From an uncultured Verrucomicrobiae bacterium (lineage in GTDB: Bacteria > Verrucomicrobiota > Verrucomicrobiia > Limisphaerales > Palsa-1400): DNA of 64,000 bases. Where the stretch lies: NCBI GenBank assembly GCA_963707025.1, contig CAVPOM010000008.1, forward strand, positions 32,001 through 96,000, given 5' to 3'. This document shows positions 1 through 64,000 of the stretch, piece by piece; position 1 is the stretch's first letter; the number at the start of each line of letters is the position of its first letter. The notes beneath the pieces were generated by a model. It did no database searches, was not told where the DNA came from, and worked only from the letters and a program-made list of their open reading frames with translations. A program made the position numbers and the translations under genes.

Positions 1-164
1 GGGTATTACACCGAAAGCGAAGAACCGGTGGGGCTTTATCGGGGACTCCGCACATGGCCAAATCGGCAAGAAATACGTCAACCATCGCGTGCCTGACGAA
101 TTTAGGAAACGCGGAGCCGCCAATCCCATAAAATATACCTACAAGTAGATTCCAAAAGGCCAGG

Positions 165-1457
165 ATGCTGTTCTACAAATATCAACGGCCGGATAATTTG
201 GCGTTTAGCATGCTCCGCAAGGGCGAAGTCTACTTCGCTTCCGTGGGTGAGCTGAACGATGCGAGCGAGTGCCGGCCGAGATTTATTTTCAAGGGTAGCG
301 AAGAGCTCTGGCAACGCTTGACCCACTACATTCTTCTGGAGGCATGCTGCTCCTCAGACTATTTGCAGCCCGACAGATTAGACGCGGTAAAACCGATTCT
401 GAATCTCAGCGATCACATTGGTAGCAGTTTAAAGAAAGCGGCAGGCAACCGGGATCTGGGATTTGAAAGCTTCAGCAAAGTGTTTCGAGACGCGCTGGAA
501 CACCATTTGCCGAGCGAGATTCCACATATTAACCGCGGTTTCTATCTCCATCTGGTTCAGACGTTCATCGAACAAGATCTGCCAAGAGTGATCGCCGATG
601 ACAAGTATATTGCCTCCTTTTCGCGGAACGCTACGAATCCCACGATGTGGGGGCATTACGCCGACGCCGAGCGAGGATTCGTGATCGTGTATGAAACAAC
701 GAATGGCTACATTCACGTTCACTCGCCCATTAATCTGCTGCACGGACACAGGCCATCAAAGCATTTTGAAGGAGTCACGGAAATTGGGATATACAGGGAC
801 GAGCATCTGGAATTGAAAGAAGTCAGGTATGGCAAACGACCACCGAAGGCAAACGCCTTCCATCGTTTGATACACAAATTCCCCTATTCCGAGATGGAAG
901 ATCATTACGACGTGCCGCTTAATCTCGCTGGCGACGCGGAATCGAAAGAAGAAGAGCTTGTTGGTTTAGTGAAGTATTCCGATTGGCGCTACGAGAAAGA
1001 GGTCAGGGCGTTCTTCCCGGCCTTCGATACAATCCTTCCGGATGCTCGCGTTCTCCAAATCGGACTGCCCAATCTGAAAGGTGTGATTTTTGGACCTCGA
1101 ATGTCGTTTGAAAACAAGGCGCGGACCGTTCTGTGCTGCCATCTGCTGGTCGAATCTCGCAACCAACTGTCGGAGACCCGCGGAGAGTTCCAGTTTTTCC
1201 AAGCCCGGCAGTCGTTTGATCGCTTTGATTTTCAGATGTTGCCGGTGGGAATTCTCGATGAGCACTATTTTGCTCGTCACCTACCAGTGAAGCCGATGGA
1301 GAAATTGGATGGGGAGACTCTGGAGAGGCTACGAGCGGTGGCAGCATCAATTGCTGCCTCTAGTTCGACGAGGGCTTACACCGCGAAAATTGACAAACAA
1401 GACCCTGCACCCAATAGCGGCCCACCCTCTCTATCGCCGACGTTGCAGGAAATTTAG
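165..1457 (+). CDS. DUF2971-like protein
   Basis: 430-aa ORF with LND..E, MWGHYAD..RGF and W.YEKE.R motifs typical of this family. Confidence 0.7.
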   Translation: MLFYKYQRPDNLAFSMLRKGEVYFASVGELNDASECRPRFIFKGSEELWQRLTHYILLEACCSSDYLQPDRLDAVKPILNLSDHIGSSLKKAAGNRDLGFESFSKVFRDALEHHLPSEIPHINRGFYLHLVQTFIEQDLPRVIADDKYIASFSRNATNPTMWGHYADAERGFVIVYETTNGYIHVHSPINLLHGHRPSKHFEGVTEIGIYRDEHLELKEVRYGKRPPKANAFHRLIHKFPYSEMEDHYDVPLNLAGDAESKEEELVGLVKYSDWRYEKEVRAFFPAFDTILPDARVLQIGLPNLKGVIFGPRMSFENKARTVLCCHLLVESRNQLSETRGEFQFFQARQSFDRFDFQMLPVGILDEHYFARHLPVKPMEKLDGETLERLRAVAASIAASSSTRAYTAKIDKQDPAPNSGPPSLSPTLQEI

Positions 1458-1524
1458 TCGCTCGATTCACAGCGGAGGTCACCTTCGGCGGCAGTCGCAG
1501 GCGGCGGAGCTGAGTTCGTTAGGC
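1392..1524 (+). repeat. attC-like site
   Basis: ACAAAC...imperfect palindrome...GTTAGGC; next ORF starts just downstream at 1539. Confidence 0.5.
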
Positions 1525-1538
1525 CACTCGACCTCACC

Positions 1539-1850
1539 ATGAAATATCAGCTTGTCCTTCAGTTCCGTGGCGATTCACTCGCCGATTACGACGCGATGAT
1601 TGCCTTAGAAGACCGGCTGATTGATGATTTGGGGCATTCAGCCAAGGTTGATGGGCATGATTGCGGCTCAGGCGAGACGAACATTTTTATTCACACTTTC
1701 GACCCGGCTGCTACTTTTTTGAGAGTGCGGCATACTTTGGAGCGAGAGGGCCGCTTGGAAACGGTCAGAGCAGCTTACCGTGATGTTCAGGGCGAGAATT
1801 TTACGGTGCTTTGGCCGGAAGGTTCGCGAGAAGATTTTAGAGTAATATGA
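1539..1850 (+). CDS. hypothetical protein
   Basis: 103-aa ORF directly after attC-like site. Confidence 0.65.
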   Translation: MKYQLVLQFRGDSLADYDAMIALEDRLIDDLGHSAKVDGHDCGSGETNIFIHTFDPAATFLRVRHTLEREGRLETVRAAYRDVQGENFTVLWPEGSREDFRVI

Positions 1851-1857
1851 GACACGA

Positions 1858-2373
1858 ATGGCGCTCATGAAAGCCGGAACTAATCGACGAGACGCTGCCG
1901 CTGTAGGTAAAAAAGCCGGGACCTACTTGGCGCTAGGAGCCGCTTTGCTCGGGATGATGAGCGTTGTGTGGGTTGCGCAGGGAGACCGTTCGGAAAATTG
2001 GCCCGTTCGCGCTTGGGTTCTCTTTTGGGCCCTAATTGCGGCGGGACTGCTCAGTATAGTCGCAGGCATTCTGGCTACGGGGACCACGCTCGAGGAGCGG
2101 TTGCGCGCTCTGCCTAAAACCGGACTGAAGATGCTGCTCGGCCTCGGCGCCCTGGCGATATTGTTTGGATGGGTGAAAGTTATCCATTTCATTTTCCCCT
2201 CGCTTGATGCGGCTGGCCTCAAGTTCGTGGTAAAGCTTTCCGTGGCGGTTGTCCCAATCTTGCTGGTCATTGGGGCAATATTGGTTTTCAAAGTGCGGTC
2301 AAAAAAAGTTAAGAAGAGAATAGACCGGGCAATGAGGAATGCTTGTGATAGCAAAGAAACAACTCGGGGATAG
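1858..2373 (+). CDS. hypothetical membrane protein
   Basis: four hydrophobic segments. Confidence 0.6.
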   Translation: MALMKAGTNRRDAAAVGKKAGTYLALGAALLGMMSVVWVAQGDRSENWPVRAWVLFWALIAAGLLSIVAGILATGTTLEERLRALPKTGLKMLLGLGALAILFGWVKVIHFIFPSLDAAGLKFVVKLSVAVVPILLVIGAILVFKVRSKKVKKRIDRAMRNACDSKETTRG

Positions 2374-2385
2374 AGCGATAGGCTG

Positions 2386-2481
2386 CGCTAACTCTTCGCG
2401 GGAGCAAATGGCTGGCCCGGAGTGGTCTTGGCTATTCGGAAATCGCGAAAGGGCCAGCCATCGCCCACCTCCACGTTAGCC
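2386..2481 (+). repeat. attC-like site
   Basis: GCTAAC...ATGGCTGGCCC/GGGCCAGCCAT internal inverted repeat...GTTAGC; next ATG at 2489. Confidence 0.55.
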
Positions 2482-2488
2482 GCGCGAC

Positions 2489-3124
2489 ATGATCCACGCA
2501 CTTCCAGGAATGGGCGCTGATCGGCGCATGTATCCGTCACCTTGGGGGACGCTTCCTGATTTCATGGCACATGATTGGGTCCGGCACCACGGCGAGAAGT
2601 GCCTGGCCGAGGTCGCTCAGTCCATGTGCATCGCTCGAGGCATCCAGGATGGCGACATCCTCATCGGCTCCTCCTTGGGCGGCATGGTTGCATGCGAGAT
2701 CACGAAAATCCGCAGAATCCCCAGGCTGTATCTGGTGGGAAGTGCGACCAGAAAAGAGGAGGTGAGCCGCCTCTTGGCCGCCCTTCATCCCCTTGCGCGA
2801 GTGGCGCCGCTGGATTGGCTGCGTCTCTCGGCTGGTAGTATTCCAATCGAGCTTGCCCAGATGTTCACGACGATTGAGGCCTCGTTTGTGCGGGCGATGT
2901 GCTCGGCGATCTTTGAGTGGGAGGGATTGGGGACTCCAGCTACGCGAGTGTTTCGGATCCATGGGCGGCGCGACCTTTTGATTCCCCCACCTGAGGAAGT
3001 GCATTTACTGCTCGATGGCGGGCACTTAATCTCAGTTTCGCACGCCAAAGATTGCGCGGAGTTTATCGGGGCAAACGAGAGCAAGCAGCGGACTGGAGGC
3101 AGCCGTTCCGCTCGGACCGTGTGA
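2489..3124 (+). CDS. alpha/beta hydrolase fold protein
   Basis: PGMGAD oxyanion region, GSSLGG nucleophile elbow, IHG..D and GGH motifs. Confidence 0.8.
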   Translation: MIHALPGMGADRRMYPSPWGTLPDFMAHDWVRHHGEKCLAEVAQSMCIARGIQDGDILIGSSLGGMVACEITKIRRIPRLYLVGSATRKEEVSRLLAALHPLARVAPLDWLRLSAGSIPIELAQMFTTIEASFVRAMCSAIFEWEGLGTPATRVFRIHGRRDLLIPPPEEVHLLLDGGHLISVSHAKDCAEFIGANESKQRTGGSRSARTV

Positions 3125-3130
3125 GTCAGA

Positions 3131-3748
3131 TCAGAGAGTCACGCCGGGGCTTTTTTCGTAGGCTGCGCCCATGTGACAAAGTTCATCGAGCGTTTCGGAA
3201 AACAGGTCATACAATAGTTTCAGCCGGTCCACATCCTTGATGACGCCGGTCACTCGGAAATACAATTCGTCCACGTCCGACGGGAAGTTCCGCCCACCCC
3301 AGAACCGGTCCTCGTCATCCTTCACGCAAAAATGGATCGTCGGCTGGGCGCTGATGAGCTCGCGCAGCTTGGCATCGGCAAAGAGGCGTCTCACCTTGGC
3401 CTCGTCATTCCCCTTGATGATGAAGTCCTCGTCGAATTGCGGATCGCCCACCTCCACGTCCTGCATCCCCAGCCATTTGCCGATGTCGCTGAAAATGCCG
3501 CGCCGATAGATGGTGAACTGAAATCCTTCCGGGTTGACATAGGGCGCGCGCATCCGGGTGTAGGTGACGGAGGATTTGCCGGTGGAGACGGTATAAGTGT
3601 CCAGCGTGATGATCCACTGGCCATGCGCGGCCTCCACCTTGCTGCGGCCCCAAAAACCGCCTTCGGTCATATTGCCACCGACGGCAGCGGCGAATTGCTG
3701 CCAGATTTCGTCGCGGCTGGGACCAAATAAATCGCGGAGAATGCTCAT
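3131..3748 (-). CDS. conserved hypothetical protein
   Basis: 205-aa ORF with strong GC3 codon bias. Confidence 0.7.
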   Translation of the reverse strand: MSILRDLFGPSRDEIWQQFAAAVGGNMTEGGFWGRSKVEAAHGQWIITLDTYTVSTGKSSVTYTRMRAPYVNPEGFQFTIYRRGIFSDIGKWLGMQDVEVGDPQFDEDFIIKGNDEAKVRRLFADAKLRELISAQPTIHFCVKDDEDRFWGGRNFPSDVDELYFRVTGVIKDVDRLKLLYDLFSETLDELCHMGAAYEKSPGVTL

Positions 3749-4526
3749 CTGTTGGAGGCGACTTTAGGTCTGATGTTCCCAGCCGTCCATTATAAATGGG
3801 AAGGCGAATTGGAATCCAAAGGGGTGATGACATCCATCGGACTGCCGGTTGTTCGCGTCGAGGAACGGAACAACGGCACACACTGACCCACTAACAGCCC
3901 GTTAAACCAAACTGCCGAGCCGCTTGGTTAGAGGGGATATCCTTGCCCAGCGGGCCGTTCAGCACATTGACGATCTCTTCTCGGAATGGCACATTCACGG
4001 CAATGGACCCCAATCCGACAATCGAGCAGTTCATTTTCAATTTCATTCAGGAGCGGACCGCGGCTTTGAAAATGGTGTTGGAAAGTCGCCAGGCTTACCG
4101 GCGGTGTTTTTACGATAGCGAATGTCTTTGGGACAGCCGCCGCGGGGGTGTCGAGCTGAGTGAAGGGGAAAAGATTGTCACCGTATCGCCGTTGGAAGTG
4201 GGGTTTGTGGTCTTGACGAGCGGGTCCCACCCCAACCATCGGTCACGTTACCATGTGAGGCCGTCCGGTGATAGTTGGCTGATTGACGAAGTTGATACGG
4301 AATGTCTTCACTGCCGTTTGTCTGGCACATCGTTTGCATGTCCTGAATGCGGCGGGATGGGATGGAGAAAGTGGAAAGATCGGTCGGAACTCCAATAGCA
4401 ACGCACTGTGCCCCCAGCGAGACACGCCGTAATTGAAGAATTGGAAGGAGGTTTGCATAGTGACCTGGCCGTCGAACGATTTATGACCGACCATTTTCGA
4501 GAGCGGACTGATGCACTAAAAAAAGA

Positions 4527-5977
4527 CACAGCCATCCCACAGGAAATTGGAAAAAAGTGTTGGCTTGACCATTTGAACCTGCCACAAGGCAGGCATGAAA
4601 AACAAAAAAATCAAACCGACACGGTCCCGGTTTAACGTTTTGCGCCAGATTTGCAATCTCATTCCTGCGCATGAAGTCTCCAAAATAGCGCGGGAGACCG
4701 GGGCTCTGGATAAGTCGCGCACCTTCAGTCCGTGGAGTCACACGGTCAGTTTGCTGGACGCGCAACTCACCCATTGCATCGGACTCAACGATCTGTGCGA
4801 CTCGCTGCAATTGCATTCCGGGCCGCTGTCCACTTTGCGCGGCGCCAGCGCCCCCAGCCGCAACGGCCTCTCCCACGCCAACCGGGAGCGTCCGGCCCAG
4901 ATGGCCGAACAACTCTTCTGGCGGGTCCTGGAGCATTTGAAAGCACAGACGCCCGGCTTTGCCGCGGGCCAGCGCCGTGGCCCCGCCTTCCGTTTCAAGA
5001 TGCCCATCCATGTGATTGATAGCACGACCATGGAACTGGTGGCCAACTGCCTGGACTGGGCCAAGCACCGCCCGCGCAAGGCCGCCGCCAAAACCCATAT
5101 GCGGTTGAATCTGCAGAATCTTTTGCCCGGTTTTGTCATTGTGGACACTGCCGCCGAGCACGACAACCGACGGGCGCGGGAACTGTGCGCCGACTTGAAG
5201 AGCGGCGAAATCGCCTTGTTCGACAAGGGTTATGTGGACTTCGGCCACTTGCGGGATTTGGACGGGCGCGGGGTCTTTTGGGTGACGCGGGCCAAGGAGA
5301 ACATGGGCTATGAGGTGGTGCGGAAAATGCCCGCCTCCAGAGACCCGAAGATTTTGCGCGACGAAGTGATCGTCCTGAGCAACGAGAACAAACCCGCGCC
5401 GGAGTTGATGCGCCGGGTGGTGGCGCTGGTCGAGATTGATGGAGAGGAACGGGAAATGACCTTCCTGACCAACAACCTGGAGTGGAGTCCGCGCAGCGTG
5501 GCCGACCTTTACCGCTGCCGCTGGCAGATCGAAGTCTTCTTCAAACAAATCAAGCAGACCTTGCAGTTGGCGGATTTTCTGGGCCACAACGCCAACGCCG
5601 TGCGCTGGCAGGTGTGGACGGCGCTGTTGACCTACGTGCTGTTGCGCTACCTCAGTCACCTCTCCAACTGGGCGCACAGCTTCACCCGGCTGTTCACGAT
5701 TTTGCGGGCGGCGCTCTGGGAGAAATATGATCTGCTCAATTTGCTGGCGTGCTATGGGACAGCAGGCGGCAGCTTTCGCCACTTGGCGCGGCCCGAGCAG
5801 GCGTATTTCCCCGGCTTCCAATAAAGCTATGGGACAGCACACGCGCCCAAACAGGCGCATACCAAACCCAAAAGCCAAACTCGGAAAAATCAAAATCTCA
5901 TTTTACCCCGAAGACCAATTAAACCCTTGCAAATGAACAGGTCAGCACCAGACTTTTCCCCTTATGAGACGGGTGTG
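4527..5977 (+). mobile_element. IS4-family insertion sequence
   Basis: imperfect TIRs CACAGCCATCCCA / CACACCCGTCTCA; 9-bp direct repeat AAAAAAAGA at 4518-4526 and 5978-5986. Confidence 0.85.
4595..5824 (+). CDS. IS4-family DDE transposase
   Basis: IDSTT, FDKGY and YRCRWQIEVFFKQIKQ (YREK) motifs. Confidence 0.92.
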   Translation: MKNKKIKPTRSRFNVLRQICNLIPAHEVSKIARETGALDKSRTFSPWSHTVSLLDAQLTHCIGLNDLCDSLQLHSGPLSTLRGASAPSRNGLSHANRERPAQMAEQLFWRVLEHLKAQTPGFAAGQRRGPAFRFKMPIHVIDSTTMELVANCLDWAKHRPRKAAAKTHMRLNLQNLLPGFVIVDTAAEHDNRRARELCADLKSGEIALFDKGYVDFGHLRDLDGRGVFWVTRAKENMGYEVVRKMPASRDPKILRDEVIVLSNENKPAPELMRRVVALVEIDGEEREMTFLTNNLEWSPRSVADLYRCRWQIEVFFKQIKQTLQLADFLGHNANAVRWQVWTALLTYVLLRYLSHLSNWAHSFTRLFTILRAALWEKYDLLNLLACYGTAGGSFRHLARPEQAYFPGFQ

Positions 5978-6331
5978 AAAAAAAGAAATGGAAATTTTCG
6001 CTGACTACGCCAGGGGATTTTACAGTCCGGAATGCGATTGGACCCGATGGGTGGTGTCTGTCCAAGCAAGCGAAGCGGAGAGGATTGTGAACATTGCTCC
6101 TGGTGAAAAGAGGGCAAACGTCATCACAAACGGTTTCAGCCCAATGCTTTTGCGATACCATCTGCGGCGGGAAGGACAAGGTTGGCTAATATGCGATGTG
6201 GATACCGTGCCCTGTCTGCTATCAGAGGGGCAGAAGCGCCGATTGCTTTTGGTGTGGAGGAACAATATGGGAGCACAAGAAGACCCAGGGCGGGTTTACG
6301 CGTGGCAAACCGCCAGGGCAAGGACCTCCAG

Positions 6332-7351
6332 ATGAAAACCCGCGGTTTCAGCCCTAAAAATATGAAAATGCTGTTTTACATTTGTTTGGTTTCTCTTTTC
6401 GCGGAAGTCGCGTGGAGTCAGGAACCGATGACTTTGGAACAGTTCAAGAAACTTGTTGATACGCCGGGGGACACCAACGCTTTGCGTCCTGAATTGGCAT
6501 CACTTCCATTCTGGAGGAATGCGAGGTGCAGTATAAGTCTCAAATATCAAGACGGCAGGGTTTTTAAGGAAGAGTGTGCGCGGACCGCCAAGACGGTTGG
6601 CGGCAAGTATATCGTATTCAGCACGGATTCCCAGTATTACAAGCAGACGATGCATGCCATTGCGGGATACGACGAGAATGCTTCGGCAAACCGGCAATGG
6701 GGGCTTTTTGGAGACACGCTTACGGAAGCAACGATGATTTTTGACCCAGAAAGGAAAACCAGTGCCTCGACGGCGACCTACGCCGGTGGTTTCATAGAAA
6801 TTTCTGTAGGAAGCCATTCGGAAAAGGAAATGTCAGACCACACACTCGTGTATAAAGACGGTGTGCTGTTCATGACTCGAGATGTCAAGACGTGGCCAAT
6901 AGTCGCGCCGACAAAAGCCGATCAAACCGGTGCAACGAACGGAGGTTTACCGGCTGACGTTGTGCGGAAAACAATCCAGACCTACCAGATCGGCGTCACC
7001 ACCTTCACCGACTTCAAAAAGGACGCTAATCTGGAGGAAATGAAACCAGTTTCGGACAAACCGACGACTCACCAATATCTGGATCCGCAGTTGGGCTCCA
7101 TGGATTCAAAAATCCCCGGTGCTTTGCCCATTTACACAACTGGCGAGAACAGCCCTTGGAAAATACTCGAGCAAGGCGCGGAATCGAGTTCTGAATCCCG
7201 CACCACATCAGGCATTATGCTCGGCAAACCAAGTTCCTCATCCAGCCAGACAAGCAAATCGAAATTCGTCGTGGGCGATCCCAAAGGCCCGGTTTGCATC
7301 CTCATATTTGACGGCGCAGGAAAACTTACCGAACTCAAGCCTTTGCCATAA
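6332..7351 (+). CDS. hypothetical secreted protein (possibly a fusion of two remnants)
   Basis: N-terminal signal-like segment; start uncertain. Confidence 0.5.
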   Translation: MKTRGFSPKNMKMLFYICLVSLFAEVAWSQEPMTLEQFKKLVDTPGDTNALRPELASLPFWRNARCSISLKYQDGRVFKEECARTAKTVGGKYIVFSTDSQYYKQTMHAIAGYDENASANRQWGLFGDTLTEATMIFDPERKTSASTATYAGGFIEISVGSHSEKEMSDHTLVYKDGVLFMTRDVKTWPIVAPTKADQTGATNGGLPADVVRKTIQTYQIGVTTFTDFKKDANLEEMKPVSDKPTTHQYLDPQLGSMDSKIPGALPIYTTGENSPWKILEQGAESSSESRTTSGIMLGKPSSSSSQTSKSKFVVGDPKGPVCILIFDGAGKLTELKPLP

Positions 7352-7569
7352 GCAGATCCAGATCACCAGTCTCGCCTGTCCAACGACAATGAATGCCAGT
7401 ATCAATCCAGTTTCGAATCAGACGCCTGGCCAAAACGCGCATCCACGGCTCACTTCGAAAGCGGCCGCCCGTCAGCCGTACCGATTCATGGCGCAGACGT
7501 GTGCTTCGATGCACTTAGAGGAGCGCGAGCTGCTGACCACTCGGCTCGAATAGAATAGCAACAACCTGA

Positions 7570-8355
7570 TTAGCCTCCGGCGGAGGACTCGGGAACCCAG
7601 GCACCGAAACCTCCCCTGCCTGAACGTCTCAGGCCGATGCCGGCAAGCACTCGCTGGAACATCGCGCCATACCAGGATGGCCGGGCGACTTCAAAAGATT
7701 CCGGTTGCGAAGGGAGATCAAGCCTCAATCGTTCGAGTTTTATCCCGCCATCCTGCCAACGGCGAAGCGAGTGCGCCAGGTCTGGCTGCGGCTCGTTCCT
7801 GTCTCTTTGAACCAGCATCACGCGTTGGATTCCGCGCGAAGCGAGGAAGTTAGCCGACGGAAAATCCGTAGTGAAAGAGACCGAACGATTGTCAAACTCC
7901 TCCGGCTGCATCGTCCGGCCGGTGCCACGCCTGTTGGCGTCGAGGAGGAAAACGGGCGGTGCATCAAATGGCAGTTTTGTTCGGACGAGTTGTGCAGCGC
8001 CCTCTCTCAGAGCGCTGAGGATTGGCAAAACGTCAACTGCCGCCACCGCTTTGCTGGTGAGCGGGTCGAGGAGAAGTTCGCTGTATGGCAGGGGCACGGC
8101 ATTGTAGAGCGGGACGGGTTGATAGCCCCGCCCCGCAAGTGCAACTCCGGTCAGAACGCCTTCTGCGCCCGGGAGGTCGAGCACCAGCGCCGTGTTTGCA
8201 CCTGGCGGCGGAGCCCAGCTCACATCACCCGCCACCTCCGTAGTGGGGATTGGTGACATCTCCGAATCGAGGTGCGCGAACAAAACCGGCTTGGCCCAGC
8301 GCGACCAGGGCGAGTCGTCCAGCGCCCAAATTGAAAGGATTTCTTCTTTATTCAT
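7570..8355 (-). CDS. hypothetical protein
   Basis: start overlaps the stop of the upstream ATP-grasp gene. Confidence 0.65.
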   Translation of the reverse strand: MNKEEILSIWALDDSPWSRWAKPVLFAHLDSEMSPIPTTEVAGDVSWAPPPGANTALVLDLPGAEGVLTGVALAGRGYQPVPLYNAVPLPYSELLLDPLTSKAVAAVDVLPILSALREGAAQLVRTKLPFDAPPVFLLDANRRGTGRTMQPEEFDNRSVSFTTDFPSANFLASRGIQRVMLVQRDRNEPQPDLAHSLRRWQDGGIKLERLRLDLPSQPESFEVARPSWYGAMFQRVLAGIGLRRSGRGGFGAWVPESSAGG

Positions 8356-9625
8356 CGTCTTCGAGGAGCAGCGCAATATCCGCCGCCGCAAAATCAATCA
8401 CAGGTTGTTTGGAGCAACGCGCATAGGCGCCTGCGGTTCGTCCGTTCACGGTATATACCCCCACGCACACATGTCGCAGCCCGAGCGGCGTGGACACGGG
8501 CACGGACTCGAAACGCCGTTGAGCCACCCAATTGCCGGGTGAGAGTCCCACGGCCAGCCGCGTCCGCAGCCAGTCCCCAGGCCGCATCAACTCGCGGACG
8601 CTGACGGTATCACCTGTATTGCACAGCGCGGTCTTCAGCAACCAACCGTCATCGCGAGGCCATGGCGCATCCTGCGGGGCGCGTGTTTCAGGAAGCAAGC
8701 CTCGCCAGGTGGGTACCCGAGTGGAAAGTTTATCCCAGACGAGCGGAAAGCGTTTGCTTTCCGAAATGACAGCCAGCGCCGGATTGGCCACGCGCGTTCT
8801 CCCGCCTCGAAAGAAGTATTCCCAGCCGGATTTTTCCGGCAGCCGTGAAAACCACTCGGCCTGGTAAAACCGAACAATCGCATCCAGCGGCCCGCGATGC
8901 CATGCGGTCACAAGATAAGCCAAGCCCTCGCGCCAAAACACCTGTTCCGGCTTGGCCAGATGCGGGTGGCATCCGCGTTCACGCAGCCGCGCTGCCAGAT
9001 ACGCGATGACCTGATGATCCTCCATGTAACCAGGTGCCGATAATAGAGCGACCACGCCGGACGGCCCCGCGGCTGCGGCAAGCGCGTCGCTCCAAACGTT
9101 ACCGGGATTTCCAGTGGGTCGGAGATGCGGAAAGTGTTGCGCCATCAGAGTGGTGAAACAGGACGCTTCCGTGAATCCGCCCGGCACATCGCTGTTGGCT
9201 TCAGAGATTCGCCAGCCCTGGGTGGTGTAATGGAAATCAAACCGCATCACGCGGCCTGCTGCGGGCGTCAGCGGCGCTTTCCCTGCCAAGACTCGACACA
9301 ATGAACGCGGCAACCCCAAAGGACTGAGCAATTCCGGCCGCCGCGAAATCTCTTCCTCTGCGGCAATTGCTTCGGAGGTGAGTTGTTCAGCCTGGGAAGC
9401 GATTTGTCTCCAGGCGCTCGATTTTAACACAAGCGGAAACGGGGTCAGGGTGTCTTCGTCGCCGACTTGCGGGTCCCATTTGCACCCCTCCAACACAGCG
9501 CGCCGACGGAGAGCGGAGAACGGCTCTGCATTAACCGCCTCTTCGGCCCGCAAGTCATGAGGGTTCTCCACCGTTCGTGGAGGGGACTCAGGTTCGCGCC
9601 ATCGTGTCGTGAGAGAAGTTGTCAT
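8348..9625 (-). CDS. glutathionylspermidine synthase-like ATP-grasp protein
   Basis: RFDFH, ISEANSDVPGGF and ESKR motifs; ATG overlaps upstream stop. Confidence 0.7.
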   Translation of the reverse strand: MTTSLTTRWREPESPPRTVENPHDLRAEEAVNAEPFSALRRRAVLEGCKWDPQVGDEDTLTPFPLVLKSSAWRQIASQAEQLTSEAIAAEEEISRRPELLSPLGLPRSLCRVLAGKAPLTPAAGRVMRFDFHYTTQGWRISEANSDVPGGFTEASCFTTLMAQHFPHLRPTGNPGNVWSDALAAAAGPSGVVALLSAPGYMEDHQVIAYLAARLRERGCHPHLAKPEQVFWREGLAYLVTAWHRGPLDAIVRFYQAEWFSRLPEKSGWEYFFRGGRTRVANPALAVISESKRFPLVWDKLSTRVPTWRGLLPETRAPQDAPWPRDDGWLLKTALCNTGDTVSVRELMRPGDWLRTRLAVGLSPGNWVAQRRFESVPVSTPLGLRHVCVGVYTVNGRTAGAYARCSKQPVIDFAAADIALLLEDDE

Positions 9626-10332
9626 TTGGGCATCCCTTCCCAAGGGCCAAGATGCCACACCCAGGTTGCGCCAAACACAAGATAAAGCAGAGCCGGAAGC
9701 ACTCCGTATCCCGGCCACGCCGGAAATGGACGGTGCCGACTCGGCCGGGCGAATCTCTCGATGAACAACGCGATCGCGAATAAGACAGCCGCCGGCCAGC
9801 CATCGTGAATAAAATCGCGGATTGTCGCACCCTCCGAATGCCAGTCCCCGGCCACGGCGCGCCCCAGCATCAGCCCGATCGCCAGCAGGAAACCGCCCAG
9901 CCTCAGACCGGAAGCCAGGTCGCGTTCTTCTGCGATGGACCTGGAGACTCTCGCTCCAACCTCGAGCAGTATCCAGAACACGAGCAAACCTGCTGTCCCA
10001 AGTCCCGCAGAGAAAATGTTGTTCCAATACGAAGGTCCTTCCCCGATGCTGCCGCCGGCATAGATGAAGGATACACCGATGATCGCACCACAAAGAGCGA
10101 CCAGGGCCGCCATATTCTTTCGCTCCGTGACATCGTCGCGAAGACTTAAACCGAGCCAGGAAAAAAGCAAGGTCGCAAGGATGAGCCAAACTGTTCCCAT
10201 GGCCGTAAGATAAAACACCTCGCCGGCATCGGCCCGGATCTCTGCCGCACCCCACAGATGCAGCGCCACGGCGACCATGATCAGGCTCCCCGCGACACAG
10301 AGGCCGAACGCCCAGCGCAGGCTACTTTTCAT
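9622..10332 (-). CDS. DUF350-like membrane protein
   Basis: repeated E.KN.AA / EERDLA.G helix pairs; next to a GSP-like gene. Confidence 0.55.
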   Translation of the reverse strand: MKSSLRWAFGLCVAGSLIMVAVALHLWGAAEIRADAGEVFYLTAMGTVWLILATLLFSWLGLSLRDDVTERKNMAALVALCGAIIGVSFIYAGGSIGEGPSYWNNIFSAGLGTAGLLVFWILLEVGARVSRSIAEERDLASGLRLGGFLLAIGLMLGRAVAGDWHSEGATIRDFIHDGWPAAVLFAIALFIERFARPSRHRPFPAWPGYGVLPALLYLVFGATWVWHLGPWEGMPK

Positions 10333-10712
10333 AACGGATCTGTGATGATTGTTGAGGTTTCAGCATCGCCAGATAAGCGAGCTTGCCCTCCACTTTCGCG
10401 CGGGCGCCATCTGTGACCTCGCTCTTGCTTTTGTGGGACACCTCGCCAAACCGGGCCAACGGCATGGATCAGATGCCGTGCCTTCAGATTGCCGCCCGTC
10501 GTGATGACCGCGTCCCCAATGGGACAACCCCCTATTTTCCGGCACTCTTCATAAATTTTTGTCCCGCCCTTTGTGTGGATGCTTCCATCCGTGCCCGACC
10601 CTTTGTTGAGCCGCCAGTGTGCAGCCGTCACGACGGCATCGGTATCCTGTTCGGCGATGTCACCCGTTACCAAGCGCAGGATGGTCTTTCCAATTTTTGT
10701 TTCAGTCGGCAT
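10329..10712 (-). pseudogene. truncated macro domain (O-acetyl-ADP-ribose deacetylase-like)
   Basis: GDI, AVITTGGNLKA..IHAVGPVW motifs, then similarity is lost. Confidence 0.65.
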
Positions 10713-10850
10713 GGTGCGATGATCGCTGTTCGCCACCGAATTCTTTCACCGGTGAAGATATTCTCCCTGCCAACGGAATTTGTCGAGGGCGCCGTGTTCC
10801 TTGGAAATGGGTTCCGGTTTCGGCCACAATTTTGCCTGTGAATCAACGGA

Positions 10851-11558
10851 CTAAAGCATTTTCCCTCCGAGGAGAGATGTGGCGCATCCGAAAAAATGAC
10901 TCCTGACCGAGACTTTCAGGCCAAGATCACGAAAGACTGTGGCGACTCTTTCGCATGAGCCGAAGGCTTTGGTGTAAACGCCAAGCGTGCGGTAGCATTC
11001 TATATCGCCAAGGCAAATCTTCCCGATGAGAGGGATGATGGAAGCGACATACCAGCGATAGAGCCAACCCAAACACCAGTCTTCGGCGCACGAAATCTCC
11101 AGCAGGGAAAAATGCCCGTTTGGCTTGAGAATGCGCCGAATCTCGCTGCCAAAGCGCACCAGGCCATCGTCCCCCAGCGTCTTCAATCCAAACGCGCTGA
11201 CCACGAAATCCACCGATTCTGGCGGAATGGATGTGGCCACGGCATTCTCGCAACGCACGTCTATTGGCAAACCCTTCGACAAGCGGCGCAGCTTCTGACG
11301 TTCGGTCATCACTTGTGAGAAATCTATGGAGATTACGGGATTCGCCCCCCGGCGAAGAATGTGGGACCAACACTCGCCGGTTCCTGCCATCATGTCGCAA
11401 ACGAAAGCCCTCGGCGTGATTGGCAGGTTGGCCACGCATTGGCGGCGCCAGAACGCGGAAAAACCGAACGAAGAGACCAAATTCACGAGATCGTAGGTCC
11501 GTCCCATGCGATCAAAAAGCGCCTGCACATAAATGTCGTCATACCGAGGCTGAATCAT
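10851..11558 (-). CDS. UbiE-like class I SAM methyltransferase
   Basis: YD..N...SFG...WR, D..AGTG and AFGL motifs. Confidence 0.8.
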   Translation of the reverse strand: MIQPRYDDIYVQALFDRMGRTYDLVNLVSSFGFSAFWRRQCVANLPITPRAFVCDMMAGTGECWSHILRRGANPVISIDFSQVMTERQKLRRLSKGLPIDVRCENAVATSIPPESVDFVVSAFGLKTLGDDGLVRFGSEIRRILKPNGHFSLLEISCAEDWCLGWLYRWYVASIIPLIGKICLGDIECYRTLGVYTKAFGSCERVATVFRDLGLKVSVRSHFFGCATSLLGGKML

Positions 11559-11632
11559 GGCAGACCTTATCATATCTGGGCGGTTCGAGAATGCCCAAAA
11601 AAACGCGTTTGACAAACCGGCAGATTTGTGCG

Positions 11633-11652
11633 ATTTCTGTATTAACAGAAAT
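11633..11652. promoter_or_regulatory. palindromic operator ATTTCTGT-N4-ACAGAAAT
   Basis: perfect 8-bp inverted repeat downstream of TTGACA (11609-11614); second copy at 12206-12221. Confidence 0.65.
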
Positions 11653-11661
11653 GAAAGAATT

Positions 11662-12180
11662 ATGAAACTCAGCGCGGTACAGCAAAAATTCATTCTCCAT
11701 TGGGGCGAGATGGGGACCCGCTGGGGCATCAACCGCACCGTCGCGCAAATTCATGCGCTGCTTTATCTTTCGCCGCACCCGTTGAACGCGGAGGAAATTG
11801 CGGAGGTCCTGGATGTCGCCCGCTCCAACGTGAGCAACAGCCTCAAGGAGTTGCAGGCGTGGCGGATTGTCAAACTCGTCCATGTGTTGGGCGACAAGCG
11901 GGATCACTTTGAAAGCATGAGCGACGTCTGGGAAATGTTCCGGCTGGTGCTGGACGAGCGGAAGCGCCGCGAGGTTGATCCCACGCTGGCCATGCTCCAG
12001 GAGTGCCTGGCGGACGCGGAAAAAGGCGCCGACAAACATACCGAGAACCGCCTGCGCGAACTGCATCGTTTCTTTACGACGACGAGTGCCTGGTATTCGC
12101 AACTGGCCAAGTGGCCCACCTCGGCCTTGGCCAAAATGAGCAACTTGGGGGAAAAGGCATTAAAGGTCCTGAGCGGATAG
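11662..12180 (+). CDS. GbsR/MarR-family transcriptional regulator
   Basis: FILHWGEMG.RWGINRTVAQIHALL...RSNVS.SLKELQ.W. Confidence 0.88.
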   Translation: MKLSAVQQKFILHWGEMGTRWGINRTVAQIHALLYLSPHPLNAEEIAEVLDVARSNVSNSLKELQAWRIVKLVHVLGDKRDHFESMSDVWEMFRLVLDERKRREVDPTLAMLQECLADAEKGADKHTENRLRELHRFFTTTSAWYSQLAKWPTSALAKMSNLGEKALKVLSG

Positions 12181-12209
12181 AGCGGATATTTTTTAAACTA
12201 TGAAATTCT

Positions 12210-13136
12210 GTGACTACAGAAATTACAGAACGAAAGAGAATGGATAAGCCGGCTTTTGCGCCGGCGCCGCACGGCCGCGTGGCGCTGAAGTGGCTTCCCG
12301 CCGTTCTGCCGGTTGCGTTGTGCGCCGCAGTCGCCCGGCATCTCCCCGGCTGGATCTATATGTGGCTCCTCGCCGCCTCAATCTTCGCCGGCGCAAAATG
12401 GGTCACAATCGTGGATGCGCTGCCCCGGAGGGATGTGTCATTGAGACGCATGGCCGCTTACTTGTTCCTGTGGCCGGGACTGGATTTTCGCGGCTTTCAA
12501 AAGGACAGACGCCCGGAAGCGCCGACCGTGGCCGAATCGATCTGGGCGTGCGCAAAAACCCTTTTCGGTGCCGCTCTTGTCTGGGGAGTGCTTCGCTCCC
12601 TTCCATCCGCGCATCCGATTTTGATCGGTTGGATGGGAATGCTTGGAATCGTCTTTGTCCTGCATTTTGGACTTTTCCACATTTTGTCGAATGTTTGGCG
12701 GGCCGTCGGCTTCAACGCTCCACCGCTGATGACAAATCCAATTCGAGCGACTTCGCTTGCCGGATTTTGGGGTGGGCAATGGAACAAAGCGTTCCTCGAC
12801 CTGATGGCCCCTCATATCTTCGCGCCGCTCGCCAGGGCATTTGGAGCGACCAAGGCCGCATTCGCTGTTTTTCTATTCTCAGGATTGCTGCACGAAATGG
12901 TGATATCACTGCCGGCCCGGGGTGGTTTTGGGTTGCCGACTCTTTATTTCACAGTCCAGGGCGCCGGACTTCTAGGGGAGCGCAGCCGCTTGGGCCGAAA
13001 ACTTGGCTTGGGACGGGGATTTCGGGGTTGGCTGTTTACTGCGGTTGTCACCGGCGGTCCCGCCTACTGGCTTTTTCACCCGATCTTCGTCCGCCACGTC
13101 ATATTGCCGATGCTGCGGGCCATCGGCGCAATATAG
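12210..13136 (+). CDS. MBOAT/wax-synthase-like membrane acyltransferase
   Basis: P..ATSLA.FWG..WN and FLFSGLLHE motifs. Confidence 0.75.
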   Translation: MTTEITERKRMDKPAFAPAPHGRVALKWLPAVLPVALCAAVARHLPGWIYMWLLAASIFAGAKWVTIVDALPRRDVSLRRMAAYLFLWPGLDFRGFQKDRRPEAPTVAESIWACAKTLFGAALVWGVLRSLPSAHPILIGWMGMLGIVFVLHFGLFHILSNVWRAVGFNAPPLMTNPIRATSLAGFWGGQWNKAFLDLMAPHIFAPLARAFGATKAAFAVFLFSGLLHEMVISLPARGGFGLPTLYFTVQGAGLLGERSRLGRKLGLGRGFRGWLFTAVVTGGPAYWLFHPIFVRHVILPMLRAIGAI

Positions 13137-13146
13137 AAGAATAACC

Positions 13147-13572
13147 ATGAAAACGAACACCATGATCGTGCTTCTGCAAATTGCCGGAGTTCTGCATCTC
13201 GGATTGATCGCGGCGGGCCTTCTCATGCCCCGCGCGGTGAAGCTGCGATCCCATCTCGCGGCATTGCCGCCATTCATTCGGCGGCTGTATTGGGTTTACT
13301 ATTCGTTCATCGGTTTGTGCTTGGTGGGTTTTGGCTCGCTCAGCTTTGGCCTGGCGGGCGCTCTGGCGGCAGGCGGCCCGTTGCCCCGCGCCATCTGCGC
13401 CTTTCTGGCGGCCTTTTGGACTCTACGGCTAATAGCGGCAATCTTCATTTTTGATGTCCGCCCTTATTTGACATCCTCGTCACTGCGCCTCGGCTATCAC
13501 GCGACAAACATTGCCTTTGTTTATCTTCCCGTGGTTTACGCGCTCGCGGCTTGGCAGGGAGGCACGCCGTGA
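13147..13572 (+). CDS. hypothetical membrane protein
   Basis: four hydrophobic helices; lies within the operon. Confidence 0.7.
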   Translation: MKTNTMIVLLQIAGVLHLGLIAAGLLMPRAVKLRSHLAALPPFIRRLYWVYYSFIGLCLVGFGSLSFGLAGALAAGGPLPRAICAFLAAFWTLRLIAAIFIFDVRPYLTSSSLRLGYHATNIAFVYLPVVYALAAWQGGTP

Positions 13573-14558
13573 AAATCGCGATCACTGGCGGAACGGGTTT
13601 TGTCGGACGCAATGCCGCCCGGTCCTTGGCCGGGGAAGGGCATGAGGTCGTATTGATCGCGCGCGGAATGGACCGGACCGATCCCGGAATCCGCCAATTA
13701 GGCCGGTCGCAATTTGTGGGAATAGGATTGGACGACGTTGACAGTCTGGCGCGCGCATTTGCGGGAGCCAAGGTGGTTGTGCATTGCGCCGGGATCAATC
13801 GCGAAACCGGCGCTCAGACCTTTCAACGCGTTCATGTTGAGGGAACCCGCCATGTGGTCGAGGCGGCGCGACGGGCAGGCGTGGATAAAATCATCTTGAT
13901 AAGCTTTCTCCGCGCGCGGCCCGACTGCGGTTCGGGCTATCATGAATCCAAGTGGGCGGCTGAAGAGATCGTGCGCGGGAGTGGACTCGATTATACCGTG
14001 CTAAAATGCGGGGTGATTTACGGCAAGGGGGACCACATGCTCGACCATCTCAGTCACGGCTTTTACACTTTCCCCATTTTTGCGTTTGTGGGCTTTCGGG
14101 ACAAACCCATCCGGCCAAACGCGGTGGAGGACATCGTGCGCATCATCAAAACTGCGGCCTTGAACGGCGCTCTTTCCCGGCGGACCGTGGCGGTGCTCGG
14201 TCCGGAGGAGATGACGTTGCGGCAGGCCGTCCGCCGCGTCGCCCGGGTTGTGGGCAAGCATCCGCTCATGTTCCCGATGCCCGTCTGGTTTCATTATATC
14301 CTTGGCTGGTTTGTGGAAAGGCTGATGGCCGTGCCCCTGGTTTCCACCGCGCAGGTGCGGATGCTTTCCGAAGGCCTGGCCGAGCCAGCCCCAGCTTGTG
14401 ACCTGGTCCCGGCCGATCTCGCTCCCCGAATCCCCTTCAACGACGAGCAAATTCGCAAGGGATTGCCGCCGCCAGGGCCTTTCGGCTGGCGAGACCTGCG
14501 CTGCTGCCATCGTTCGACCGCTGCGCACACAACGATTGTTTTTCTCGAAATGCCCTGA
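13569..14558 (+). CDS. NAD-dependent epimerase/dehydratase (NDUFA9-like)
   Basis: TGGTGFVG and YHESKW motifs. Confidence 0.85.
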   Translation: MKIAITGGTGFVGRNAARSLAGEGHEVVLIARGMDRTDPGIRQLGRSQFVGIGLDDVDSLARAFAGAKVVVHCAGINRETGAQTFQRVHVEGTRHVVEAARRAGVDKIILISFLRARPDCGSGYHESKWAAEEIVRGSGLDYTVLKCGVIYGKGDHMLDHLSHGFYTFPIFAFVGFRDKPIRPNAVEDIVRIIKTAALNGALSRRTVAVLGPEEMTLRQAVRRVARVVGKHPLMFPMPVWFHYILGWFVERLMAVPLVSTAQVRMLSEGLAEPAPACDLVPADLAPRIPFNDEQIRKGLPPPGPFGWRDLRCCHRSTAAHTTIVFLEMP

Positions 14559-14562
14559 ACGC

Positions 14563-15378
14563 ATGACCAAGCCGTCTCAATTGCAAACTGTGGAATGGCG
14601 CGACCTCGTGACGCTAACGCCAGCGGAAAAGGCTTGGGAACTGACGTTGAGCCTTCCGTGGCTTCTGGTCTCACTCTGGTGCTATGGTCAAGGCTGGTGG
14701 CGGACCGGCCTGGCCTGTTCGTTTTATTTTTTTCTAACCGGTTTGCGACAGTCCCACAATGCGCAGCATTACGCGCTTGGCCTGCCGCGAGCCGTTCAAG
14801 ACAGCGTGCTTTTCGTCCTGAGCGTGTTGATGCTCGCCTCGATGCATGGGGTCCAAGTGACCCATCTTCATCACCATCGCCATTGTCTGGAGGACGACGA
14901 TGGGGAGGGCGCGACCGCGCGGTTGTGCTGGTGGCGGGCGTTGCTGATCGGACCGCTTTTTTTCACAAGATTGCACGTATCGGCATGGCGGCTGGCAACC
15001 GCATCGAAACAGCGGTGGATCGCACTGGAATTGTGCGCAGTCGCCTCAGTTGTGGCATTTGCCGCTTTTCCCTCAGTGCCGTTGGCGCTACGGTGGCACA
15101 CGGCGACCATGTTGACCGGAGAGTGCCTGACGGGATTCTTTGCCGTTTGGACCGTGCATCACGGGTGCAACTCTCACGAGCCGGGGCGCACGCAACGTGG
15201 ACGCTGGTTAAACATGGTCTCGTATTCGATGTTCCTCCATGCGGAGCACCATCTCTTTCCTGCGGTGCCGACAACGCACCTGAAGGAACTCGCCCGCAGA
15301 ATAGACGCGGCGATGCCTGGACGGAATCAACAAGAAGTGCTCCGCTTTGGCGGTGGCGCGCAAAACACAATGATATGA
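14563..15378 (+). CDS. fatty acid desaturase family protein
   Basis: His boxes HNAQH, HLHHHRH, HAEHHLFP. Confidence 0.85.
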   Translation: MTKPSQLQTVEWRDLVTLTPAEKAWELTLSLPWLLVSLWCYGQGWWRTGLACSFYFFLTGLRQSHNAQHYALGLPRAVQDSVLFVLSVLMLASMHGVQVTHLHHHRHCLEDDDGEGATARLCWWRALLIGPLFFTRLHVSAWRLATASKQRWIALELCAVASVVAFAAFPSVPLALRWHTATMLTGECLTGFFAVWTVHHGCNSHEPGRTQRGRWLNMVSYSMFLHAEHHLFPAVPTTHLKELARRIDAAMPGRNQQEVLRFGGGAQNTMI

Positions 15379-16317
15379 AGCATCGTCTTATTCTGGCCGG
15401 CGGTTCGGGTTTTCTTGGACAGGCGCTTGCCGCTCATTTCCACAGCGCCAATTGGGAGGTCGTCGTTTTGACTCGTTCTCCCAAGACCAGGAGCGATGGC
15501 GTTGTAGAAGTTCAATGGGACGCTGGCACCCTGGGCCGATGGGCAGAACAACTCGAAGGCGCGGACGCGGTGGTGAACTTGACGGGTAGATCGGTGAATT
15601 GCCGATACAACGCCCGCAATCGAAAGGAAATCCTGGAATCGCGCGTTCGGTTCAACGCGTGTCCTCGGTGAAGCGATTGGCCGGTGCGCCACCCCGCCTC
15701 CTGTTTGGCTGAATGCCAGCACGGCGACCGTTTATAAGCACACATTTGGTGAGCCTTGGGACGAAACGGGTGCGATGGAGCCCGCAGCGGAAGCAAAAGA
15801 CGCATTTTCCGTCGAAGTCGCAAAAGCCTGGGAAGCCGCTTTGGAGGAAGCGCCGACGCCCAGGACGCGCAAAGTTGCCATGCGCATGGCGCTGGTTCTG
15901 GGCACGGGCAGGAACAGCGTTTTCCCGGTGCTGCGGCGTTTGGTACGGCTTGGACTTGGAGGAAAGATGGGAAGCGGCAAGCAATATGTCTCCTGGATCC
16001 ACGTTGCGGATTACTGCCGGGCTGTCGAGTGGATAATCGCCCACCACGAGCTTTCCGGACCCGTTAACGTGACGGCGCCAAATCCTGTTCCCAATCGAGA
16101 AATGATGCGACTTCTGAGGAAGGCTTGCGGCGTGCATTTGGGTTTGCCTGCTACCAACTGGATGCTGGAAATCGGAGCGTTCTTTCTCAGGACCGAAACT
16201 GAACTGATTATCAAGAGCCGCCGTGTCATTCCAGGTCGCTTGTTGAAATCGGGGTTTTGCTTTGAATTTCCGATTCTCGACGCAACTTTTGAAAATCTCG
16301 TGGACCAGCCAAATTGA
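15375..16317 (+). CDS. TIGR01777-family oxidoreductase (frameshift near 15650)
   Basis: AGGSGFLG, VNLTGRSVNCRY, G.G.QYVSWIH motifs split over two frames. Confidence 0.8.
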
Positions 16318-16369
16318 ATGGCCGCCTTTGGTCCTGCCGGCGAGGCAAACCGAGCGGATGCGCTGGCGC

Positions 16370-17917
16370 TTAATGTCTTCCTTCGGCGCGGACGCCTTGT
16401 TGCGAGTTGTCTTTATCGCCATCGGACTCTTTTTCTTCGGTGGCGCATTTCTTTCGCCTTGGGATAAGCAGGGCGGCGAGCAACAGGGCGAGGCCAAACA
16501 AATTGCGTCCTAAACAGGTCGCGGCAATGGCACCAATGATCAATCCGGCCCAAACCAGACATTGGAACATCGGCGTGGACACAATTGGCTCTGGCTCTCG
16601 CAACGATGCCCTGAAGACTTTGATGGCTGCGACCATTCGCCAGATCCCGAACAGCAGCGCCCCCATGAGGACGACATACACAAACGGTGGGATACTGCCC
16701 CCTGTTCTAACTGGAAAGCCTTTTTGAGGTTGAACGCTTAAGAACCAAAGGATCGCTGCTTCTCCAAGCATTGGCGCATCACTTAAATTGGAGAGAATGC
16801 GCGGCATCGCCAGCGTCCCGTCCGGCAATTCCCAGACTGTGGCCAACATCTCGGTTGATAAGGGGTAGGCCAGGTCGAAGCGGCCGTTCTTCCGAGCCGC
16901 GCCAACCCCGAAGGAGTCGGCCGCCACGCCGAAGCCGGCGATAACGGGGCCTGCGTCCACGTCGATGGTCCAATCGGTATTCGGAACATCGCTCGAAAAC
17001 TCGCGGAAGCCGGCGAAACCGAGCCGCTGCTGCCAAAAGTATTTCTCGTAAAGTTGAAACCACGTTTTGGCGGGACCAGGCCACAGTTCCGGTGCCGTCA
17101 AACAAAAGTAGGAATTCCCGCAACCACGGGACTCTGAGAGCGGCGCTCCGGTCTCCGCCTCCGCGCTATAAGGCGGCAATTTGAGGCGCGTGCTTCTCGG
17201 TCCAATGAAGGCCCGCAGCGACCGGTTGATGAACTCGGAATGATCCGTGCCGAGAACAGCATCGGCGCGACGGATGCACATGATGGCGGCCATCACGTCG
17301 CCCGGATAACATTCGCCCGGATAGTCATTCAGCAATCCGCTTTTGGAATCGTTCAGTTCCTTGGAAAAAGTTTCAACCTGGTCGCGTAACAGATCGAGAT
17401 GAGCGCCATCGTGGAGAAGATTTTCGCGGCTCGTCAGCGCCGCAATGACCAGCATGCGGTAAAAGACGTTTTCGCGGTGCAGGTAGTTCGTCCCCCAATG
17501 CTTTTCGACCCAACTCGCGTGCTTGGGATCAATCACGAGGTCTGAAGCCGCCATGATTGCGTCTTTGCAGAAGATCTTCGGCTCCACGGCAGAGGTGTGG
17601 TCTCCCGCTTCCCAGGCGGTTTGCAGATTTTCAATTGCCCACAGGTAAAAGACAGAACCGAAGAGCGGCCATTCGGTGCCTGAGATGTCGTGCGTTGAAA
17701 GTCCTTCGGCTCGTCCGCCCGCCACCCGCTCTTGCGCCCACGCAGCATTGCGCGGCGTCAAGTTGCGCTCTAACCGCCACGCGAATTTGGGAATTCCTGG
17801 TCCTTTCAACGCCGGATCTTGGATGCTCAGAATAGCGCGCGAGGCTGGATACACCAAAAGCGCCGCCGCCAGCGAAGCGGCGATGATCGAATTGGCCAGG
17901 ATGATTTTCCGGATCAT
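16370..17917 (-). CDS. linalool dehydratase/isomerase-like membrane-anchored protein
   Basis: TEW.LF, DYPGECYPGD and DVDAGPV motifs. Confidence 0.55.
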   Translation of the reverse strand: MIRKIILANSIIAASLAAALLVYPASRAILSIQDPALKGPGIPKFAWRLERNLTPRNAAWAQERVAGGRAEGLSTHDISGTEWPLFGSVFYLWAIENLQTAWEAGDHTSAVEPKIFCKDAIMAASDLVIDPKHASWVEKHWGTNYLHRENVFYRMLVIAALTSRENLLHDGAHLDLLRDQVETFSKELNDSKSGLLNDYPGECYPGDVMAAIMCIRRADAVLGTDHSEFINRSLRAFIGPRSTRLKLPPYSAEAETGAPLSESRGCGNSYFCLTAPELWPGPAKTWFQLYEKYFWQQRLGFAGFREFSSDVPNTDWTIDVDAGPVIAGFGVAADSFGVGAARKNGRFDLAYPLSTEMLATVWELPDGTLAMPRILSNLSDAPMLGEAAILWFLSVQPQKGFPVRTGGSIPPFVYVVLMGALLFGIWRMVAAIKVFRASLREPEPIVSTPMFQCLVWAGLIIGAIAATCLGRNLFGLALLLAALLIPRRKKCATEEKESDGDKDNSQQGVRAEGRH

Positions 17918-18462
17918 GGTGGCGGGCGGTTTGATCCGCCGTATCGTTGATCGTATCCGGATCGCTCCAATTCGCGCGCCCAGCGCAGGCATAACCACAA
18001 TGGCACTGCCCCGAAAACGCCAAAGGAACAGTCAATCAGACGCCATCCCAACGGTATCTGGCGGATAGGGCCGCAAATCAGCGCCAAAGGAACCACGAGA
18101 GCGCAGGCAACAAGACCAGCCTGAAGAACCCAAACATTGCGCACCGGCTTCACAAAGGCGCCGATGAAGAACACAGCCATGACGATGTGCGCGAACGCCA
18201 GCCAATCCGTGCCGTAGGCGATCCAGGGATGCTTCGCATACATTTCCTCAAGACCATCGCGAACGGTGAGAAGCCATGTATCCAATCCATTATGGACATC
18301 CGCCGGGTGCAACTGCGCGATCCCGCGCGCGGAGCACACCATCGCCAGTTCCCGATCCAGTGGAAAGGCAGTGAGACCGCTCAACACAAGGGCAATCATG
18401 AAAAACCCAAGCACGATGCGGAATTTGCGCACGAGAGCGGCGTTCGAAAACTCAGGCGGCAT
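17914..18462 (-). CDS. conserved membrane protein
   Basis: YGTDWLAFAH and W.LIDCSFGV motifs; coupled stop/start. Confidence 0.7.
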   Translation of the reverse strand: MPPEFSNAALVRKFRIVLGFFMIALVLSGLTAFPLDRELAMVCSARGIAQLHPADVHNGLDTWLLTVRDGLEEMYAKHPWIAYGTDWLAFAHIVMAVFFIGAFVKPVRNVWVLQAGLVACALVVPLALICGPIRQIPLGWRLIDCSFGVFGAVPLWLCLRWARELERSGYDQRYGGSNRPPP

Positions 18463-18871
18463 CAGACCTCCCTTGCGGTTTTGTATACCGTGAGAAATAC
18501 AATATCCCCACGCCGCCAACAAAGCAGGCCGCTGTATCGCCATAAAACGGGAACGGCGGCAGCGAGAGGCGAATGCCGTGGAAAAGCAGGACGCATCCTT
18601 CCACCAGCATCAATGCTCCGAACCAGGGGATGGCAGCCGCGAACTTCTGCGGCCAAATCATGAGCACCAAATACCATGCCCCGATCAAGGCGTACGCGCC
18701 CGAAGCCATCCTCAGCCAATAATCGAGCATGGGATCGTAAGCAATTGGCCGTGCGCCCAATCCACCCAAGGCCTCCTCGGCGGCGGACCAGGAGAGAAAC
18801 ACTCCCACAATCGAAATTCCCCAGGCAAATGCCGCAAATCCCAGGAACAGTCTCAAGAGTCGAAGATGCAT
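18452..18871 (-). CDS. hypothetical membrane protein
   Basis: hydrophobic ORF within the operon. Confidence 0.65.
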   Translation of the reverse strand: MHLRLLRLFLGFAAFAWGISIVGVFLSWSAAEEALGGLGARPIAYDPMLDYWLRMASGAYALIGAWYLVLMIWPQKFAAAIPWFGALMLVEGCVLLFHGIRLSLPPFPFYGDTAACFVGGVGILYFSRYTKPQGRSDAA

Positions 18872-18872
18872 A

Positions 18873-19223
18873 TTACTGGTTGGGTTCGATTGGGTGCTGT
18901 TGCCTGGCGCGAGCCGGAACTTCGCACTCCGGCTTCCAACGATTCCATGCCGCGAGCAGGCCCGCTGTGATCAGCAAGATCGGAACCAGTAGAATGAAAG
19001 CAAAGTAGAGCAGCAAATGGATCAGGCCAAGAGTTGAGGCAGTGTGCCAGCTCATATTGACGTTGGGAGATGTCCCGCTGAGAAACGTGGTGTATTCTTG
19101 AAGCCCCGCGGCACACGAAGCCGCATAAAGCGCAGCCAGAATGGCAGCGCGCACCAAAAACGCGGCCGGAGAAAAGGCTTCGGCCTTCCACAAGCGTCGC
19201 AATAGTCCGAAGGTCGTTTTCAT
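18873..19223 (-). CDS. hypothetical membrane protein
   Basis: start overlaps upstream stop. Confidence 0.6.
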   Translation of the reverse strand: MKTTFGLLRRLWKAEAFSPAAFLVRAAILAALYAASCAAGLQEYTTFLSGTSPNVNMSWHTASTLGLIHLLLYFAFILLVPILLITAGLLAAWNRWKPECEVPARARQQHPIEPNQ

Positions 19224-20410
19224 GGTTTGCGAATGCCGTCCCAAAGTGGTCCGAGAACCGACGCGTAAAGGAGCGCGGCGTCGCCAACCTGGTTGCTGGC
19301 GCAGTATTTCAAGCGGCCGTTTTGGCATGAAGGGAATGCCGCCATGTCGAGGGTCGCGACCAAAGACTGGAGAAAATTCCAATCGTGGAAGCTGGATGCC
19401 GCGATGAAGGCCATCCCGCTGGATCCCGCGCTCACTCCCAGCCCCGGGACTACCATTCCAGAATCAACATCCATTGGTCCCTGCCACGACGCAGGCCATT
19501 CCAGACCGTAACCAAAACCGAGAGTGATCCGCCCCAGTTCCTTTCGAGACCGCTCATACTGGTCGCGCGCAAACGGTTCGTCCACCGCTTGCAGACAATG
19601 GGCCACCATCCAAATGGTCGAGCCCTCCGGGCCATATATCGGCTCCCCATTTATCTGATAACTCGACAGGAGCAGCCCGGTCTTCTTATCCACCAAGTGT
19701 TCCTTGGCCACGGCCACCCATTGTCGGCAGAGAGCGGTGTGATCCGTGCCGTCGAGGCGATCTGCGACTTTGAACGCAACCAGGGCAACGGCGTCATCGT
19801 AGGTCCAGCACTCATCGGGATAGCTCTCCATCGCCATCAGCGGATTTGAGCGCATCCGTTGCTCGATGACGTTAAGCCGCTCCGTCATCGGTTGTTTGTA
19901 CCCGGGTTCCTCCTGAAGTATTCGCCGGGCTCCCATCATCAGCGCAATCTCTCCGTCCAGGAACAAACTCCGCGCAGGACTGACTTGGTAGGGGCGCGCT
20001 TTGGCGTAGGGCATGAGGAATGCGTAGATCCCGTCCTGTTTTTCGATTTTGACGGTTTCCTGGATGATCTGGTCAATGACGGGAAGATATTCGCCCTTCA
20101 TCCCCGGTTCACGCAGTCCCATGTTTACCAGTGACCAAACGAGAAAGGTGCGGCCCATGAAATCCCATTCCGCGTTGCTGGCGCGCATTTTCTGAAGCTC
20201 GATCTGCCGGAGTGTAGGCTCTGTCCAGAGTTGCAGGTGCCGGGCAGCCAATTGGCGCGCTTTCGGGGAGACGCCCTTTTCCTGATAAAACTCGGTCAAG
20301 GGTGCGCGAAAGAACAGGTGCAAGCAGGGGAGCCATATAACCGTTGCCAACGTGAACGCGGCAAGGGCGAGACTTGCTTTCTTCACCCACTCCTTCAAGT
20401 TGGATTTCAT
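19220..20410 (-). CDS. linalool dehydratase/isomerase-like protein
   Basis: NAEWDFM, ESYPDECW and DVDSG motifs; paralogous to 16370-17917. Confidence 0.55.
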   Translation of the reverse strand: MKSNLKEWVKKASLALAAFTLATVIWLPCLHLFFRAPLTEFYQEKGVSPKARQLAARHLQLWTEPTLRQIELQKMRASNAEWDFMGRTFLVWSLVNMGLREPGMKGEYLPVIDQIIQETVKIEKQDGIYAFLMPYAKARPYQVSPARSLFLDGEIALMMGARRILQEEPGYKQPMTERLNVIEQRMRSNPLMAMESYPDECWTYDDAVALVAFKVADRLDGTDHTALCRQWVAVAKEHLVDKKTGLLLSSYQINGEPIYGPEGSTIWMVAHCLQAVDEPFARDQYERSRKELGRITLGFGYGLEWPASWQGPMDVDSGMVVPGLGVSAGSSGMAFIAASSFHDWNFLQSLVATLDMAAFPSCQNGRLKYCASNQVGDAALLYASVLGPLWDGIRKP

Positions 20411-20413
20411 AAA

Positions 20414-22036
20414 TCAAACCTCGGCAATTTCTTCGAGAGCCACAGGATCACGCGCAGGATGGCCACGATGATCGCTGCCTGCCTCGGACCCGTCAAGGGC
20501 AAGATCAGCGGGCCGATTTGGCCTCGTTGCCCAGGCGCCTTTGAGAAATTCCGCCAGTGTTGGACCGTGGCGGGTTCGACGATCGTAAAAGAGCCAGTGC
20601 GCAATTTCATACGGCCAGACGCGCCGGCCAATGTTGGAATACCAGCGCATTCCGTTGCGGAAGAGCGGCTCGGGATGCAGCAAAAGCCTCCAGAGCGATT
20701 TCGGCCGCAGTTGGCAGACCGCCTCGATCAGCTTCACCCACAGGAGTACCCGCCAATTGGGAACCTGCGTGCTCTCCAGGACTTGGTGTTTGTAATCCCA
20801 GCGGCTCAGGTCGGTTTGAACCACGCGATGTTGGGCTTCCTGGAGCGCGAAAGGAGTCCAACTATGCGGCGTGGCATACAGCGCCTGAATCTGATCGGGA
20901 TCATACGAAAGGAGTTGCCGCAAAGTGCGCCAATAATCGCTGTCCTTCTCCTGCACGAAACCGGCCACCCACGCGGCCATGGAAATGATGCCATGTTTTC
21001 TCATCAGCCGGATCGCCTCGCGGTCAATCGCCTTGGTGCTTCCTTTGTGAATGGCCTGGAGCGTGGCGTCATCCGTGCTCTCCAGTCCGAGCAGAAACCG
21101 GGCGACGCCCGCCTGTTTGTAAAGGTGCAGGATGTCGGCGTCCCGGACGATGTCGCTCGCCCGGGTGGTGCCGATCAGGATTAAAGGAACGTGGTGGGAG
21201 ATGAGCGCTTCCAGAAACGCCTGCCAAGCCGGGCGGGAGGCCGTGGGGTTTTCATCGGCAAAGTTGACCAGTTCCACTCCGTGCTTGTGGTGCAATCGTG
21301 CCAGTTCGGCGGCAAATCTCACAGGATCGCGATGCCGCCACGCCCGCCAAAAGCTATGTTGTCCGCAATAGTGGCAGCGATGGGGGCAGCCGCGGGAGAA
21401 TTGCACGACCACAGCCCGGCGTTTTCCATAATAGGTATAACGGCGATGGTCGATCAGTTCCCATCCGACGCGACAGCCATCAAGATCACGAATCACCGGC
21501 GCCGGCAAATTCGCTTTAACCTCAGCCAGCAAAGAAAGCGCGTCGCTTGAGCGTCTTTGGCCTGGAACCGTGCCCGCACGAAACACGATCCCAGGCACCT
21601 TTTCCAGACATTGCTGCTTTTCCAGAGCGGTCAACAGGCGGACGATCGTTTCCTCGCCTTCGCCGCGCACGATGAAATCAATTCCAGGCTCCTGATGCAT
21701 GATCTGCGCCCAGTGATACGTCGGGAACACCCCACCATAAACGATCCACGCATGTGGGAACGCATTCCGTAGTGCTTGCACAATCCGACGGGCGGACGGG
21801 TGGCCCGAGGTGGAACCCGAGTGGCCCAAGAGAACCGCGTCCGGGCCATAGTCACTGGTTTTCGAGACGATTTGGTCAAGACTCATGGGACCGAACTCCG
21901 CATCCAGCAGCTTCACCCTGTGGCCGGCATCCAGCAGCGGACCTCCAAGAGCGAGCAAACCGAGCGGAGGCAGGTGCTCACGAAGAATGCGACTGCCAAT
22001 GGAAGGATGCGGCGGATTGACGAGCAGAATTCTCAT
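20414..22036 (-). CDS. B12-binding radical SAM protein (BchE-like)
   Basis: N-terminal cobalamin-binding domain (PPLGL, GGVFPT); SRGCPHRCHYC cluster motif. Confidence 0.88.
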   Translation of the reverse strand: MRILLVNPPHPSIGSRILREHLPPLGLLALGGPLLDAGHRVKLLDAEFGPMSLDQIVSKTSDYGPDAVLLGHSGSTSGHPSARRIVQALRNAFPHAWIVYGGVFPTYHWAQIMHQEPGIDFIVRGEGEETIVRLLTALEKQQCLEKVPGIVFRAGTVPGQRRSSDALSLLAEVKANLPAPVIRDLDGCRVGWELIDHRRYTYYGKRRAVVVQFSRGCPHRCHYCGQHSFWRAWRHRDPVRFAAELARLHHKHGVELVNFADENPTASRPAWQAFLEALISHHVPLILIGTTRASDIVRDADILHLYKQAGVARFLLGLESTDDATLQAIHKGSTKAIDREAIRLMRKHGIISMAAWVAGFVQEKDSDYWRTLRQLLSYDPDQIQALYATPHSWTPFALQEAQHRVVQTDLSRWDYKHQVLESTQVPNWRVLLWVKLIEAVCQLRPKSLWRLLLHPEPLFRNGMRWYSNIGRRVWPYEIAHWLFYDRRTRHGPTLAEFLKGAWATRPNRPADLALDGSEAGSDHRGHPARDPVALEEIAEV

Positions 22037-22106
22037 AAATACTCAACCGTTGATCGCTGCTTCGATGTCGGCAGTGGCGCTTCTCCTGGTTTGTTCGGCA
22101 TCATGC

Positions 22107-22123
22107 ACTTTGCATCACAAAGT
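22107..22123. promoter_or_regulatory. palindromic operator ACTTTG-N5-CAAAGT
   Basis: second copy ACTTTG-N5-CAAAGC at 22360-22376 in front of the divergent gene. Confidence 0.5.
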
Positions 22124-22378
22124 ATATGATGCCATTTGTGCCGTTTTCGTTCAAAACTCGCTCGGAAAATCACTATACAGGCGTTGCCTCCGGCTTTCCG
22201 CGCCAGATGGCTCGCGGGGTTTTTAGCAATCGGGCAGCGTGCCTCGCCCGAAATTTAATTTCTGTCCTCGGCACGCACGGCGCATTGGAGACTGCTGATG
22301 GCAACCCCGGCAAGCATCTCAACAACAAAGAATGAACATATCTCCAGTTATAGGGTCAGACTTTGTAATGCAAAGCGC

Positions 22379-23110
22379 ATGGAAACCGTTATGATATCCG
22401 ACTCCTTCACCTTTGATCTGCGTCATGCTGGCACGCTCCTGCGAGGGGAGTCGGAGGAGATGGCGGGTTGGATAGACCGGGGGGAGACCAAACAGCTTTG
22501 GTATTGCCTGGCGATTGTCTTTGCCGGCGCCGGCCTGTTCGGCGCGGCCCTCGGCGCATGGCGCAGCCCCTTGCAGGCGCTTTACGGTGGAATCAAGTTT
22601 CCACTTGTCATTTTGTTAACAACGACCGGAACCGCTCTGCTGAACGGCATGCTGGCGCCACTCCTTGGTTTGAACATAAATTTCCGCCAGTCTCTGCTCA
22701 TCATCCTGTTCAGCTACACCATCGCCGCCATTATCCTGGGAGGATTCAGCCCAATCCTCCTTTTCGTCGTTTGCAACGCGCCGCCTGTCCAATCCTCATC
22801 CTCGGCGTCGTGGGCCGGCCACAGCATCGTGCTGCTTGTTGAAGTGGGCTTGATCGCCTTCGCCGGGATCGTAGCCAATGTTCGCCTACGGCAACTGCTC
22901 GACCGCCTGAGCGGCAGCTTGCCTGTTTCGAGGCGCATCATGCTTGCCTGGCTGGCGGCCAATCTTTTCTTTGGGGCGCAAATTTCCTGGTTGTTGCGGC
23001 CGTTCGTTGGCTCGCCGGGACTGCCGGTGGAATTCCTGCGCGTCAACGCCTTGCACGGCAATTTCTATGAAAGCGTTTCCCATGCTCTAAAGAACCTGCT
23101 CAATTTCTGA
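22379..23110 (+). CDS. Yip1-like multi-pass membrane protein
   Basis: K.PL and W.LRPFVG motifs; paralogous to the next gene. Confidence 0.65.
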   Translation: METVMISDSFTFDLRHAGTLLRGESEEMAGWIDRGETKQLWYCLAIVFAGAGLFGAALGAWRSPLQALYGGIKFPLVILLTTTGTALLNGMLAPLLGLNINFRQSLLIILFSYTIAAIILGGFSPILLFVVCNAPPVQSSSSASWAGHSIVLLVEVGLIAFAGIVANVRLRQLLDRLSGSLPVSRRIMLAWLAANLFFGAQISWLLRPFVGSPGLPVEFLRVNALHGNFYESVSHALKNLLNF

Positions 23111-23138
23111 ACCATACTCGTCTCAAAAAAGGCCCTCT

Positions 23139-23882
23139 ATGAATGAATCATCCAGCATCCCGCCAGTAATAAATCCGACAATTGCCGGCATAAGCTGCGG
23201 GTCTCATCAACCCGATCCGCCTCTGGGCGAGGTGGAGAGCGACCGCCAGCCCATAGCCAGCTTGATTACGGCCATCGAAGCGGTCCTACGCGAACCGCGC
23301 CGCCTCTTATTTCAATTGACCCAGCAGAATCAAGGCCACTTGGTGCGCAATCTCTTGTTCGTTTCACTGCTGTCCGCCTTCATTTACGGCTTGGTCGTCG
23401 GTACTTTCTCCGGCAGGGAGCAACTCCTGGCCGCGCCCCTCAAGATCGCCGGCGGCCTGCTCTTGTCCGCCGTTATCTGCCTCCCCAGTCTTTATATTTT
23501 TACCTGCCTGAGCGGAGCCCGGGCGCGTTTGGGCGAGGTCTGCGGTTTGCTCACTGCTTTCCTTGCTCTGATGACGATACTGCTCATTGGCTTCGCGCCC
23601 GTCGCCTGGGTGTTCTCGCAATCCACCGCCTCCATCGCCGCGATGGGAGGCCTCCATTTGCTTTTCTGGTTCATTGCCACCGGTTTCGGCCTTCGTTTGC
23701 TGGAGCGCGGCTTCCGTCACCACGGCGCTCAAGGCGGCATGATGCGGATATGGACGATCATATTCCTCCTCGTGGCCTTGCAGATGACCACCGCGCTGCG
23801 CCCGCTCGTCGGCACGGCTCCGACCTTACTGCCAGTGACGAAACAATTCTTCGTCGCTCATTGGATGGAGTCTTTCCAATAA
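23139..23882 (+). CDS. Yip1-like multi-pass membrane protein
   Basis: PSLYIF and QM...LRPLVG motifs. Confidence 0.65.
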   Translation: MNESSSIPPVINPTIAGISCGSHQPDPPLGEVESDRQPIASLITAIEAVLREPRRLLFQLTQQNQGHLVRNLLFVSLLSAFIYGLVVGTFSGREQLLAAPLKIAGGLLLSAVICLPSLYIFTCLSGARARLGEVCGLLTAFLALMTILLIGFAPVAWVFSQSTASIAAMGGLHLLFWFIATGFGLRLLERGFRHHGAQGGMMRIWTIIFLLVALQMTTALRPLVGTAPTLLPVTKQFFVAHWMESFQ

Positions 23883-23914
23883 CGGTATGAACTGGTATCG
23901 AGGAATGATCTTTC

Positions 23915-24211
23915 ATGATGTGCAAAATCCTTCCCGCCCTCGCGCTTGATTTGAGTGGCGGGTGGGCGCGCGAGGAATTTCCCACAACGTTGGATGGGCT
24001 TTCGCCGCTGTTCTTTGGCAAACTTCCACCCGATTTTATCAATGACCAGCCAATGCAATTGCGGCGCACGAATGACGGGCCTTTCCTGCTCTACTCCGTT
24101 GGCTGGAATGGAACGGATGATGGCGGGATCATCGTCCGCAAGGCCTATCCGAACAGTGCCGTTCTCGATATGGAGAATGGCGATTGGGTCTGGGCGGATT
24201 CAGCGAAGTGA
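23915..24211 (+). pseudogene. C-terminal remnant of a hypothetical protein
   Basis: FLLYSVGWNG.DDGG...GDWVW terminal motif without an N-terminus. Confidence 0.45.
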
Positions 24212-24271
24212 TGGCTCTGCAGAACCGACGCCCCTTAATTTATTGACGCTTTCGAGAATAGGGGTTCTCCT

Positions 24272-25768
24272 GTGAAGAGGACGGATTCCATGAGATTCAC
24301 ATCATTCATGCCGTTGACGGCACTTTTTGTCCTCTTTGCCGGGGGGTGCATTTTTCCCAAAGGCGCGCCACCGGATCGTTCGCGTGCGGAATTCGCAAGG
24401 GCTTTGGCAAGAATCAAGGAGAACACGCCTCAGAGCGAGGTGCTTGCCATGCTCTGCCAACCGGACGATGTCCGCACACAATTCGATCCGGGCGGAATCA
24501 GCCGGGTACAGACAAAAGAAGTCTGGTGTTACGGCACCACAGGCCATTTATGTTTTCCCACTCTCGGTTGTGTTTACATTGACGGGAGTGGGCGAACCCA
24601 GGAGGTGATCGGTGGCCAAGGCCGGCCACCGAAATCCGGTCTATTCACTGAGGATGAACTCCGGAATCTTCTTCGCTTGTTGGACACCACGCCAAAGTTG
24701 GAGGGTGATTCCTACGACCCGCTTCCGGTGATTCAAATCGTCAATACGCTGCAATCTCTTGGGAGAGAGAAGGCGCTGGCAGCCATTGGGGAGTATCTCC
24801 GTGTTTCCGAGCCTTGGTCGGACAGGGGATCATCCCTCGTTTTCCGGGTTTTGTTTGATCTTCCGGACGACATTGACCGGACGAAGGGTTGGATCATCGG
24901 GGTCCCCGAACCGCCTGGGCCAAAGAACCCCCATCAGATACCCCGCTTCCCAATCGTTCTGGTGGATGACGTTCCGTTGATGTTGGTGGAAGGTTATACG
25001 ATTGGTAGCTATTTGTCCCTGAAGGGTAACCCAACACCAGTCGAAAGGGATTTGGAATTCTTTCGGCGCAACGGCCATTTTCGTTCCAAGGCACTGGTGC
25101 CCAGCAATGATCCCCTCGGAGCCCTGATGCATTTGGTGGAGTCCACGCAATGGATTTATGCGGACTCAAAACTGGCAGAACCGGGCGTGTTTTCATTCGG
25201 GGATACGGAGACCAACAAACGGGAAAAATCCATGCTCATGGAGCAGCTGCTCAGGTTGATTGACTCCGTGTACCGCCTGCCCACCGACGCGTACGGTGAC
25301 AGGTTGCCCAGTGGAGCATCCCTGGAACCTGCCTGGAAAAAGATCGTCGCCAACGTCTCCTCTCTCAAAATTGAATGGGATCTGCAGAAGAACATCTTCG
25401 TCTTTCAGGATGGCTCACAACTGCCCAAGCTGACCAGCAAGATTCACCAACGCGATATCTGGCGGCTCATCGGCATGGGGTTCGAGGACGCGGAACTCAT
25501 AATCGAGCGGAAGAGTGACGATTGGGTGGATGTCATGGTGACGCGGGTCGAGAAGGCGGGAGCCAAACTTAGACCTGCCACCTTAATTCTCTTTACTGGC
25601 GACGAAAATCAAGCGTCGTTGCTGACATTCACATTTACCGATAAGGTGGCAATCGGAGGAGGTGGTTCGGAGACGCGAACAGTCGCCCTGAAGGCGGATA
25701 CCGAAATCAGGGCGAGATTGGAAATCGCCGGCTACCGCACCAACACCAGCTTCATTTTCAAACCTTAG
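24272..25768 (+). CDS. hypothetical lipoprotein
   Basis: signal peptide with FAGGC lipobox. Confidence 0.6.
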   Translation: MKRTDSMRFTSFMPLTALFVLFAGGCIFPKGAPPDRSRAEFARALARIKENTPQSEVLAMLCQPDDVRTQFDPGGISRVQTKEVWCYGTTGHLCFPTLGCVYIDGSGRTQEVIGGQGRPPKSGLFTEDELRNLLRLLDTTPKLEGDSYDPLPVIQIVNTLQSLGREKALAAIGEYLRVSEPWSDRGSSLVFRVLFDLPDDIDRTKGWIIGVPEPPGPKNPHQIPRFPIVLVDDVPLMLVEGYTIGSYLSLKGNPTPVERDLEFFRRNGHFRSKALVPSNDPLGALMHLVESTQWIYADSKLAEPGVFSFGDTETNKREKSMLMEQLLRLIDSVYRLPTDAYGDRLPSGASLEPAWKKIVANVSSLKIEWDLQKNIFVFQDGSQLPKLTSKIHQRDIWRLIGMGFEDAELIIERKSDDWVDVMVTRVEKAGAKLRPATLILFTGDENQASLLTFTFTDKVAIGGGGSETRTVALKADTEIRARLEIAGYRTNTSFIFKP

Positions 25769-25788
25769 CCACGAGAATAGAACGCGAA

Positions 25789-27711
25789 ATGAGCCTGCTT
25801 GTTCCAGTCGAAGAGTTCGATAATTTTCGGCTTATGCGGGTGGTGGATGCGGCCTCCATCACGCCGGGACTGCGCAGCGTTGTCCGCTCTCTTGATGAAC
25901 GCGAGGAAATGGAACCCTTTTTGCGGATTATCCTGGCCGACGACGCCCAGACTCCGCATGGACCGGCGGAAATTGTGGACATCTTCACCCACAAATTGAC
26001 GCGTAAAGGAACCCACGGCATGGCCGCATTTATTTTAAAGGGCAAGTCGTTTAAGACGGTTCGTCATAGCGACGTCGCGCACCAAATATACCGGCTGGAA
26101 AAGATTGAAGGACTCCGTTTTGCCATATTCGCTACACCGGGAGTTGTCCTCGACGCGGCCAAAGAGCATTTCTGCGCAACCTGTGAACGCATGAAGGTCA
26201 ATTACGGCTTTTTGGATGCGACCGATCTGGCGCGGTTATTTGTTGCTGCGGGCTTTTTTTGCCCGAGGGATGCCTCCCGGATTTCAGCCGGCAGATGCAA
26301 ATGCGGGTACTCGCCCCAGCATCAATTTCTCAATATCCTTCAGCAGGACGCACTAAAGAGTCTGCTGGATGCCCACGCAATAGGGCAAAAAACCGGACTT
26401 GTGGTATTGCCACCGGGCAGTGGCAAAACTCGGATCGCGGCAGAGGACTCCAAGCGATTTAATGCACAGAGGATACTTTACGTCGCCCACACTCAAGAAA
26501 TACTTGACGTTGCGGATTCCGAGTTTCAAGCGATTTTTGGTTCTAAGGAAGTTGGGCGTATTGAACGGCCTTTCCGGGCTACGTCCACAAAACGTGTCAA
26601 TCTTGCCACCATCCAGTTGTTCGCCCGGCACCTTGCCAACTTCGGAAAGGATAAATTCGACTACGTGGTGGTGGACGAATTCCACCACGCAGCCGCAGCG
26701 TCATATCGGAAGCTCATTGCCCACCTGTCGCCCCAATTCCTACTCGGTCTGACCGCCACGCCTTTTCGAGGAGACCGTCAGGACATCTGGAAACTTTGTG
26801 GAGAAAACACTATTGTGAGTTATGAGCTCCGAGGGGGAATCGAGACCGGAGTTCTGGTGCCTTACCACTACTATGGCTGCTTCGATGACTTGGACTACAC
26901 GAAAATTCAAACACATGGAACCACCTACTCCATCCAGGACTTGGAGCGTGCATTAACCGTCCCAGAAAGGGATCATGCGATCATAAAAAAGTGGCGGGAA
27001 ATGGCCGAGAGTCGCCCGACGCTAGCCTTCTGCTGCTCCATCATCCACGCTGATCGTGTCGCCGCGCACTTTGTTAAGGCAGGCGTTTCTTCGGCTGCCT
27101 ATACGTCCTCGCAATCATGGGAGGAACGAAAACGACGGTTGGAACAGTTTAAGAATGGGGCACTTAAAGTCCTTGCTGTCGTTGACGTGTTCAACGAGGG
27201 TGCTGACTTGCCATTTCTTGAGTGCCTCCTGTTTTTGCGCCCAACCGATTCGAAGCGCATTTTCTTCCAGCAACTTGGACGCGGACTTCGTCGCTATCCC
27301 GGCAAAGCACAATGTCTTGTGATTGATTTCATCGGCAACTTCAAGAACGCCTATCGCATTGTCGAATATCAAGGCTTGCTGCCAGTGGAGGAAGACGATG
27401 GGTTCGTCGGACGGCGCGGTCCAAAAACCGCCAAGGAATTTCTGAACCTGCCGCTCGGTTGCGAGGTGCATTTTGATGATAGGGTTATCAACCTTTTCGC
27501 CAGTCAGGCATTTAACCCTGCGAACGCCAACCGTCACAACATCGGAAGAATCTTGATCTACCTGTATCAACGCCTGGAGAGAAGACTCGGTCGCCCGCCG
27601 AGGAGGGTTGAGGTGGACAGACATTCCAGGCTCTCCAGTGATTTCTACAGCCTGGTCTTTGGGAGTTGGAGAGCATTCGAACAATTGATGGCCTCATTTG
27701 GAACAAGGTGA
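25789..27711 (+). CDS. SF2 DEAD/DEAH helicase (type III Res-like) with N-terminal extension
   Basis: PPGSGKT, DEFHH, LTATP, NEGAD.P and QQLGRGLR motifs. Confidence 0.88.
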   Translation: MSLLVPVEEFDNFRLMRVVDAASITPGLRSVVRSLDEREEMEPFLRIILADDAQTPHGPAEIVDIFTHKLTRKGTHGMAAFILKGKSFKTVRHSDVAHQIYRLEKIEGLRFAIFATPGVVLDAAKEHFCATCERMKVNYGFLDATDLARLFVAAGFFCPRDASRISAGRCKCGYSPQHQFLNILQQDALKSLLDAHAIGQKTGLVVLPPGSGKTRIAAEDSKRFNAQRILYVAHTQEILDVADSEFQAIFGSKEVGRIERPFRATSTKRVNLATIQLFARHLANFGKDKFDYVVVDEFHHAAAASYRKLIAHLSPQFLLGLTATPFRGDRQDIWKLCGENTIVSYELRGGIETGVLVPYHYYGCFDDLDYTKIQTHGTTYSIQDLERALTVPERDHAIIKKWREMAESRPTLAFCCSIIHADRVAAHFVKAGVSSAAYTSSQSWEERKRRLEQFKNGALKVLAVVDVFNEGADLPFLECLLFLRPTDSKRIFFQQLGRGLRRYPGKAQCLVIDFIGNFKNAYRIVEYQGLLPVEEDDGFVGRRGPKTAKEFLNLPLGCEVHFDDRVINLFASQAFNPANANRHNIGRILIYLYQRLERRLGRPPRRVEVDRHSRLSSDFYSLVFGSWRAFEQLMASFGTR

Positions 27712-28087
27712 ATGTGTCACCGAGTGTCTCAAAATCATCTACGCGCTGGCAGCCAATCGGACCAACGAATCTGTCAAAACGCTGAAATCACTTCTGAAAG
27801 ACGATGACGAGAAAATCCGAGCGACGACAAGAAAGGCGATTCGAACCGCCTATTTGTATCGGGGCATTTGGCGCGGCACGCCACTCAGGCCGGAGGATTT
27901 TGATGAAACGTTCCGGTAACCCGGACCACCGTGATGAAACCTCTTCGGATTCCTGCACGCACGGATATTTCGTGGATGAGATCTAGACCGCCTGGAGGCG
28001 TGAGATGAGCTTTGCGCTTTGCAAAAGCAACTATCGGCAATAGGGCTGGGCTAGGAATTTCATGCGCAGGAAGTCGTTACCAGACCA

Positions 28088-28420
28088 TCACCCCTTCCGG
28101 TGGTAATCAATGGCAACGCTACGGCTGTCCAGTTCAATGACCGAATAGCCCCAGGGCAAGTAGCGGCTGGGTCCCTGACGTTCGGGATGCTCGACTCGCC
28201 AGGCGATGACCTCCCACCCATTCCCGGATTTTAAGACCTCCCATTCGGCCTGGTCGGCCCAATCCTCCTTTTGCTCCAACAACCGTTGCGCCGCCGCGAT
28301 CTGGTCTCGGTAGTGGACCTGCGGATCCTCGGGGTGTTCCATGCGGGCGGTTTTGCCGCCGCATCCGGTGAGCAACGCGAAAAAAAGGGCGATAATCCAG
28401 TTTCTGGCCATCCCCGTCAT
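28088..28420 (-). CDS. hypothetical lipoprotein
   Basis: LLTGC lipobox. Confidence 0.65.
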   Translation of the reverse strand: MTGMARNWIIALFFALLTGCGGKTARMEHPEDPQVHYRDQIAAAQRLLEQKEDWADQAEWEVLKSGNGWEVIAWRVEHPERQGPSRYLPWGYSVIELDSRSVAIDYHRKG

Positions 28421-28497
28421 ATCGGCAGTACGCCGTTCGGCTGAAACGATATGGCGATAAAACTCGCTTAATCGAAATCAAAGCCGCAGGATGGGCC

Positions 28498-28716
28498 ATG
28501 AATAAAACCACCTCTCCCCGCCTCGTTCGCCAACCACCTTTGGCCGCCGGTCAACTATGGCGCATGGCGGACGGGAATCTTCAAGTCGGCATGGTTGGCA
28601 AATTGCTGGTCCATTATAAATTGGGCAAGCCCAATGCCGTTCGCGTCCCCAATTCCTGCAACTGCATCAAAACCATTGAGAAATATCTGAAAACGAAGAA
28701 GGCCGTCCTGGTTTAG
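28498..28716 (+). CDS. small hypothetical protein
   Basis: 72-aa basic ORF. Confidence 0.55.
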   Translation: MNKTTSPRLVRQPPLAAGQLWRMADGNLQVGMVGKLLVHYKLGKPNAVRVPNSCNCIKTIEKYLKTKKAVLV

Positions 28717-28725
28717 TTACGATTT

Positions 28726-29919
28726 ATGCGCTCAAGCCTTGCATCCTTGCTCCCTTCGCTGGCGCTGGCCGTGACCGTTGGCGTCAGCGCGTCGCAAGCC
28801 GCTTCCGGCAACCCTTACGCCCGCTGGCAATACGGGCCGGCGCGCGATGAAAACTCTTTCCCCATTGCCGTCTGGTTGCAACCTCCCGCCAAGGCGCGGC
28901 AATATCTGGACGCCGGGTTCAACACTTACGTCGGCCTCTGGGAGGGGCCGACCGAAGAACAACTCGCCGCCCTGAAGCAGGCCGGGATGAGGGTGATTTG
29001 CGAGCAGAACGCGGTTTCGCTGAAGCACCTCAACGATCCCACCCTCATCGGCTGGATGCATGGCGACGAGCCGGACAACGCGCAGGAACTGGGCGCCGGC
29101 AAGGGCTACGGGCCGCCGATTCCTCCGGCCACGATCATCGCCGAATATCAGCGTATTCGCGCCGCGGATTCTACCCGGCCGGTCATGGTGAATTTGGGCC
29201 AGGGTGTGGCATGGGACGATTACATCGGCCGCGGCGTTCGCCGAAATCACCCCGAGGATTACGCCGAATACGTCAAAGGCAGCGACATCGCGTCCTTCGA
29301 CATCTACCCGGTGGCGCATGACAGTCCGGTGGTGGCGGGCAAACTTTGGTTCGTTCCGCAAGGGGTTGAGCGGCTGATTAAATGGGCCGGGCCGGATCGC
29401 ATCGTTTGGAACTGCATCGAATGCACGCGCATTGAAAATCCGGACCATAAAGCCACGCCGCGCCAGGTTCGCTGCGAAGTCTGGATGTCTCTCATTCACG
29501 GTTCGCGCGGGCTGATCTATTTCGTCCACGAATGGAAACCGCGTTTCAACGAGTCCGCCCTGCTGGGCGATCCGGAAATGCTCGCCGCTGTGACAGCGCT
29601 CAACCTGCAGATCGCCCGTCTGGCACCGGTTTTGAACAGTCCCACGGTAACGAACGCGGTGGCGGTAGTGTCGGAGAACCGCGAGATTCCCATCGCTGTG
29701 ATGGCCAAACGGTTCGGCGACGCGCTGTATCTTTTTGCGGTCGGGATGCGCGACGGCAAGACCACGGCGGCGTTTACCATGCGCGGTCTGACGGGCGCGC
29801 CGAACGTGGAAGTGCTCGACGAGAACCGCACGCTGAAAACGCAGGACGATGTTTTTCATGACGATTTCCAGCCGTGGGACGCGCATGTTTACCGGATTGC
29901 GGCCACGCACGGTCGTTGA
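28726..29919 (+). CDS. secreted glycoside hydrolase-like protein
   Basis: signal peptide; W..GDEPDN, FDIYPV and HG.RG..YF TIM-barrel-like motifs. Confidence 0.6.
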   Translation: MRSSLASLLPSLALAVTVGVSASQAASGNPYARWQYGPARDENSFPIAVWLQPPAKARQYLDAGFNTYVGLWEGPTEEQLAALKQAGMRVICEQNAVSLKHLNDPTLIGWMHGDEPDNAQELGAGKGYGPPIPPATIIAEYQRIRAADSTRPVMVNLGQGVAWDDYIGRGVRRNHPEDYAEYVKGSDIASFDIYPVAHDSPVVAGKLWFVPQGVERLIKWAGPDRIVWNCIECTRIENPDHKATPRQVRCEVWMSLIHGSRGLIYFVHEWKPRFNESALLGDPEMLAAVTALNLQIARLAPVLNSPTVTNAVAVVSENREIPIAVMAKRFGDALYLFAVGMRDGKTTAAFTMRGLTGAPNVEVLDENRTLKTQDDVFHDDFQPWDAHVYRIAATHGR

Positions 29920-30133
29920 TCGAGGCTGCCCGAATGCTGCCGACTTCGAGCCTCCAAAACTGGGCAGAGGCTGATCCGTGATCGCGTGGAGCGCAACTTT
30001 CCAGAATTCATCTCCCGGGTGTCCGCAGATTATTGACCGAAGTTGGACTGAAGCGACATTACAAGACTCCGGAGGTGGTTAAATTGCTGCGGACTGCCCC
30101 GAAATGTTAAAGGGACCATGCAAGGCGTGTTTC

Positions 30134-31216
30134 TCAATGGCTGATCAGCAGCACGGGCTTGATGGTGCTGCCACGCTTCGAGTCGGCAATGGCCCGGTTG
30201 ATCTTGGTAAAATCATAGAATTTCACCAATCGGTCGAAGGGAAACCGCCCATCCTCGTACAGTTTGATCAGTTTCGGAATGAACTTCTGGGGCACCGCGT
30301 CGCCTTGGATGACGCTGTGGACTTGGCGCTCTCCCGGCAGCCTGCCCAAGGCGCTCGCTCCGCTAAGCAGCGCTGCTTTTCCGCCTGGATTCAGTAGCTC
30401 TGCCGCGAACTGTTCCATCTCATGATCCGCCGTGCTCTCCACAATGTAATCAACGTCGCGGCCCGTTATGGCCTTGATGCGCGCGGCGAGGTCACTTCGC
30501 CGGTTGTTGATCGAGTGGGTCGCCCCTAATTCGCAGGCGAGTGTTAGACGGCGAGGGTTGAGGTCCACCGCGATGATCGTTTTGGCTTTGACTATGCGGG
30601 CGGCCATCACCGCCGCCAGCCCAACCGAGCCGGTGCCAAAAACGGCGATGCTTGATCCGGCGCGAACCGCCAGTGAGTTCATCACCGTGCCGGCGCCCGT
30701 TTGCATACCGCAACCCAACGGAGCAAGCATTTCCAGCGGAAGCGGCTTGGGCACCTTCACCAGATTGCGCATGGTCGCGAGAGCATGGGTGGCGAATGAG
30801 GATTGGCCAAAGAAGTGGCCACGCACGCCGCCGCGCAGCGCATTGGTCCCGTCCAAGCGGGCGAAGCTAAAGTTCGCCTCCCAGAACCGCTGGCAGTCCG
30901 CCGGGTGTCCGCGCCTGCAAGGCCGGCAGCGCCCGCAGGATTGGTAGGAGAGCACCACATGGTCGCCGGGCTTGATTCCCTTCACCGCCTCGCCGATTCG
31001 TTCCACCACCCCGGAGCCTTCGTGGCCCAGCACGACCGGGCCGGAAGCGCCGCCATCGCAGAAATCAATGTCGGTATGGCAAACTCCGCTGGCCACCATG
31101 CGCACCAGCACTTCGTCATCGCGCGGACCTTCCATTTCCAGGCGCTCGATCTTCAGTGGGCGGCCCGGCGTCCGCAATACGGCGGCTCGGATTGGGATGG
31201 TAGGCGGGTCGGGCAT
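30134..31216 (-). CDS. zinc-dependent (aryl-)alcohol dehydrogenase
   Basis: GVCHTD, GHEGSG, CGRCRPC and PLGCG motifs. Confidence 0.92.
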   Translation of the reverse strand: MPDPPTIPIRAAVLRTPGRPLKIERLEMEGPRDDEVLVRMVASGVCHTDIDFCDGGASGPVVLGHEGSGVVERIGEAVKGIKPGDHVVLSYQSCGRCRPCRRGHPADCQRFWEANFSFARLDGTNALRGGVRGHFFGQSSFATHALATMRNLVKVPKPLPLEMLAPLGCGMQTGAGTVMNSLAVRAGSSIAVFGTGSVGLAAVMAARIVKAKTIIAVDLNPRRLTLACELGATHSINNRRSDLAARIKAITGRDVDYIVESTADHEMEQFAAELLNPGGKAALLSGASALGRLPGERQVHSVIQGDAVPQKFIPKLIKLYEDGRFPFDRLVKFYDFTKINRAIADSKRGSTIKPVLLISH

Positions 31217-31237
31217 TTCGAGTTCAGGCCTCTTAAT

Positions 31238-32317
31238 TCAAAGGAGCGCGAGTTGCTGTCCGCTCGGCTCGCGCAAACTGCTGACGCCCAGACCTAGCAA
31301 CCGCAACGGGCGCGAAACCAGTTTGTCCCGGCCCAGCAGGAAACAACCCAGCCGGTAAACGTCAGCCGCCTCGGTGATCGGTTCCTCGACTGAAATCTGG
31401 CGCGTGAGGGTGGTGAAATCACTATAGCGTACTTTTACCTGGACCGTGTGCGCTCCCAATCGCCTGTGTTTGAGCCGTGCCGAAATATCTGTCGCCTGTT
31501 CTCTCAGGCAGGCACGAAGCACTTTTCGGTCGTCGGTGTCTTTGAGAAACGTTTCTTCTCCGCTGATGCTCTTGATCTCGTCTCCGATTTCCAGCGGGCG
31601 GTCGTCTTCACCGAATGCAAACTGCTTCAATTTCGGCCCGAACGAGCCGACCAAGGCACGCAGATCCCCAGCATAATCCTGCAAGTCCCCAACGGTTACG
31701 ATGCCCGCCTGGCCCAATGTCTGTTCGGTGACTTTCCCGACCCCGTAAATCACACGCACCGGCAGCGGCCGCAAAAATGAAACCTTCTCCTGGTCGGAAA
31801 TGACCGTCAGTCCGTCAGGTTTTTTGTGGTCGCTGGCGATTTTAGCGAGCAGTTTGTTGGAGGCAATACCGATGGTGGCAGTCAACCTGCGCTCCGATAG
31901 AATTCGCTGTTTCAAATCCCGTGCCAACGGCAATGCCTTGAGCAGCGATGCGTCGAGGTCCTCCGCCTGAGTGATGGGGGACACGTCGAGATACGCCTCG
32001 TCAATGGACATGGGTTCGATGACCGCCCCGGGCTGGGCGATAATCTGCATGATGTGCTGTGATTCTTCGCGGTAATGATCCATGTGCGGACGGACGAAAA
32101 CACCATGGGGACAAAGCCGCCCCGCCGTCGCGCTGGGCATGGCGGAGCGGACGCCAAATTTCCGCGCTTCATAACTGGCAGCACACACCACCCCACGTTG
32201 CGTCGGGGGCGCGCCGACGATTACCGGACGGCCCCGCAACCTTGGGTCGTCGCGTTGTTCGACGGAAGCGTAGAACGCGTCCATATCCAAATGGAAAATC
32301 ACACGATGCATCGCCAA
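31238..32317 (-). CDS. dinB: DNA polymerase IV
   Basis: HLDMDAFYASVE, ASYEARKFGV, SIDEAYLD and KPDG motifs. Confidence 0.95.
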   Translation of the reverse strand: MAMHRVIFHLDMDAFYASVEQRDDPRLRGRPVIVGAPPTQRGVVCAASYEARKFGVRSAMPSATAGRLCPHGVFVRPHMDHYREESQHIMQIIAQPGAVIEPMSIDEAYLDVSPITQAEDLDASLLKALPLARDLKQRILSERRLTATIGIASNKLLAKIASDHKKPDGLTVISDQEKVSFLRPLPVRVIYGVGKVTEQTLGQAGIVTVGDLQDYAGDLRALVGSFGPKLKQFAFGEDDRPLEIGDEIKSISGEETFLKDTDDRKVLRACLREQATDISARLKHRRLGAHTVQVKVRYSDFTTLTRQISVEEPITEAADVYRLGCFLLGRDKLVSRPLRLLGLGVSSLREPSGQQLALL

Positions 32318-32415
32318 CAGAGATTACCACGGACGCTGCAAAGCCAGAAGATCTGTCGTGTCCTGTCCAGTGCTCGACTTGGCGAATTTGCAGGCCATCC
32401 ATTTTCCAGCAGGGA

Positions 32416-32868
32416 TCACTCCCGGCCTTTCGAATCAATGATGATGGTGACGGGGCCATCGTTGGTCAGACTGACCTTCAGGTCCGCGCCAAATTCGCCG
32501 GTTTGAATGCTCCTTCCCAAATCCTCAGTCAGCCGGCGGATGAATTGCTCGTAAAGCGGAACCGCCATTTCCGGCCGGGCTGACCGGCTGAACGAAGGCC
32601 GGTTGCCCTTCTTCGCGCTGGCAAAAAGGGTGAATTGGCTGACCAGCAGAATCTCGCCTCCCGTTTCCTGCACCGAACGGTTCATCAGGCCCTGATCATC
32701 GTTGAAAATTCGCAGGCGGACGATTTTCCCGCTCAACCATTCAATGTCCTGCACCGTATCGGATTCCTCGATGGCCAGCAAGACCAAGAGGCCGTGTTGA
32801 ATTGTGGCCTTAATGGCGCCAGCGATCATGACGCTGGCCTGGCTCACCCGTTGAATGACAGCGCGCAT
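32416..32868 (-). CDS. dtd: D-aminoacyl-tRNA deacylase
   Basis: MRAVIQRV, SQFTL and NDGPVT motifs. Confidence 0.97.
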   Translation of the reverse strand: MRAVIQRVSQASVMIAGAIKATIQHGLLVLLAIEESDTVQDIEWLSGKIVRLRIFNDDQGLMNRSVQETGGEILLVSQFTLFASAKKGNRPSFSRSARPEMAVPLYEQFIRRLTEDLGRSIQTGEFGADLKVSLTNDGPVTIIIDSKGRE

Positions 32869-33002
32869 GGGTGCTTGATAATGGCAAAAGGTCGAAACGA
32901 ATAGAGATTTTTTGCGAGCCGGCCAGGATAGTTTGGAGCCTGGAGTGGGCGGGGCGGATGACCCTACTTGAGATTCTCGATCTGCTCCTCTAAACTGCGG
33001 CC

Positions 33003-33416
33003 ATGACCGTGTTTCCCGTCAATCCAGAAAAGTCACAGCAACTTGCCCAGCGGATGGCTGCCTTGGGGGTTCGCGAGTCCGATATTGAAGAAACTTTTGT
33101 GAGATCTGGAGGGCATGGGGGGCAAAACGTCAATAAATCGGCGACGTGCGTGATGCTGCTCCATCGGCCAACCGGCCTGCAAGTGAAGTGCCAGACAACT
33201 CGTCAACAAGGACTCAATCGGTTTATTGCCCGGCGTATATTGCTCGACAAAATTGAAGGGAAACAGACCGGGCAAGTGGCGGCGGAGGTATCCCGAATCG
33301 AGAAGATACGCCGGCAGAAGCGCAAGAAGAGCCGCCGGGCCAAGGCGCGGATGCTCGCTGACAAATCCCATCGAGCGGACAAGAAAGCCTCCAGGCGCGA
33401 AGTCGGAGAATCTTGA
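33003..33416 (+). CDS. arfB: ArfB-like ribosome-rescue peptidyl-tRNA hydrolase
   Basis: [10 protein letters not shown] motif plus basic C-terminal tail. Confidence 0.8.
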
Positions 33417-33425
33417 ACCTCGTTG

Positions 33426-34820
33426 TCAATCTTCTGGGCGTTCGCCGCTGGGCGCCATCTTCACCAGCTTGGGATCGAATTGGCCGAGGGTCGTGACCAG
33501 GTCTTTTTGTGCGGCCATCACTTCGCGGATGTTTTTATAGGCCATCGGGACTTCATCCAGTCCGGCGCTAATGAGTGTCACGCCGCGTTCGCGGAGAAGA
33601 CGGTTCACTTCTTTCCAGTTGAATTTCTGGTTGGCGGCTTTGCGGCTCATGGCGCGGCCGGCGCCGTGCGAGGCCGAGTTGAGCGAATCGGGATTTCCCT
33701 TTCCGCTCACGACATATCCCGGCGACGCCATGGAACCGGGAATGATGCCCAGGACTCCCGCCCCCGCCGGCGTGGCGCCTTTGCGATGCACGACGACCTC
33801 CCGTTCCACTCCCCCGATAACGTGCTTTTCTTTCCAGGCGAAATTGTGATGGTTTTCCAAATCGAGCAAAACCTGCGCACCGAGGTTTTCCGCGATGTGC
33901 TGGTGGATGCAGGCGTGGTTGGCTGCGGCATATCGCCCCATCAGTTCCATCGCGTTCCAGTATTCTAGTCCGGGCTGCGAATCGAGCGACAGCCAGGCCA
34001 GCCGTTTCAATTCGCTGGGCAAGTCCGCAAATTGAGCGAACGCGATTTTGCTGTAGTAATCGCAAACCGCCGCGCCCGTCCCGCGACTGCCGCTGTGCGA
34101 CAGCAGCGCGACATAAGTTCCCGGCTCAAGGCTGCTGATTTTTGAGTGCGCTGTGAACAGGCCAAACTCGACAAAATGATTTCCGCTCCCGCTGGTGCCG
34201 AGTTGCGCCCACGCACGGTCCTTGTTCTGCTTCACCACCGGGCTGATCGTCCAATCCGCATCCATCACCTCGTGGGTGCGGCGATTCCGAAACGTCGAGC
34301 CGACGCCGAAGCGCGTTTCCGCTTCGATGGCGCGGGTCAGACGGTCCTGACTGTTCTCCAAATCGCGCGCCGGAATATCCAACACCGTCATTTTCATGCG
34401 GCAGGCAATGTCCACGCCGACGGCGTAAGGAATCACGGCGTTTTCCGTTGCCAGCACGCCGCCGATGGGCAGGCCGTAGCCGACGTGTGCGTCCGGCATG
34501 AGCGCCCCCGCCACGGAAACCGGCAGCAAACAAGCTTTCTCCATTTGCATCACCGCCTCGTGTTCCAGCCCTTCGCCCCACTGCCGGTATTTCACTGGAT
34601 CGGCGCGCAGTGGAGGCGGCGCAGCAAGCAACACCTTCGCGAATTCACCGCGCAGCGGGTCGCCCGCATACGCCGACGGATTGGCCACAATGGCAGCGAC
34701 TTCTTCGCGCAACCGCGACTTGTCGCCGCCACCGAGGATGAACTTGGCAACAAAATCCGTCGCCCGCCGCGTCGCCTCGCCCAGCGGCACACCCAGTCTG
34801 ATAAAATCCTTGGTGTTCAT
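33426..34820 (-). CDS. rtcB: RNA 2',3'-cyclic-phosphate/5'-OH ligase RtcB
   Basis: MPDAH.GYGLPIGG, VGVDIAC, GSGNHFVE, HSGSRG, HRKGAT and SHGAGR motifs. Confidence 0.96.
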   Translation of the reverse strand: MNTKDFIRLGVPLGEATRRATDFVAKFILGGGDKSRLREEVAAIVANPSAYAGDPLRGEFAKVLLAAPPPLRADPVKYRQWGEGLEHEAVMQMEKACLLPVSVAGALMPDAHVGYGLPIGGVLATENAVIPYAVGVDIACRMKMTVLDIPARDLENSQDRLTRAIEAETRFGVGSTFRNRRTHEVMDADWTISPVVKQNKDRAWAQLGTSGSGNHFVEFGLFTAHSKISSLEPGTYVALLSHSGSRGTGAAVCDYYSKIAFAQFADLPSELKRLAWLSLDSQPGLEYWNAMELMGRYAAANHACIHQHIAENLGAQVLLDLENHHNFAWKEKHVIGGVEREVVVHRKGATPAGAGVLGIIPGSMASPGYVVSGKGNPDSLNSASHGAGRAMSRKAANQKFNWKEVNRLLRERGVTLISAGLDEVPMAYKNIREVMAAQKDLVTTLGQFDPKLVKMAPSGERPED

Positions 34821-34950
34821 GTATGAAATCGCCTTTAAACTTAATCCTCCCTGTCCCGATGACGGTAATGGGCGCTGCCCATTCTCCTCCGCGTGAGAAA
34901 GAAGACTGTGACGTGGATTTGGATTGTGTTCGATTCTCTTATGTCCTAAA

Positions 34951-37900
34951 TTACTGCATCGCCTCTGCCAATTGTGTAAAGGCAACTACCTCCTTTGGTG
35001 ATGTCGCCGAACCGCTAAAAAACTGCATTGGAACGAGGTCATCCGTGACAAGCAACCCTTTGAATCGGATCGCCGTCGCCGGAATCCCAGTCAGGGCACA
35101 CACAGCTGACGGGTTCGCCTTTAGCCAGTTTAAACGGCGCAGATGTTTTCCGAGGGAGTCTTCTCGCTCTCCTCGGTAATCGTCCAAACGCTCAACAACG
35201 TCTCGAACGCTTATCGCTGTACGCAGGCGCTTACATTCAATGACAAATATATCTGGAGAGCCGCCTTTCCAGGCCAGCACATCAACGTCTCCAAAGTCCC
35301 CGGCAGATGCAGGGCACCCAAGGGCACTCATAAAAACCTCTCGCCGCGCAACGAATCCTAGTTTTTCCGCCCGATCCGCCACGTCACGCGTGAACTGGTT
35401 ACCTTGTCGGTTCGCCTGATCTCCACAAAATGCCCGCATCGTTCTTGTTCGAAAATGTTCCGTCGGGAATGCGGATTCAGCGATATTTCCTATGATGTAA
35501 GCCGCACTTGTTTTAACCAGTGGTGGATAAACGAGCCAGATCTTGCTGGGTGCGCCCCTCAACATGACGAATGGCCGCATCAGCAGAGACAGCTGACGGC
35601 GGAATCGCCACGGCTGAACGTCTTTTTCCTGGTATCCATGTAAATCTTTGTTCCAGCCGCGGCGGGGCGGCAGTGAGAATCGTCCGATGAAAAACTCAAT
35701 GGTCTTTGCATCCAAATTGCACTCGTTCATTAGTAATGAGCGGAAACTAGCATCGTCCAACTCAAGAATTAGCTTCTGCGTTTTCAAGGCTACATGGCCG
35801 AAGCGGTTGGGAATTGCAACGAACTGATCAATTGTCACCCCAAACTCATCATGGAATGGCTGCTCCATCCGGCGTATGGTTTCGAGACTACGAGCACTCT
35901 CTTTGGGTTGGTAACTTGAAAACCAGCGGTCGTAATTTTGTGCGGAAGAATGAAAGCCCTTTTCAAAAACCGCGCGAACGTAAGGCGACATGACTGTCGC
36001 GTAGAATTCCTTGTCAAAATCCAATTCGCCATTTTGGAAGGAATGGATCTCTGGCTCCATAAATCCCTCCGAGATTGCGTCTCGATGGTTGGCTGCGCTA
36101 AAAAGGTTCTCGAACTGGGCAAGCATCTCCAAACGTGCTGCTTTCGGCATTGCGTGGCCGCCTTCTGCTGGGCATGCGTACATTGCTGTTTCAACCAACA
36201 GGCGATTGGCCAGCGTTGCCGCGTCTCTGTCGCTTCGGCGCCCTTCTGCAAACTTCAAGATTTCTTGTGGGTCGTGCAGAGCAAGCAATGCGCGCGCCGC
36301 CAGACACCAACGCTGTTCGTCCTTTTCCAATTCGGCCAAGGCGGAGAAACACGCGATCACAACCTCTCGCCGATTGAACTGCGCAAGCCCCTTTTCGATT
36401 CTCTGCCAAAGGTTGTCCACGACTCGGTGCAAGTAATCCATGCATTGCTCTCTCCCTAAGCTTTTTCCACTTGCTGAGGGCGGTCCGAGTTCATCCGCCA
36501 GCTCGATCAGGCTATGAGAGCATTCCTCCTCTGGGATGAAGTCAGGCGAAGGCCGATATGTTGCAGCCAGAATTTGAGCCCAATTCTCCGTTTTTACAAA
36601 ATGAAAGAACCGAGCCTCATCATTTGGGAAGATTGAGGTTAATAATCTGACACGGTCGTCAGCCGATATTGTGCTGCCTGCCAATTCGGCTATTGCAGCG
36701 ATTGTGCAATCAATCAACATGCGCTCTGCTTGGTTCCTCGGAGTGTGGAACTTCTCGCTAAATTCTGCAGGCAGCGTAACGACGATCGTCCGGTCGCGCC
36801 GATTGACGGATGAGGTTGGCTGAGAGGAGACTTGAGAATTGGGAATATTTTGATCAGCCCATTTGGAAAGTTCCGGCACGTCTAATTCAATCAAGATTGA
36901 TCCGGCTTGAAGGTTTCGGAACTCTTTTTCGACCACGACACCAGCTCGGTTCATCCAATTGAGCAAACAGTCCCAGAGTTGGAACAAAACGCTTTGCTCG
37001 TCGGGTATCGTGGTGTTCGCTTTAGAAACAATCCACCAATTCCGATTTGTTGTTTCAATTACCCCCATTAGCATTTTCTGCTTAGATCCTTCAAGCGCAA
37101 TATACACTGGAGCCTCCTTGTCTCTGGCATAATAAGCCTTTGCTCCACGGCGTTCTACTCGAACCCAGTGCGTGAGATCATGCGCGAGAATGGAGTGGTC
37201 GTCGTAAGCGTGCAACACCTCCTTTCGAATATCCGCTATGAAGCCAGTTCCAACGGTTAGCATCTTGTGTGGCTGAGACAGCTCCATTTGCCGTGGCACG
37301 AAACGCCAATTATTGGAACGCCAATACGCGTAGAGATTCAGCGGACCGTTAAGGTTCATAATATGGACGCCACGTTTTTCAGCCCATTCTTGATGACGCC
37401 ACATTCTCCAGAGACGGAGGGCAGACATATCATCGCACCGGGCGAGCGTGCGCCAGTCTGGCGGAGAAGCAAAAATCAAGCCCCAGTCCGGTATTTTCTT
37501 CATAGAGAGCGCCACGCCACGTCCCACACCGCCACGCGTTATGAGTGTCATGCCTCCGTTGAACTGAGGCTGCGCTTTTAAAACCGCAGCGCAATCCAAT
37601 AAATGCCTTTCAAATGAATTTTGATGTTGTGCAGTTAACTCGTCGGTATCATGGGCATCGGTCAATTCTCCAGAAACATTGCCATCGAGTAAAACAACAT
37701 GGGCATATTTTCCTTGGTCAAAACTCAAGGTGGCTTGATAAATGGTCGGGAGTTCATTTGATGGTGAAGGAAGGGCAATGTCCATCGGTTCGAAGCCAAG
37801 GCCGTGTTCAAGCGTCCGCATCCACATTGCGAATTGGCTCGTATGTAGCAGCATTTCGAAACGGCGGAGGAAGTCCGTTTCATTCAGTTGTTCGACCAAA

Positions 37901-38727
37901 AAGCGTCGAACGCTCAAAGTTACCGCGTGTGGGGCAGCTAAGACTAAATTATCAGCGAACTGGACGATTGGATATCTCTCCAAGTCGCTATGGCCGGTGC
38001 TTTGTTCTAGCAAACGCTTCCGGTCCTCTTCGGTGAACAGAAACGGGGCAAGATCTCGGCAATTAATGCCCAATTGTTGCAGGTCAGCCGGCGAAAATGT
38101 GACTGCTCGTGAGCAAGCACTTAGGTCATGCCACGGCGGAATAGCGATGCGGCCACAGAATTGAGCGGAACCAAAAGTATATCGCGGCAGTTGGCGGCGC
38201 GATGCAACGGCGTCGATGAGCTTCAGAAATGAGCGAATGTGGCTGAGGCTTGGTTTCAGCGCTTCGGGTGCGTCTGCGCGCTCAAGCGGACGCAGAATTT
38301 GCTCCACCCAATAATCGCCCGACTCTTCGATTCCGCGAAATATTCTAAAATTCCCGAAACTGGTTGCGACGTTTCCGGTAAAAGCGTCTTCGACGGGGTC
38401 CTCCAACCTCGCTAGTTCAGAACCAACGAAGTGACGGCCCGCACATTTCACCAACATTTCACGGTCTGCCTTTCGCTTTCCTGCGCAAGCGTAACAGGCC
38501 AAGTGTGCGAGCGCGTCTAGGCGAAGCGTGTTTTCGTGGTAGTGCGGCAGTGTAAGAAATCCGCCAATAAGCGGTGCCACCGAAGCGTAATCGTAGCGCT
38601 TCAGCTCATTCACTAGTCCGCGATGTTGTTGAGCCAGGTCGGCGATCTGTTTCATACGATTCAACGGCATTCTACGAATTACGGCTTGGGAGAGCGAGCT
38701 TTGACGCTCGCCCTCCCGCAGTTTCAT
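34951..38727 (-). CDS. large hypothetical protein with C-terminal PD-(D/E)xK nuclease-like domain
   Basis: GDVDVLAW...IECKRL near the C-terminus; ATG overlaps the HNH stop (start could also be 38670 or 38655); lower GC. Confidence 0.7.
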   Translation of the reverse strand: MKLREGERQSSLSQAVIRRMPLNRMKQIADLAQQHRGLVNELKRYDYASVAPLIGGFLTLPHYHENTLRLDALAHLACYACAGKRKADREMLVKCAGRHFVGSELARLEDPVEDAFTGNVATSFGNFRIFRGIEESGDYWVEQILRPLERADAPEALKPSLSHIRSFLKLIDAVASRRQLPRYTFGSAQFCGRIAIPPWHDLSACSRAVTFSPADLQQLGINCRDLAPFLFTEEDRKRLLEQSTGHSDLERYPIVQFADNLVLAAPHAVTLSVRRFLVEQLNETDFLRRFEMLLHTSQFAMWMRTLEHGLGFEPMDIALPSPSNELPTIYQATLSFDQGKYAHVVLLDGNVSGELTDAHDTDELTAQHQNSFERHLLDCAAVLKAQPQFNGGMTLITRGGVGRGVALSMKKIPDWGLIFASPPDWRTLARCDDMSALRLWRMWRHQEWAEKRGVHIMNLNGPLNLYAYWRSNNWRFVPRQMELSQPHKMLTVGTGFIADIRKEVLHAYDDHSILAHDLTHWVRVERRGAKAYYARDKEAPVYIALEGSKQKMLMGVIETTNRNWWIVSKANTTIPDEQSVLFQLWDCLLNWMNRAGVVVEKEFRNLQAGSILIELDVPELSKWADQNIPNSQVSSQPTSSVNRRDRTIVVTLPAEFSEKFHTPRNQAERMLIDCTIAAIAELAGSTISADDRVRLLTSIFPNDEARFFHFVKTENWAQILAATYRPSPDFIPEEECSHSLIELADELGPPSASGKSLGREQCMDYLHRVVDNLWQRIEKGLAQFNRREVVIACFSALAELEKDEQRWCLAARALLALHDPQEILKFAEGRRSDRDAATLANRLLVETAMYACPAEGGHAMPKAARLEMLAQFENLFSAANHRDAISEGFMEPEIHSFQNGELDFDKEFYATVMSPYVRAVFEKGFHSSAQNYDRWFSSYQPKESARSLETIRRMEQPFHDEFGVTIDQFVAIPNRFGHVALKTQKLILELDDASFRSLLMNECNLDAKTIEFFIGRFSLPPRRGWNKDLHGYQEKDVQPWRFRRQLSLLMRPFVMLRGAPSKIWLVYPPLVKTSAAYIIGNIAESAFPTEHFRTRTMRAFCGDQANRQGNQFTRDVADRAEKLGFVARREVFMSALGCPASAGDFGDVDVLAWKGGSPDIFVIECKRLRTAISVRDVVERLDDYRGEREDSLGKHLRRLNWLKANPSAVCALTGIPATAIRFKGLLVTDDLVPMQFFSGSATSPKEVVAFTQLAEAMQ

Positions 38728-39308
38728 TCCCGCACGAACAGCCTCCATTCTGGGATGCCGTGGGCGTTGCGAATGAGGGCCGTGGCCGGCAATTCCTTCG
38801 GCGCGCGCGGCACTGAGAGCAGCTTCAGGCCGGCTTCGTGCGGCAGGCGGTTGCCTTTGCGGGCGTTCACCTCCTTCCCGGCCCAAACCAGGTTGTCCCA
38901 GGCGTTCTTGCCACCGCGCGAGCGGGGTAGGACGTGATCCATGCTGCCTTCCTCGGGGCGCAGCACACGGCCGGTGTATTGGCAGCGGTTGCCGTCGCGC
39001 TCGCGAATGGCGCGGGCGCACAGCTTCGGGCGCTTCTTGGGCACCTTGGCGTAATTCACCGCCACGATCACCGTCGGCACGCGGATTGGACCGCGGACGG
39101 TTCGCACCGCATTGTCCTGCGGGCGCATGGGCAGCGTAATCCACTCGTCCCAGGAAACGGGACGAATGTGATTTTCCCCTTCGATTTCCAGGCCGGTCGC
39201 CACGTTCGTCGCCATCATGCAGAAGGCCTCCTGCGGCGTCCGGACGTTGACGGCCTGCCAGTTGCGGTTGAGCACCAGCACCATCGCTTTGTTCAGTATG
39301 TCGTTCAT
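38724..39308 (-). CDS. HNH endonuclease
   Basis: VLVLN..W, RD...CQYTG, DHVLPRSRGG..WDNLV and N..KGN motifs. Confidence 0.92.
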   Translation of the reverse strand: MNDILNKAMVLVLNRNWQAVNVRTPQEAFCMMATNVATGLEIEGENHIRPVSWDEWITLPMRPQDNAVRTVRGPIRVPTVIVAVNYAKVPKKRPKLCARAIRERDGNRCQYTGRVLRPEEGSMDHVLPRSRGGKNAWDNLVWAGKEVNARKGNRLPHEAGLKLLSVPRAPKELPATALIRNAHGIPEWRLFVRE

Positions 39309-39502
39309 AAAAATGTCTGCATACGGCCACCGTGCTTGTCGCGGCGGGGTGTTTGTTCTTTGTTGAGGCATCCCCGGCGGCGAGATCGAGACGCTTCCTG
39401 AGCATCATTCCGTGTCCAGCCCAGACGAGCGTGCTTCCGGCTGGCCTTCGGCACGTTTTTCGCGCATTTTGGGATTGAAGCGTTCGAATTCTGGAGAAAA
39501 TC

Positions 39503-40207
39503 ATGAGACCTTACGTGATCTGCCACATGTGTACGACGATCGACGGTAAAATCCTGGGCGATCGTTGGGGCAAACTTCCCGGCTGCAAAGACAGCGCCAC
39601 GCTCTTCGAAACCACGGCGGCCAGCTTTGGCATCGGCGCCTGGCTTGTGGGCACGACTACGATGAAAGAATTTGCCGGGCGAAACGTGAAACTGCCCCCC
39701 GCCAGGAAACCGGTCGTTCATCGGGACCACATTGCCGACAAAAATGCCAGGCGACTGGCGATCGGTGTGGATGCGAAGGGCGTTTTGCGCTTCCAAGAGA
39801 ACGAAGTGGACGGCGATCATGTGGTCCTGCTTATCACCGATCGTGTCGGTGACGATTACCTGGCGCACCTCCAGGCCGCCGGCGTCTCCTATCTCTTCTG
39901 CGGCCAGAAGGAAGTGGACCTGCACGTTGCCCTTGGCAAGCTGGGCAGCAGTTTTCATCTACGCAAGCTGATGCTCCAGGGCGGTGGAAAGTTCAACGGC
40001 GCCATGCTCCACGCCGGGCTTGTCGATGAAATCAGCCACGTCACCGTGCCAGTCGCCGACGGCGGCGTTGGCATCTCGAGCTTTTTCGACATTCCCGGCA
40101 ACCCGCCGCCCAAATCCGCTGCCACTCTCCGCCTCCTGTCGTGGAAACGACTGCCAGGCAGCGTGACGTGGCTGCGCTACCGCGTCGTCGTTAAGCATAC
40201 GCGCTGA
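39503..40207 (+). CDS. RibD C-terminal/dihydrofolate reductase-like protein
   Basis: RPYVICHM...DGKI and GGG..NG..L.AGLVDEIS motifs. Confidence 0.85.
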   Translation: MRPYVICHMCTTIDGKILGDRWGKLPGCKDSATLFETTAASFGIGAWLVGTTTMKEFAGRNVKLPPARKPVVHRDHIADKNARRLAIGVDAKGVLRFQENEVDGDHVVLLITDRVGDDYLAHLQAAGVSYLFCGQKEVDLHVALGKLGSSFHLRKLMLQGGGKFNGAMLHAGLVDEISHVTVPVADGGVGISSFFDIPGNPPPKSAATLRLLSWKRLPGSVTWLRYRVVVKHTR

Positions 40208-40278
40208 CCGCGGAGCAGGCCGCTGTAATACGCCCGTCGCGCAGCAGACATTCCTTGGTCGGGTTGGCTTGCGGAAAT

Positions 40279-40353
40279 TGGCTGCCTCGCCCGGTTTTGC
40301 TCCAGGTCCTCCGGTGTCAGAGACCGGCGCGCTCCTGATTACGCCACGAGGCA
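40279..40353 (-). tRNA. tRNA-Gln(CUG), atypical T-loop
   Basis: CCGGT-CTCTGAC-ACCGG arm; encoded CCA. Confidence 0.85.
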
Positions 40354-40388
40354 ATGGCCCGCCGAGCGGCAGCCCGGAGGGAGAAGAT

Positions 40389-40462
40389 TGGTCGCCCGGG
40401 GAGGTTCTGCCCCTCCGATTTCTGGGTGTAGGCCAGACGTGATGCTATTTCACCACCGGGCG
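40389..40462 (-). tRNA. tRNA-Val(UAC), C33
   Basis: TCTGG-CCTACAC-CCAGA; CCA. Confidence 0.8.
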
Positions 40463-40467
40463 GAAAT

Positions 40468-40542
40468 TGGCTGCGGGAGCCGGGTTCGCACCGACAACTG
40501 CGCTTTCAAAGAGCGCCGAGTTGCTGGTTACTCCATCCCGCA
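40468..40542 (-). tRNA. tRNA-Gln(UUG)
   Basis: GCGCT-CTTTGAA-AGCGC; CCA. Confidence 0.88.
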
Positions 40543-40548
40543 ACAAAA

Positions 40549-40625
40549 TGGTGGAGCCGGAGGTAGTTGCAACCTCACCATACCGGATTAAAAGTCCGGT
40601 GCCGGTCTTCTGTGGCATCAGCTCC
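40549..40625 (-). tRNA. tRNA-Lys(UUU)
   Basis: CCGGA-CTTTTAA-TCCGG; CCA. Confidence 0.85.
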
Positions 40626-40632
40626 AGGAAAT

Positions 40633-40653
40633 TGGTGCTCGCGGTGGGGCTTG
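40633..40653 (-). pseudogene. 3' tRNA fragment
   Basis: ...CAAGCCCCACCGCGAGCACCA with no matching 5' half. Confidence 0.45.
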
Positions 40654-40837
40654 GGAAACTCCAATAATCACCAAAGGGAAACCGGCGCGGCCGGCATCCC
40701 AGATTCCCTTTGCCTCCGTTTCCGATCCTGCGGGTGTTGGTAAATGTTGGAGTCGCGATTGCGCACCCGCGCACTGGCACTCAAGCGGCCTCTGCGCACA
40801 CAAGCCAGGCCGATTCCTTGAAAAGTTTTCAGTTAAA

Positions 40838-41602
40838 TTGCATCAAAAAAGCTGGCAAAATGGTGTCGTTCACCCTATATTTACACACATAAATGCATCA
40901 CCAGATGACATCCGAAAAGCGGCAGTGGCCGACGCTCGAAGGACGCTTGAGTCAGCCGCTCACTTCACGCGTGGAGGCGGTGCGCCAGCTCCAGACCACG
41001 ATGCCGATTACGCCTGTCGCGCAGGCCGTGTTGAAGCGGAGCAACGGCACCTCATCCAATGGGCCAAAGAAAACGGGAAACTAGGCTCAAGCGGTCGGTT
41101 GCCGCCCGTGTTTGCTCAGGGTGGAGAGCATGATGTCTTTTTTCAAAAATGCACCCAGCGGTATCTCAAGGCGACACGGCAGGATCGACACAAGGGATAC
41201 GGCATTGCCCTCGGTTCGCACACGCACGGTGCAACCCCTGCCGAGTATCTCGACCGTCTCTTCCTTCAGAACTGCATTTTCGATGATGATATTCGGCTTG
41301 AGCGCGTCGTGCAGAACGATGGCAAACCCATAATTATCACATCCCAACCAGCCATCAAAGGAAGCACCCCACGGCAAGACGGACTGGACGAATTGATGAT
41401 CGGGAAGGGCTACGAAAAACTGGCAGAAGGGGCTTATTACGATGAAGGGGCCGGCCTATTGCTGTACGACCTTTTCCCTCGCAACGCCATCCAAGCTGCC
41501 GACGGACATATTTATCCCATTGATCCCGTCATCCAACGCATTACGCCGGACTTTGGGCAGTTTTTGCGGCATGAGCCTTACACGATCGACCTCCCCCGCT
41601 AA
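40838..41602 (+). CDS. putative kinase-like domain of the type found in polyvalent proteins
   Basis: GGEH.V, TP.EYL.RL...N..F.DDI, SQP and DL.PRN...IDP motifs; start uncertain. Confidence 0.55.
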   Translation: MHQKSWQNGVVHPIFTHINASPDDIRKAAVADARRTLESAAHFTRGGGAPAPDHDADYACRAGRVEAEQRHLIQWAKENGKLGSSGRLPPVFAQGGEHDVFFQKCTQRYLKATRQDRHKGYGIALGSHTHGATPAEYLDRLFLQNCIFDDDIRLERVVQNDGKPIIITSQPAIKGSTPRQDGLDELMIGKGYEKLAEGAYYDEGAGLLLYDLFPRNAIQAADGHIYPIDPVIQRITPDFGQFLRHEPYTIDLPR

Positions 41603-41709
41603 ACCCTTCATGCTGCGCACTCGTCTGCGGATTGGGCAAGCGGACTTATTGCGTCCGACTTATTGCGTCACCTTCCGCAATGATAATCGGGTCCGGTAAC
41701 GCCCAGGAA

Positions 41710-41768
41710 CCCGACGCTCATCTAGCGTGACGCTGTGGATAAAACTGCTCACTTTGAGCTACATGCGC
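41710..41768 (-). pseudogene. 5' tRNA-like fragment
   Basis: GCGCATG-TA-GCTC-AAAGT-GAGC D-arm plus ACGCT/AGCGT arm; 3' acceptor strand absent. Confidence 0.5.
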
Positions 41769-41773
41769 GAAAA

Positions 41774-41865
41774 TGGCGGAATGCCGTGGACTTGCACCAC
41801 ACTCCTGTTTCCAGGAGCGCACTGTTTAGCGAACAGGCCCGGGCCCCTCGTCCGGTTGGCATTCC
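41774..41865 (-). tRNA. tRNA-Ser(GCU), C33
   Basis: loop TCGCTAA; long variable arm CTCCTG-GAAA-CAGGAG; G73-CCA. Confidence 0.85.
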
Positions 41866-41869
41866 AGAT

Positions 41870-41953
41870 TGGTCGGCGTGGGGAGACTTGCACTCCCAAG
41901 GCTGTTCGATCTTGAGTCGAACCGGTCTGCTATTCCCGATTAACCACACGCCG
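41870..41953 (-). tRNA. tRNA-Leu(CAA), atypical fold
   Basis: TTCGA-CTCAAGA-TCGAA; no long variable arm. Confidence 0.75.
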
Positions 41954-42036
41954 GTCGGCGACCCGGGACTTGCACCCGGAAGGCTCGGCGATTTTAAGTC
42001 GCCGGGGTCTGCTGTTCCCGCTGAAGCCAGTCGCCG
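41954..42036 (-). tRNA. tRNA-Leu(UAA), atypical fold, no full CCA
   Basis: GGCGA-CTTAAAA-TCGCC; abuts the next tRNA. Confidence 0.75.
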
Positions 42037-42041
42037 TAAAA

Positions 42042-42125
42042 TGGTGGGCATGAAGGGACTTGCACCCCCAAGGCTGCCAGATTCTGAGTCTGGACCCTCT
42101 GCTGTTCGGGTTAAACCACATGCCC
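42042..42125 (-). tRNA. tRNA-Leu(CAG), atypical fold
   Basis: CCAGA-CTCAGAA-TCTGG; CCA. Confidence 0.75.
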
Positions 42126-42132
42126 GTGAAAT

Positions 42133-42209
42133 TGGCAATCCCGGAAGGACTCTCACCCTCATCTCCGACGTTTCGAAGCGTCGCGCTCTGCTCATTGAGC
42201 TACGGGAGC
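42133..42209 (-). tRNA. tRNA-Arg(UCG), 8-nt anticodon loop as sequenced
   Basis: CGACG-CTTCGAAA-CGTCG; weak top of acceptor stem. Confidence 0.7.
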
Positions 42210-42281
42210 GTTGAAATTGGCGGTCGTGCTCCAGCGCCTGCGAATCGCTTTTTGCCCGAAAGCTTGAGACGATGCAGGCGT

Positions 42282-43110
42282 ATGAAGAAAACAGTTCTGA
42301 TCACGGGAGCGTCCTCCGGTATTGGCCAGGCGGCGGCCAAGGTATTTGCAGGCAACGACTGGAACGTCATTGCCACCATGCGCCAGCCGGCGGCGGATTC
42401 GGAATTGGCCCGCCTGCCTGGCGTATTGGTCACATGCCTGGATGTGCAGGATCGAGAGAGCATTGACGCGGCCGTTGCGGACGGTGTTGAGCGGTTCGGC
42501 CGGATCGACGCCTTGATTAACAACGCAGGATTCAGTCTGTTCGGCGTCTTCGAGGCGATTTCCCGCGAAAAGATTCAAGAACAATTCGACGTCAACGTCT
42601 TCGGTGTGATGGACGTTCACGCGGGCGCTGTTGCCGCATTTCCGGCGGAACAGGAGCGGCTTGATTATCAACATCAGTTCGCGCGCGGGGCTGGTCGGCC
42701 TGCCCATGATTTCGCTCTATTGCGCGGGCAAATATGCGCTGGAAGGGTTTTCCGAGGCGCTGGCTTACGAACTGGCGTCGCAGAACATCGTCATCAAGGT
42801 TGTCGAACCTAGCGGCGGCGTCACCGGCACCAGCTTCTCCCAGAGGATGGCCCAGGAAAAGACTGCCGGCACCCTGCCCGCCGATTACGACGATTTTATT
42901 GCCCGCACCAGCGCGATTTTCGCCACCATGCAGGCGGCCCGGAAAACCACCGCAGACGACGTGGCCCGCGTTATCTATGAGGCCGCGACGGACGGATCGA
43001 GCCGGTTTCGCTATTTCATCGGCGAGGACGTTGGAGACTTCGTCCAAGCGAAGCGCGAGAAATCCGACCAGGACTACATTCATTTCATGCGCGCGCGCTT
43101 TTCCTCTTGA
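42282..43110 (+). CDS. SDR-family oxidoreductase (frameshift near 42620)
   Basis: TGASSGIG, NNAG and YCAGK motifs in two frames. Confidence 0.85.
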
Positions 43111-43117
43111 CTGGAAA

Positions 43118-43192
43118 TGGTGGGTTGCCGCGGAATTGCACCGCGTTCTCGCCGGTTAAGAGCCGGGACTTCACTGTAAAAGTTTGCAACCC
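43118..43192 (-). tRNA. tRNA-Lys(CUU)
   Basis: CCGG-CTCTTAA-CCGG; CCA. Confidence 0.82.
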
Positions 43193-43193
43193 A

Positions 43194-43267
43194 GACGCGA
43201 CACGAAGGCGGAGTTGAACCGCCGCAGCCAGGTCTGTGATGCCCTGGCCGGCGCCGGTGTTCGCGTC
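43194..43267 (-). ncRNA. tRNA-like RNA without D-arm or CCA
   Basis: GACGCG-A-ACAC/GTGT-CGCGTC closing stem, GCCAGG/CCTGGC hairpin, GGCGG-TTCAACT-CCGCC T-arm. Confidence 0.55.
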
Positions 43268-43277
43268 GCGAAAGTAT

Positions 43278-43372
43278 CCCCAAGCACGCTGAATCTGGCG
43301 TTTGGCCAGATGGCCGTGCGCAAGCACCTTCGACCGTGCGGAGTCTCTGCCGGCAGGCCAGATTCACTTGGG
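43278..43372 (-). ncRNA. structured RNA with bulged terminal stem
   Basis: CCCAAG-TGAATCTGGC ... GCCAGATTCA-GCGTG-CTTGGG. Confidence 0.5.
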
Positions 43373-43375
43373 AAA

Positions 43376-43466
43376 TGGTCGGGCATCAGGGTAACGCGCC
43401 CTGTATTCCGGTTTGGAAGGCGTTTGCACGCGGCCATCAGCGTGTTTCTCTCAACACCTATGCCCG
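43376..43466 (-). tRNA. tRNA-Gly(UCC) with 16-nt insertion in the anticodon arm
   Basis: perfect CGGGCAT/ATGCCCG acceptor, D and T arms, CTTCCAA loop preceded by GGCCGCGTGCAAACGC. Confidence 0.7.
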
Positions 43467-43522
43467 GAGAAATGGAATTAATCGTCGTTGTTGGTTTTCT
43501 CAAAAGACGCAACAATCCAGCC

Positions 43523-44269
43523 ATGACGATTCCGGCTGAATTGGTCCAACGTCTTGCCACTGCCAAAAGCGTGACCGTGCTCACAGGCGCTGGCGTATCC
43601 GCGGAAAGCGGCGTCCCCACCTTTCGCGATGCCCAAACCGGCCTGTGGGCCAAATACAGTCCCGAAGAACTGGCCACTCCGCGCGCCTTCCGACGCAATC
43701 CCCGCCTCGTTTGGGAGTGGTATGAGTGGCGGCGGAAGCTTGTCGCCGGCGCCAAACCAAACCCAGCGCACTTCGCCTTGGTGGAAATGGAGGGCCTCTT
43801 TCTGCGGTTCCATCTCATTACGCAAAACGTGGACGGTCTTCATCAACGCGCCGGAAGCCGGCACGTCATCGAGCTGCACGGCAATATCACGCGCACGAAA
43901 TGCTCCGACGAAAGCACGATTGTTTCGAGTTGGAAAGACACGGGTGACGTCCCGCCGAAATGTTCGGCCTGTGGCGGCCTGTTGCGCCCCGATGTGGTTT
44001 GGTTCGAAGAGCCGATGCCGGAAGAGGAGATGCAAGAGGCCATGACGGCGAGCACGCATTGCGACTTCTTCTTCTCCATTGGGACATCCACCGTTGTTTA
44101 TCCGGCGGCCGCCCTGCCATCGGAGGCATTGCGCAGCGGAGCGACCGTGGTGGAGATCAATCCGCAACCCACACCATTCACGCCGCAGGCGCATTTGGCT
44201 CTGGCTGGGGCGGCCGGGGTTGTGTTGCCCGAATTGGTGAGGGCTATCAGCGCCTCGCGCCGCTTTTGA
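43523..44269 (+). CDS. cobB: NAD-dependent protein deacylase (sirtuin)
   Basis: TGAGVSAESGVPTFR, TQNVDGLH, ELHG, RPDVVWF and GTS motifs. Confidence 0.93.
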   Translation: MTIPAELVQRLATAKSVTVLTGAGVSAESGVPTFRDAQTGLWAKYSPEELATPRAFRRNPRLVWEWYEWRRKLVAGAKPNPAHFALVEMEGLFLRFHLITQNVDGLHQRAGSRHVIELHGNITRTKCSDESTIVSSWKDTGDVPPKCSACGGLLRPDVVWFEEPMPEEEMQEAMTASTHCDFFFSIGTSTVVYPAAALPSEALRSGATVVEINPQPTPFTPQAHLALAGAAGVVLPELVRAISASRRF

Positions 44270-44272
44270 AAA

Positions 44273-44347
44273 TGGAATCCCGCGTGGGGGGCGCACCCAC
44301 TTTTGCGGCTTTGCAGGCCGCCGCCTGAGCTGTTCGGCCAACGGGAC
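44273..44347 (-). tRNA. tRNA-Cys(GCA)
   Basis: GCGGC-CTGCAAA-GCCGC; U73-CCA. Confidence 0.85.
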
Positions 44348-44352
44348 GCATT

Positions 44353-45099
44353 TCAGATTTCGACGACCAATGAAGGATTAAACCCTTTGCAGCGCTCATC
44401 CGGGTAGCCCAGTTGATTTGTCAGGATACGGGTTGACCCCATCACGTAGTCCACGTTGTAATGCGTGTGTCCGTGGATCCAGAGAGGAACGCCACTCTGT
44501 TCGACCAACGAGTCCAAGTCGGAAGCAAACGCCGCTTTAAGTGGACTGTCCGCGTGATAGAGCGCTTCTGACCGGGCACTCGGTGCATGATGCGTCACAA
44601 CGATGGTGCGGGCGCGATCACATTTGGCCAGCGCGCGGCGCAGCCAGGCGACAGATTCCGCGTGCAATCTGGCGGTGTCACATGCGCGCAGCCTGCGATT
44701 TTCTGTGCTGAACTGAACGATGCCGTAGTCGCTCATGATGGCCTCAGCTACGCGCATCGATCCATCCAGATCGTCACCCAACTGAAAATCTGTCCATAAG
44801 GTGCATCCCAAGAACGTGTAGCCGTTGATTTCCACGGCGTCGTTCTCCAGCAGATGGATGTTGCTGCCATCTGTTTCTCGTTTCAGGGTTTCGGTCAGCT
44901 CGGGCAAGGAGTGGCGATAGAACTCGTGGTTTCCTAAAACGTAAATGACCGGCTTGGCGAAGAATTGATTTCTCGCCCAGATACGCCCTTCGCGGCCAAG
45001 ATGAACGTCACCCGCCAACACCACGACATCCGCGTCGGTCACGGGGATTTTGACTGCTCCGAATTCAAAGTGCAGATCGGCCAAAATGTGTAAACGCAT
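44353..45099 (-). CDS. calcineurin-like metallophosphoesterase
   Basis: DLH, AGD, GNHE, THH and HGHTH motifs. Confidence 0.92.
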   Translation of the reverse strand: MRLHILADLHFEFGAVKIPVTDADVVVLAGDVHLGREGRIWARNQFFAKPVIYVLGNHEFYRHSLPELTETLKRETDGSNIHLLENDAVEINGYTFLGCTLWTDFQLGDDLDGSMRVAEAIMSDYGIVQFSTENRRLRACDTARLHAESVAWLRRALAKCDRARTIVVTHHAPSARSEALYHADSPLKAAFASDLDSLVEQSGVPLWIHGHTHYNVDYVMGSTRILTNQLGYPDERCKGFNPSLVVEI

Positions 45100-45198
45100 A
45101 GGTAACTTTATGTTAGGTGAAAATTGGTTAGGAGTTCAAAGTGCGGGCGGAAGCTTCCGCCTCCGCCCGCGTTGTTCCTGGCGTCCTTGAACCGTTCG

Positions 45199-46906
45199 CT
45201 ATTCGCGAACAAAGTCCGCAATGACGGCTGGCACCGTCGTGTCGAAGCCGACCACGTCCAGCATGCCCGCGGTCGTTTGGGTCGGCGAGGGTGAAGCCGT
45301 TGGAGGTCATGCCCACAACGACCGCCTTCGCGTCGCCGACGAACTCGTCGCGATACTGGCGCAGGGCCTGGGCCGGATGGATGTTGCCCGCCCACGTCTC
45401 GCTGTCCGTATAGGTGATAAACGCCGACACGTTCAGCTTGTTGCGGGCGGCCCACACCATCGGCAGGGCGCAATCCGTGCCACCCATTGGGATGGCTTCG
45501 ATGCGCTTGATGACGTCGGCCAATCTCATGCGCGGCGAGAGGTTCACACGGGTGATGCCCGGTTCGCCGCCGCCGTGCATGCCACCGTAACCACCGCCCG
45601 CCGGAGCCGAGAACGCGATGATCTCGCATTCCGGTTCGGTTGCGGCCGTGATCAGTGCCATCGCCGCGCTGGCTTCGCGGGCCGAGATGCACGAACCCGC
45701 GATCATGGAACCATCCATCGAGCCGCTTACGTCAAGCGCGAGCAGCACCGGCTTGTTGCACGGTTCCACGTTCTGGAACGTCGCGTAAAACGCTTCGTCC
45801 AGCGCGTCCACCACCGCCGACACCGGCGACCACGCAAGCGAACCCTTGTCGCCGTGACCCTGGGCGTAGACCTTCTGCGCCACAAGGACCGCCAGCGGGT
45901 GGATGCGCGCACGCTTGAGCGCCATCTCGTCCTGCAGCTTGCGGACGATCAATCGCTTGGAGTCGCTGAACGGAGCCAGCAGACCGAGGCTCGTCATCTT
46001 GCCGAGGTTGCGGATCATCGCCGTCATCGGCATACGTTCCAGCAAGGCCTCCCACACAACGACTTCATTGAGCCACTGCGTTGGGATGGCTTCGCGCGGC
46101 AGGTCGAACTCGTTGATGATCTTCACGATCTCGTCCGCGCTCAATGCGCGCTTGGCCCGCTCGAAGGCTTCGATGAGCTTCGGCAGTGCGCCGACCGGGC
46201 CATACTTCGCGACACGGTCTTCACCGCGCACTCTGCGCTTCACTTCGCGTTCACCCAACGAATCCGCATGGGAAGCGGAACCTCCGCACAGCAACCAGCG
46301 GAACACCGATTCGTGCTGGGCCGACGGAGCCTTTGGGTGAGCAAGGCGAAGAAGGTCGCCGTGCGACCAACCGTCGCGTTGCTGGTACTTGACCGCCTGG
46401 TGCGCAAGATCATCGGCATCGCGGTAAACATACCAGTCGCCAACGGCGTTGCGCAGGCCACGGCCCCAGCCGCGCATGGCATTGACGTATTCGGCGAAGT
46501 GGAACAAGTGCGTGCCAATGCGGCAGACCTTGTTCAGGCTCGCAAACGCGAGCGCCTTCGCCTGGGCATCACCATGCGTGACGGCCAGCGCGAGGGCGAA
46601 GATGGCCGGATCGTTCTTGGGCGCGCGTCCGGCATCGCTGATCTCAACGATGCGGTTGACGGCACGGACTCCGTCGGCCCTGATGCAGCGGAGAATCGCC
46701 TCGTGGTTCTGCTTCACGAGATCGCGTTCCGCGATGTAATACGTGCCTCCTTCGGCGCCGAGGACGAGGAAACGGTCGAGCCGCGTCCAGTCATCCACTT
46801 CCCACGAGAAGCCGCCGCCCGAATTGCGAACCTGGTTCGCGCCCGGGATCGGCTGCGACTGCGGGGTGATGCGGCGATTAAACTGACGTGCGTAATTGAT
46901 AGCCAT
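45199..46906 (-). CDS. rsr: Ro60/TROVE-domain RNA-binding protein (Rsr); apparent 1-nt frameshift near 45268
   Basis: RLDRFLVLG.EGGTYY, GWGRGLR.AV..WY, KYQQRDGWSH.DLLRL.H and vWA DVSGSM motifs; the shifted frame gives ...GMLDVVGFD...FVRE*. Confidence 0.95.
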
Positions 46907-46966
46907 GGTGGCCTCCTTCTTGTGAGCGTGCCGCCAACTTCCGGCACGGGTTTTCTATCGGTTAAA

Positions 46967-47032
46967 CTGCGGACAAGTTGGTGAACGTGGGATGGTCATT
47001 CGTAGTGATAACCCATGTTCTTCGGCCCGCAG
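46967..47032 (-). ncRNA. Y RNA 1 (minimal, no tRNA-like domain)
   Basis: CTGCGGGCCGAAGAACATGGGTTATC...CCCACGTTC...CTTGTCCGCAG; resembles the Ro60-binding stem of Y RNAs. Confidence 0.8.
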
Positions 47033-47047
47033 TCAATGGGCTTGCGA

Positions 47048-47295
47048 TTATTCGCGGAAAAAAGTGATTCCTCAGAGCGCCGTCATATCGTCCGGAGCGG
47101 AGGCAGCATTTCTTAAAAGCTGCGTCCGGAGCCGCATGGGCAGAGGTCGTTCCGCCCCAGCTTTTCGCTGAGTTCCTTATTCCCGTGAACGAGGCGCACG
47201 CCGCGTTTGACGTTCGTTTCGGACGGGAAGCCCTTGCGGCGTTTGCTGGTGATTTCGAAACTGGCGTCTTCATGATCATGTGTGTTGTTTGCCAT
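47048..47295 (-). CDS. SEC-C motif small protein (frameshifted)
   Basis: [28 protein letters not shown] upstream. Confidence 0.75.
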
Positions 47296-47357
47296 ACGGC
47301 CTCCTCGTTTGAGTATTGCGGTTGAAACATCGTGGCCCGCGCCACGATGAGATAGCG

Positions 47358-47465
47358 GATGGGCAAGGGACGACCCGGGAATTGCTCTATCCACTGAGCT
47401 ACTCCTCGTTGCCGAGGAGACTGGATTCGAACCAATGACCGATAACCCGATGTCTTCGGCCCATC
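47358..47465 (-). ncRNA. Y RNA 2 (YrlA-like, permuted tRNA domain)
   Basis: GATGGGCCGA/CTTGCCCATC stem; T-arm TTCGAAT, closed acceptor hairpin, then D-arm. Confidence 0.9.
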
Positions 47466-47473
47466 AAATTGAA

Positions 47474-47598
47474 AGCGGGCAAGAAAGCGACCGTGGAATT
47501 GCCCAGCGTGCTGCCTTTACACCACTGCGGAACGCTCCGCGGGACGGAATTGAACCGCCGCTGCCGGGTTATCGAGAACCCACAATTTACGGCCCGCT
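47474..47598 (-). ncRNA. Y RNA 3 (YrlA-like)
   Basis: AGCGGGCCG/CTTGCCCGCT stem; T-acceptor-D order. Confidence 0.85.
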
Positions 47599-47607
47599 GA
47601 AAGGGAC

Positions 47608-47736
47608 CGACGGATAAGAAACGAACTGGGAATTTACGTGCTCTACCCCTGAGCTACCCCGGCATTGGAGCCGGAGGCGGGACTCGAACCCGCAACCTCG
47701 TCGTTATCAGCGATAACCCAATCCTGCGACCCGTCG
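47608..47736 (-). ncRNA. Y RNA 4 (YrlA-like)
   Basis: CGACGGGTCG/CTTATCCGTCG stem; GGGTTATC; T-acceptor(TCCA loop)-D order. Confidence 0.88.
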
Positions 47737-47745
47737 AAAAAGCCG

Positions 47746-47859
47746 CGACGGACAAAGAGCGATATGGGAAACAATCGGTCGCCCGATTGCGCGGGGTTCG
47801 AACCCGCTCATCCCGCAGTGCGGAACTTTTCCAGATAACCCATGATCAACGACCCGTCG
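47746..47859 (-). ncRNA. Y RNA 5 (T-arm plus hairpins, no clear D-arm)
   Basis: CGACGGGTCG/TTTGTCCGTCG stem; GGGTTATC; GCGGGTTCGAACCCCGC. Confidence 0.8.
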
Positions 47860-47866
47860 GAAAAAC

Positions 47867-48004
47867 TCGATGGACAAGTGCTGCCGCAGATAGGGATTCG
47901 CAAGCGGGAATCGAACCCGCGTCACCAAACTCACGTTCGGCGGCTCTCTCACGGTGAGCAACCACCCCTGTTGGAGCGATAACCTGCAACATTCGGCCCA
48001 TCGA
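47867..48004 (-). ncRNA. Y RNA 6 (non-permuted tRNA-like domain)
   Basis: TCGATGGGCCGA/CTTGTCCATCGA stem; GGTTATC; D-anticodon-T order. Confidence 0.82.
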
Positions 48005-48007
48005 AAT

Positions 48008-48083
48008 TGGTCAGGAAGCCGGGATTTGCACCCGGACCGTCGCGTTCACAACGCGGAATGCTGCTGTTACACCACAATCCTGA
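48008..48083 (-). tRNA. tRNA-His(GUG), atypical acceptor
   Basis: CGCG-TTGTGAA-CGCG; A73, no G-1:C73. Confidence 0.75.
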
Positions 48084-48090
48084 TTTGAAA

Positions 48091-48166
48091 TGGAGCCCCT
48101 GGTCGGACTCGCACCGACGAATACGAGTTTACGAAACTCGCCCTGTGGCTGCTGAGGCACAGGGGC
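48091..48166 (-). tRNA. tRNA-Thr(CGU)
   Basis: CGAGT-TTCGTAA-ACTCG; CCA. Confidence 0.85.
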
Positions 48167-48170
48167 ACAA

Positions 48171-48248
48171 TGGTGTCCACGGCAGGAATCGCGCCTGCGA
48201 CCTCCACCTTCGCGCGGTGGCGCTCTGATCTAACTGAGCTACGCGGAC
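48171..48248 (-). tRNA. tRNA-Arg(GCG), G32 C33
   Basis: CCACC-GCGCGAA-GGTGG; CCA. Confidence 0.75.
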
Positions 48249-48251
48249 AAT

Positions 48252-48329
48252 TGGCATCCGTGATCGGACTTTCACCGATTAGGCCCGGCTTGAAAGACCG
48301 GCTGCTCGATCTGCTTTGCATTCACGGAC
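48252..48329 (-). tRNA. tRNA-Glu(UUC)
   Basis: CCGGT-CTTTCAA-GCCGG; G73-CCA. Confidence 0.85.
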
Positions 48330-48333
48330 AGGA

Positions 48334-48409
48334 TGGCCGCTGGAGTCGGAATTGCGCCGACACTTCCTGTGCTTCAAGCAGGTGTGCAGACTGACTACAC
48401 CATCCAGCG
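48334..48409 (-). tRNA. tRNA-Phe(GAA), atypical
   Basis: CCTG(C)-TTGAAGC-(A)CAGG; C1-G72, G73. Confidence 0.7.
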
Positions 48410-48417
48410 GGCAAAGC

Positions 48418-48636
48418 GGTGCGCGGCAGCTTGGGTCAGCTACCTTGAAGGGCTGTCTAAGAAGCTTGAGCCTTGCGGGCTGCGGCTTGCATTTTGAACG
48501 AGCTGACCGATGTGGTTTGACAACTCGGCATCAACATCAGCAGGTAATTGGATTTTCGGTCCAATAAGGAACGTTTAGAGCGCTCCAGATTTTGACAGCG
48601 TGCTCCATCGGCGGCATTCCGCCACCACCGCGCACC
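48418..48636 (-). ncRNA. structured RNA downstream of the DIP1984-like gene
   Basis: GGTGCGCGG/CCGCGCACC closing stem; GGTCAGCT/AGCTGACC stem enclosing a CAA-repeat loop; several hairpins. Confidence 0.6.
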
Positions 48637-48658
48637 TGAATCAGAACCGCTGGCGGAA

Positions 48659-49105
48659 TCAAGGATTCACGCTGCGGGTGAAGTTGAACTCGTCCAGCGC
48701 ATCTTGCAGCGACTGAATTTCGGCGTTCAACTCGGTGACAAGTTTGTCCACGTCCACCTTGCCGAGCTGGGCGACATATTCGACCTCGTAGCTTGCATCG
48801 GCAAAACCGCGTCCTTCGTGGAAAACGCCGGCCTTGGTGTCCAGCGCGTTCAACGTGGTGGCCAGACCCTTGAGTTCCGCCAGCCGGAAAATCCGGTCGT
48901 AGATTTCCACGTTGGCGGCCGCGACGGCGGCCTTGACCTTGACCAATTCGTCGAGCTTAACGCGCAGGCGCGTCAAGACTTCGCGATTGTCGTAGTCGAA
49001 CTTCTGTTTAGTGGAACGGGAGTTTTGTTTGGTGAGCAGATCCTTCAACTGGGCGACTTCGCCGGCCAGTTGGTTTTTCATTTTAAGTGCTTTGGCGATT
49101 TTCAT
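48659..49105 (-). CDS. DIP1984-like coiled-coil protein
   Basis: MK.AKALK.K..L...; K.AV..AN; LQD.LD.FN pattern. Confidence 0.65.
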   Translation of the reverse strand: MKIAKALKMKNQLAGEVAQLKDLLTKQNSRSTKQKFDYDNREVLTRLRVKLDELVKVKAAVAAANVEIYDRIFRLAELKGLATTLNALDTKAGVFHEGRGFADASYEVEYVAQLGKVDVDKLVTELNAEIQSLQDALDEFNFTRSVNP

Positions 49106-49146
49106 TGGATACCTTTCATTGGTTGCGTGTGTTTGATCGAATGAGT

Positions 49147-49220
49147 TGGTCGTCCCGGCAGGTAACGCTCCTGCTTCTTCCGGTTATCGACCGGAGGCTC
49201 TGCTTTTGAGCTACGAGACG
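49147..49220 (-). tRNA. tRNA-Ile(GAU), C33
   Basis: TCCGG-TCGATAA-CCGGA; CCA. Confidence 0.85.
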
Positions 49221-49394
49221 GTGGTTAATTGAGGCTTCACGCCAAAACGATGCGCGGGGCGGAACACAAGATTGAGCTTCGTGGTCGGGCGGATTCGAAT
49301 GCCACGTTTTGGCTTGTAGCTTCGACGAAAAGGGCATTGACTTTGATGCCGCATTATGGGTTTCACGGGATTTCCTTTCGTTGAGGGTTAAAAC

Positions 49395-49481
49395 TGGCGG
49401 ATGGTGTAGGGATCGCACCCACGCAGCCCGCAGGCTCACTCGGTTTTCAGGACCGGGGCATTACTTCTCTGCCAACCATCC
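49395..49481 (-). tRNA. tRNA-Ser(UGA), C33
   Basis: CGGT-CCTGAAA-ACCG; variable arm AGCC/GGCT; G73. Confidence 0.85.
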
Positions 49482-49489
49482 GTACAAAT

Positions 49490-49563
49490 TGGCTGCCAGA
49501 CTTGGACTCGCACCAAGACAAGCGGCTTAACAGGCCACCGTGCTACTTTGACACCACCTGGCA
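49490..49563 (-). tRNA. tRNA-Asn(GUU)
   Basis: GTGGC-CTGTTAA-GCCGC; G73-CCA. Confidence 0.88.
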
Positions 49564-49564
49564 A

Positions 49565-49640
49565 TGGCGCTGCCGGCAGGATTCTCACCTGCATCTATCC
49601 GCTTAGAAGACGGATGCCTGATTTGTTCGGCCACGGCAGC
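49565..49640 (-). tRNA. tRNA-Arg(UCU)
   Basis: TCCGT-CTTCTAA-GCGGA; CCA. Confidence 0.88.
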
Positions 49641-49647
49641 GTTGAAA

Positions 49648-49723
49648 TGGTCGGAATGGCAGGATTTTCACCTGCGGCCTCCCGGTCCCAAGCCGGGTGC
49701 TCTAAAGACTGAGCTACATTCCG
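49648..49723 (-). tRNA. tRNA-Pro(UGG)
   Basis: CCCGG-CTTGGGA-CCGGG; C1-G72, A73. Confidence 0.9.
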
Positions 49724-49730
49724 TGAAAAA

Positions 49731-49806
49731 TGGCGGACCCGAAGGGAGTTGCACCCTCAACCCTCCCGCAGACAACGGGGCGCTCTGCTGATTGAGCTAC
49801 GGATCC
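49731..49806 (-). tRNA. tRNA-Asp(GUC)
   Basis: CCCG-TTGTCTG-CGGG; G73-CCA. Confidence 0.85.
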
Positions 49807-49810
49807 GAAA

Positions 49811-49898
49811 TGGTGGGAAGTGCTGGTAATGCTCCAGTCGTCGCTTCCGACATGTTTTGAGACGTCCGGGTTACGGCCGGATTGCCGGATCACTTCCC
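49811..49898 (-). tRNA. tRNA-Tyr(GUA), D-armless, long variable region
   Basis: TCCGG-CCGTAAC-CCGGA; GGGAAGTG/CACTTCCC acceptor; A73-CCA. Confidence 0.7.
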
Positions 49899-49904
49899 TG
49901 AGAT

Positions 49905-49977
49905 TGGTAGCGGGGGTGGGAGTTGCGCCCACGGAGGCTGAGCTTATGGGGCTCGCCTGAATCTCATTCTCCCCGCA
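49905..49977 (-). tRNA. initiator-like tRNA-Met(CAU), reduced D-arm
   Basis: GAGC-CCCATAA-GCTC; 1:72 mismatch. Confidence 0.75.
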
Positions 49978-49983
49978 GTGAAA

Positions 49984-50058
49984 TGGTGGAGTCGGTGGGT
50001 AGCGCGCCCACATCAACCTGCTTGCAGGGCAGGTGCATTGCTTGTCTGCCACGACCCC
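49984..50058 (-). tRNA. tRNA-Ala(UGC), C33
   Basis: CCTGC-CCTGCAA-GCAGG; G3:U70 present. Confidence 0.9.
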
Positions 50059-50064
50059 GGAAAA

Positions 50065-50136
50065 TGGCAGGCTGCCTCCGTGCTGCCCGGAGTAAGCTGA
50101 GTTTTGGAGACTCGGCCGCGTGCTGACGCTCAGCCT
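50065..50136 (-). tRNA. tRNA-Trp(CCA), reduced D-arm
   Basis: GAGT-CTCCAAA-ACTC; G73-CCA. Confidence 0.78.
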
Positions 50137-50145
50137 GTGCATGAA

Positions 50146-50220
50146 TGGTGCGGCTGCCGGGAGTTGCGCCCGGACTTCCTCCATGGCGAGGAGATATTCT
50201 GCTGCTTAAATCACAGCCGC
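50146..50220 (-). tRNA. tRNA-Gly(GCC), C33
   Basis: TCTCC-TCGCCAT-GGAGG; CCA. Confidence 0.85.
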
Positions 50221-50221
50221 G

Positions 50222-50258
50222 AAAGTAAAAGGGCCGGGAGCGTTCAGGCTCCCGGCCC
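50222..50258 (-). terminator. terminator-like hairpin just before the first tRNA
   Basis: GGGCCGGGAGC-CTGAAC-GCTCCCGGCCC followed by TTTTACTTT. Confidence 0.7.
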
Positions 50259-50520
50259 ATGCCATTTCAACAAAGAACAAACACCTCTTGGTGATCTATG
50301 CGATCCCAACCCGCGGTTTCACGGCGGCTGTTTCGGTGTTTAGGGGCACACCTCCTGCGAAGCCCTTGATATGTAAATCTAAAATTCGTCTCGCTCGTCT
50401 TGATGACGCTGTCTTCCGGTCATGGGCAGACCCCACCGGTGAGGCTTCTCTGCTCGTCCTCGCCAAATTCAAGTTGTCGCCAGAAGACATCACCTGGATG
50501 TCGCTTTGTTCTTGTTCACA
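50259..50520 (-). ncRNA. structured leader RNA containing boxA-like TGTTCTTTG
   Basis: AAGAACAAA/TTTGTTCTT closing helix; GACATC/GATGTC, GCAGA/TCTGC and GGTGT/ACACC stems. Confidence 0.5.
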
Positions 50521-50567
50521 GATTGTCCGTCTTTCGTCGTCACTCGTTCACATTCATGGTGTTCAGG

Positions 50568-50606
50568 AAAAATAAAAAACCCTGCTTGCATTTCGGCAAG
50601 CAGGGT
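50568..50606 (-). terminator. intrinsic terminator (attenuator)
   Basis: ACCCTGCTTGC-CGAAAT-GCAAGCAGGGT followed by TTTTTATTTTT. Confidence 0.9.
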
Positions 50607-50628
50607 GGAAAAAATTCTGTTTCGTTCG

Positions 50629-50799
50629 TTACCTGCTTGCCATGAGTCTATCCAACTTGACCTGTTGTTCCGACGCGGTCCTGGATAGGCTAAGGCTAAA
50701 CACACTACCCGGGTTATACCGGCTATGACGTGTCCCAATGGTCATTGGGGCCGTCGTAATCGGCCAACTCGTGGCTGATATGTTTAAGCAAGTTTTCAT
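50629..50799 (-). CDS. putative 56-aa leader peptide MKTCLNISATSWPITTAPMTIGTRHSRYNPGSVFSLSLSRTASEQQVKLDRLMASR
   Basis: starts just after the promoter; last codons overlap antiterminator GGCAAGCAGG; contains all 20 amino acids. Confidence 0.7.
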   Translation of the reverse strand: MKTCLNISATSWPITTAPMTIGTRHSRYNPGSVFSLSLSRTASEQQVKLDRLMASR

Positions 50800-50812
50800 T
50801 GAACTTATGCGA

Positions 50813-50841
50813 AAGCTATCATGGCGTGTTCATGTCGTCAA
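50813..50841 (-). promoter_or_regulatory. sigma70-type promoter of the tRNA array
   Basis: TTGACG-N17-TAGCTT with extended TG; AT-rich UP-like tract at 50842-50880. Confidence 0.75.
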
Positions 50842-50959
50842 CTACTATTTGAAAATATTTTGAGATTTATTTATTTCTCTCGAATTCAAGTATCGGATTA
50901 GTTGATTTGAGATTCTGCGGCAGCGTCAATCGGGAATCAAATACCACTCGTGACTGCGA

Positions 50960-52058
<1,099 letters not shown>

Positions 52059-52192
52059 TCAACATTAGCACCAGGGCTGGGTTTGGGCGAAGGCGAAGTT
52101 GGATTTCCAAAGGCGGAAGATGATGCTTTTGCTTCTCCCTGGCACCAGAATATTAAGATTGCCTTCCGCGCATCAACCGGGCAGATGAAGAC

Positions 52193-52474
52193 ATGGCTAA
52201 AACACCAAAAAAGGCAAAGAGAACACCGAACGCGGCATTCATGAAACCGGTCACGCCGGACGAGGCCCTCGCCAAAGTAATTGGCGACAAACCCCTTCCA
52301 CGGACGGAGTTGACGAAAAAGCTCTGGGCTTACATCCGCAAGAATGGGTTGCAGGATGCAAAAAAGAAGACCCTCATCAATGCTGACGAGGCGCTGAAAG
52401 CCGTGTTCAACGGCAAGAAGCAGGTCAGCATGTTTGAGATGACCAAGCTGGTCTCCGGGCATGTGAAGAAATAA
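52193..52474 (+). CDS. SWIB/MDM2-domain protein
   Basis: LPRTELTKKLWAYIRKNGLQD...VSMFEMTKLVS.H. Confidence 0.92.
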   Translation: MAKTPKKAKRTPNAAFMKPVTPDEALAKVIGDKPLPRTELTKKLWAYIRKNGLQDAKKKTLINADEALKAVFNGKKQVSMFEMTKLVSGHVKK

Positions 52475-52631
52475 GGGCTGGTCTATCTGCGGGCTTTCTT
52501 CACCTGTCATCCCGGAGCCGAGCGAGTGAGGATGGACGCCTTCGCTATCGTTGCTCGGGCGGCGGCTCCGTTGGCTTCGGCCAAAAGAACGCGACAACAT
52601 TGCCGACTCGGGTAATTGTTGAAGACACAGA

Positions 52632-53408
52632 ATGACTGAATCAAAGAGCCAATGGCAGACAGAAGAACTGGCCACAGCTTTTCTTCAGGGGGTGCGTGGC
52701 GCCATTCCGGGGGCCGACCTTCAACTGGAGGTCATGGGGAAGATCGTGGAACTGTGGATCCCCCGGCCTTCACGAATCCTCGATGTTGGGTGTGGCGACG
52801 GCATTCTGGGTCGCATGTTGCTGGAGAAGTTCCCATGCGCTCATGTGACATTCACTGACTTTTCGGACCCCATGCTCGCGGCAGTTCGGGCCAAGCTCGC
52901 AAATTCATCGAGAGCGACTGTCCTCAAGGCAGATTTCTCAGATCCTTCCTGGTTGGAAGCCATGGCGGACAAAGGCCCCTTCGATGTCGTGGTTTCGGGA
53001 TTCGCCATCCACCATCAGGCAGATGGCCGCAAGAAGGCACTTTATGCCGAGATTCATGGCATTCTCGCTCCGGGAGGCGTCTTCCTGAACCTTGAGCATG
53101 TCGCCTCGGCGACGCGCGCAGGTGAGGAGTTGTTTGACGCCCTGTTTGTTGATCACCTGATTCGTTTCCACAAGAGCGCGAAACCCGGCACAACCCGGCA
53201 AGAAATCGAAGCGACCTACTACAATCGTCCGGACAAAAAGGAAAACATTCTTGCGCCGCTGGATGCGCAATGCCAATGGCTTCGCCAGGCAGGATTTCAG
53301 GACGTGGACTGCTTTTTCAAGGTCTTCGAGTTGGCCCTGTTTGGCGGAAGGAAGGCCTCCAACCCCGCGCTGGCACGAACGAGGCTTCCAACCGTCGCCC
53401 GACTTTGA
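52632..53408 (+). CDS. class I SAM methyltransferase
   Basis: LDVGCGDG and FD.VVSGFAIHH motifs. Confidence 0.88.
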   Translation: MTESKSQWQTEELATAFLQGVRGAIPGADLQLEVMGKIVELWIPRPSRILDVGCGDGILGRMLLEKFPCAHVTFTDFSDPMLAAVRAKLANSSRATVLKADFSDPSWLEAMADKGPFDVVVSGFAIHHQADGRKKALYAEIHGILAPGGVFLNLEHVASATRAGEELFDALFVDHLIRFHKSAKPGTTRQEIEATYYNRPDKKENILAPLDAQCQWLRQAGFQDVDCFFKVFELALFGGRKASNPALARTRLPTVARL

Positions 53409-53478
53409 TCGTGAGGTGTCAGCGCACGCGCGCCGCGGCTAAAAAAGTCGTCTTCCATGCTCAACGAACAGATCACGA

Positions 53479-53650
53479 AATGGAAAAATCCCGGTTGATA
53501 AAACAAATCGTTGCCAGCCTGAGCCAAAGCCTGGGTGTTTTGGAAAAGGCCGCCCGGGCGTCTCATGCGGAGGCCACGCACGAGAGCAGCAAGGCGGAAA
53601 GCAAATACGACACGCGCGGACTCGAAGCGGCTTATCTGGCCGGCGGCCAC
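53479..53650 (+). pseudogene. 5' fragment of a GreA/GreB-family-like gene
   Basis: ATHESSKAESKYDTRGLEAAYLA.G, then unrelated sequence. Confidence 0.6.
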
Positions 53651-53760
53651 CTGCGCCAGCGGCAGACAGGAAAACACCTCCGCCGCCTGAAACAATCCTT
53701 CCCCATCACCAAATGCACGTATTTCCATAGTTCTGGCTCTGGTCCTGCGATCGCACCGCT

Positions 53761-53800
53761 TTCGCGCCAATCACGCCACTTTCGCGCCAATCACGCCACT
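53761..53800. repeat. perfect 20-bp tandem duplication
   Basis: TTCGCGCCAATCACGCCACT x2. Confidence 0.9.
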
Positions 53801-53829
53801 ACAGGAAACGGCCATGTCATTTCGTTGCT

Positions 53830-54129
53830 TCATACCAGGTGCTCTTGCCAGTGCCATGCTTGACCATACAATTCCGGCAGAAGGCGGAGGCGGTAGCGTT
53901 TGACCACCGCAGCTGCTTTGGTTCCCGCCTTATGGTTGGCGAAACGTTCCTCCCGGGTCAGCCCTGTCATCCCAACGTAGATATAGGGTTTCTTGGGATT
54001 GCGCTTCGGGTTTTCGGCACGAACCTTTCGGATTTTGCCGACCGCCGGCTCAAGCAGCACGACGTAAACATTGTGATGGTGCTCCGACAGTTGGCCGGGG
54101 CGGAGTCGCCTGAGCGTTCGACGCTTCAT
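53830..54129 (-). pseudogene. GIY-YIG-like protein, C-terminally truncated
   Basis: VYVV.L...YVGMTG....RF.NHK.G. Confidence 0.55.
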
Positions 54130-54201
54130 TCGGCATCCATCGGGAAATCTGGTTCGTCGTCAACCAACCTAAATTGATTCCGTCTACCATAAGCACGGCA
54201 A

Positions 54202-54651
54202 TCAATCGCTGTTCCGCCAAGTAAGCAAAACGTCGCCCCGGAACCCAGCTATACCCAAACACAGGTACGTGGGGCCGGTCAAGGTCATCCATATCCACGC
54301 CTCTTGGCTTTGTTGCATTCGATCCCGATTCACTTTGAATGGAACTCCTTGGCGCTGATTTCTGCATGCATCGCTGACCCAGGCTTCGATCAAATCGGCC
54401 GTCTCAGCGTCTATCTCACTATCACACCAGCCACCCCACTTCGGCCCGGTGAAGTGGCGTTCAAGGCATTCTGTGCTCCACCGTATTGGGACAAACACCC
54501 CCTCCAGGCCATGATCATTGCACATATGACCGCCAACTTGGTTGTAAATCCACACCCCCGATTTGCAGGGCACAATTAAGCCCGCGCCGTGGTATTCGAG
54601 CAGGTCAATTTTTGGCAAATGTTGCTCGTTTTCAAAAATGTTCTCGTCCAT
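54202..54651 (-). CDS. hypothetical protein
   Basis: NQVGG..C....EG.FVP...EAW...LTW.NSD pattern. Confidence 0.6.
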   Translation of the reverse strand: MDENIFENEQHLPKIDLLEYHGAGLIVPCKSGVWIYNQVGGHMCNDHGLEGVFVPIRWSTECLERHFTGPKWGGWCDSEIDAETADLIEAWVSDACRNQRQGVPFKVNRDRMQQSQEAWIWMTLTGPTYLCLGIAGFRGDVLLTWRNSD

Positions 54652-54698
54652 ACGTCAAATCGATCTGGTTGGTTAAGAAGATGCATGGGAAAAGTGCG

Positions 54699-55137
54699 TT
54701 ATACTCCATAACCCTCCATCGCTTGCAGCACTTTGTTCACCTCTCCTGCCCGCAAACAGTCCAAGGGCCTTGTTCCACCGAGGAAACCCTGGTTTGAAAG
54801 GAAAAATAGCATTCGTCCAAAGTCATCCAGCCGGCAACCCGCACTGAGGATTTTAAGAGTCTCTTCCAAGCCGTCCAGCAACTCGCGGTCTTTGATTTGC
54901 CACACGGGGAAACGCGCCGCGCTCGTCCGTCCGTCATTCAGGCAATGATCTGTCCCCTGTGATACATTTTCAAAATGGCCGCTTTGGAGATGCCAAGCTC
55001 TCCCGCCGCCTTTTCCGCTGACCGGCTTCCCCCATCTGCTTCCATCAGCTTTCGGCGCGCGGTAATTCCCCTGGCCCTGGCCTTGGCCAACCGATTATCA
55101 GCCTCGGGAATTGCCTCGCGCTTTTTCATTTTCACCA
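54699..55137 (-). pseudogene. Xre/MbcA/ParS-like antitoxin (split)
   Basis: ADGG..S...AA..LGIS...FPVWQ...LGG.RPLD.LRAG across two ORFs. Confidence 0.55.
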
Positions 55138-55338
55138 TAGCCATACGACGAGGGAATACAGGCCACCCAGCAATATCGCCCACCCGGCCAGACCGATGGC
55201 ATAGCCTTTCCAGGTGGTGCCCCAAACGCGCCAGTGGTCCATAGAATGAACAGCCCAATATCGAAACAGGTGGGGATCGAAATGGGCGATCACCCGCACC
55301 AATAAAATGAACGGCAAGAGGACAATTATTTTCATGCG

Positions 55339-55743
55339 TCAAGAAGGCTCCCCCGATTCCAGCTCGTAGAGCATTCGGCTCACTTGCGCCTCCGTCATCC
55401 CGTTCAATCTCCGCCGCAGGGCTTCGGCAATGCTCTCTCCTCGGTTCCGCTGTATTTTGCCAGCGTCCAAAAGAGCTGCCAGCCGGTACAAGGCGCCAGA
55501 CCGAAAGTCCTCTTCGGGGTCCGTGCCTGATTCAGGGTCAAGAAATGAACCGGTGACACCACTCGGGCCCCAGCCGAGATCCTCGTCGATCTCCGCCCCG
55601 GTCCGGCGATCAAACTCCCAAGCGCCGCAAATAATGCGATCTGCCGTGAGCTGTGTCACCTTGAACCTCATCGGTTTTGGAATTCCTCCGAACCAGCGCA
55701 AGACAAAATCCCCAACTGCTATTTCTGCAAGTTTTTTGCTCAT
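55339..55743 (-). CDS. hypothetical protein
   Basis: 134-aa ORF in a coupled minus-strand string. Confidence 0.6.
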   Translation of the reverse strand: MSKKLAEIAVGDFVLRWFGGIPKPMRFKVTQLTADRIICGAWEFDRRTGAEIDEDLGWGPSGVTGSFLDPESGTDPEEDFRSGALYRLAALLDAGKIQRNRGESIAEALRRRLNGMTEAQVSRMLYELESGEPS

Positions 55744-56060
55744 AATTCTTTCCCGATGCCGGATGACGGCTCAACCGCCGTGACGGCTGCGGAGTGCCCC
55801 TTCGATGCTTCCAACTCGACCGGCTTGAGAGTAAGCGAGTGTTCGTGTCGCTGGTAATCAACCAGAAGACCCACACCGCGAAGCACATTTTTGATTTCCT
55901 CCGCCCGTAGATTGGGGAACCGTTTGACGAACTCTCCAACGCTCTCCCCATCGGCCAGCGCTTCCAACAGAGCGCGCAGCGGCACTGTTGAACCCTTGAA
56001 GACCCAGGCCCTCTGGCCGGTTCGTCGCGAGACGACCTGGCCTGGCGGGCTTTTCACCAT
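55740..56060 (-). CDS. DUF433-family protein
   Basis: VFKGSTVP...L.E.LA.GES..EF...FP.L. Confidence 0.7.
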   Translation of the reverse strand: MVKSPPGQVVSRRTGQRAWVFKGSTVPLRALLEALADGESVGEFVKRFPNLRAEEIKNVLRGVGLLVDYQRHEHSLTLKPVELEASKGHSAAVTAVEPSSGIGKEL

Positions 56061-56121
56061 GCCCCGAGTTTGGTTTGTGGAATCGCTTCATAGCTTCTCC
56101 TGTTGGCGTATCGTCCACAAC

Positions 56122-56991
56122 TCAACGAGGATTCTCCTCGGCCTCGGTGCTTTCTGCAAAACGTCCGAACAACCGCCGCCGCGCATGGGCAAGAACTTCC
56201 GGCGCAGAAATGTGGCAGGGCCAAAACAGTCCCACCACTTCGCCCGCCTGGCGCAAATGGATGGCCACACTGTCCCTGTGCCATGTGAACCTGACCGAAT
56301 CCAACCGTCGGACGGTGTGGTCATACAAGATCGCCGGGACGGCGGCGCCATGACTGAACCAAACATAGTCCAGCAATCCGATGCGGTGGTAAAACACAGG
56401 ACGCACAGGGCGGCCCCGGGTTTTGGAGACTTCAGCCGTGAAAACCTCATCTTTCTCCGCCGGCCTGAGACCTCTGGGCGGGTGTCCCAACACCTGAACG
56501 ACCGCGCCGGACATGTTGCGACCGCTCCCCCAGGCCGGCTTGTCCCACAAATCCACCGAGTAGGCCGGCCGGTTTTGCCAACGGCCCATGCTGCAACGCA
56601 ATCGAACCCGCTTCCTTTCCAGGGGCCCAGAATTCATGGGGAGAAAGAGGTCCTCGTCCTCCGGATGGATCCGCGTCCACCAAACCGCGTCCCGCAGGAC
56701 CCGGGCCATCGGTATCGAACCGGGTTTCCAAAAAGGACTCGGATCGTTCTCGTAGAGCACGTAGAAGTTCTCTCCCGCAGCGCGCGCTGCCTGCGTGAGC
56801 TTCTCCCCGTCCAACGTCAGGTCCAAGTCGGCCTGTTTCAGCAGCCGACCGTGGATGTTGCAAACCTGCGCGTTGAACACAACAAAGTGGCTGCGGTGCC
56901 GCTTGCAATAGCCGCTTTTTGAATTCGCGATCAGGCGTCCCTCGGTAAAACCATGTTCCCGAAGGACGGCTATGATTTGGTTGTGGTGCAT
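56122..56991 (-). CDS. hypothetical protein
   Basis: 289-aa ORF. Confidence 0.6.
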   Translation of the reverse strand: MHHNQIIAVLREHGFTEGRLIANSKSGYCKRHRSHFVVFNAQVCNIHGRLLKQADLDLTLDGEKLTQAARAAGENFYVLYENDPSPFWKPGSIPMARVLRDAVWWTRIHPEDEDLFLPMNSGPLERKRVRLRCSMGRWQNRPAYSVDLWDKPAWGSGRNMSGAVVQVLGHPPRGLRPAEKDEVFTAEVSKTRGRPVRPVFYHRIGLLDYVWFSHGAAVPAILYDHTVRRLDSVRFTWHRDSVAIHLRQAGEVVGLFWPCHISAPEVLAHARRRLFGRFAESTEAEENPR

Positions 56992-58062
56992 GGAATTAAT
57001 ATTGGGTCTCCATTGAGCATCTCATCTAGCCGATCACCGAGGATTTTCCATTGTCCTCGTTCGATTAGGTCAGCTGGAGCATCTCCTTTCAACCGGGGAT
57101 TCGGTCGTTCCAGCCAGCCGATGAGCACTCCGTGACGCAACCCTCGGTCATAAAATGCCAGCAACAACATCGTCCGGACAATGGCGCATTTTCCTCGCCA
57201 TCCGCGCATTTTCACGATGTCAGGTATTCTTAACATGTCCTCATCGGTTCTGATCGCATGCCCGTACTGCAACTGCCGTTCAGCCCGTGTTTTTTCTTCG
57301 TAGGTTTTCACGTGTTCAATGACCCGATCTGTTTTGCCAGACCGGATCAGATCCAGCGGACGTTGATTATCCAAGGCGTGGCATTTCCCCAGGAAAAACT
57401 CCATCATAACCCATTCGTGGCGGCTGCGAAAAACATGTAAAACGGCTTCGACGCCCGCCAGCACCTTTCCGTCTTCGAACTGCCAAACCGGGAACCGAAT
57501 AGTCAACCCTTCCTCCCATGATACCAAACGTCCGTCACGCAAACGCTCCAGCACTGCCGATTCAGATATTCCGAGCATACGGGCCGCATCTTCAACCGAC
57601 ACTCCGCCTCCGTCAGCGAGCTGCATTGTGCGCCGGCCTGCCTGGCATTCAGCGATGGGGTCCGTGTGTGGATCGATCGTTTCTGGCGTGAGTGAATCGT
57701 TCTCCGGAGGAGGCGTAGCATTGGCTGCGGGCATGGGCCCCTCCATTATGATATCGTTCACCTCATCGGCGAGTCTTCTCCACCGCCCTCCCTGAAGCAG
57801 ATCGACAGGGGACTTTCCAGAGAGCCGGGGATTTGGTTTTTCCAGCCAGCTTCGGAACGCCCCAGCGACCCAAAAACTCTCCAGATCCACCAGAAACAAA
57901 ATGGCGCGAACGACCTCGCGGACATCTTTCGACTGGAGCACTTTGACAGGATTAGATTCCTGTGCGATGTCTTCAGCGCTGGCTATTGCCGGCTTCGATT
58001 TCGAGCGCCGCTTTAATGCGGTGTTCTTTCGTGGAGCACCTAATTGTTTCTGCATAGACATC
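56970..58062 (-). CDS. protein with repeated Xre/MbcA/ParS C-terminal-like domains
   Basis: WLEKPNPRLSGKSPVDLL, ALDNQRPLDLI and WLERPNPRLKGDAPADLI. Confidence 0.6.
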
Positions 58063-58255
58063 ATGGCAGTCGTCCTGCTCAATCGGCAGGTCAATTTCGA
58101 TCGTGGCCTACAATCAAGTTTGGTAAAATCGTGTTCAATCATCACCAGTGGACTTTGTCGGAAAGCTGATGCCGGTGAAAGTGATATCCAACCACATGTA
58201 TTTTCTGCAGTGTGCGGGATTTTCTCCAATCCATCGAGGGATTGGCGGCGACTAT

Positions 58256-59077
58256 TCAGCTGCTCTCGACATCAACCACCAGCCAGGAAAGATTCTCGCG
58301 CGCGGTGGAAACTCTGAGTGTATGGAATGGTTGGGCGGCACCGGGCGCCAATTTGGGCGCCGACAGAACATCTTGATCCGCCACGATGACATGCTTTCGC
58401 CCGGCCAATGCGACGATGTCTTTCTGAAGTTCGGGAGCCGCTGACCAAATGCTATTTAGCAAGATCAGTGGTTCCTTCGAAGAGCGTATGGTCGGCCAAA
58501 GCACCCGAATCGCATCCAGGGTTTGGCCTGGGCGGTGAGAATTCGTTGCGTAAAGCAGGGTTCCGATTGGCACGAACCAGCTGGGCTCATGCAAATCCAA
58601 TCCGGCGGGGGTGCGATGCAGCCGGTCGGTGCGACAGAACGCGTGTCCCAAAGCAGTCAAAATAAAGGTGCGTTGAGGAGCGGTACCCCCGGTTATCAGG
58701 GTAAGTCCAACATCCTGAGCGATGAGGTTTTTCAACACCCCGACCGTAACCGGATTGTGTCGCAACCGGGGGTGATCAAGGAGCGGCAGATCCCGGCACA
58801 GTTCGTCGACGACACGGTGGCGATCTTGTGGAGCGAGTTGTTCGAGCAAACAAAAGAACGAGACGAGGTGCGGTTGAGGATAGACGCCAAACCAGTGGCT
58901 GGCAGTGCTCTCCGAGCGTCCCATGAGCCGGGCAAACTCGATGTTGCTGAGGGAATAGCCGCGCGAGGCGCCAACGGCCGCACCGATGCGCTCAAACAAC
59001 TTATTTCCGGCGATGGGATAAGCCGGCGGTCGGATGAAACCGGAGTCGTCCTTGCTGGCACTATGCTTTTTCTTCAT
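58256..59077 (-). CDS. hypothetical protein (possible N-terminal HTH)
   Basis: 273-aa ORF; EFARLMGRSESTASHW. Confidence 0.55.
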   Translation of the reverse strand: MKKKHSASKDDSGFIRPPAYPIAGNKLFERIGAAVGASRGYSLSNIEFARLMGRSESTASHWFGVYPQPHLVSFFCLLEQLAPQDRHRVVDELCRDLPLLDHPRLRHNPVTVGVLKNLIAQDVGLTLITGGTAPQRTFILTALGHAFCRTDRLHRTPAGLDLHEPSWFVPIGTLLYATNSHRPGQTLDAIRVLWPTIRSSKEPLILLNSIWSAAPELQKDIVALAGRKHVIVADQDVLSAPKLAPGAAQPFHTLRVSTARENLSWLVVDVESS

Positions 59078-60550
59078 GGCTTGTGTTTGGCGGCAAACTC
59101 CCGCTCCATTCTCATACTTCTGTCAAGGACAGGCGAGTTTGACGGGTTTGGAAGGTTCGGTCCCGTACCGATCAAAAAGGGGAATTTCTCCCAAAATCAA
59201 TCCTCGACGGTCGGATTGCGACCCTCGCCTTGGTGAATGAATGCCCATTGTTCATTGGCCTCGGTGGCACCCTGGGGCACGACTCCCAGCGGAATTGCCA
59301 GCAAGAGCCTCCTTCGTAGGGTTACGGATCACCCCCCGGTAACCGGACGCGAACCCGGCTCGCACGACCAATTCCGCAAATTGATCGCCCAGAGGCATAC
59401 ATGGAGAGCAGTGCGGCATGAAGCCGCCCAGTTTCGGCACATTATCGGCACAAATTTCTAGCCCGGTGTCGCCCGCCGTCTTTCAGGGATCGAACGCCTG
59501 CCCATGCTGCGTCTCCCCCGTCATCAAATGTCTCCGTGAAATCGGCTCCAGAATTGTCCGATCTCGAACGGCAAGAATCAAATAGTTCAACGGGTCGAAG
59601 GAAATCCCACGTATTGGATATAATCCATCGGGTTGGAGATGAGTTTACGGATTTCTTGCGCGGGTCATAATCGCTCAGATGATGGAGAAATCGAGATTCC
59701 GCGCCGTTGACGCCGCTCGAGAGCGTGAGCGGGTGCATGGCGGCGGTCTGGTTGCGGAACTGTCACGAACCCGTTGTTCCAGCGGATCCTCTATAGCGAG
59801 CCCATTATTCCACCGATATTATAAGCGTCCATTATAAACCCAATGTAATCCCTTGTCAATTTCGAGATGTGTATCCATACATTAACAAACAGTTGTGGCG
59901 GTCTTGAGGACTGGTCCCGATCCGGTGGGCCGGATTGGGCTTCCCATTTCTCTGCCACGCGCGATAAAACGGAAATGATGTCGCAATTGCCGTCGGCAAC
60001 CGGCATGATGCAAGCGTTCGCGAATGCGGACGGGATCGGGCCCGTGTTTCCGTCGGCGCGTCCTCAAATTTGCCCAGGATGGCCTGGGTGGTACTTTGGG
60101 ATCATGGCTCAGTGCGCCCAGCCGGGCCGCCGCAACAAAAAGGGGGTTGAGACTCACATCAGTACCGGCGTGGCCCTGGTACATCGTGAACCCCCTTCGC
60201 CGGCCCCGGTCAAGCTGACCAAAATCAATTGTATTTCGATGAAACCCCTGCGCTTTCTGCAAGCCTGGCAGTGCGAGCTTGACAAGCGAGCTCCCTCTCA
60301 GACCAAGCTCCAAGATCAAACACCCAGCAAACCACGGCTGAAGTCATGCCATGACACCAAAACAACACATTAAATCGGCCAAAAGCGAGGCGGAGGGGGG
60401 CACGATGTACCACGGCTGGCCGGACCCACATCAGTACGGTACTTGTATTACGAGGTTTTCGGCTATAGGGTTGTGGAATATGGGATATTGTAAGGGATAT
60501 TGTAATATCGGAAATCCATTCCTTGTAAGGTTTGAACTGCGATCAAAAGT

Positions 60551-60913
60551 ATGCCGACGACAAATCTTGGTGCCTTCATCCGACAGACCCGAAAGGGAAA
60601 GGGGATCTCGGGGCGTGAGCTTTCACGGCGTATCAACATTTCCGCCCCTGCACTTTCTGAAATCGAGCGGGGAATAAGAAATCCGTCGGACGCCGTTCTT
60701 GAGAGGATAGCTCGAAGCCTCGGCGTGGAATTTGAGCAGTTGCATGCGCTTGATTCATGGTCTGCCCTCAAGGAATTCAGGGAAATGATCGAATCGGACC
60801 GTGATCTAAGTCTGTCGTTTGTGGGGGTGGTCCGTGCGATAAACACAGGAAAAGTCAGCCGGAAAGCTCTGGCTGATAAGCTCTTGCAAATGTGTCACAA
60901 TTCGGGTCGTTGA
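60551..60913 (+). CDS. XRE-family HTH regulator
   Basis: IRQTRK.KGIS.RELS...IS...LSEIERG.RNPS. Confidence 0.88.
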   Translation: MPTTNLGAFIRQTRKGKGISGRELSRRINISAPALSEIERGIRNPSDAVLERIARSLGVEFEQLHALDSWSALKEFREMIESDRDLSLSFVGVVRAINTGKVSRKALADKLLQMCHNSGR

Positions 60914-61522
60914 TGCCCATTGATTCGCCTTCGCCGCAGAGTCCAACCACAATAGGTGGTGTATAGCGGCAAGGAACCACACAATTCTCCCCTTCGGTTC
61001 CACGTTTGTGGAAAGACTCTTCTTCTGTCGTCGGCAGCAACTTCAGCAGGCAAACGGAAAAAATAGTGAATTTTACTTGAACATGTTCCAGATATTCGTT
61101 AATCTGTGGTACGTATGAGAAACACATTACTGCGAACGAGATCGTGCCGAGAGTCTCATCAGGCAGGCATACGCCATGCCACGGCATTCGCTCCAGAGCC
61201 TCTGCAATGAGACGGCATCAATCAAACGATTCATGGTACCCGCCGTCGGGTTTGCTGCCAGTTTCTGGGACGTTTCCTTTTCAGGCGGTAATCGATCTTC
61301 AACCGGCGACCGGGTATCCGGGATTACATCCAAGAGTTGTGAGGCACCTTGTAAAGCTCAACCGCCTTGAAACTCCCGGCAAATCGCGAGACAAAAGGAG
61401 GTTGAACATCAAAAGCTCTCAATTGCTTGAACTTTGTGACGATGTCCAGTGGCTGATTCCATCTCTGCGGCCCGGCACAAAGAGCAGAGGACCCCCTGCA
61501 CATCAAACCTCCGGGTAAGACT

Positions 61523-61831
61523 ATGAACGCGCTTTCCCGCCAAGCCAGGATATTTGCCAAGCCGGAATATCCCGCAGTACTCGATAAACGCCAGGCCCGC
61601 GAAATCCTTGGTTACACGGAAGACGAATTTGATGCGATTATCCGAAGCAAACACATTCAGTTCCTGGGTACACCACGTCCGCGAAGGCAAAAGAAATTTG
61701 CGACAGCCCACATTCTGGAGCTGCGTGACGATGTGGAGTGGCTCTCAAACGCTCAGGACATCATTTCGGGACATTGGCGTAAGCTCAACGCCTCGAAGAG
61801 GAACAAAAATAAAAGGATTTCTTTGTCATGA
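61523..61831 (+). CDS. excisionase-like small DNA-binding protein
   Basis: PAVLD..QA.EILG HTH-like pattern; upstream of the integrase; degenerate paralog near 61200-61500 (LELCDDVQWL vs LELRDDVEWL). Confidence 0.5.
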   Translation: MNALSRQARIFAKPEYPAVLDKRQAREILGYTEDEFDAIIRSKHIQFLGTPRPRRQKKFATAHILELRDDVEWLSNAQDIISGHWRKLNASKRNKNKRISLS

Positions 61832-62411
61832 CAACCAGCTCCGACAGACTCGTTCTGGATAAATGGAAACTCACGTCACCCGAAACGGGCCGGCCAGCTA
61901 TATTAGCATGGCCCTTCCCGATTGACGCGGGCGGATTTATTGTGGATTTGCATGTCAGATGGCCGCTTGCAATGGACGATCACGCCGTAAATCGAGGGAA
62001 TTGCCGCGGTCATATTCATATTGTTAAGCGCCTCTCTGTTCCATTCCAAGGCATCGCAGAAGCCGAATCAGTCACGGATGGATGCCATTCAACGCCGGTG
62101 GAAGACATGGGAAAAAAGCGTGGGACTTTGCGCAAGTGCTTGGTACGCAATGCCCAAATTGTTCATTCCATTTCTAAACGACCCGGGGGAGTTCTTAATC
62201 GCAAGCACCAAATGTCGCCGGCAACCACGATTAACACGGGTGGCCAGTGGGAAAACCTGGTGAGAAAAGTGTACAGCACAATGTGCATTTTGGTAGCTCT
62301 ATACTTGTATGGGCTCATGTATGGCGAAGCTGACACACGAACGGCAATTAGCGCTCGGTTTGGCCTGCTTACATGGTCACTTGGCATTTATATTTCATGT
62401 TTGGACACGTT

Positions 62412-63773
62412 ATGGCGCATATAATCAAAGACCGAAAGTCGCCGTACTATCAGGCGCGGTTCACCAACCAAAATGGAAAGCTCGTGCAACGCAGTACCAA
62501 GACAAAGGATCGCGACCGGGCAAGTAATATGGCGACTTGTTGGGAATTGGAAGCTCGAGCGGTTCGCGAACATCAATTTCCAAAGTCGAGGTATCGCGTC
62601 GTTAGAGAAGTGATGTATCATATGGCATCGGGAGACGCGGTTACTATACCCACCGTGGACGCTTTCCTCGATGCTTTTATCCATGAGAGTGAAGTTCAAC
62701 TTGAAGACCAAACAGCCTTGAGTCGGAAACAAACAGTAAGGCTCTTCTTGAGCTATTTAAAGGAAACCCATGAAAATCCACATCCACATTGATGAAATAA
62801 CGACAACCCACATCAGAGGCTTTAGGGACCACATGATGGCTGCGGGTCACAGTGCCGCTACGATCAACCTTCGTTTACATACCCTCGGTACAGCTTTCAA
62901 CGAGGCCAAGCGCCAGGGACTAATAGACGTGAATCCAGCTAATGGGGTTAAGGTGCGCCAGGCGAAATCGGAAGGCCAAAGAAAGGACAGCCGCAGGCCA
63001 TTCAGGCGGAGCGAAATGCTGCGGATCATCGACATTTCTAGAGTTGAAATAGTGGGCGCAATAGTTACCAGCCTGAACCTTGGAAACAGAAATGGGGACG
63101 TTACGATGATGAGAATTGGCGAGGTAAATTGGGCGAACGCTGAAGTGACACTTACTACAACAGGAAGGGGAAAAAGGACGTGAATGTGCCTGTTCTCCCA
63201 GAATGGGTGGCGTTCGCCGAGGAATTTTTGCAACATCATCCTGATAAGGCAAATCCGGAGGCGTTCCTTTTTTGGACTTACTCTAAATCCGGGCAGAGAG
63301 ATCGTGTGCACCTTTTGGCTCGGGACTTTGCCGATGTATTAATTCGAGCGGGTTTGAGAGATCCGAACGCTCCTAAGCCCTTCGGAGCCGCACGGAGGAC
63401 ATTTGACCTTTGCTTTCATTGCATACGCAGGTCGCTGAACATGGCGTGCAAACTGAGTAATATGCAGACGGACGCTGTTAAAGCATTGTTGAGTCAAGAG
63501 GATGATGCAACGAATAAGCAGTATGACAATTTTGGGGTGCGTGAAATGCGCAAGCAACTCTATAAAGCTGCGGGGAAGCACGAACTTTTGGAGGCAATTG
63601 AGGAGGAAAAGGAGCCATGGATGACTTTACAGGACATAATGGATGTGACGGTTTATGCGACTAATAAACTGCGGGCCATTCGCGTCAACACGGAAAGGGC
63701 ATTGCCTTCAACGCCTCCCGAAATCAGGGCCCCCGCTGTTACTAAGGAATCAAATGATGAAAAAGCGTCTTAA
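62412..63773 (+). CDS. tyrosine recombinase/integrase (split across three frames)
   Basis: arm-type N-terminus (SPYYQARF...RSTKT); GNRNGD, FHCIRR and QY catalytic-like residues. Confidence 0.8.
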
Positions 63774-64000
63774 AATTGGAGTGCGGAACTGCTCCACTCA
63801 GCACATAGCGTCATCCCAGATCGGAAGCGTCGAGTTTCAGAGACTGCTTGAGATTTCAGACGAGGAGTGGCAGGGGATTCTTCGTTTTGGCCGATATTGC
63901 AGTTTCCCCCTGGTTGTTTGCGCTCGGCTGAAACAGGCAAATATTGGGAGCCGCCAGCAAACGTGCCGTTTTTGGGTTTCAAAGACAGGGCAATCCGTTG

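Follow-up and report, generated by a model that had tools for sequence, protein, structure and literature searches.

A candidate leader-ORF attenuator of broad codon content ahead of a supernumerary tRNA array in Verrucomicrobiota

Layout of the locus and occurrence of the cassette

The window, meaning the whole 64,000-nucleotide stretch that was analysed, carries an array of at least 16 tRNA genes on its minus strand (40282..50220), in which rsr/Ro60 (45128-46906) and a Y-RNA-like match (46966-47034) are embedded. The array begins with tRNA-Gly(GCC) (50220-50149, minus strand) and tRNA-Ala(UGC) (50058-49987, minus strand). The genome contains 77 tRNAs in total according to ARAGORN; the anticodons of the array also occur on dispersed tRNA genes, and there are two more clusters. 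As a dense cluster additional to the dispersed housekeeping set, the array classes as a long tRNA array (L-array). Long arrays of spare tRNAs have spread through many phyla by horizontal transfer.

Upstream of the array lies a short cassette on the same strand, which had been described beforehand from the nucleotide letters only (the sequence-only reading) as a promoter, a 56-codon ORF, a 10-nt complementary strand and an 11-bp U-tailed terminator. All of these elements were recovered. The cassette occurs twice in this genome; the two copies are 91% identical, and their likeness extends from approx. 50-55 nt 5' of the -35 hexamer (alignment column ~496) on into the arrays. Matches were found in 35 of 61 related genomes (G000 counted) and, within the family, in 23 of 30. 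A motif scan of genome contigs yielded 57 further complete copies among 118 stretches, nearly all in Verrucomicrobiota or Limisphaerales records. The comparison set used throughout consists of the 69 distinct sequences among 83 copies; due to their shared descent, shuffle tests on this set overstate independence. Among the genomes searched, the hosts belong to only one order of Verrucomicrobiota, with members from soil and wetland. Another 300 genomes from the phylum, searched at the DNA level, gave no match at E ≤ 1e-5 (two candidates scored per genome), and BLAST with 50300-50900 gave none in phage and plasmid collections. Rfam in gathering mode on the whole window assigned no family, T-box included, to 50568-50841, and Rfam 15 at E ≤ 10 on 50300-51000 returned just two chance-level matches, both on the terminator. 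The expected linkage to tRNA genes was borne out: a same-strand tRNA lies 3' of the cassette in 42 of the 49 copies with at least 900 nt of flank, at a median distance of 514 nt, and no tRNA was detected downstream in the other seven.

The predicted promoter (minus strand) consists of a -35 hexamer TTGACG (50836..50841) and an extended -10 element, TG-a-TAGCTT (50813..50821, with TAGCTT at 50818-50813), separated by a 17-nt spacer that ends in TGA. An A+T-rich stretch 5' of the -35 hexamer (50842..50875, minus strand) may act like an UP element; the equivalent stretch has a mean A+T content of 71% in the 69 copies. TTGnnn was present 16-19 nt 5' of the -10 element in 39 of the 69 copies under a strict pattern. 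The ATG at 50799 is located 13 nt past the -10 hexamer, and in 56 of the 69 copies TGnTAnnnn ends 12-13 nt 5' of the ATG, so that the predicted 5' UTR would comprise only ~5-7 nt. No Shine-Dalgarno sequence was seen before the ORF. This weighs little, since among 13 starts from the window a clear one was read only before rsr. One RNA-library contig reaches 50821, which is 5' of the predicted transcript start (~50806), so that the promoter stays a prediction; such libraries may also contain DNA. In most relatives, the -10/start region carries a TACGT direct repeat, which might provide an extra repressor layer.

The leader ORF (ORF1; 50629..50799, minus strand) has 56 sense codons and a TAA stop (50629..50631). 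Its last codons, directly 5' of the stop, form the strand GGCAAGCAGG (50632..50641, minus strand; hereafter segment 2), which is the perfect complement of CCTGCTTGCC at 50604-50595 within the 5' arm of the intrinsic terminator T1 (50568..50606, minus strand). T1 has a stem of 11 pairs (50606-50579), seven of them G-C, and a loop of 6 nt, followed by TTTTTTATTTT. Codons 3-5 of ORF1, ACUUGCUUA (segment 1; 50785..50793, minus strand), are in turn complementary to segment 2. Between these segments, ORF1 contains a structured core (50648..50752, minus strand) with a hairpin at 50751-50732, a pairing of CUAUCC/GGAUAG (50688-50683 with 50653-50648) and others.

This switch does not lie directly before the tRNA genes. 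The sequence-only reading overlooked a second conserved open frame and a second terminator-like hairpin that intervene (50490-50221). ORF2 (50296..50490, minus strand) has 64 codons here and 62-64 in most relatives, and its start sits within a conserved hairpin. T2 (50221..50258, minus strand) has 11 pairs, ten of them G-C, followed by TTTTACTTTC, and ends at the first tRNA; its stem covaries among relatives. No convincing antiterminator for T2 emerged from single-sequence folds or from scanning 40 aligned copies for helices. Since ORF2 and the strong T2 separate T1 from the array, a polymerase that has passed only T1 may stop short of the tRNAs. A promoter scan of the minus strand from T1 to the tRNAs found no site, and no WhiB gene is located downstream of the cassette. 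Contigs from RNA libraries of three studies cover the leader and one of them spans T1 (50509-50667), which is weak evidence. In four RNA-library runs no contig covered 50848-50900, and two contigs of one run begin at 50607; neither gaps in coverage nor contig ends count as evidence on transcription start or termination.

Conservation of frame, pairing and codon breadth

ORF1 was open in all 69 copies, with ATG as start in 68 and GTG in one. Not one stop occurred in frame, whereas the two alternative frames contained 260 and 254. Indels inside ORF1 were multiples of three in 15 of 19 cases, compared with one of 12 in the spacer; the remaining ones in ORF1 were compensated or part of frameshift variants. 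As anticipated for homologous loci, the length of the ORF is kept (56 codons in 50 of 69 copies, range 46-59) and the peptide drifts with no selection at the amino-acid level, the three codon positions being equally variable (entropy 0.66, 0.69 and 0.74). This suggests that translation, rather than the peptide, is selected; a flat variability is also expected of a purely non-coding RNA. The first 14 codons are near-invariant at all three positions. Judged from the compared copies, the open frame of ORF1 is under selection and its peptide is not, and the conservation of the frame suggests that ORF1 may be translated. ORF2 was free of in-frame stops as well (0, compared with 173 and 101 in the other frames of 45 copies) and showed no codon periodicity. 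A small-protein reading of ORF1 was rejected, given the lack of a Pfam match and the equal variability of the codon positions.

The T1 stem was 97.9% paired in the 69 copies, with four compensated pairs. For the antiterminator, 94.3% of the cells were paired compared with 29-53% when the strand was slid; four pairs had changed on both sides, and the 11 compensated cells were reached by none of 500 shuffles. The alternative pairing is retained in homologous loci with compensatory changes. The position of the stop is retained as well: it lies 21-25 nt from the terminator in 66 of 69 copies, and of the 67 copies scored, 59 have it right next to the antiterminator strand. The stop is shifted 3 or 8 nt downstream in six copies, whose spacer exceeds the usual length by 3 or 6 nt. 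By sequence comparison, conservation extends to both of the alternative pairings and to the place of the stop, and this geometry suggests that the position of the ribosome at the end of ORF1 selects which pairing forms. T1 is the more stable hairpin with -20.4 kcal/mol vs -15.2 kcal/mol for the antiterminator, and the full-length minimum-energy fold keeps T1. Since T1 is favoured at equilibrium, the switch must be kinetic.

Further structure was found inside ORF1. Helices in columns 58-62/76-86, 91-97/109-115 and 131-137/174-180 of alignment A2 were 89-97% paired with compensatory changes, and the values observed for the whole ORF1 structure were reached by none of 500 shuffles. The complementarity of segments 1 and 2 held in 92.6% of the cells (25-45% when slid; 69 copies) and RNAalifold also pairs its core. 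The covariation of this pairing was no better than in shuffles, for which reason it is regarded as tentative and segment 1 as a possible anti-antiterminator.

The codon content of ORF1 was counted exactly by the sequence-only reading, namely 42 different sense codons, TTA, ATA, CTA, AGA and AGG among them, which together encode all 20 amino acids. Coverage is incomplete in the way it noted, with CTG, GAG and CCY missing. The commonest codon, AGC, occurs four times, and there is no trp/his-type run of codons for one amino acid. Windows of 56 codons from the Pfam-supported genes of the window had 33.0 ± 3.5 distinct codons; at least 42 were reached in 0.4% and all 20 amino acids in 4.7% of them. 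Uniform random codons gave 36.8 ± 2.4 distinct codons, with 2.4% getting to 42, and shuffled open frames 37.0, with 3% getting to 42 and 6.8% containing all 20 amino acids. Of the decoding classes (NNY, NNA and NNG; 45 in total), ORF1 has 39 compared with 31.0 ± 2.2 for random codons (P(≥39) = 0.0001-0.0002 in two simulations).

Breadth persisted among the 69 copies. All 20 amino acids were present in 60 of them and one or two were missing in nine, at a mean of 42.2 distinct codons; column shuffles gave 30.6 ± 3.3 complete copies and 39.7 codons, and none of 2000 matched the observed values. Each copy contained on average 37.5 of the 45 decoding classes (range 32-42; random 31.0 ± 2.2). No single amino acid is enriched, Ala having a mean of 4.3 of ~56 codons. 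Breadth also withstood the drift of the peptide, as had been predicted: nine of 14 representatives with at most 60% peptide identity were complete, compared with 3.0 ± 1.3 in shuffles (0 of 2000), and the other five lacked one or two amino acids. Decoding classes were above chance (P < 0.05) in 11 of the 14, and the remaining three (L006, L028 and L038) were within chance (P = 0.10-0.42). Divergent members, three of them with a different C-terminal reading frame, still had 36 classes and 20 amino acids. For Tyr, Cys, His and Glu the column varies by clade, yet about one per sequence is retained. ORF2 served as a matched control; with 32.9 classes per 56 codons it was at the random level, its mean was 17.9 amino acids, and the complete set of 20 occurred in none of 45 copies. 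The codon breadth of ORF1 is thus above chance in these sequences, and it is rather probable that breadth itself has been selected.

It had also been proposed that ORF1 samples tRNA species, as the copy at hand uses two codons each for Lys, Gln, AGR-Arg and TTR-Leu and a single one each for His, Tyr, Phe, Asp, Cys and Asn. These counts are correct, and the pattern held among the 69 copies in part. Both codons were used for AGR in 58, TTR in 50, Gln in 38, Lys in 35 and Glu in 23 copies, and only rarely for His (9), Tyr (12), Phe (5) and Asp (2), in line with the proposal. Against it, both were common for Asn (59), AGY-Ser (47) and Cys (33) despite their NNY type. The count of decoding classes is the cleaner measure of breadth.

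Proposed mechanism and alternative explanations

In the proposed mechanism, a transcript would start from the extended -10 promoter with the almost leaderless 56-codon ORF, which would be translated behind the moving RNA polymerase. The ten bases just before the stop, segment 2, would be able to pair with the 5' arm of T1, 23 nt downstream, and thereby block the terminator. A ribosome that keeps in step and rests on the stop codon would cover segment 2, so that T1 folds and transcription ends at ~50568. If the ribosome lags anywhere in ORF1, segment 2 would be free, the antiterminator would form and the polymerase would go on to transcribe ORF2 and, beyond it, the tRNA array with its embedded Rsr/Y-RNA genes. 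Since ORF1 samples the 20 amino acids and ~39 of 45 classes, mostly once, a shortage of almost any charged tRNA should register, and so should a general inhibition of elongation. The spare tRNA cluster would thus probably be switched on when ribosomes translate slowly. The efficiency of termination, the default state and the inducer of read-through are likewise predictions from this arrangement.

The cassette is accordingly best described, with a probability of roughly 0.6, as a ribosome-mediated (leader-ORF) transcription attenuator that heads a supernumerary tRNA array and senses nearly all codon classes. That it is a translation-dependent attenuator is considered likely. The sequence comparison supports the earlier attenuator interpretation, with ORF, stop position, pairing, breadth and tRNA linkage all as predicted. 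A more far-reaching version is possible and on balance doubtful, namely that ORF1 exists to probe the pool of charged tRNAs in its entirety by sampling almost all decoding classes a single time, and that the loss of any one tRNA species would stall the ribosome and turn on a spare, chemically distinct set together with Ro60/Y-RNA. Here, tRNAs would be lost to anticodon nucleases of phages, toxins or rivals, or through starvation. The spare set would be distinct by the G at T-loop position 55 in all array tRNAs in place of the universal U, Ro60/Y-RNA would be induced alongside as RNA-quality-control genes, and the tandem arrangement with ORF2 and T2 would act as a two-step gate.

To our knowledge, the only regulation worked out for long tRNA arrays is a repressor in one cyanobacterium, and the literature searched gave no case in which translation of a test ORF controls tRNA genes. 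If the attenuator reading is true, this would apparently be the first such case, and decoding capacity would feed back to tRNA supply. The 69 variants would then represent a natural experiment on uORF composition vs sensing, in which the switch is fixed, the codons drift and breadth is kept. This would also bear on the purpose of spare tRNA arrays, be it stress tolerance or defence against tRNA-cleaving enzymes.

The cassette could instead be a translation-coupled attenuator that senses only the general speed of elongation, as affected by antibiotics or general starvation, with codon breadth as a by-product of a long ORF on a structured RNA. ORF1 is indeed constrained at the RNA rather than the peptide level, its coverage is partial and variable (32-42 classes, with some amino acid missing in nine of 69 copies), the shuffles overstate significance because of shared ancestry, and full coverage is not required by general sensors already described, toiL for one, as far as the available part of the source goes (PMC12121999). 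Against this explanation, ORF2 is of like length, equally constrained at the RNA level and from the same genomes, yet has random-level breadth (32.9 classes, 17.9 amino acids, 0 of 45 complete). The 36 classes and 20 amino acids kept by divergent members, including the three with an altered C-terminal frame, and the roughly one Tyr, Cys, His and Glu that each sequence retains although their columns differ between clades, argue in the same direction, and this explanation is regarded as unlikely, albeit one to be reckoned with.

A free-standing small gene, for a small RNA, a 56-residue protein or both, that always ends at T1 with the array transcribed from elsewhere is improbable. Its own strong promoter and strong terminator, the conserved nucleotide sequence and internal helices and the terminator as the more stable fold would suit it, and trans-acting RNAs and leader peptides from attenuators are described for Sinorhizobium according to the parts available of PMC7298713 and PMC7968998. 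A constitutive terminator would, however, have no need for the retained upstream copy of its 3' arm that co-varies with the 5' arm. The stop-to-terminator spacing that stays constant when the stop shifts, the absence of amino-acid-level selection, the promoter scan with no minus-strand site from T1 to the tRNAs, the fixed place of the cassette before arrays and the one RNA-library contig crossing T1 also speak against it. Least probable is a structure-based leader (riboswitch, T-box or protein-binding) that senses a ligand, uncharged tRNA or a protein and whose frame is open for another reason, e.g. so that ribosomes stay on the RNA and Rho is kept away. In its favour, ORF1 is dense with covarying helices, its first 14 codons hardly vary at any position, and it would be natural for tRNA genes to respond to uncharged tRNA. 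Against it, no Rfam family was assigned, T-box included, and the two matches at E ≤ 10 were at chance level on the terminator. The stop adjoining the antiterminator strand and its conserved distance to the terminator point to the position of the ribosome as the signal, and a ligand pocket does not explain codon breadth.

Comparison with known systems

In the erm, cat, vmlR and bmrCD leaders, as proposed for the cassette, stalling in a short ORF remodels the downstream RNA and turns genes on; their arrest is drug- and peptide-specific. The regulatory uORF toiL of E. coli shares this principle and responds to several classes of translation inhibitors, and acts, unlike what is proposed for the cassette, via occlusion of a ribosome-binding site and Rho (available text of PMC12121999). 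All these uORFs control resistance or toxin genes and have no codon breadth.

The classical attenuators (trp, his, leu, thr and ilv; in part after the available sections of PMC10274678) resemble the cassette in that a short ORF lies close to the promoter and the antiterminator and terminator hairpins exclude each other. Termination is favoured there, and is predicted to be favoured in the cassette, once a ribosome has reached the end of the ORF; in both, the antiterminator strand may be sequestered by a segment further upstream (1:2, 2:3, 3:4). The cassette also has an intrinsic terminator between ORF and genes and a predicted antiterminator that excludes it. Classical leaders are 14-30 codons long with a run for the regulated amino acid(s) and precede biosynthetic genes (partly after the same sections of PMC10274678). 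The cassette differs by its 56 codons, the lack of such a run, the presence of nearly every class once or twice and the tRNA genes downstream.

The trn L-array of Anabaena is, like the array described here, long, horizontally spread and supernumerary, with RNA processing/repair genes nearby (accessible parts of PMC8421152 and PMC10272220). Translational stress induces it from a silent default state (PMC8421152, in the part available), as is proposed for the array here, and TrcR is a ribbon-helix-helix repressor that binds repeats over the -10 element and the transcription start (PMC10272220, likewise). A repressor thus stands there in the place of the leader ORF and terminator switch seen here, and the available portion of the text of PMC8421152 contains none of the terms attenuat*, leader and terminator.

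The closest described system is the whiB7 uORF of mycobacteria. According to the available part of PMC10274678, its efficient translation leads to a rho-independent terminator and its slowed translation to an antiterminator, slowing being caused by antibiotics or by a shortage of amino acids, tRNAs or synthetases; the shortages sensed are set by the amino acids of the uORF, which in M. smegmatis comprise all but Cys. The logic of the proposed attenuator is therefore not without precedent. The sequence-only reading knew of no described general tRNA-pool sensor of this kind. The whiB7 uORF senses general translation stress and amino-acid supply (same part of PMC10274678); the use of such logic for tRNA genes was not found in the literature searched. 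The whiB7 uORFs are Ala-rich (25-40%), variable in length and sequence, actinobacterial and control a transcription factor, as given in the sections available of PMC10274678. The cassette has no Ala enrichment, a near-fixed length and conserved helices, precedes tRNA genes in Verrucomicrobiota and shows no sequence relation to them; it would work alike and is not a member of that system.

Leader, terminator and tRNA array

The element is genuine and conserved, a predicted leader-ORF attenuator of unusual complexity heading spare tRNA arrays. All features of the element lie on the minus strand. The -35 box TTGACG (50841-50836) follows an A+T-rich stretch; the 17-nt spacer to the -10 box TAGCTT (50818-50813) ends in TGA, and together they form an extended -10 promoter. 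The leader frame ORF1 comprises 56 codons from an ATG at 50799, 13 bases past the -10 box, to a TAA at 50631-50629. The ten bases directly 5' of the stop, GGCAAGCAGG (50641-50632), form the antiterminator strand and are perfectly complementary to CCTGCTTGCC (50604-50595), part of the 5' arm of terminator T1. The T1 hairpin (50606-50579) has 11 bp, seven of them G-C, and a loop of 6 and is followed by TTTTTTATTTT. Promoter, 56-codon ORF and the strand complementary to the terminator arm had been proposed by the sequence-only reading and were all found in place; its detailed list of codons present in and absent from ORF1 was correct on recount. Rfam has no family for the element itself. The string GCAAGCAGG is common to the T1 3' arm (50589-50581, minus), the antiterminator strand (50640-50632, minus) and the 3' side of the anticodon arm of the array's tRNA-Ala(UGC) (50024-50016, minus), which reads CCUGCCCUGCAAGCAGG. 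The switch may have originated from a tRNA arm, or the likeness may be due to chance.

A conserved second unit, overlooked in the sequence-only reading, lies between T1 and the first tRNA (50221-50490, minus) and has no family in Rfam either. It contains the open frame ORF2 (50490-50296, minus; 62-64 codons in relatives), whose last 150 nt are ~90% identical across the order and which shows no codon periodicity, as well as an internal compensated hairpin (CCGC/GCGG vs CCAC/GUGG). It closes with the terminator-like hairpin T2 (50258-50221, minus; 11 bp, 10 G-C) with TTTTACTTTC, ending at the 5' end of tRNA-Gly. An antiterminator was looked for at T2 and not found; T2 may act as a second gate, serve as a processing signal or mark where a separate RNA ends.

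ARAGORN predicted 11 same-strand tRNA genes (40468-49806). Rfam gave 13 in gathering mode and two more under laxer filters, the latter yielding Gly(GCC) (50220-50149, minus) and Ala(UGC) (50058-49987, minus). For 49 copies the DNA 3' of the element extends for at least 900 nt; in 42 of them it holds a same-strand tRNA, at a median distance of 514 nt (19 of 25 in a first set). The most frequent types were Ala(UGC), Gly(GCC) and Asp(GUC). Every readable tRNA of the clustered arrays compared, namely window 40282-50220 (72-82 kb of contig C8 of the source genome G000), 106-112 kb of its contig C2 and 150.7-153.8 kb of C4, carries G at T-loop position 55 (TGCRAnT or TGAGAnT). The T-loop of this genome's dispersed housekeeping tRNAs is the canonical TTCRAnn, with U55, and by this difference the spare set appears to be chemically marked. 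C33 occurs in some array tRNAs as well, and those go undetected by ARAGORN.

The array further contains a Ro60/Rsr gene (45128-46906, minus) with TROVE and vWA_Ro60 domains, a metallophosphoesterase gene and ORFs without family. Directly upstream of the Ro60/Rsr gene, 46966-47034 (minus) matched ceN72-3_ceN74-2, a nematode stem-bulge RNA related to Y RNAs, at Rfam gathering level; the segment is probably a bacterial Y RNA missed by the bacterial Y-RNA models. At the far end of the array, a 1517-residue ORF (34951-39504, minus) matched the anti-phage protein Upx with 549 bits in NCBIfam, under the cut-off of 1900, and with E = 1e-150 in PADLOC. Two features inside the array run on the plus strand, opposite to it: an ORF with a polyvalent-protein kinase domain (40838-41602) and a CobB/Sir2 deacylase (43184-44269).

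Distribution and the open frame

A second copy in the source genome is 91% identical; the likeness starts ~50-55 nt upstream of the -35 box (alignment column ~496) and continues into another array. By eye, 10 of the 11 ORF substitutions between the two copies change the amino acid. Matches at E ≤ 0.01 were obtained in 35 of 61 related genomes, source genome included, and in 23 of 30 of the same family; most covered query bases 44-289, the predicted transcript from start to terminator. Twenty-six loci were kept; L004 and L005, truncated at contig ends, were left out, as were L026, L030 and L031 (matches to the terminator only). A degenerate motif from the conserved ORF1 start hit at least 118 stretches in genome_contigs. 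Among the matches listed were 57 complete copies (start codon, frame of 40-65 codons and terminator motif), nearly all with record titles naming Verrucomicrobiota, Verrucomicrobia subdivision 3 or Limisphaerales and a few in bins bearing other names. The other listed stretches were chance matches in unrelated taxa, locus-end cuts or broken copies such as L078 (32 codons) and L082 (frameshifted to 78). In total, at least 83 copies were collected, of which 69 were distinct. The element had no match in 300 further genomes sampled from the phylum, nor in phage and plasmid collections.

Across the 69 copies, ORF1 contained no in-frame stop, compared with 260 and 254 in the other two frames, with at least one in every copy. 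The start column was ATG in 68 and GTG in one. Within ORF1, 15 of 19 distinct indel events were multiples of three; the exceptions were a compensated +1/+4 pair and, in three variants whose stop is displaced 8 nt downstream, an event of 8 nt. For the spacer between stop and terminator the count was 1 of 12. Variability was equal across codon positions (0.66, 0.69 and 0.74 bits). An open frame combined with such equality is what one would expect of a regulatory ORF over a functional RNA, and by these comparisons the frame is evidently kept open and the peptide apparently not selected as a protein. ORF1 has no Shine-Dalgarno sequence, and its predicted 5' UTR is just 5-7 nt long. This is weak evidence against translation, since among 13 starts in the window only rsr is preceded by a clear one. 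The distance from -10 box to ATG was fixed at 12-13 nt in 56 of 69 copies. Most relatives (e.g. L007, L008 and L013) carry, in the 20 nt before the ORF1 start, a direct repeat TACGTnnnTACGT over the -10 box and predicted start (..TATACGTCTCTACGTTCGATG); it is missing from the window copy. Like the TrcR repeats over -10/TSS in Anabaena, it may be an operator.

Metatranscriptome contigs from wetland and peat (four runs, four studies) lay on the leader, ORF2 and the tRNAs; one spans T1 (50509-50667) and another extends to 50821. They hint that the region is transcribed; starts, ends and strand cannot be read from such contigs, and the libraries may hold DNA.

The predicted RNA switch

Pairing was counted on the 69-row alignment A2. 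Of the T1 stem cells, 97.9% were paired, and four pairs were compensated. The antiterminator (columns 187-196 with 240-249) was paired in 94.3% of cells, compared with 29-53% when the partner was slid. Four of its pairs changed on both sides, e.g. C-G to U-A at 189/247, and its 11 compensated cells were reached by none of 500 shuffles. In 59 of 67 copies scored, the stop directly adjoined the antiterminator strand, and in 66 of 69 it lay 21-25 nt from the terminator arm. The spacer was longer by 3 nt in three copies whose ORF1 is one codon longer and by 6 nt in three with the stop 8 nt later; in these six, stop and terminator were still 21-23 nt apart, with the strand-to-terminator distance growing from 26 to 29 and 32 nt. 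We read this spacing as a sign of selection on the ribosome's stop position relative to the terminator.

In loci L043, L107 and L133, the last third of ORF1 is in another frame, the stop comes 8 nt later and the helix partners GAUUGG/CCAAUC replace CUAUCC/GGAUAG; antiterminator strand, stop-to-terminator spacing and all 20 amino acids are retained.

Several helices within ORF1 were backed by compensatory change. In 92.6% of cells, codons 3-5 (ACUUGCUUA) complement the antiterminator strand, with covariation not above shuffles; they are tentatively a counterpart of trp leader segment 1. For the window copy, energies of -15.2 kcal/mol (antiterminator hairpin) and -20.4 kcal/mol (terminator) were predicted. 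The nascent RNA lacking the 3' arm was predicted to fold into the antiterminator and the full-length RNA into the terminator, so any switch must be kinetic. From sequence comparison alone, we infer that the element would act as an attenuator.

Codon breadth and known systems

ORF1 of the window encodes all 20 amino acids with 42 distinct sense codons. Among 507 56-codon windows of eight Pfam-supported window genes (33.0 ± 3.5 codons), 0.4% reached 42 and 4.7% had all 20 amino acids. Uniform random codons gave 36.8 ± 2.4 (2.4% reaching 42) and open frames of shuffled ORF1 bases 37.0 ± 2.4 (3%; all 20 amino acids in 6.8%). Grouped into the 45 decoding classes (NNY, NNA, NNG), ORF1 covers 39, compared with 31.0 ± 2.2 for uniform codons (P = 0.0001 and 0.0002 for at least 39 in two simulations). 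The excess over chance is clearer for decoding classes than for codons, in line with the earlier suspicion that tRNA species are sampled.

All 20 amino acids occurred in 60 of the 69 copies, which averaged 42.2 distinct codons (35-47) and 37.5 classes (32-42). Within-column residue shuffles gave 30.6 ± 3.3 such complete copies, 39.7 codons and 35.3 classes; the observed breadth was reached in 0 of 2000 shuffles (classes, 0 of 1000). Because the copies are kin, the test was repeated on 14 representatives with peptide identity ≤60%. Nine had all 20 amino acids, compared with 3.0 ± 1.3 expected (0 of 2000 shuffles), and all 14 lay above the random mean in classes, 11 of them at P < 0.05 (not L006, L028 and L038). 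Rare amino acids shift place: Tyr appears in five columns, still about once per sequence. ORF2 served as a matched control of like length from the same genomes, equally without codon periodicity; per 56 codons it had 32.9 classes and 36.9 distinct codons, and none of 45 copies encoded all 20 amino acids. The codon-sampling breadth of ORF1 is above chance and kept through divergence. On these comparisons it has probably been selected.

The Anabaena tRNA L-array is induced by translational stress via the repressor TrcR (PMC8421152, PMC10272220), and a leader, attenuation or a terminator appears nowhere in the text of PMC8421152. Full-text searches turned up no paper linking tRNA arrays or operons to a leader-ORF attenuator. 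Classical attenuators have the segment architecture in common with the element, but not the composition. The closest system described is the whiB7 uORF attenuator (PMC10274678): efficient translation of the uORF lets a rho-independent terminator form, and read-through is brought about by antibiotics or when amino acids, tRNAs or synthetases run short. A uORF without Trp or His codons lost the response to that shortage, and in M. smegmatis it contains all amino acids except Cys (PMC10274678). With this precedent, the logic of the element is already known. The element shares neither sequence nor host nor target with whiB7, is not rich in Ala and has a much tighter build.
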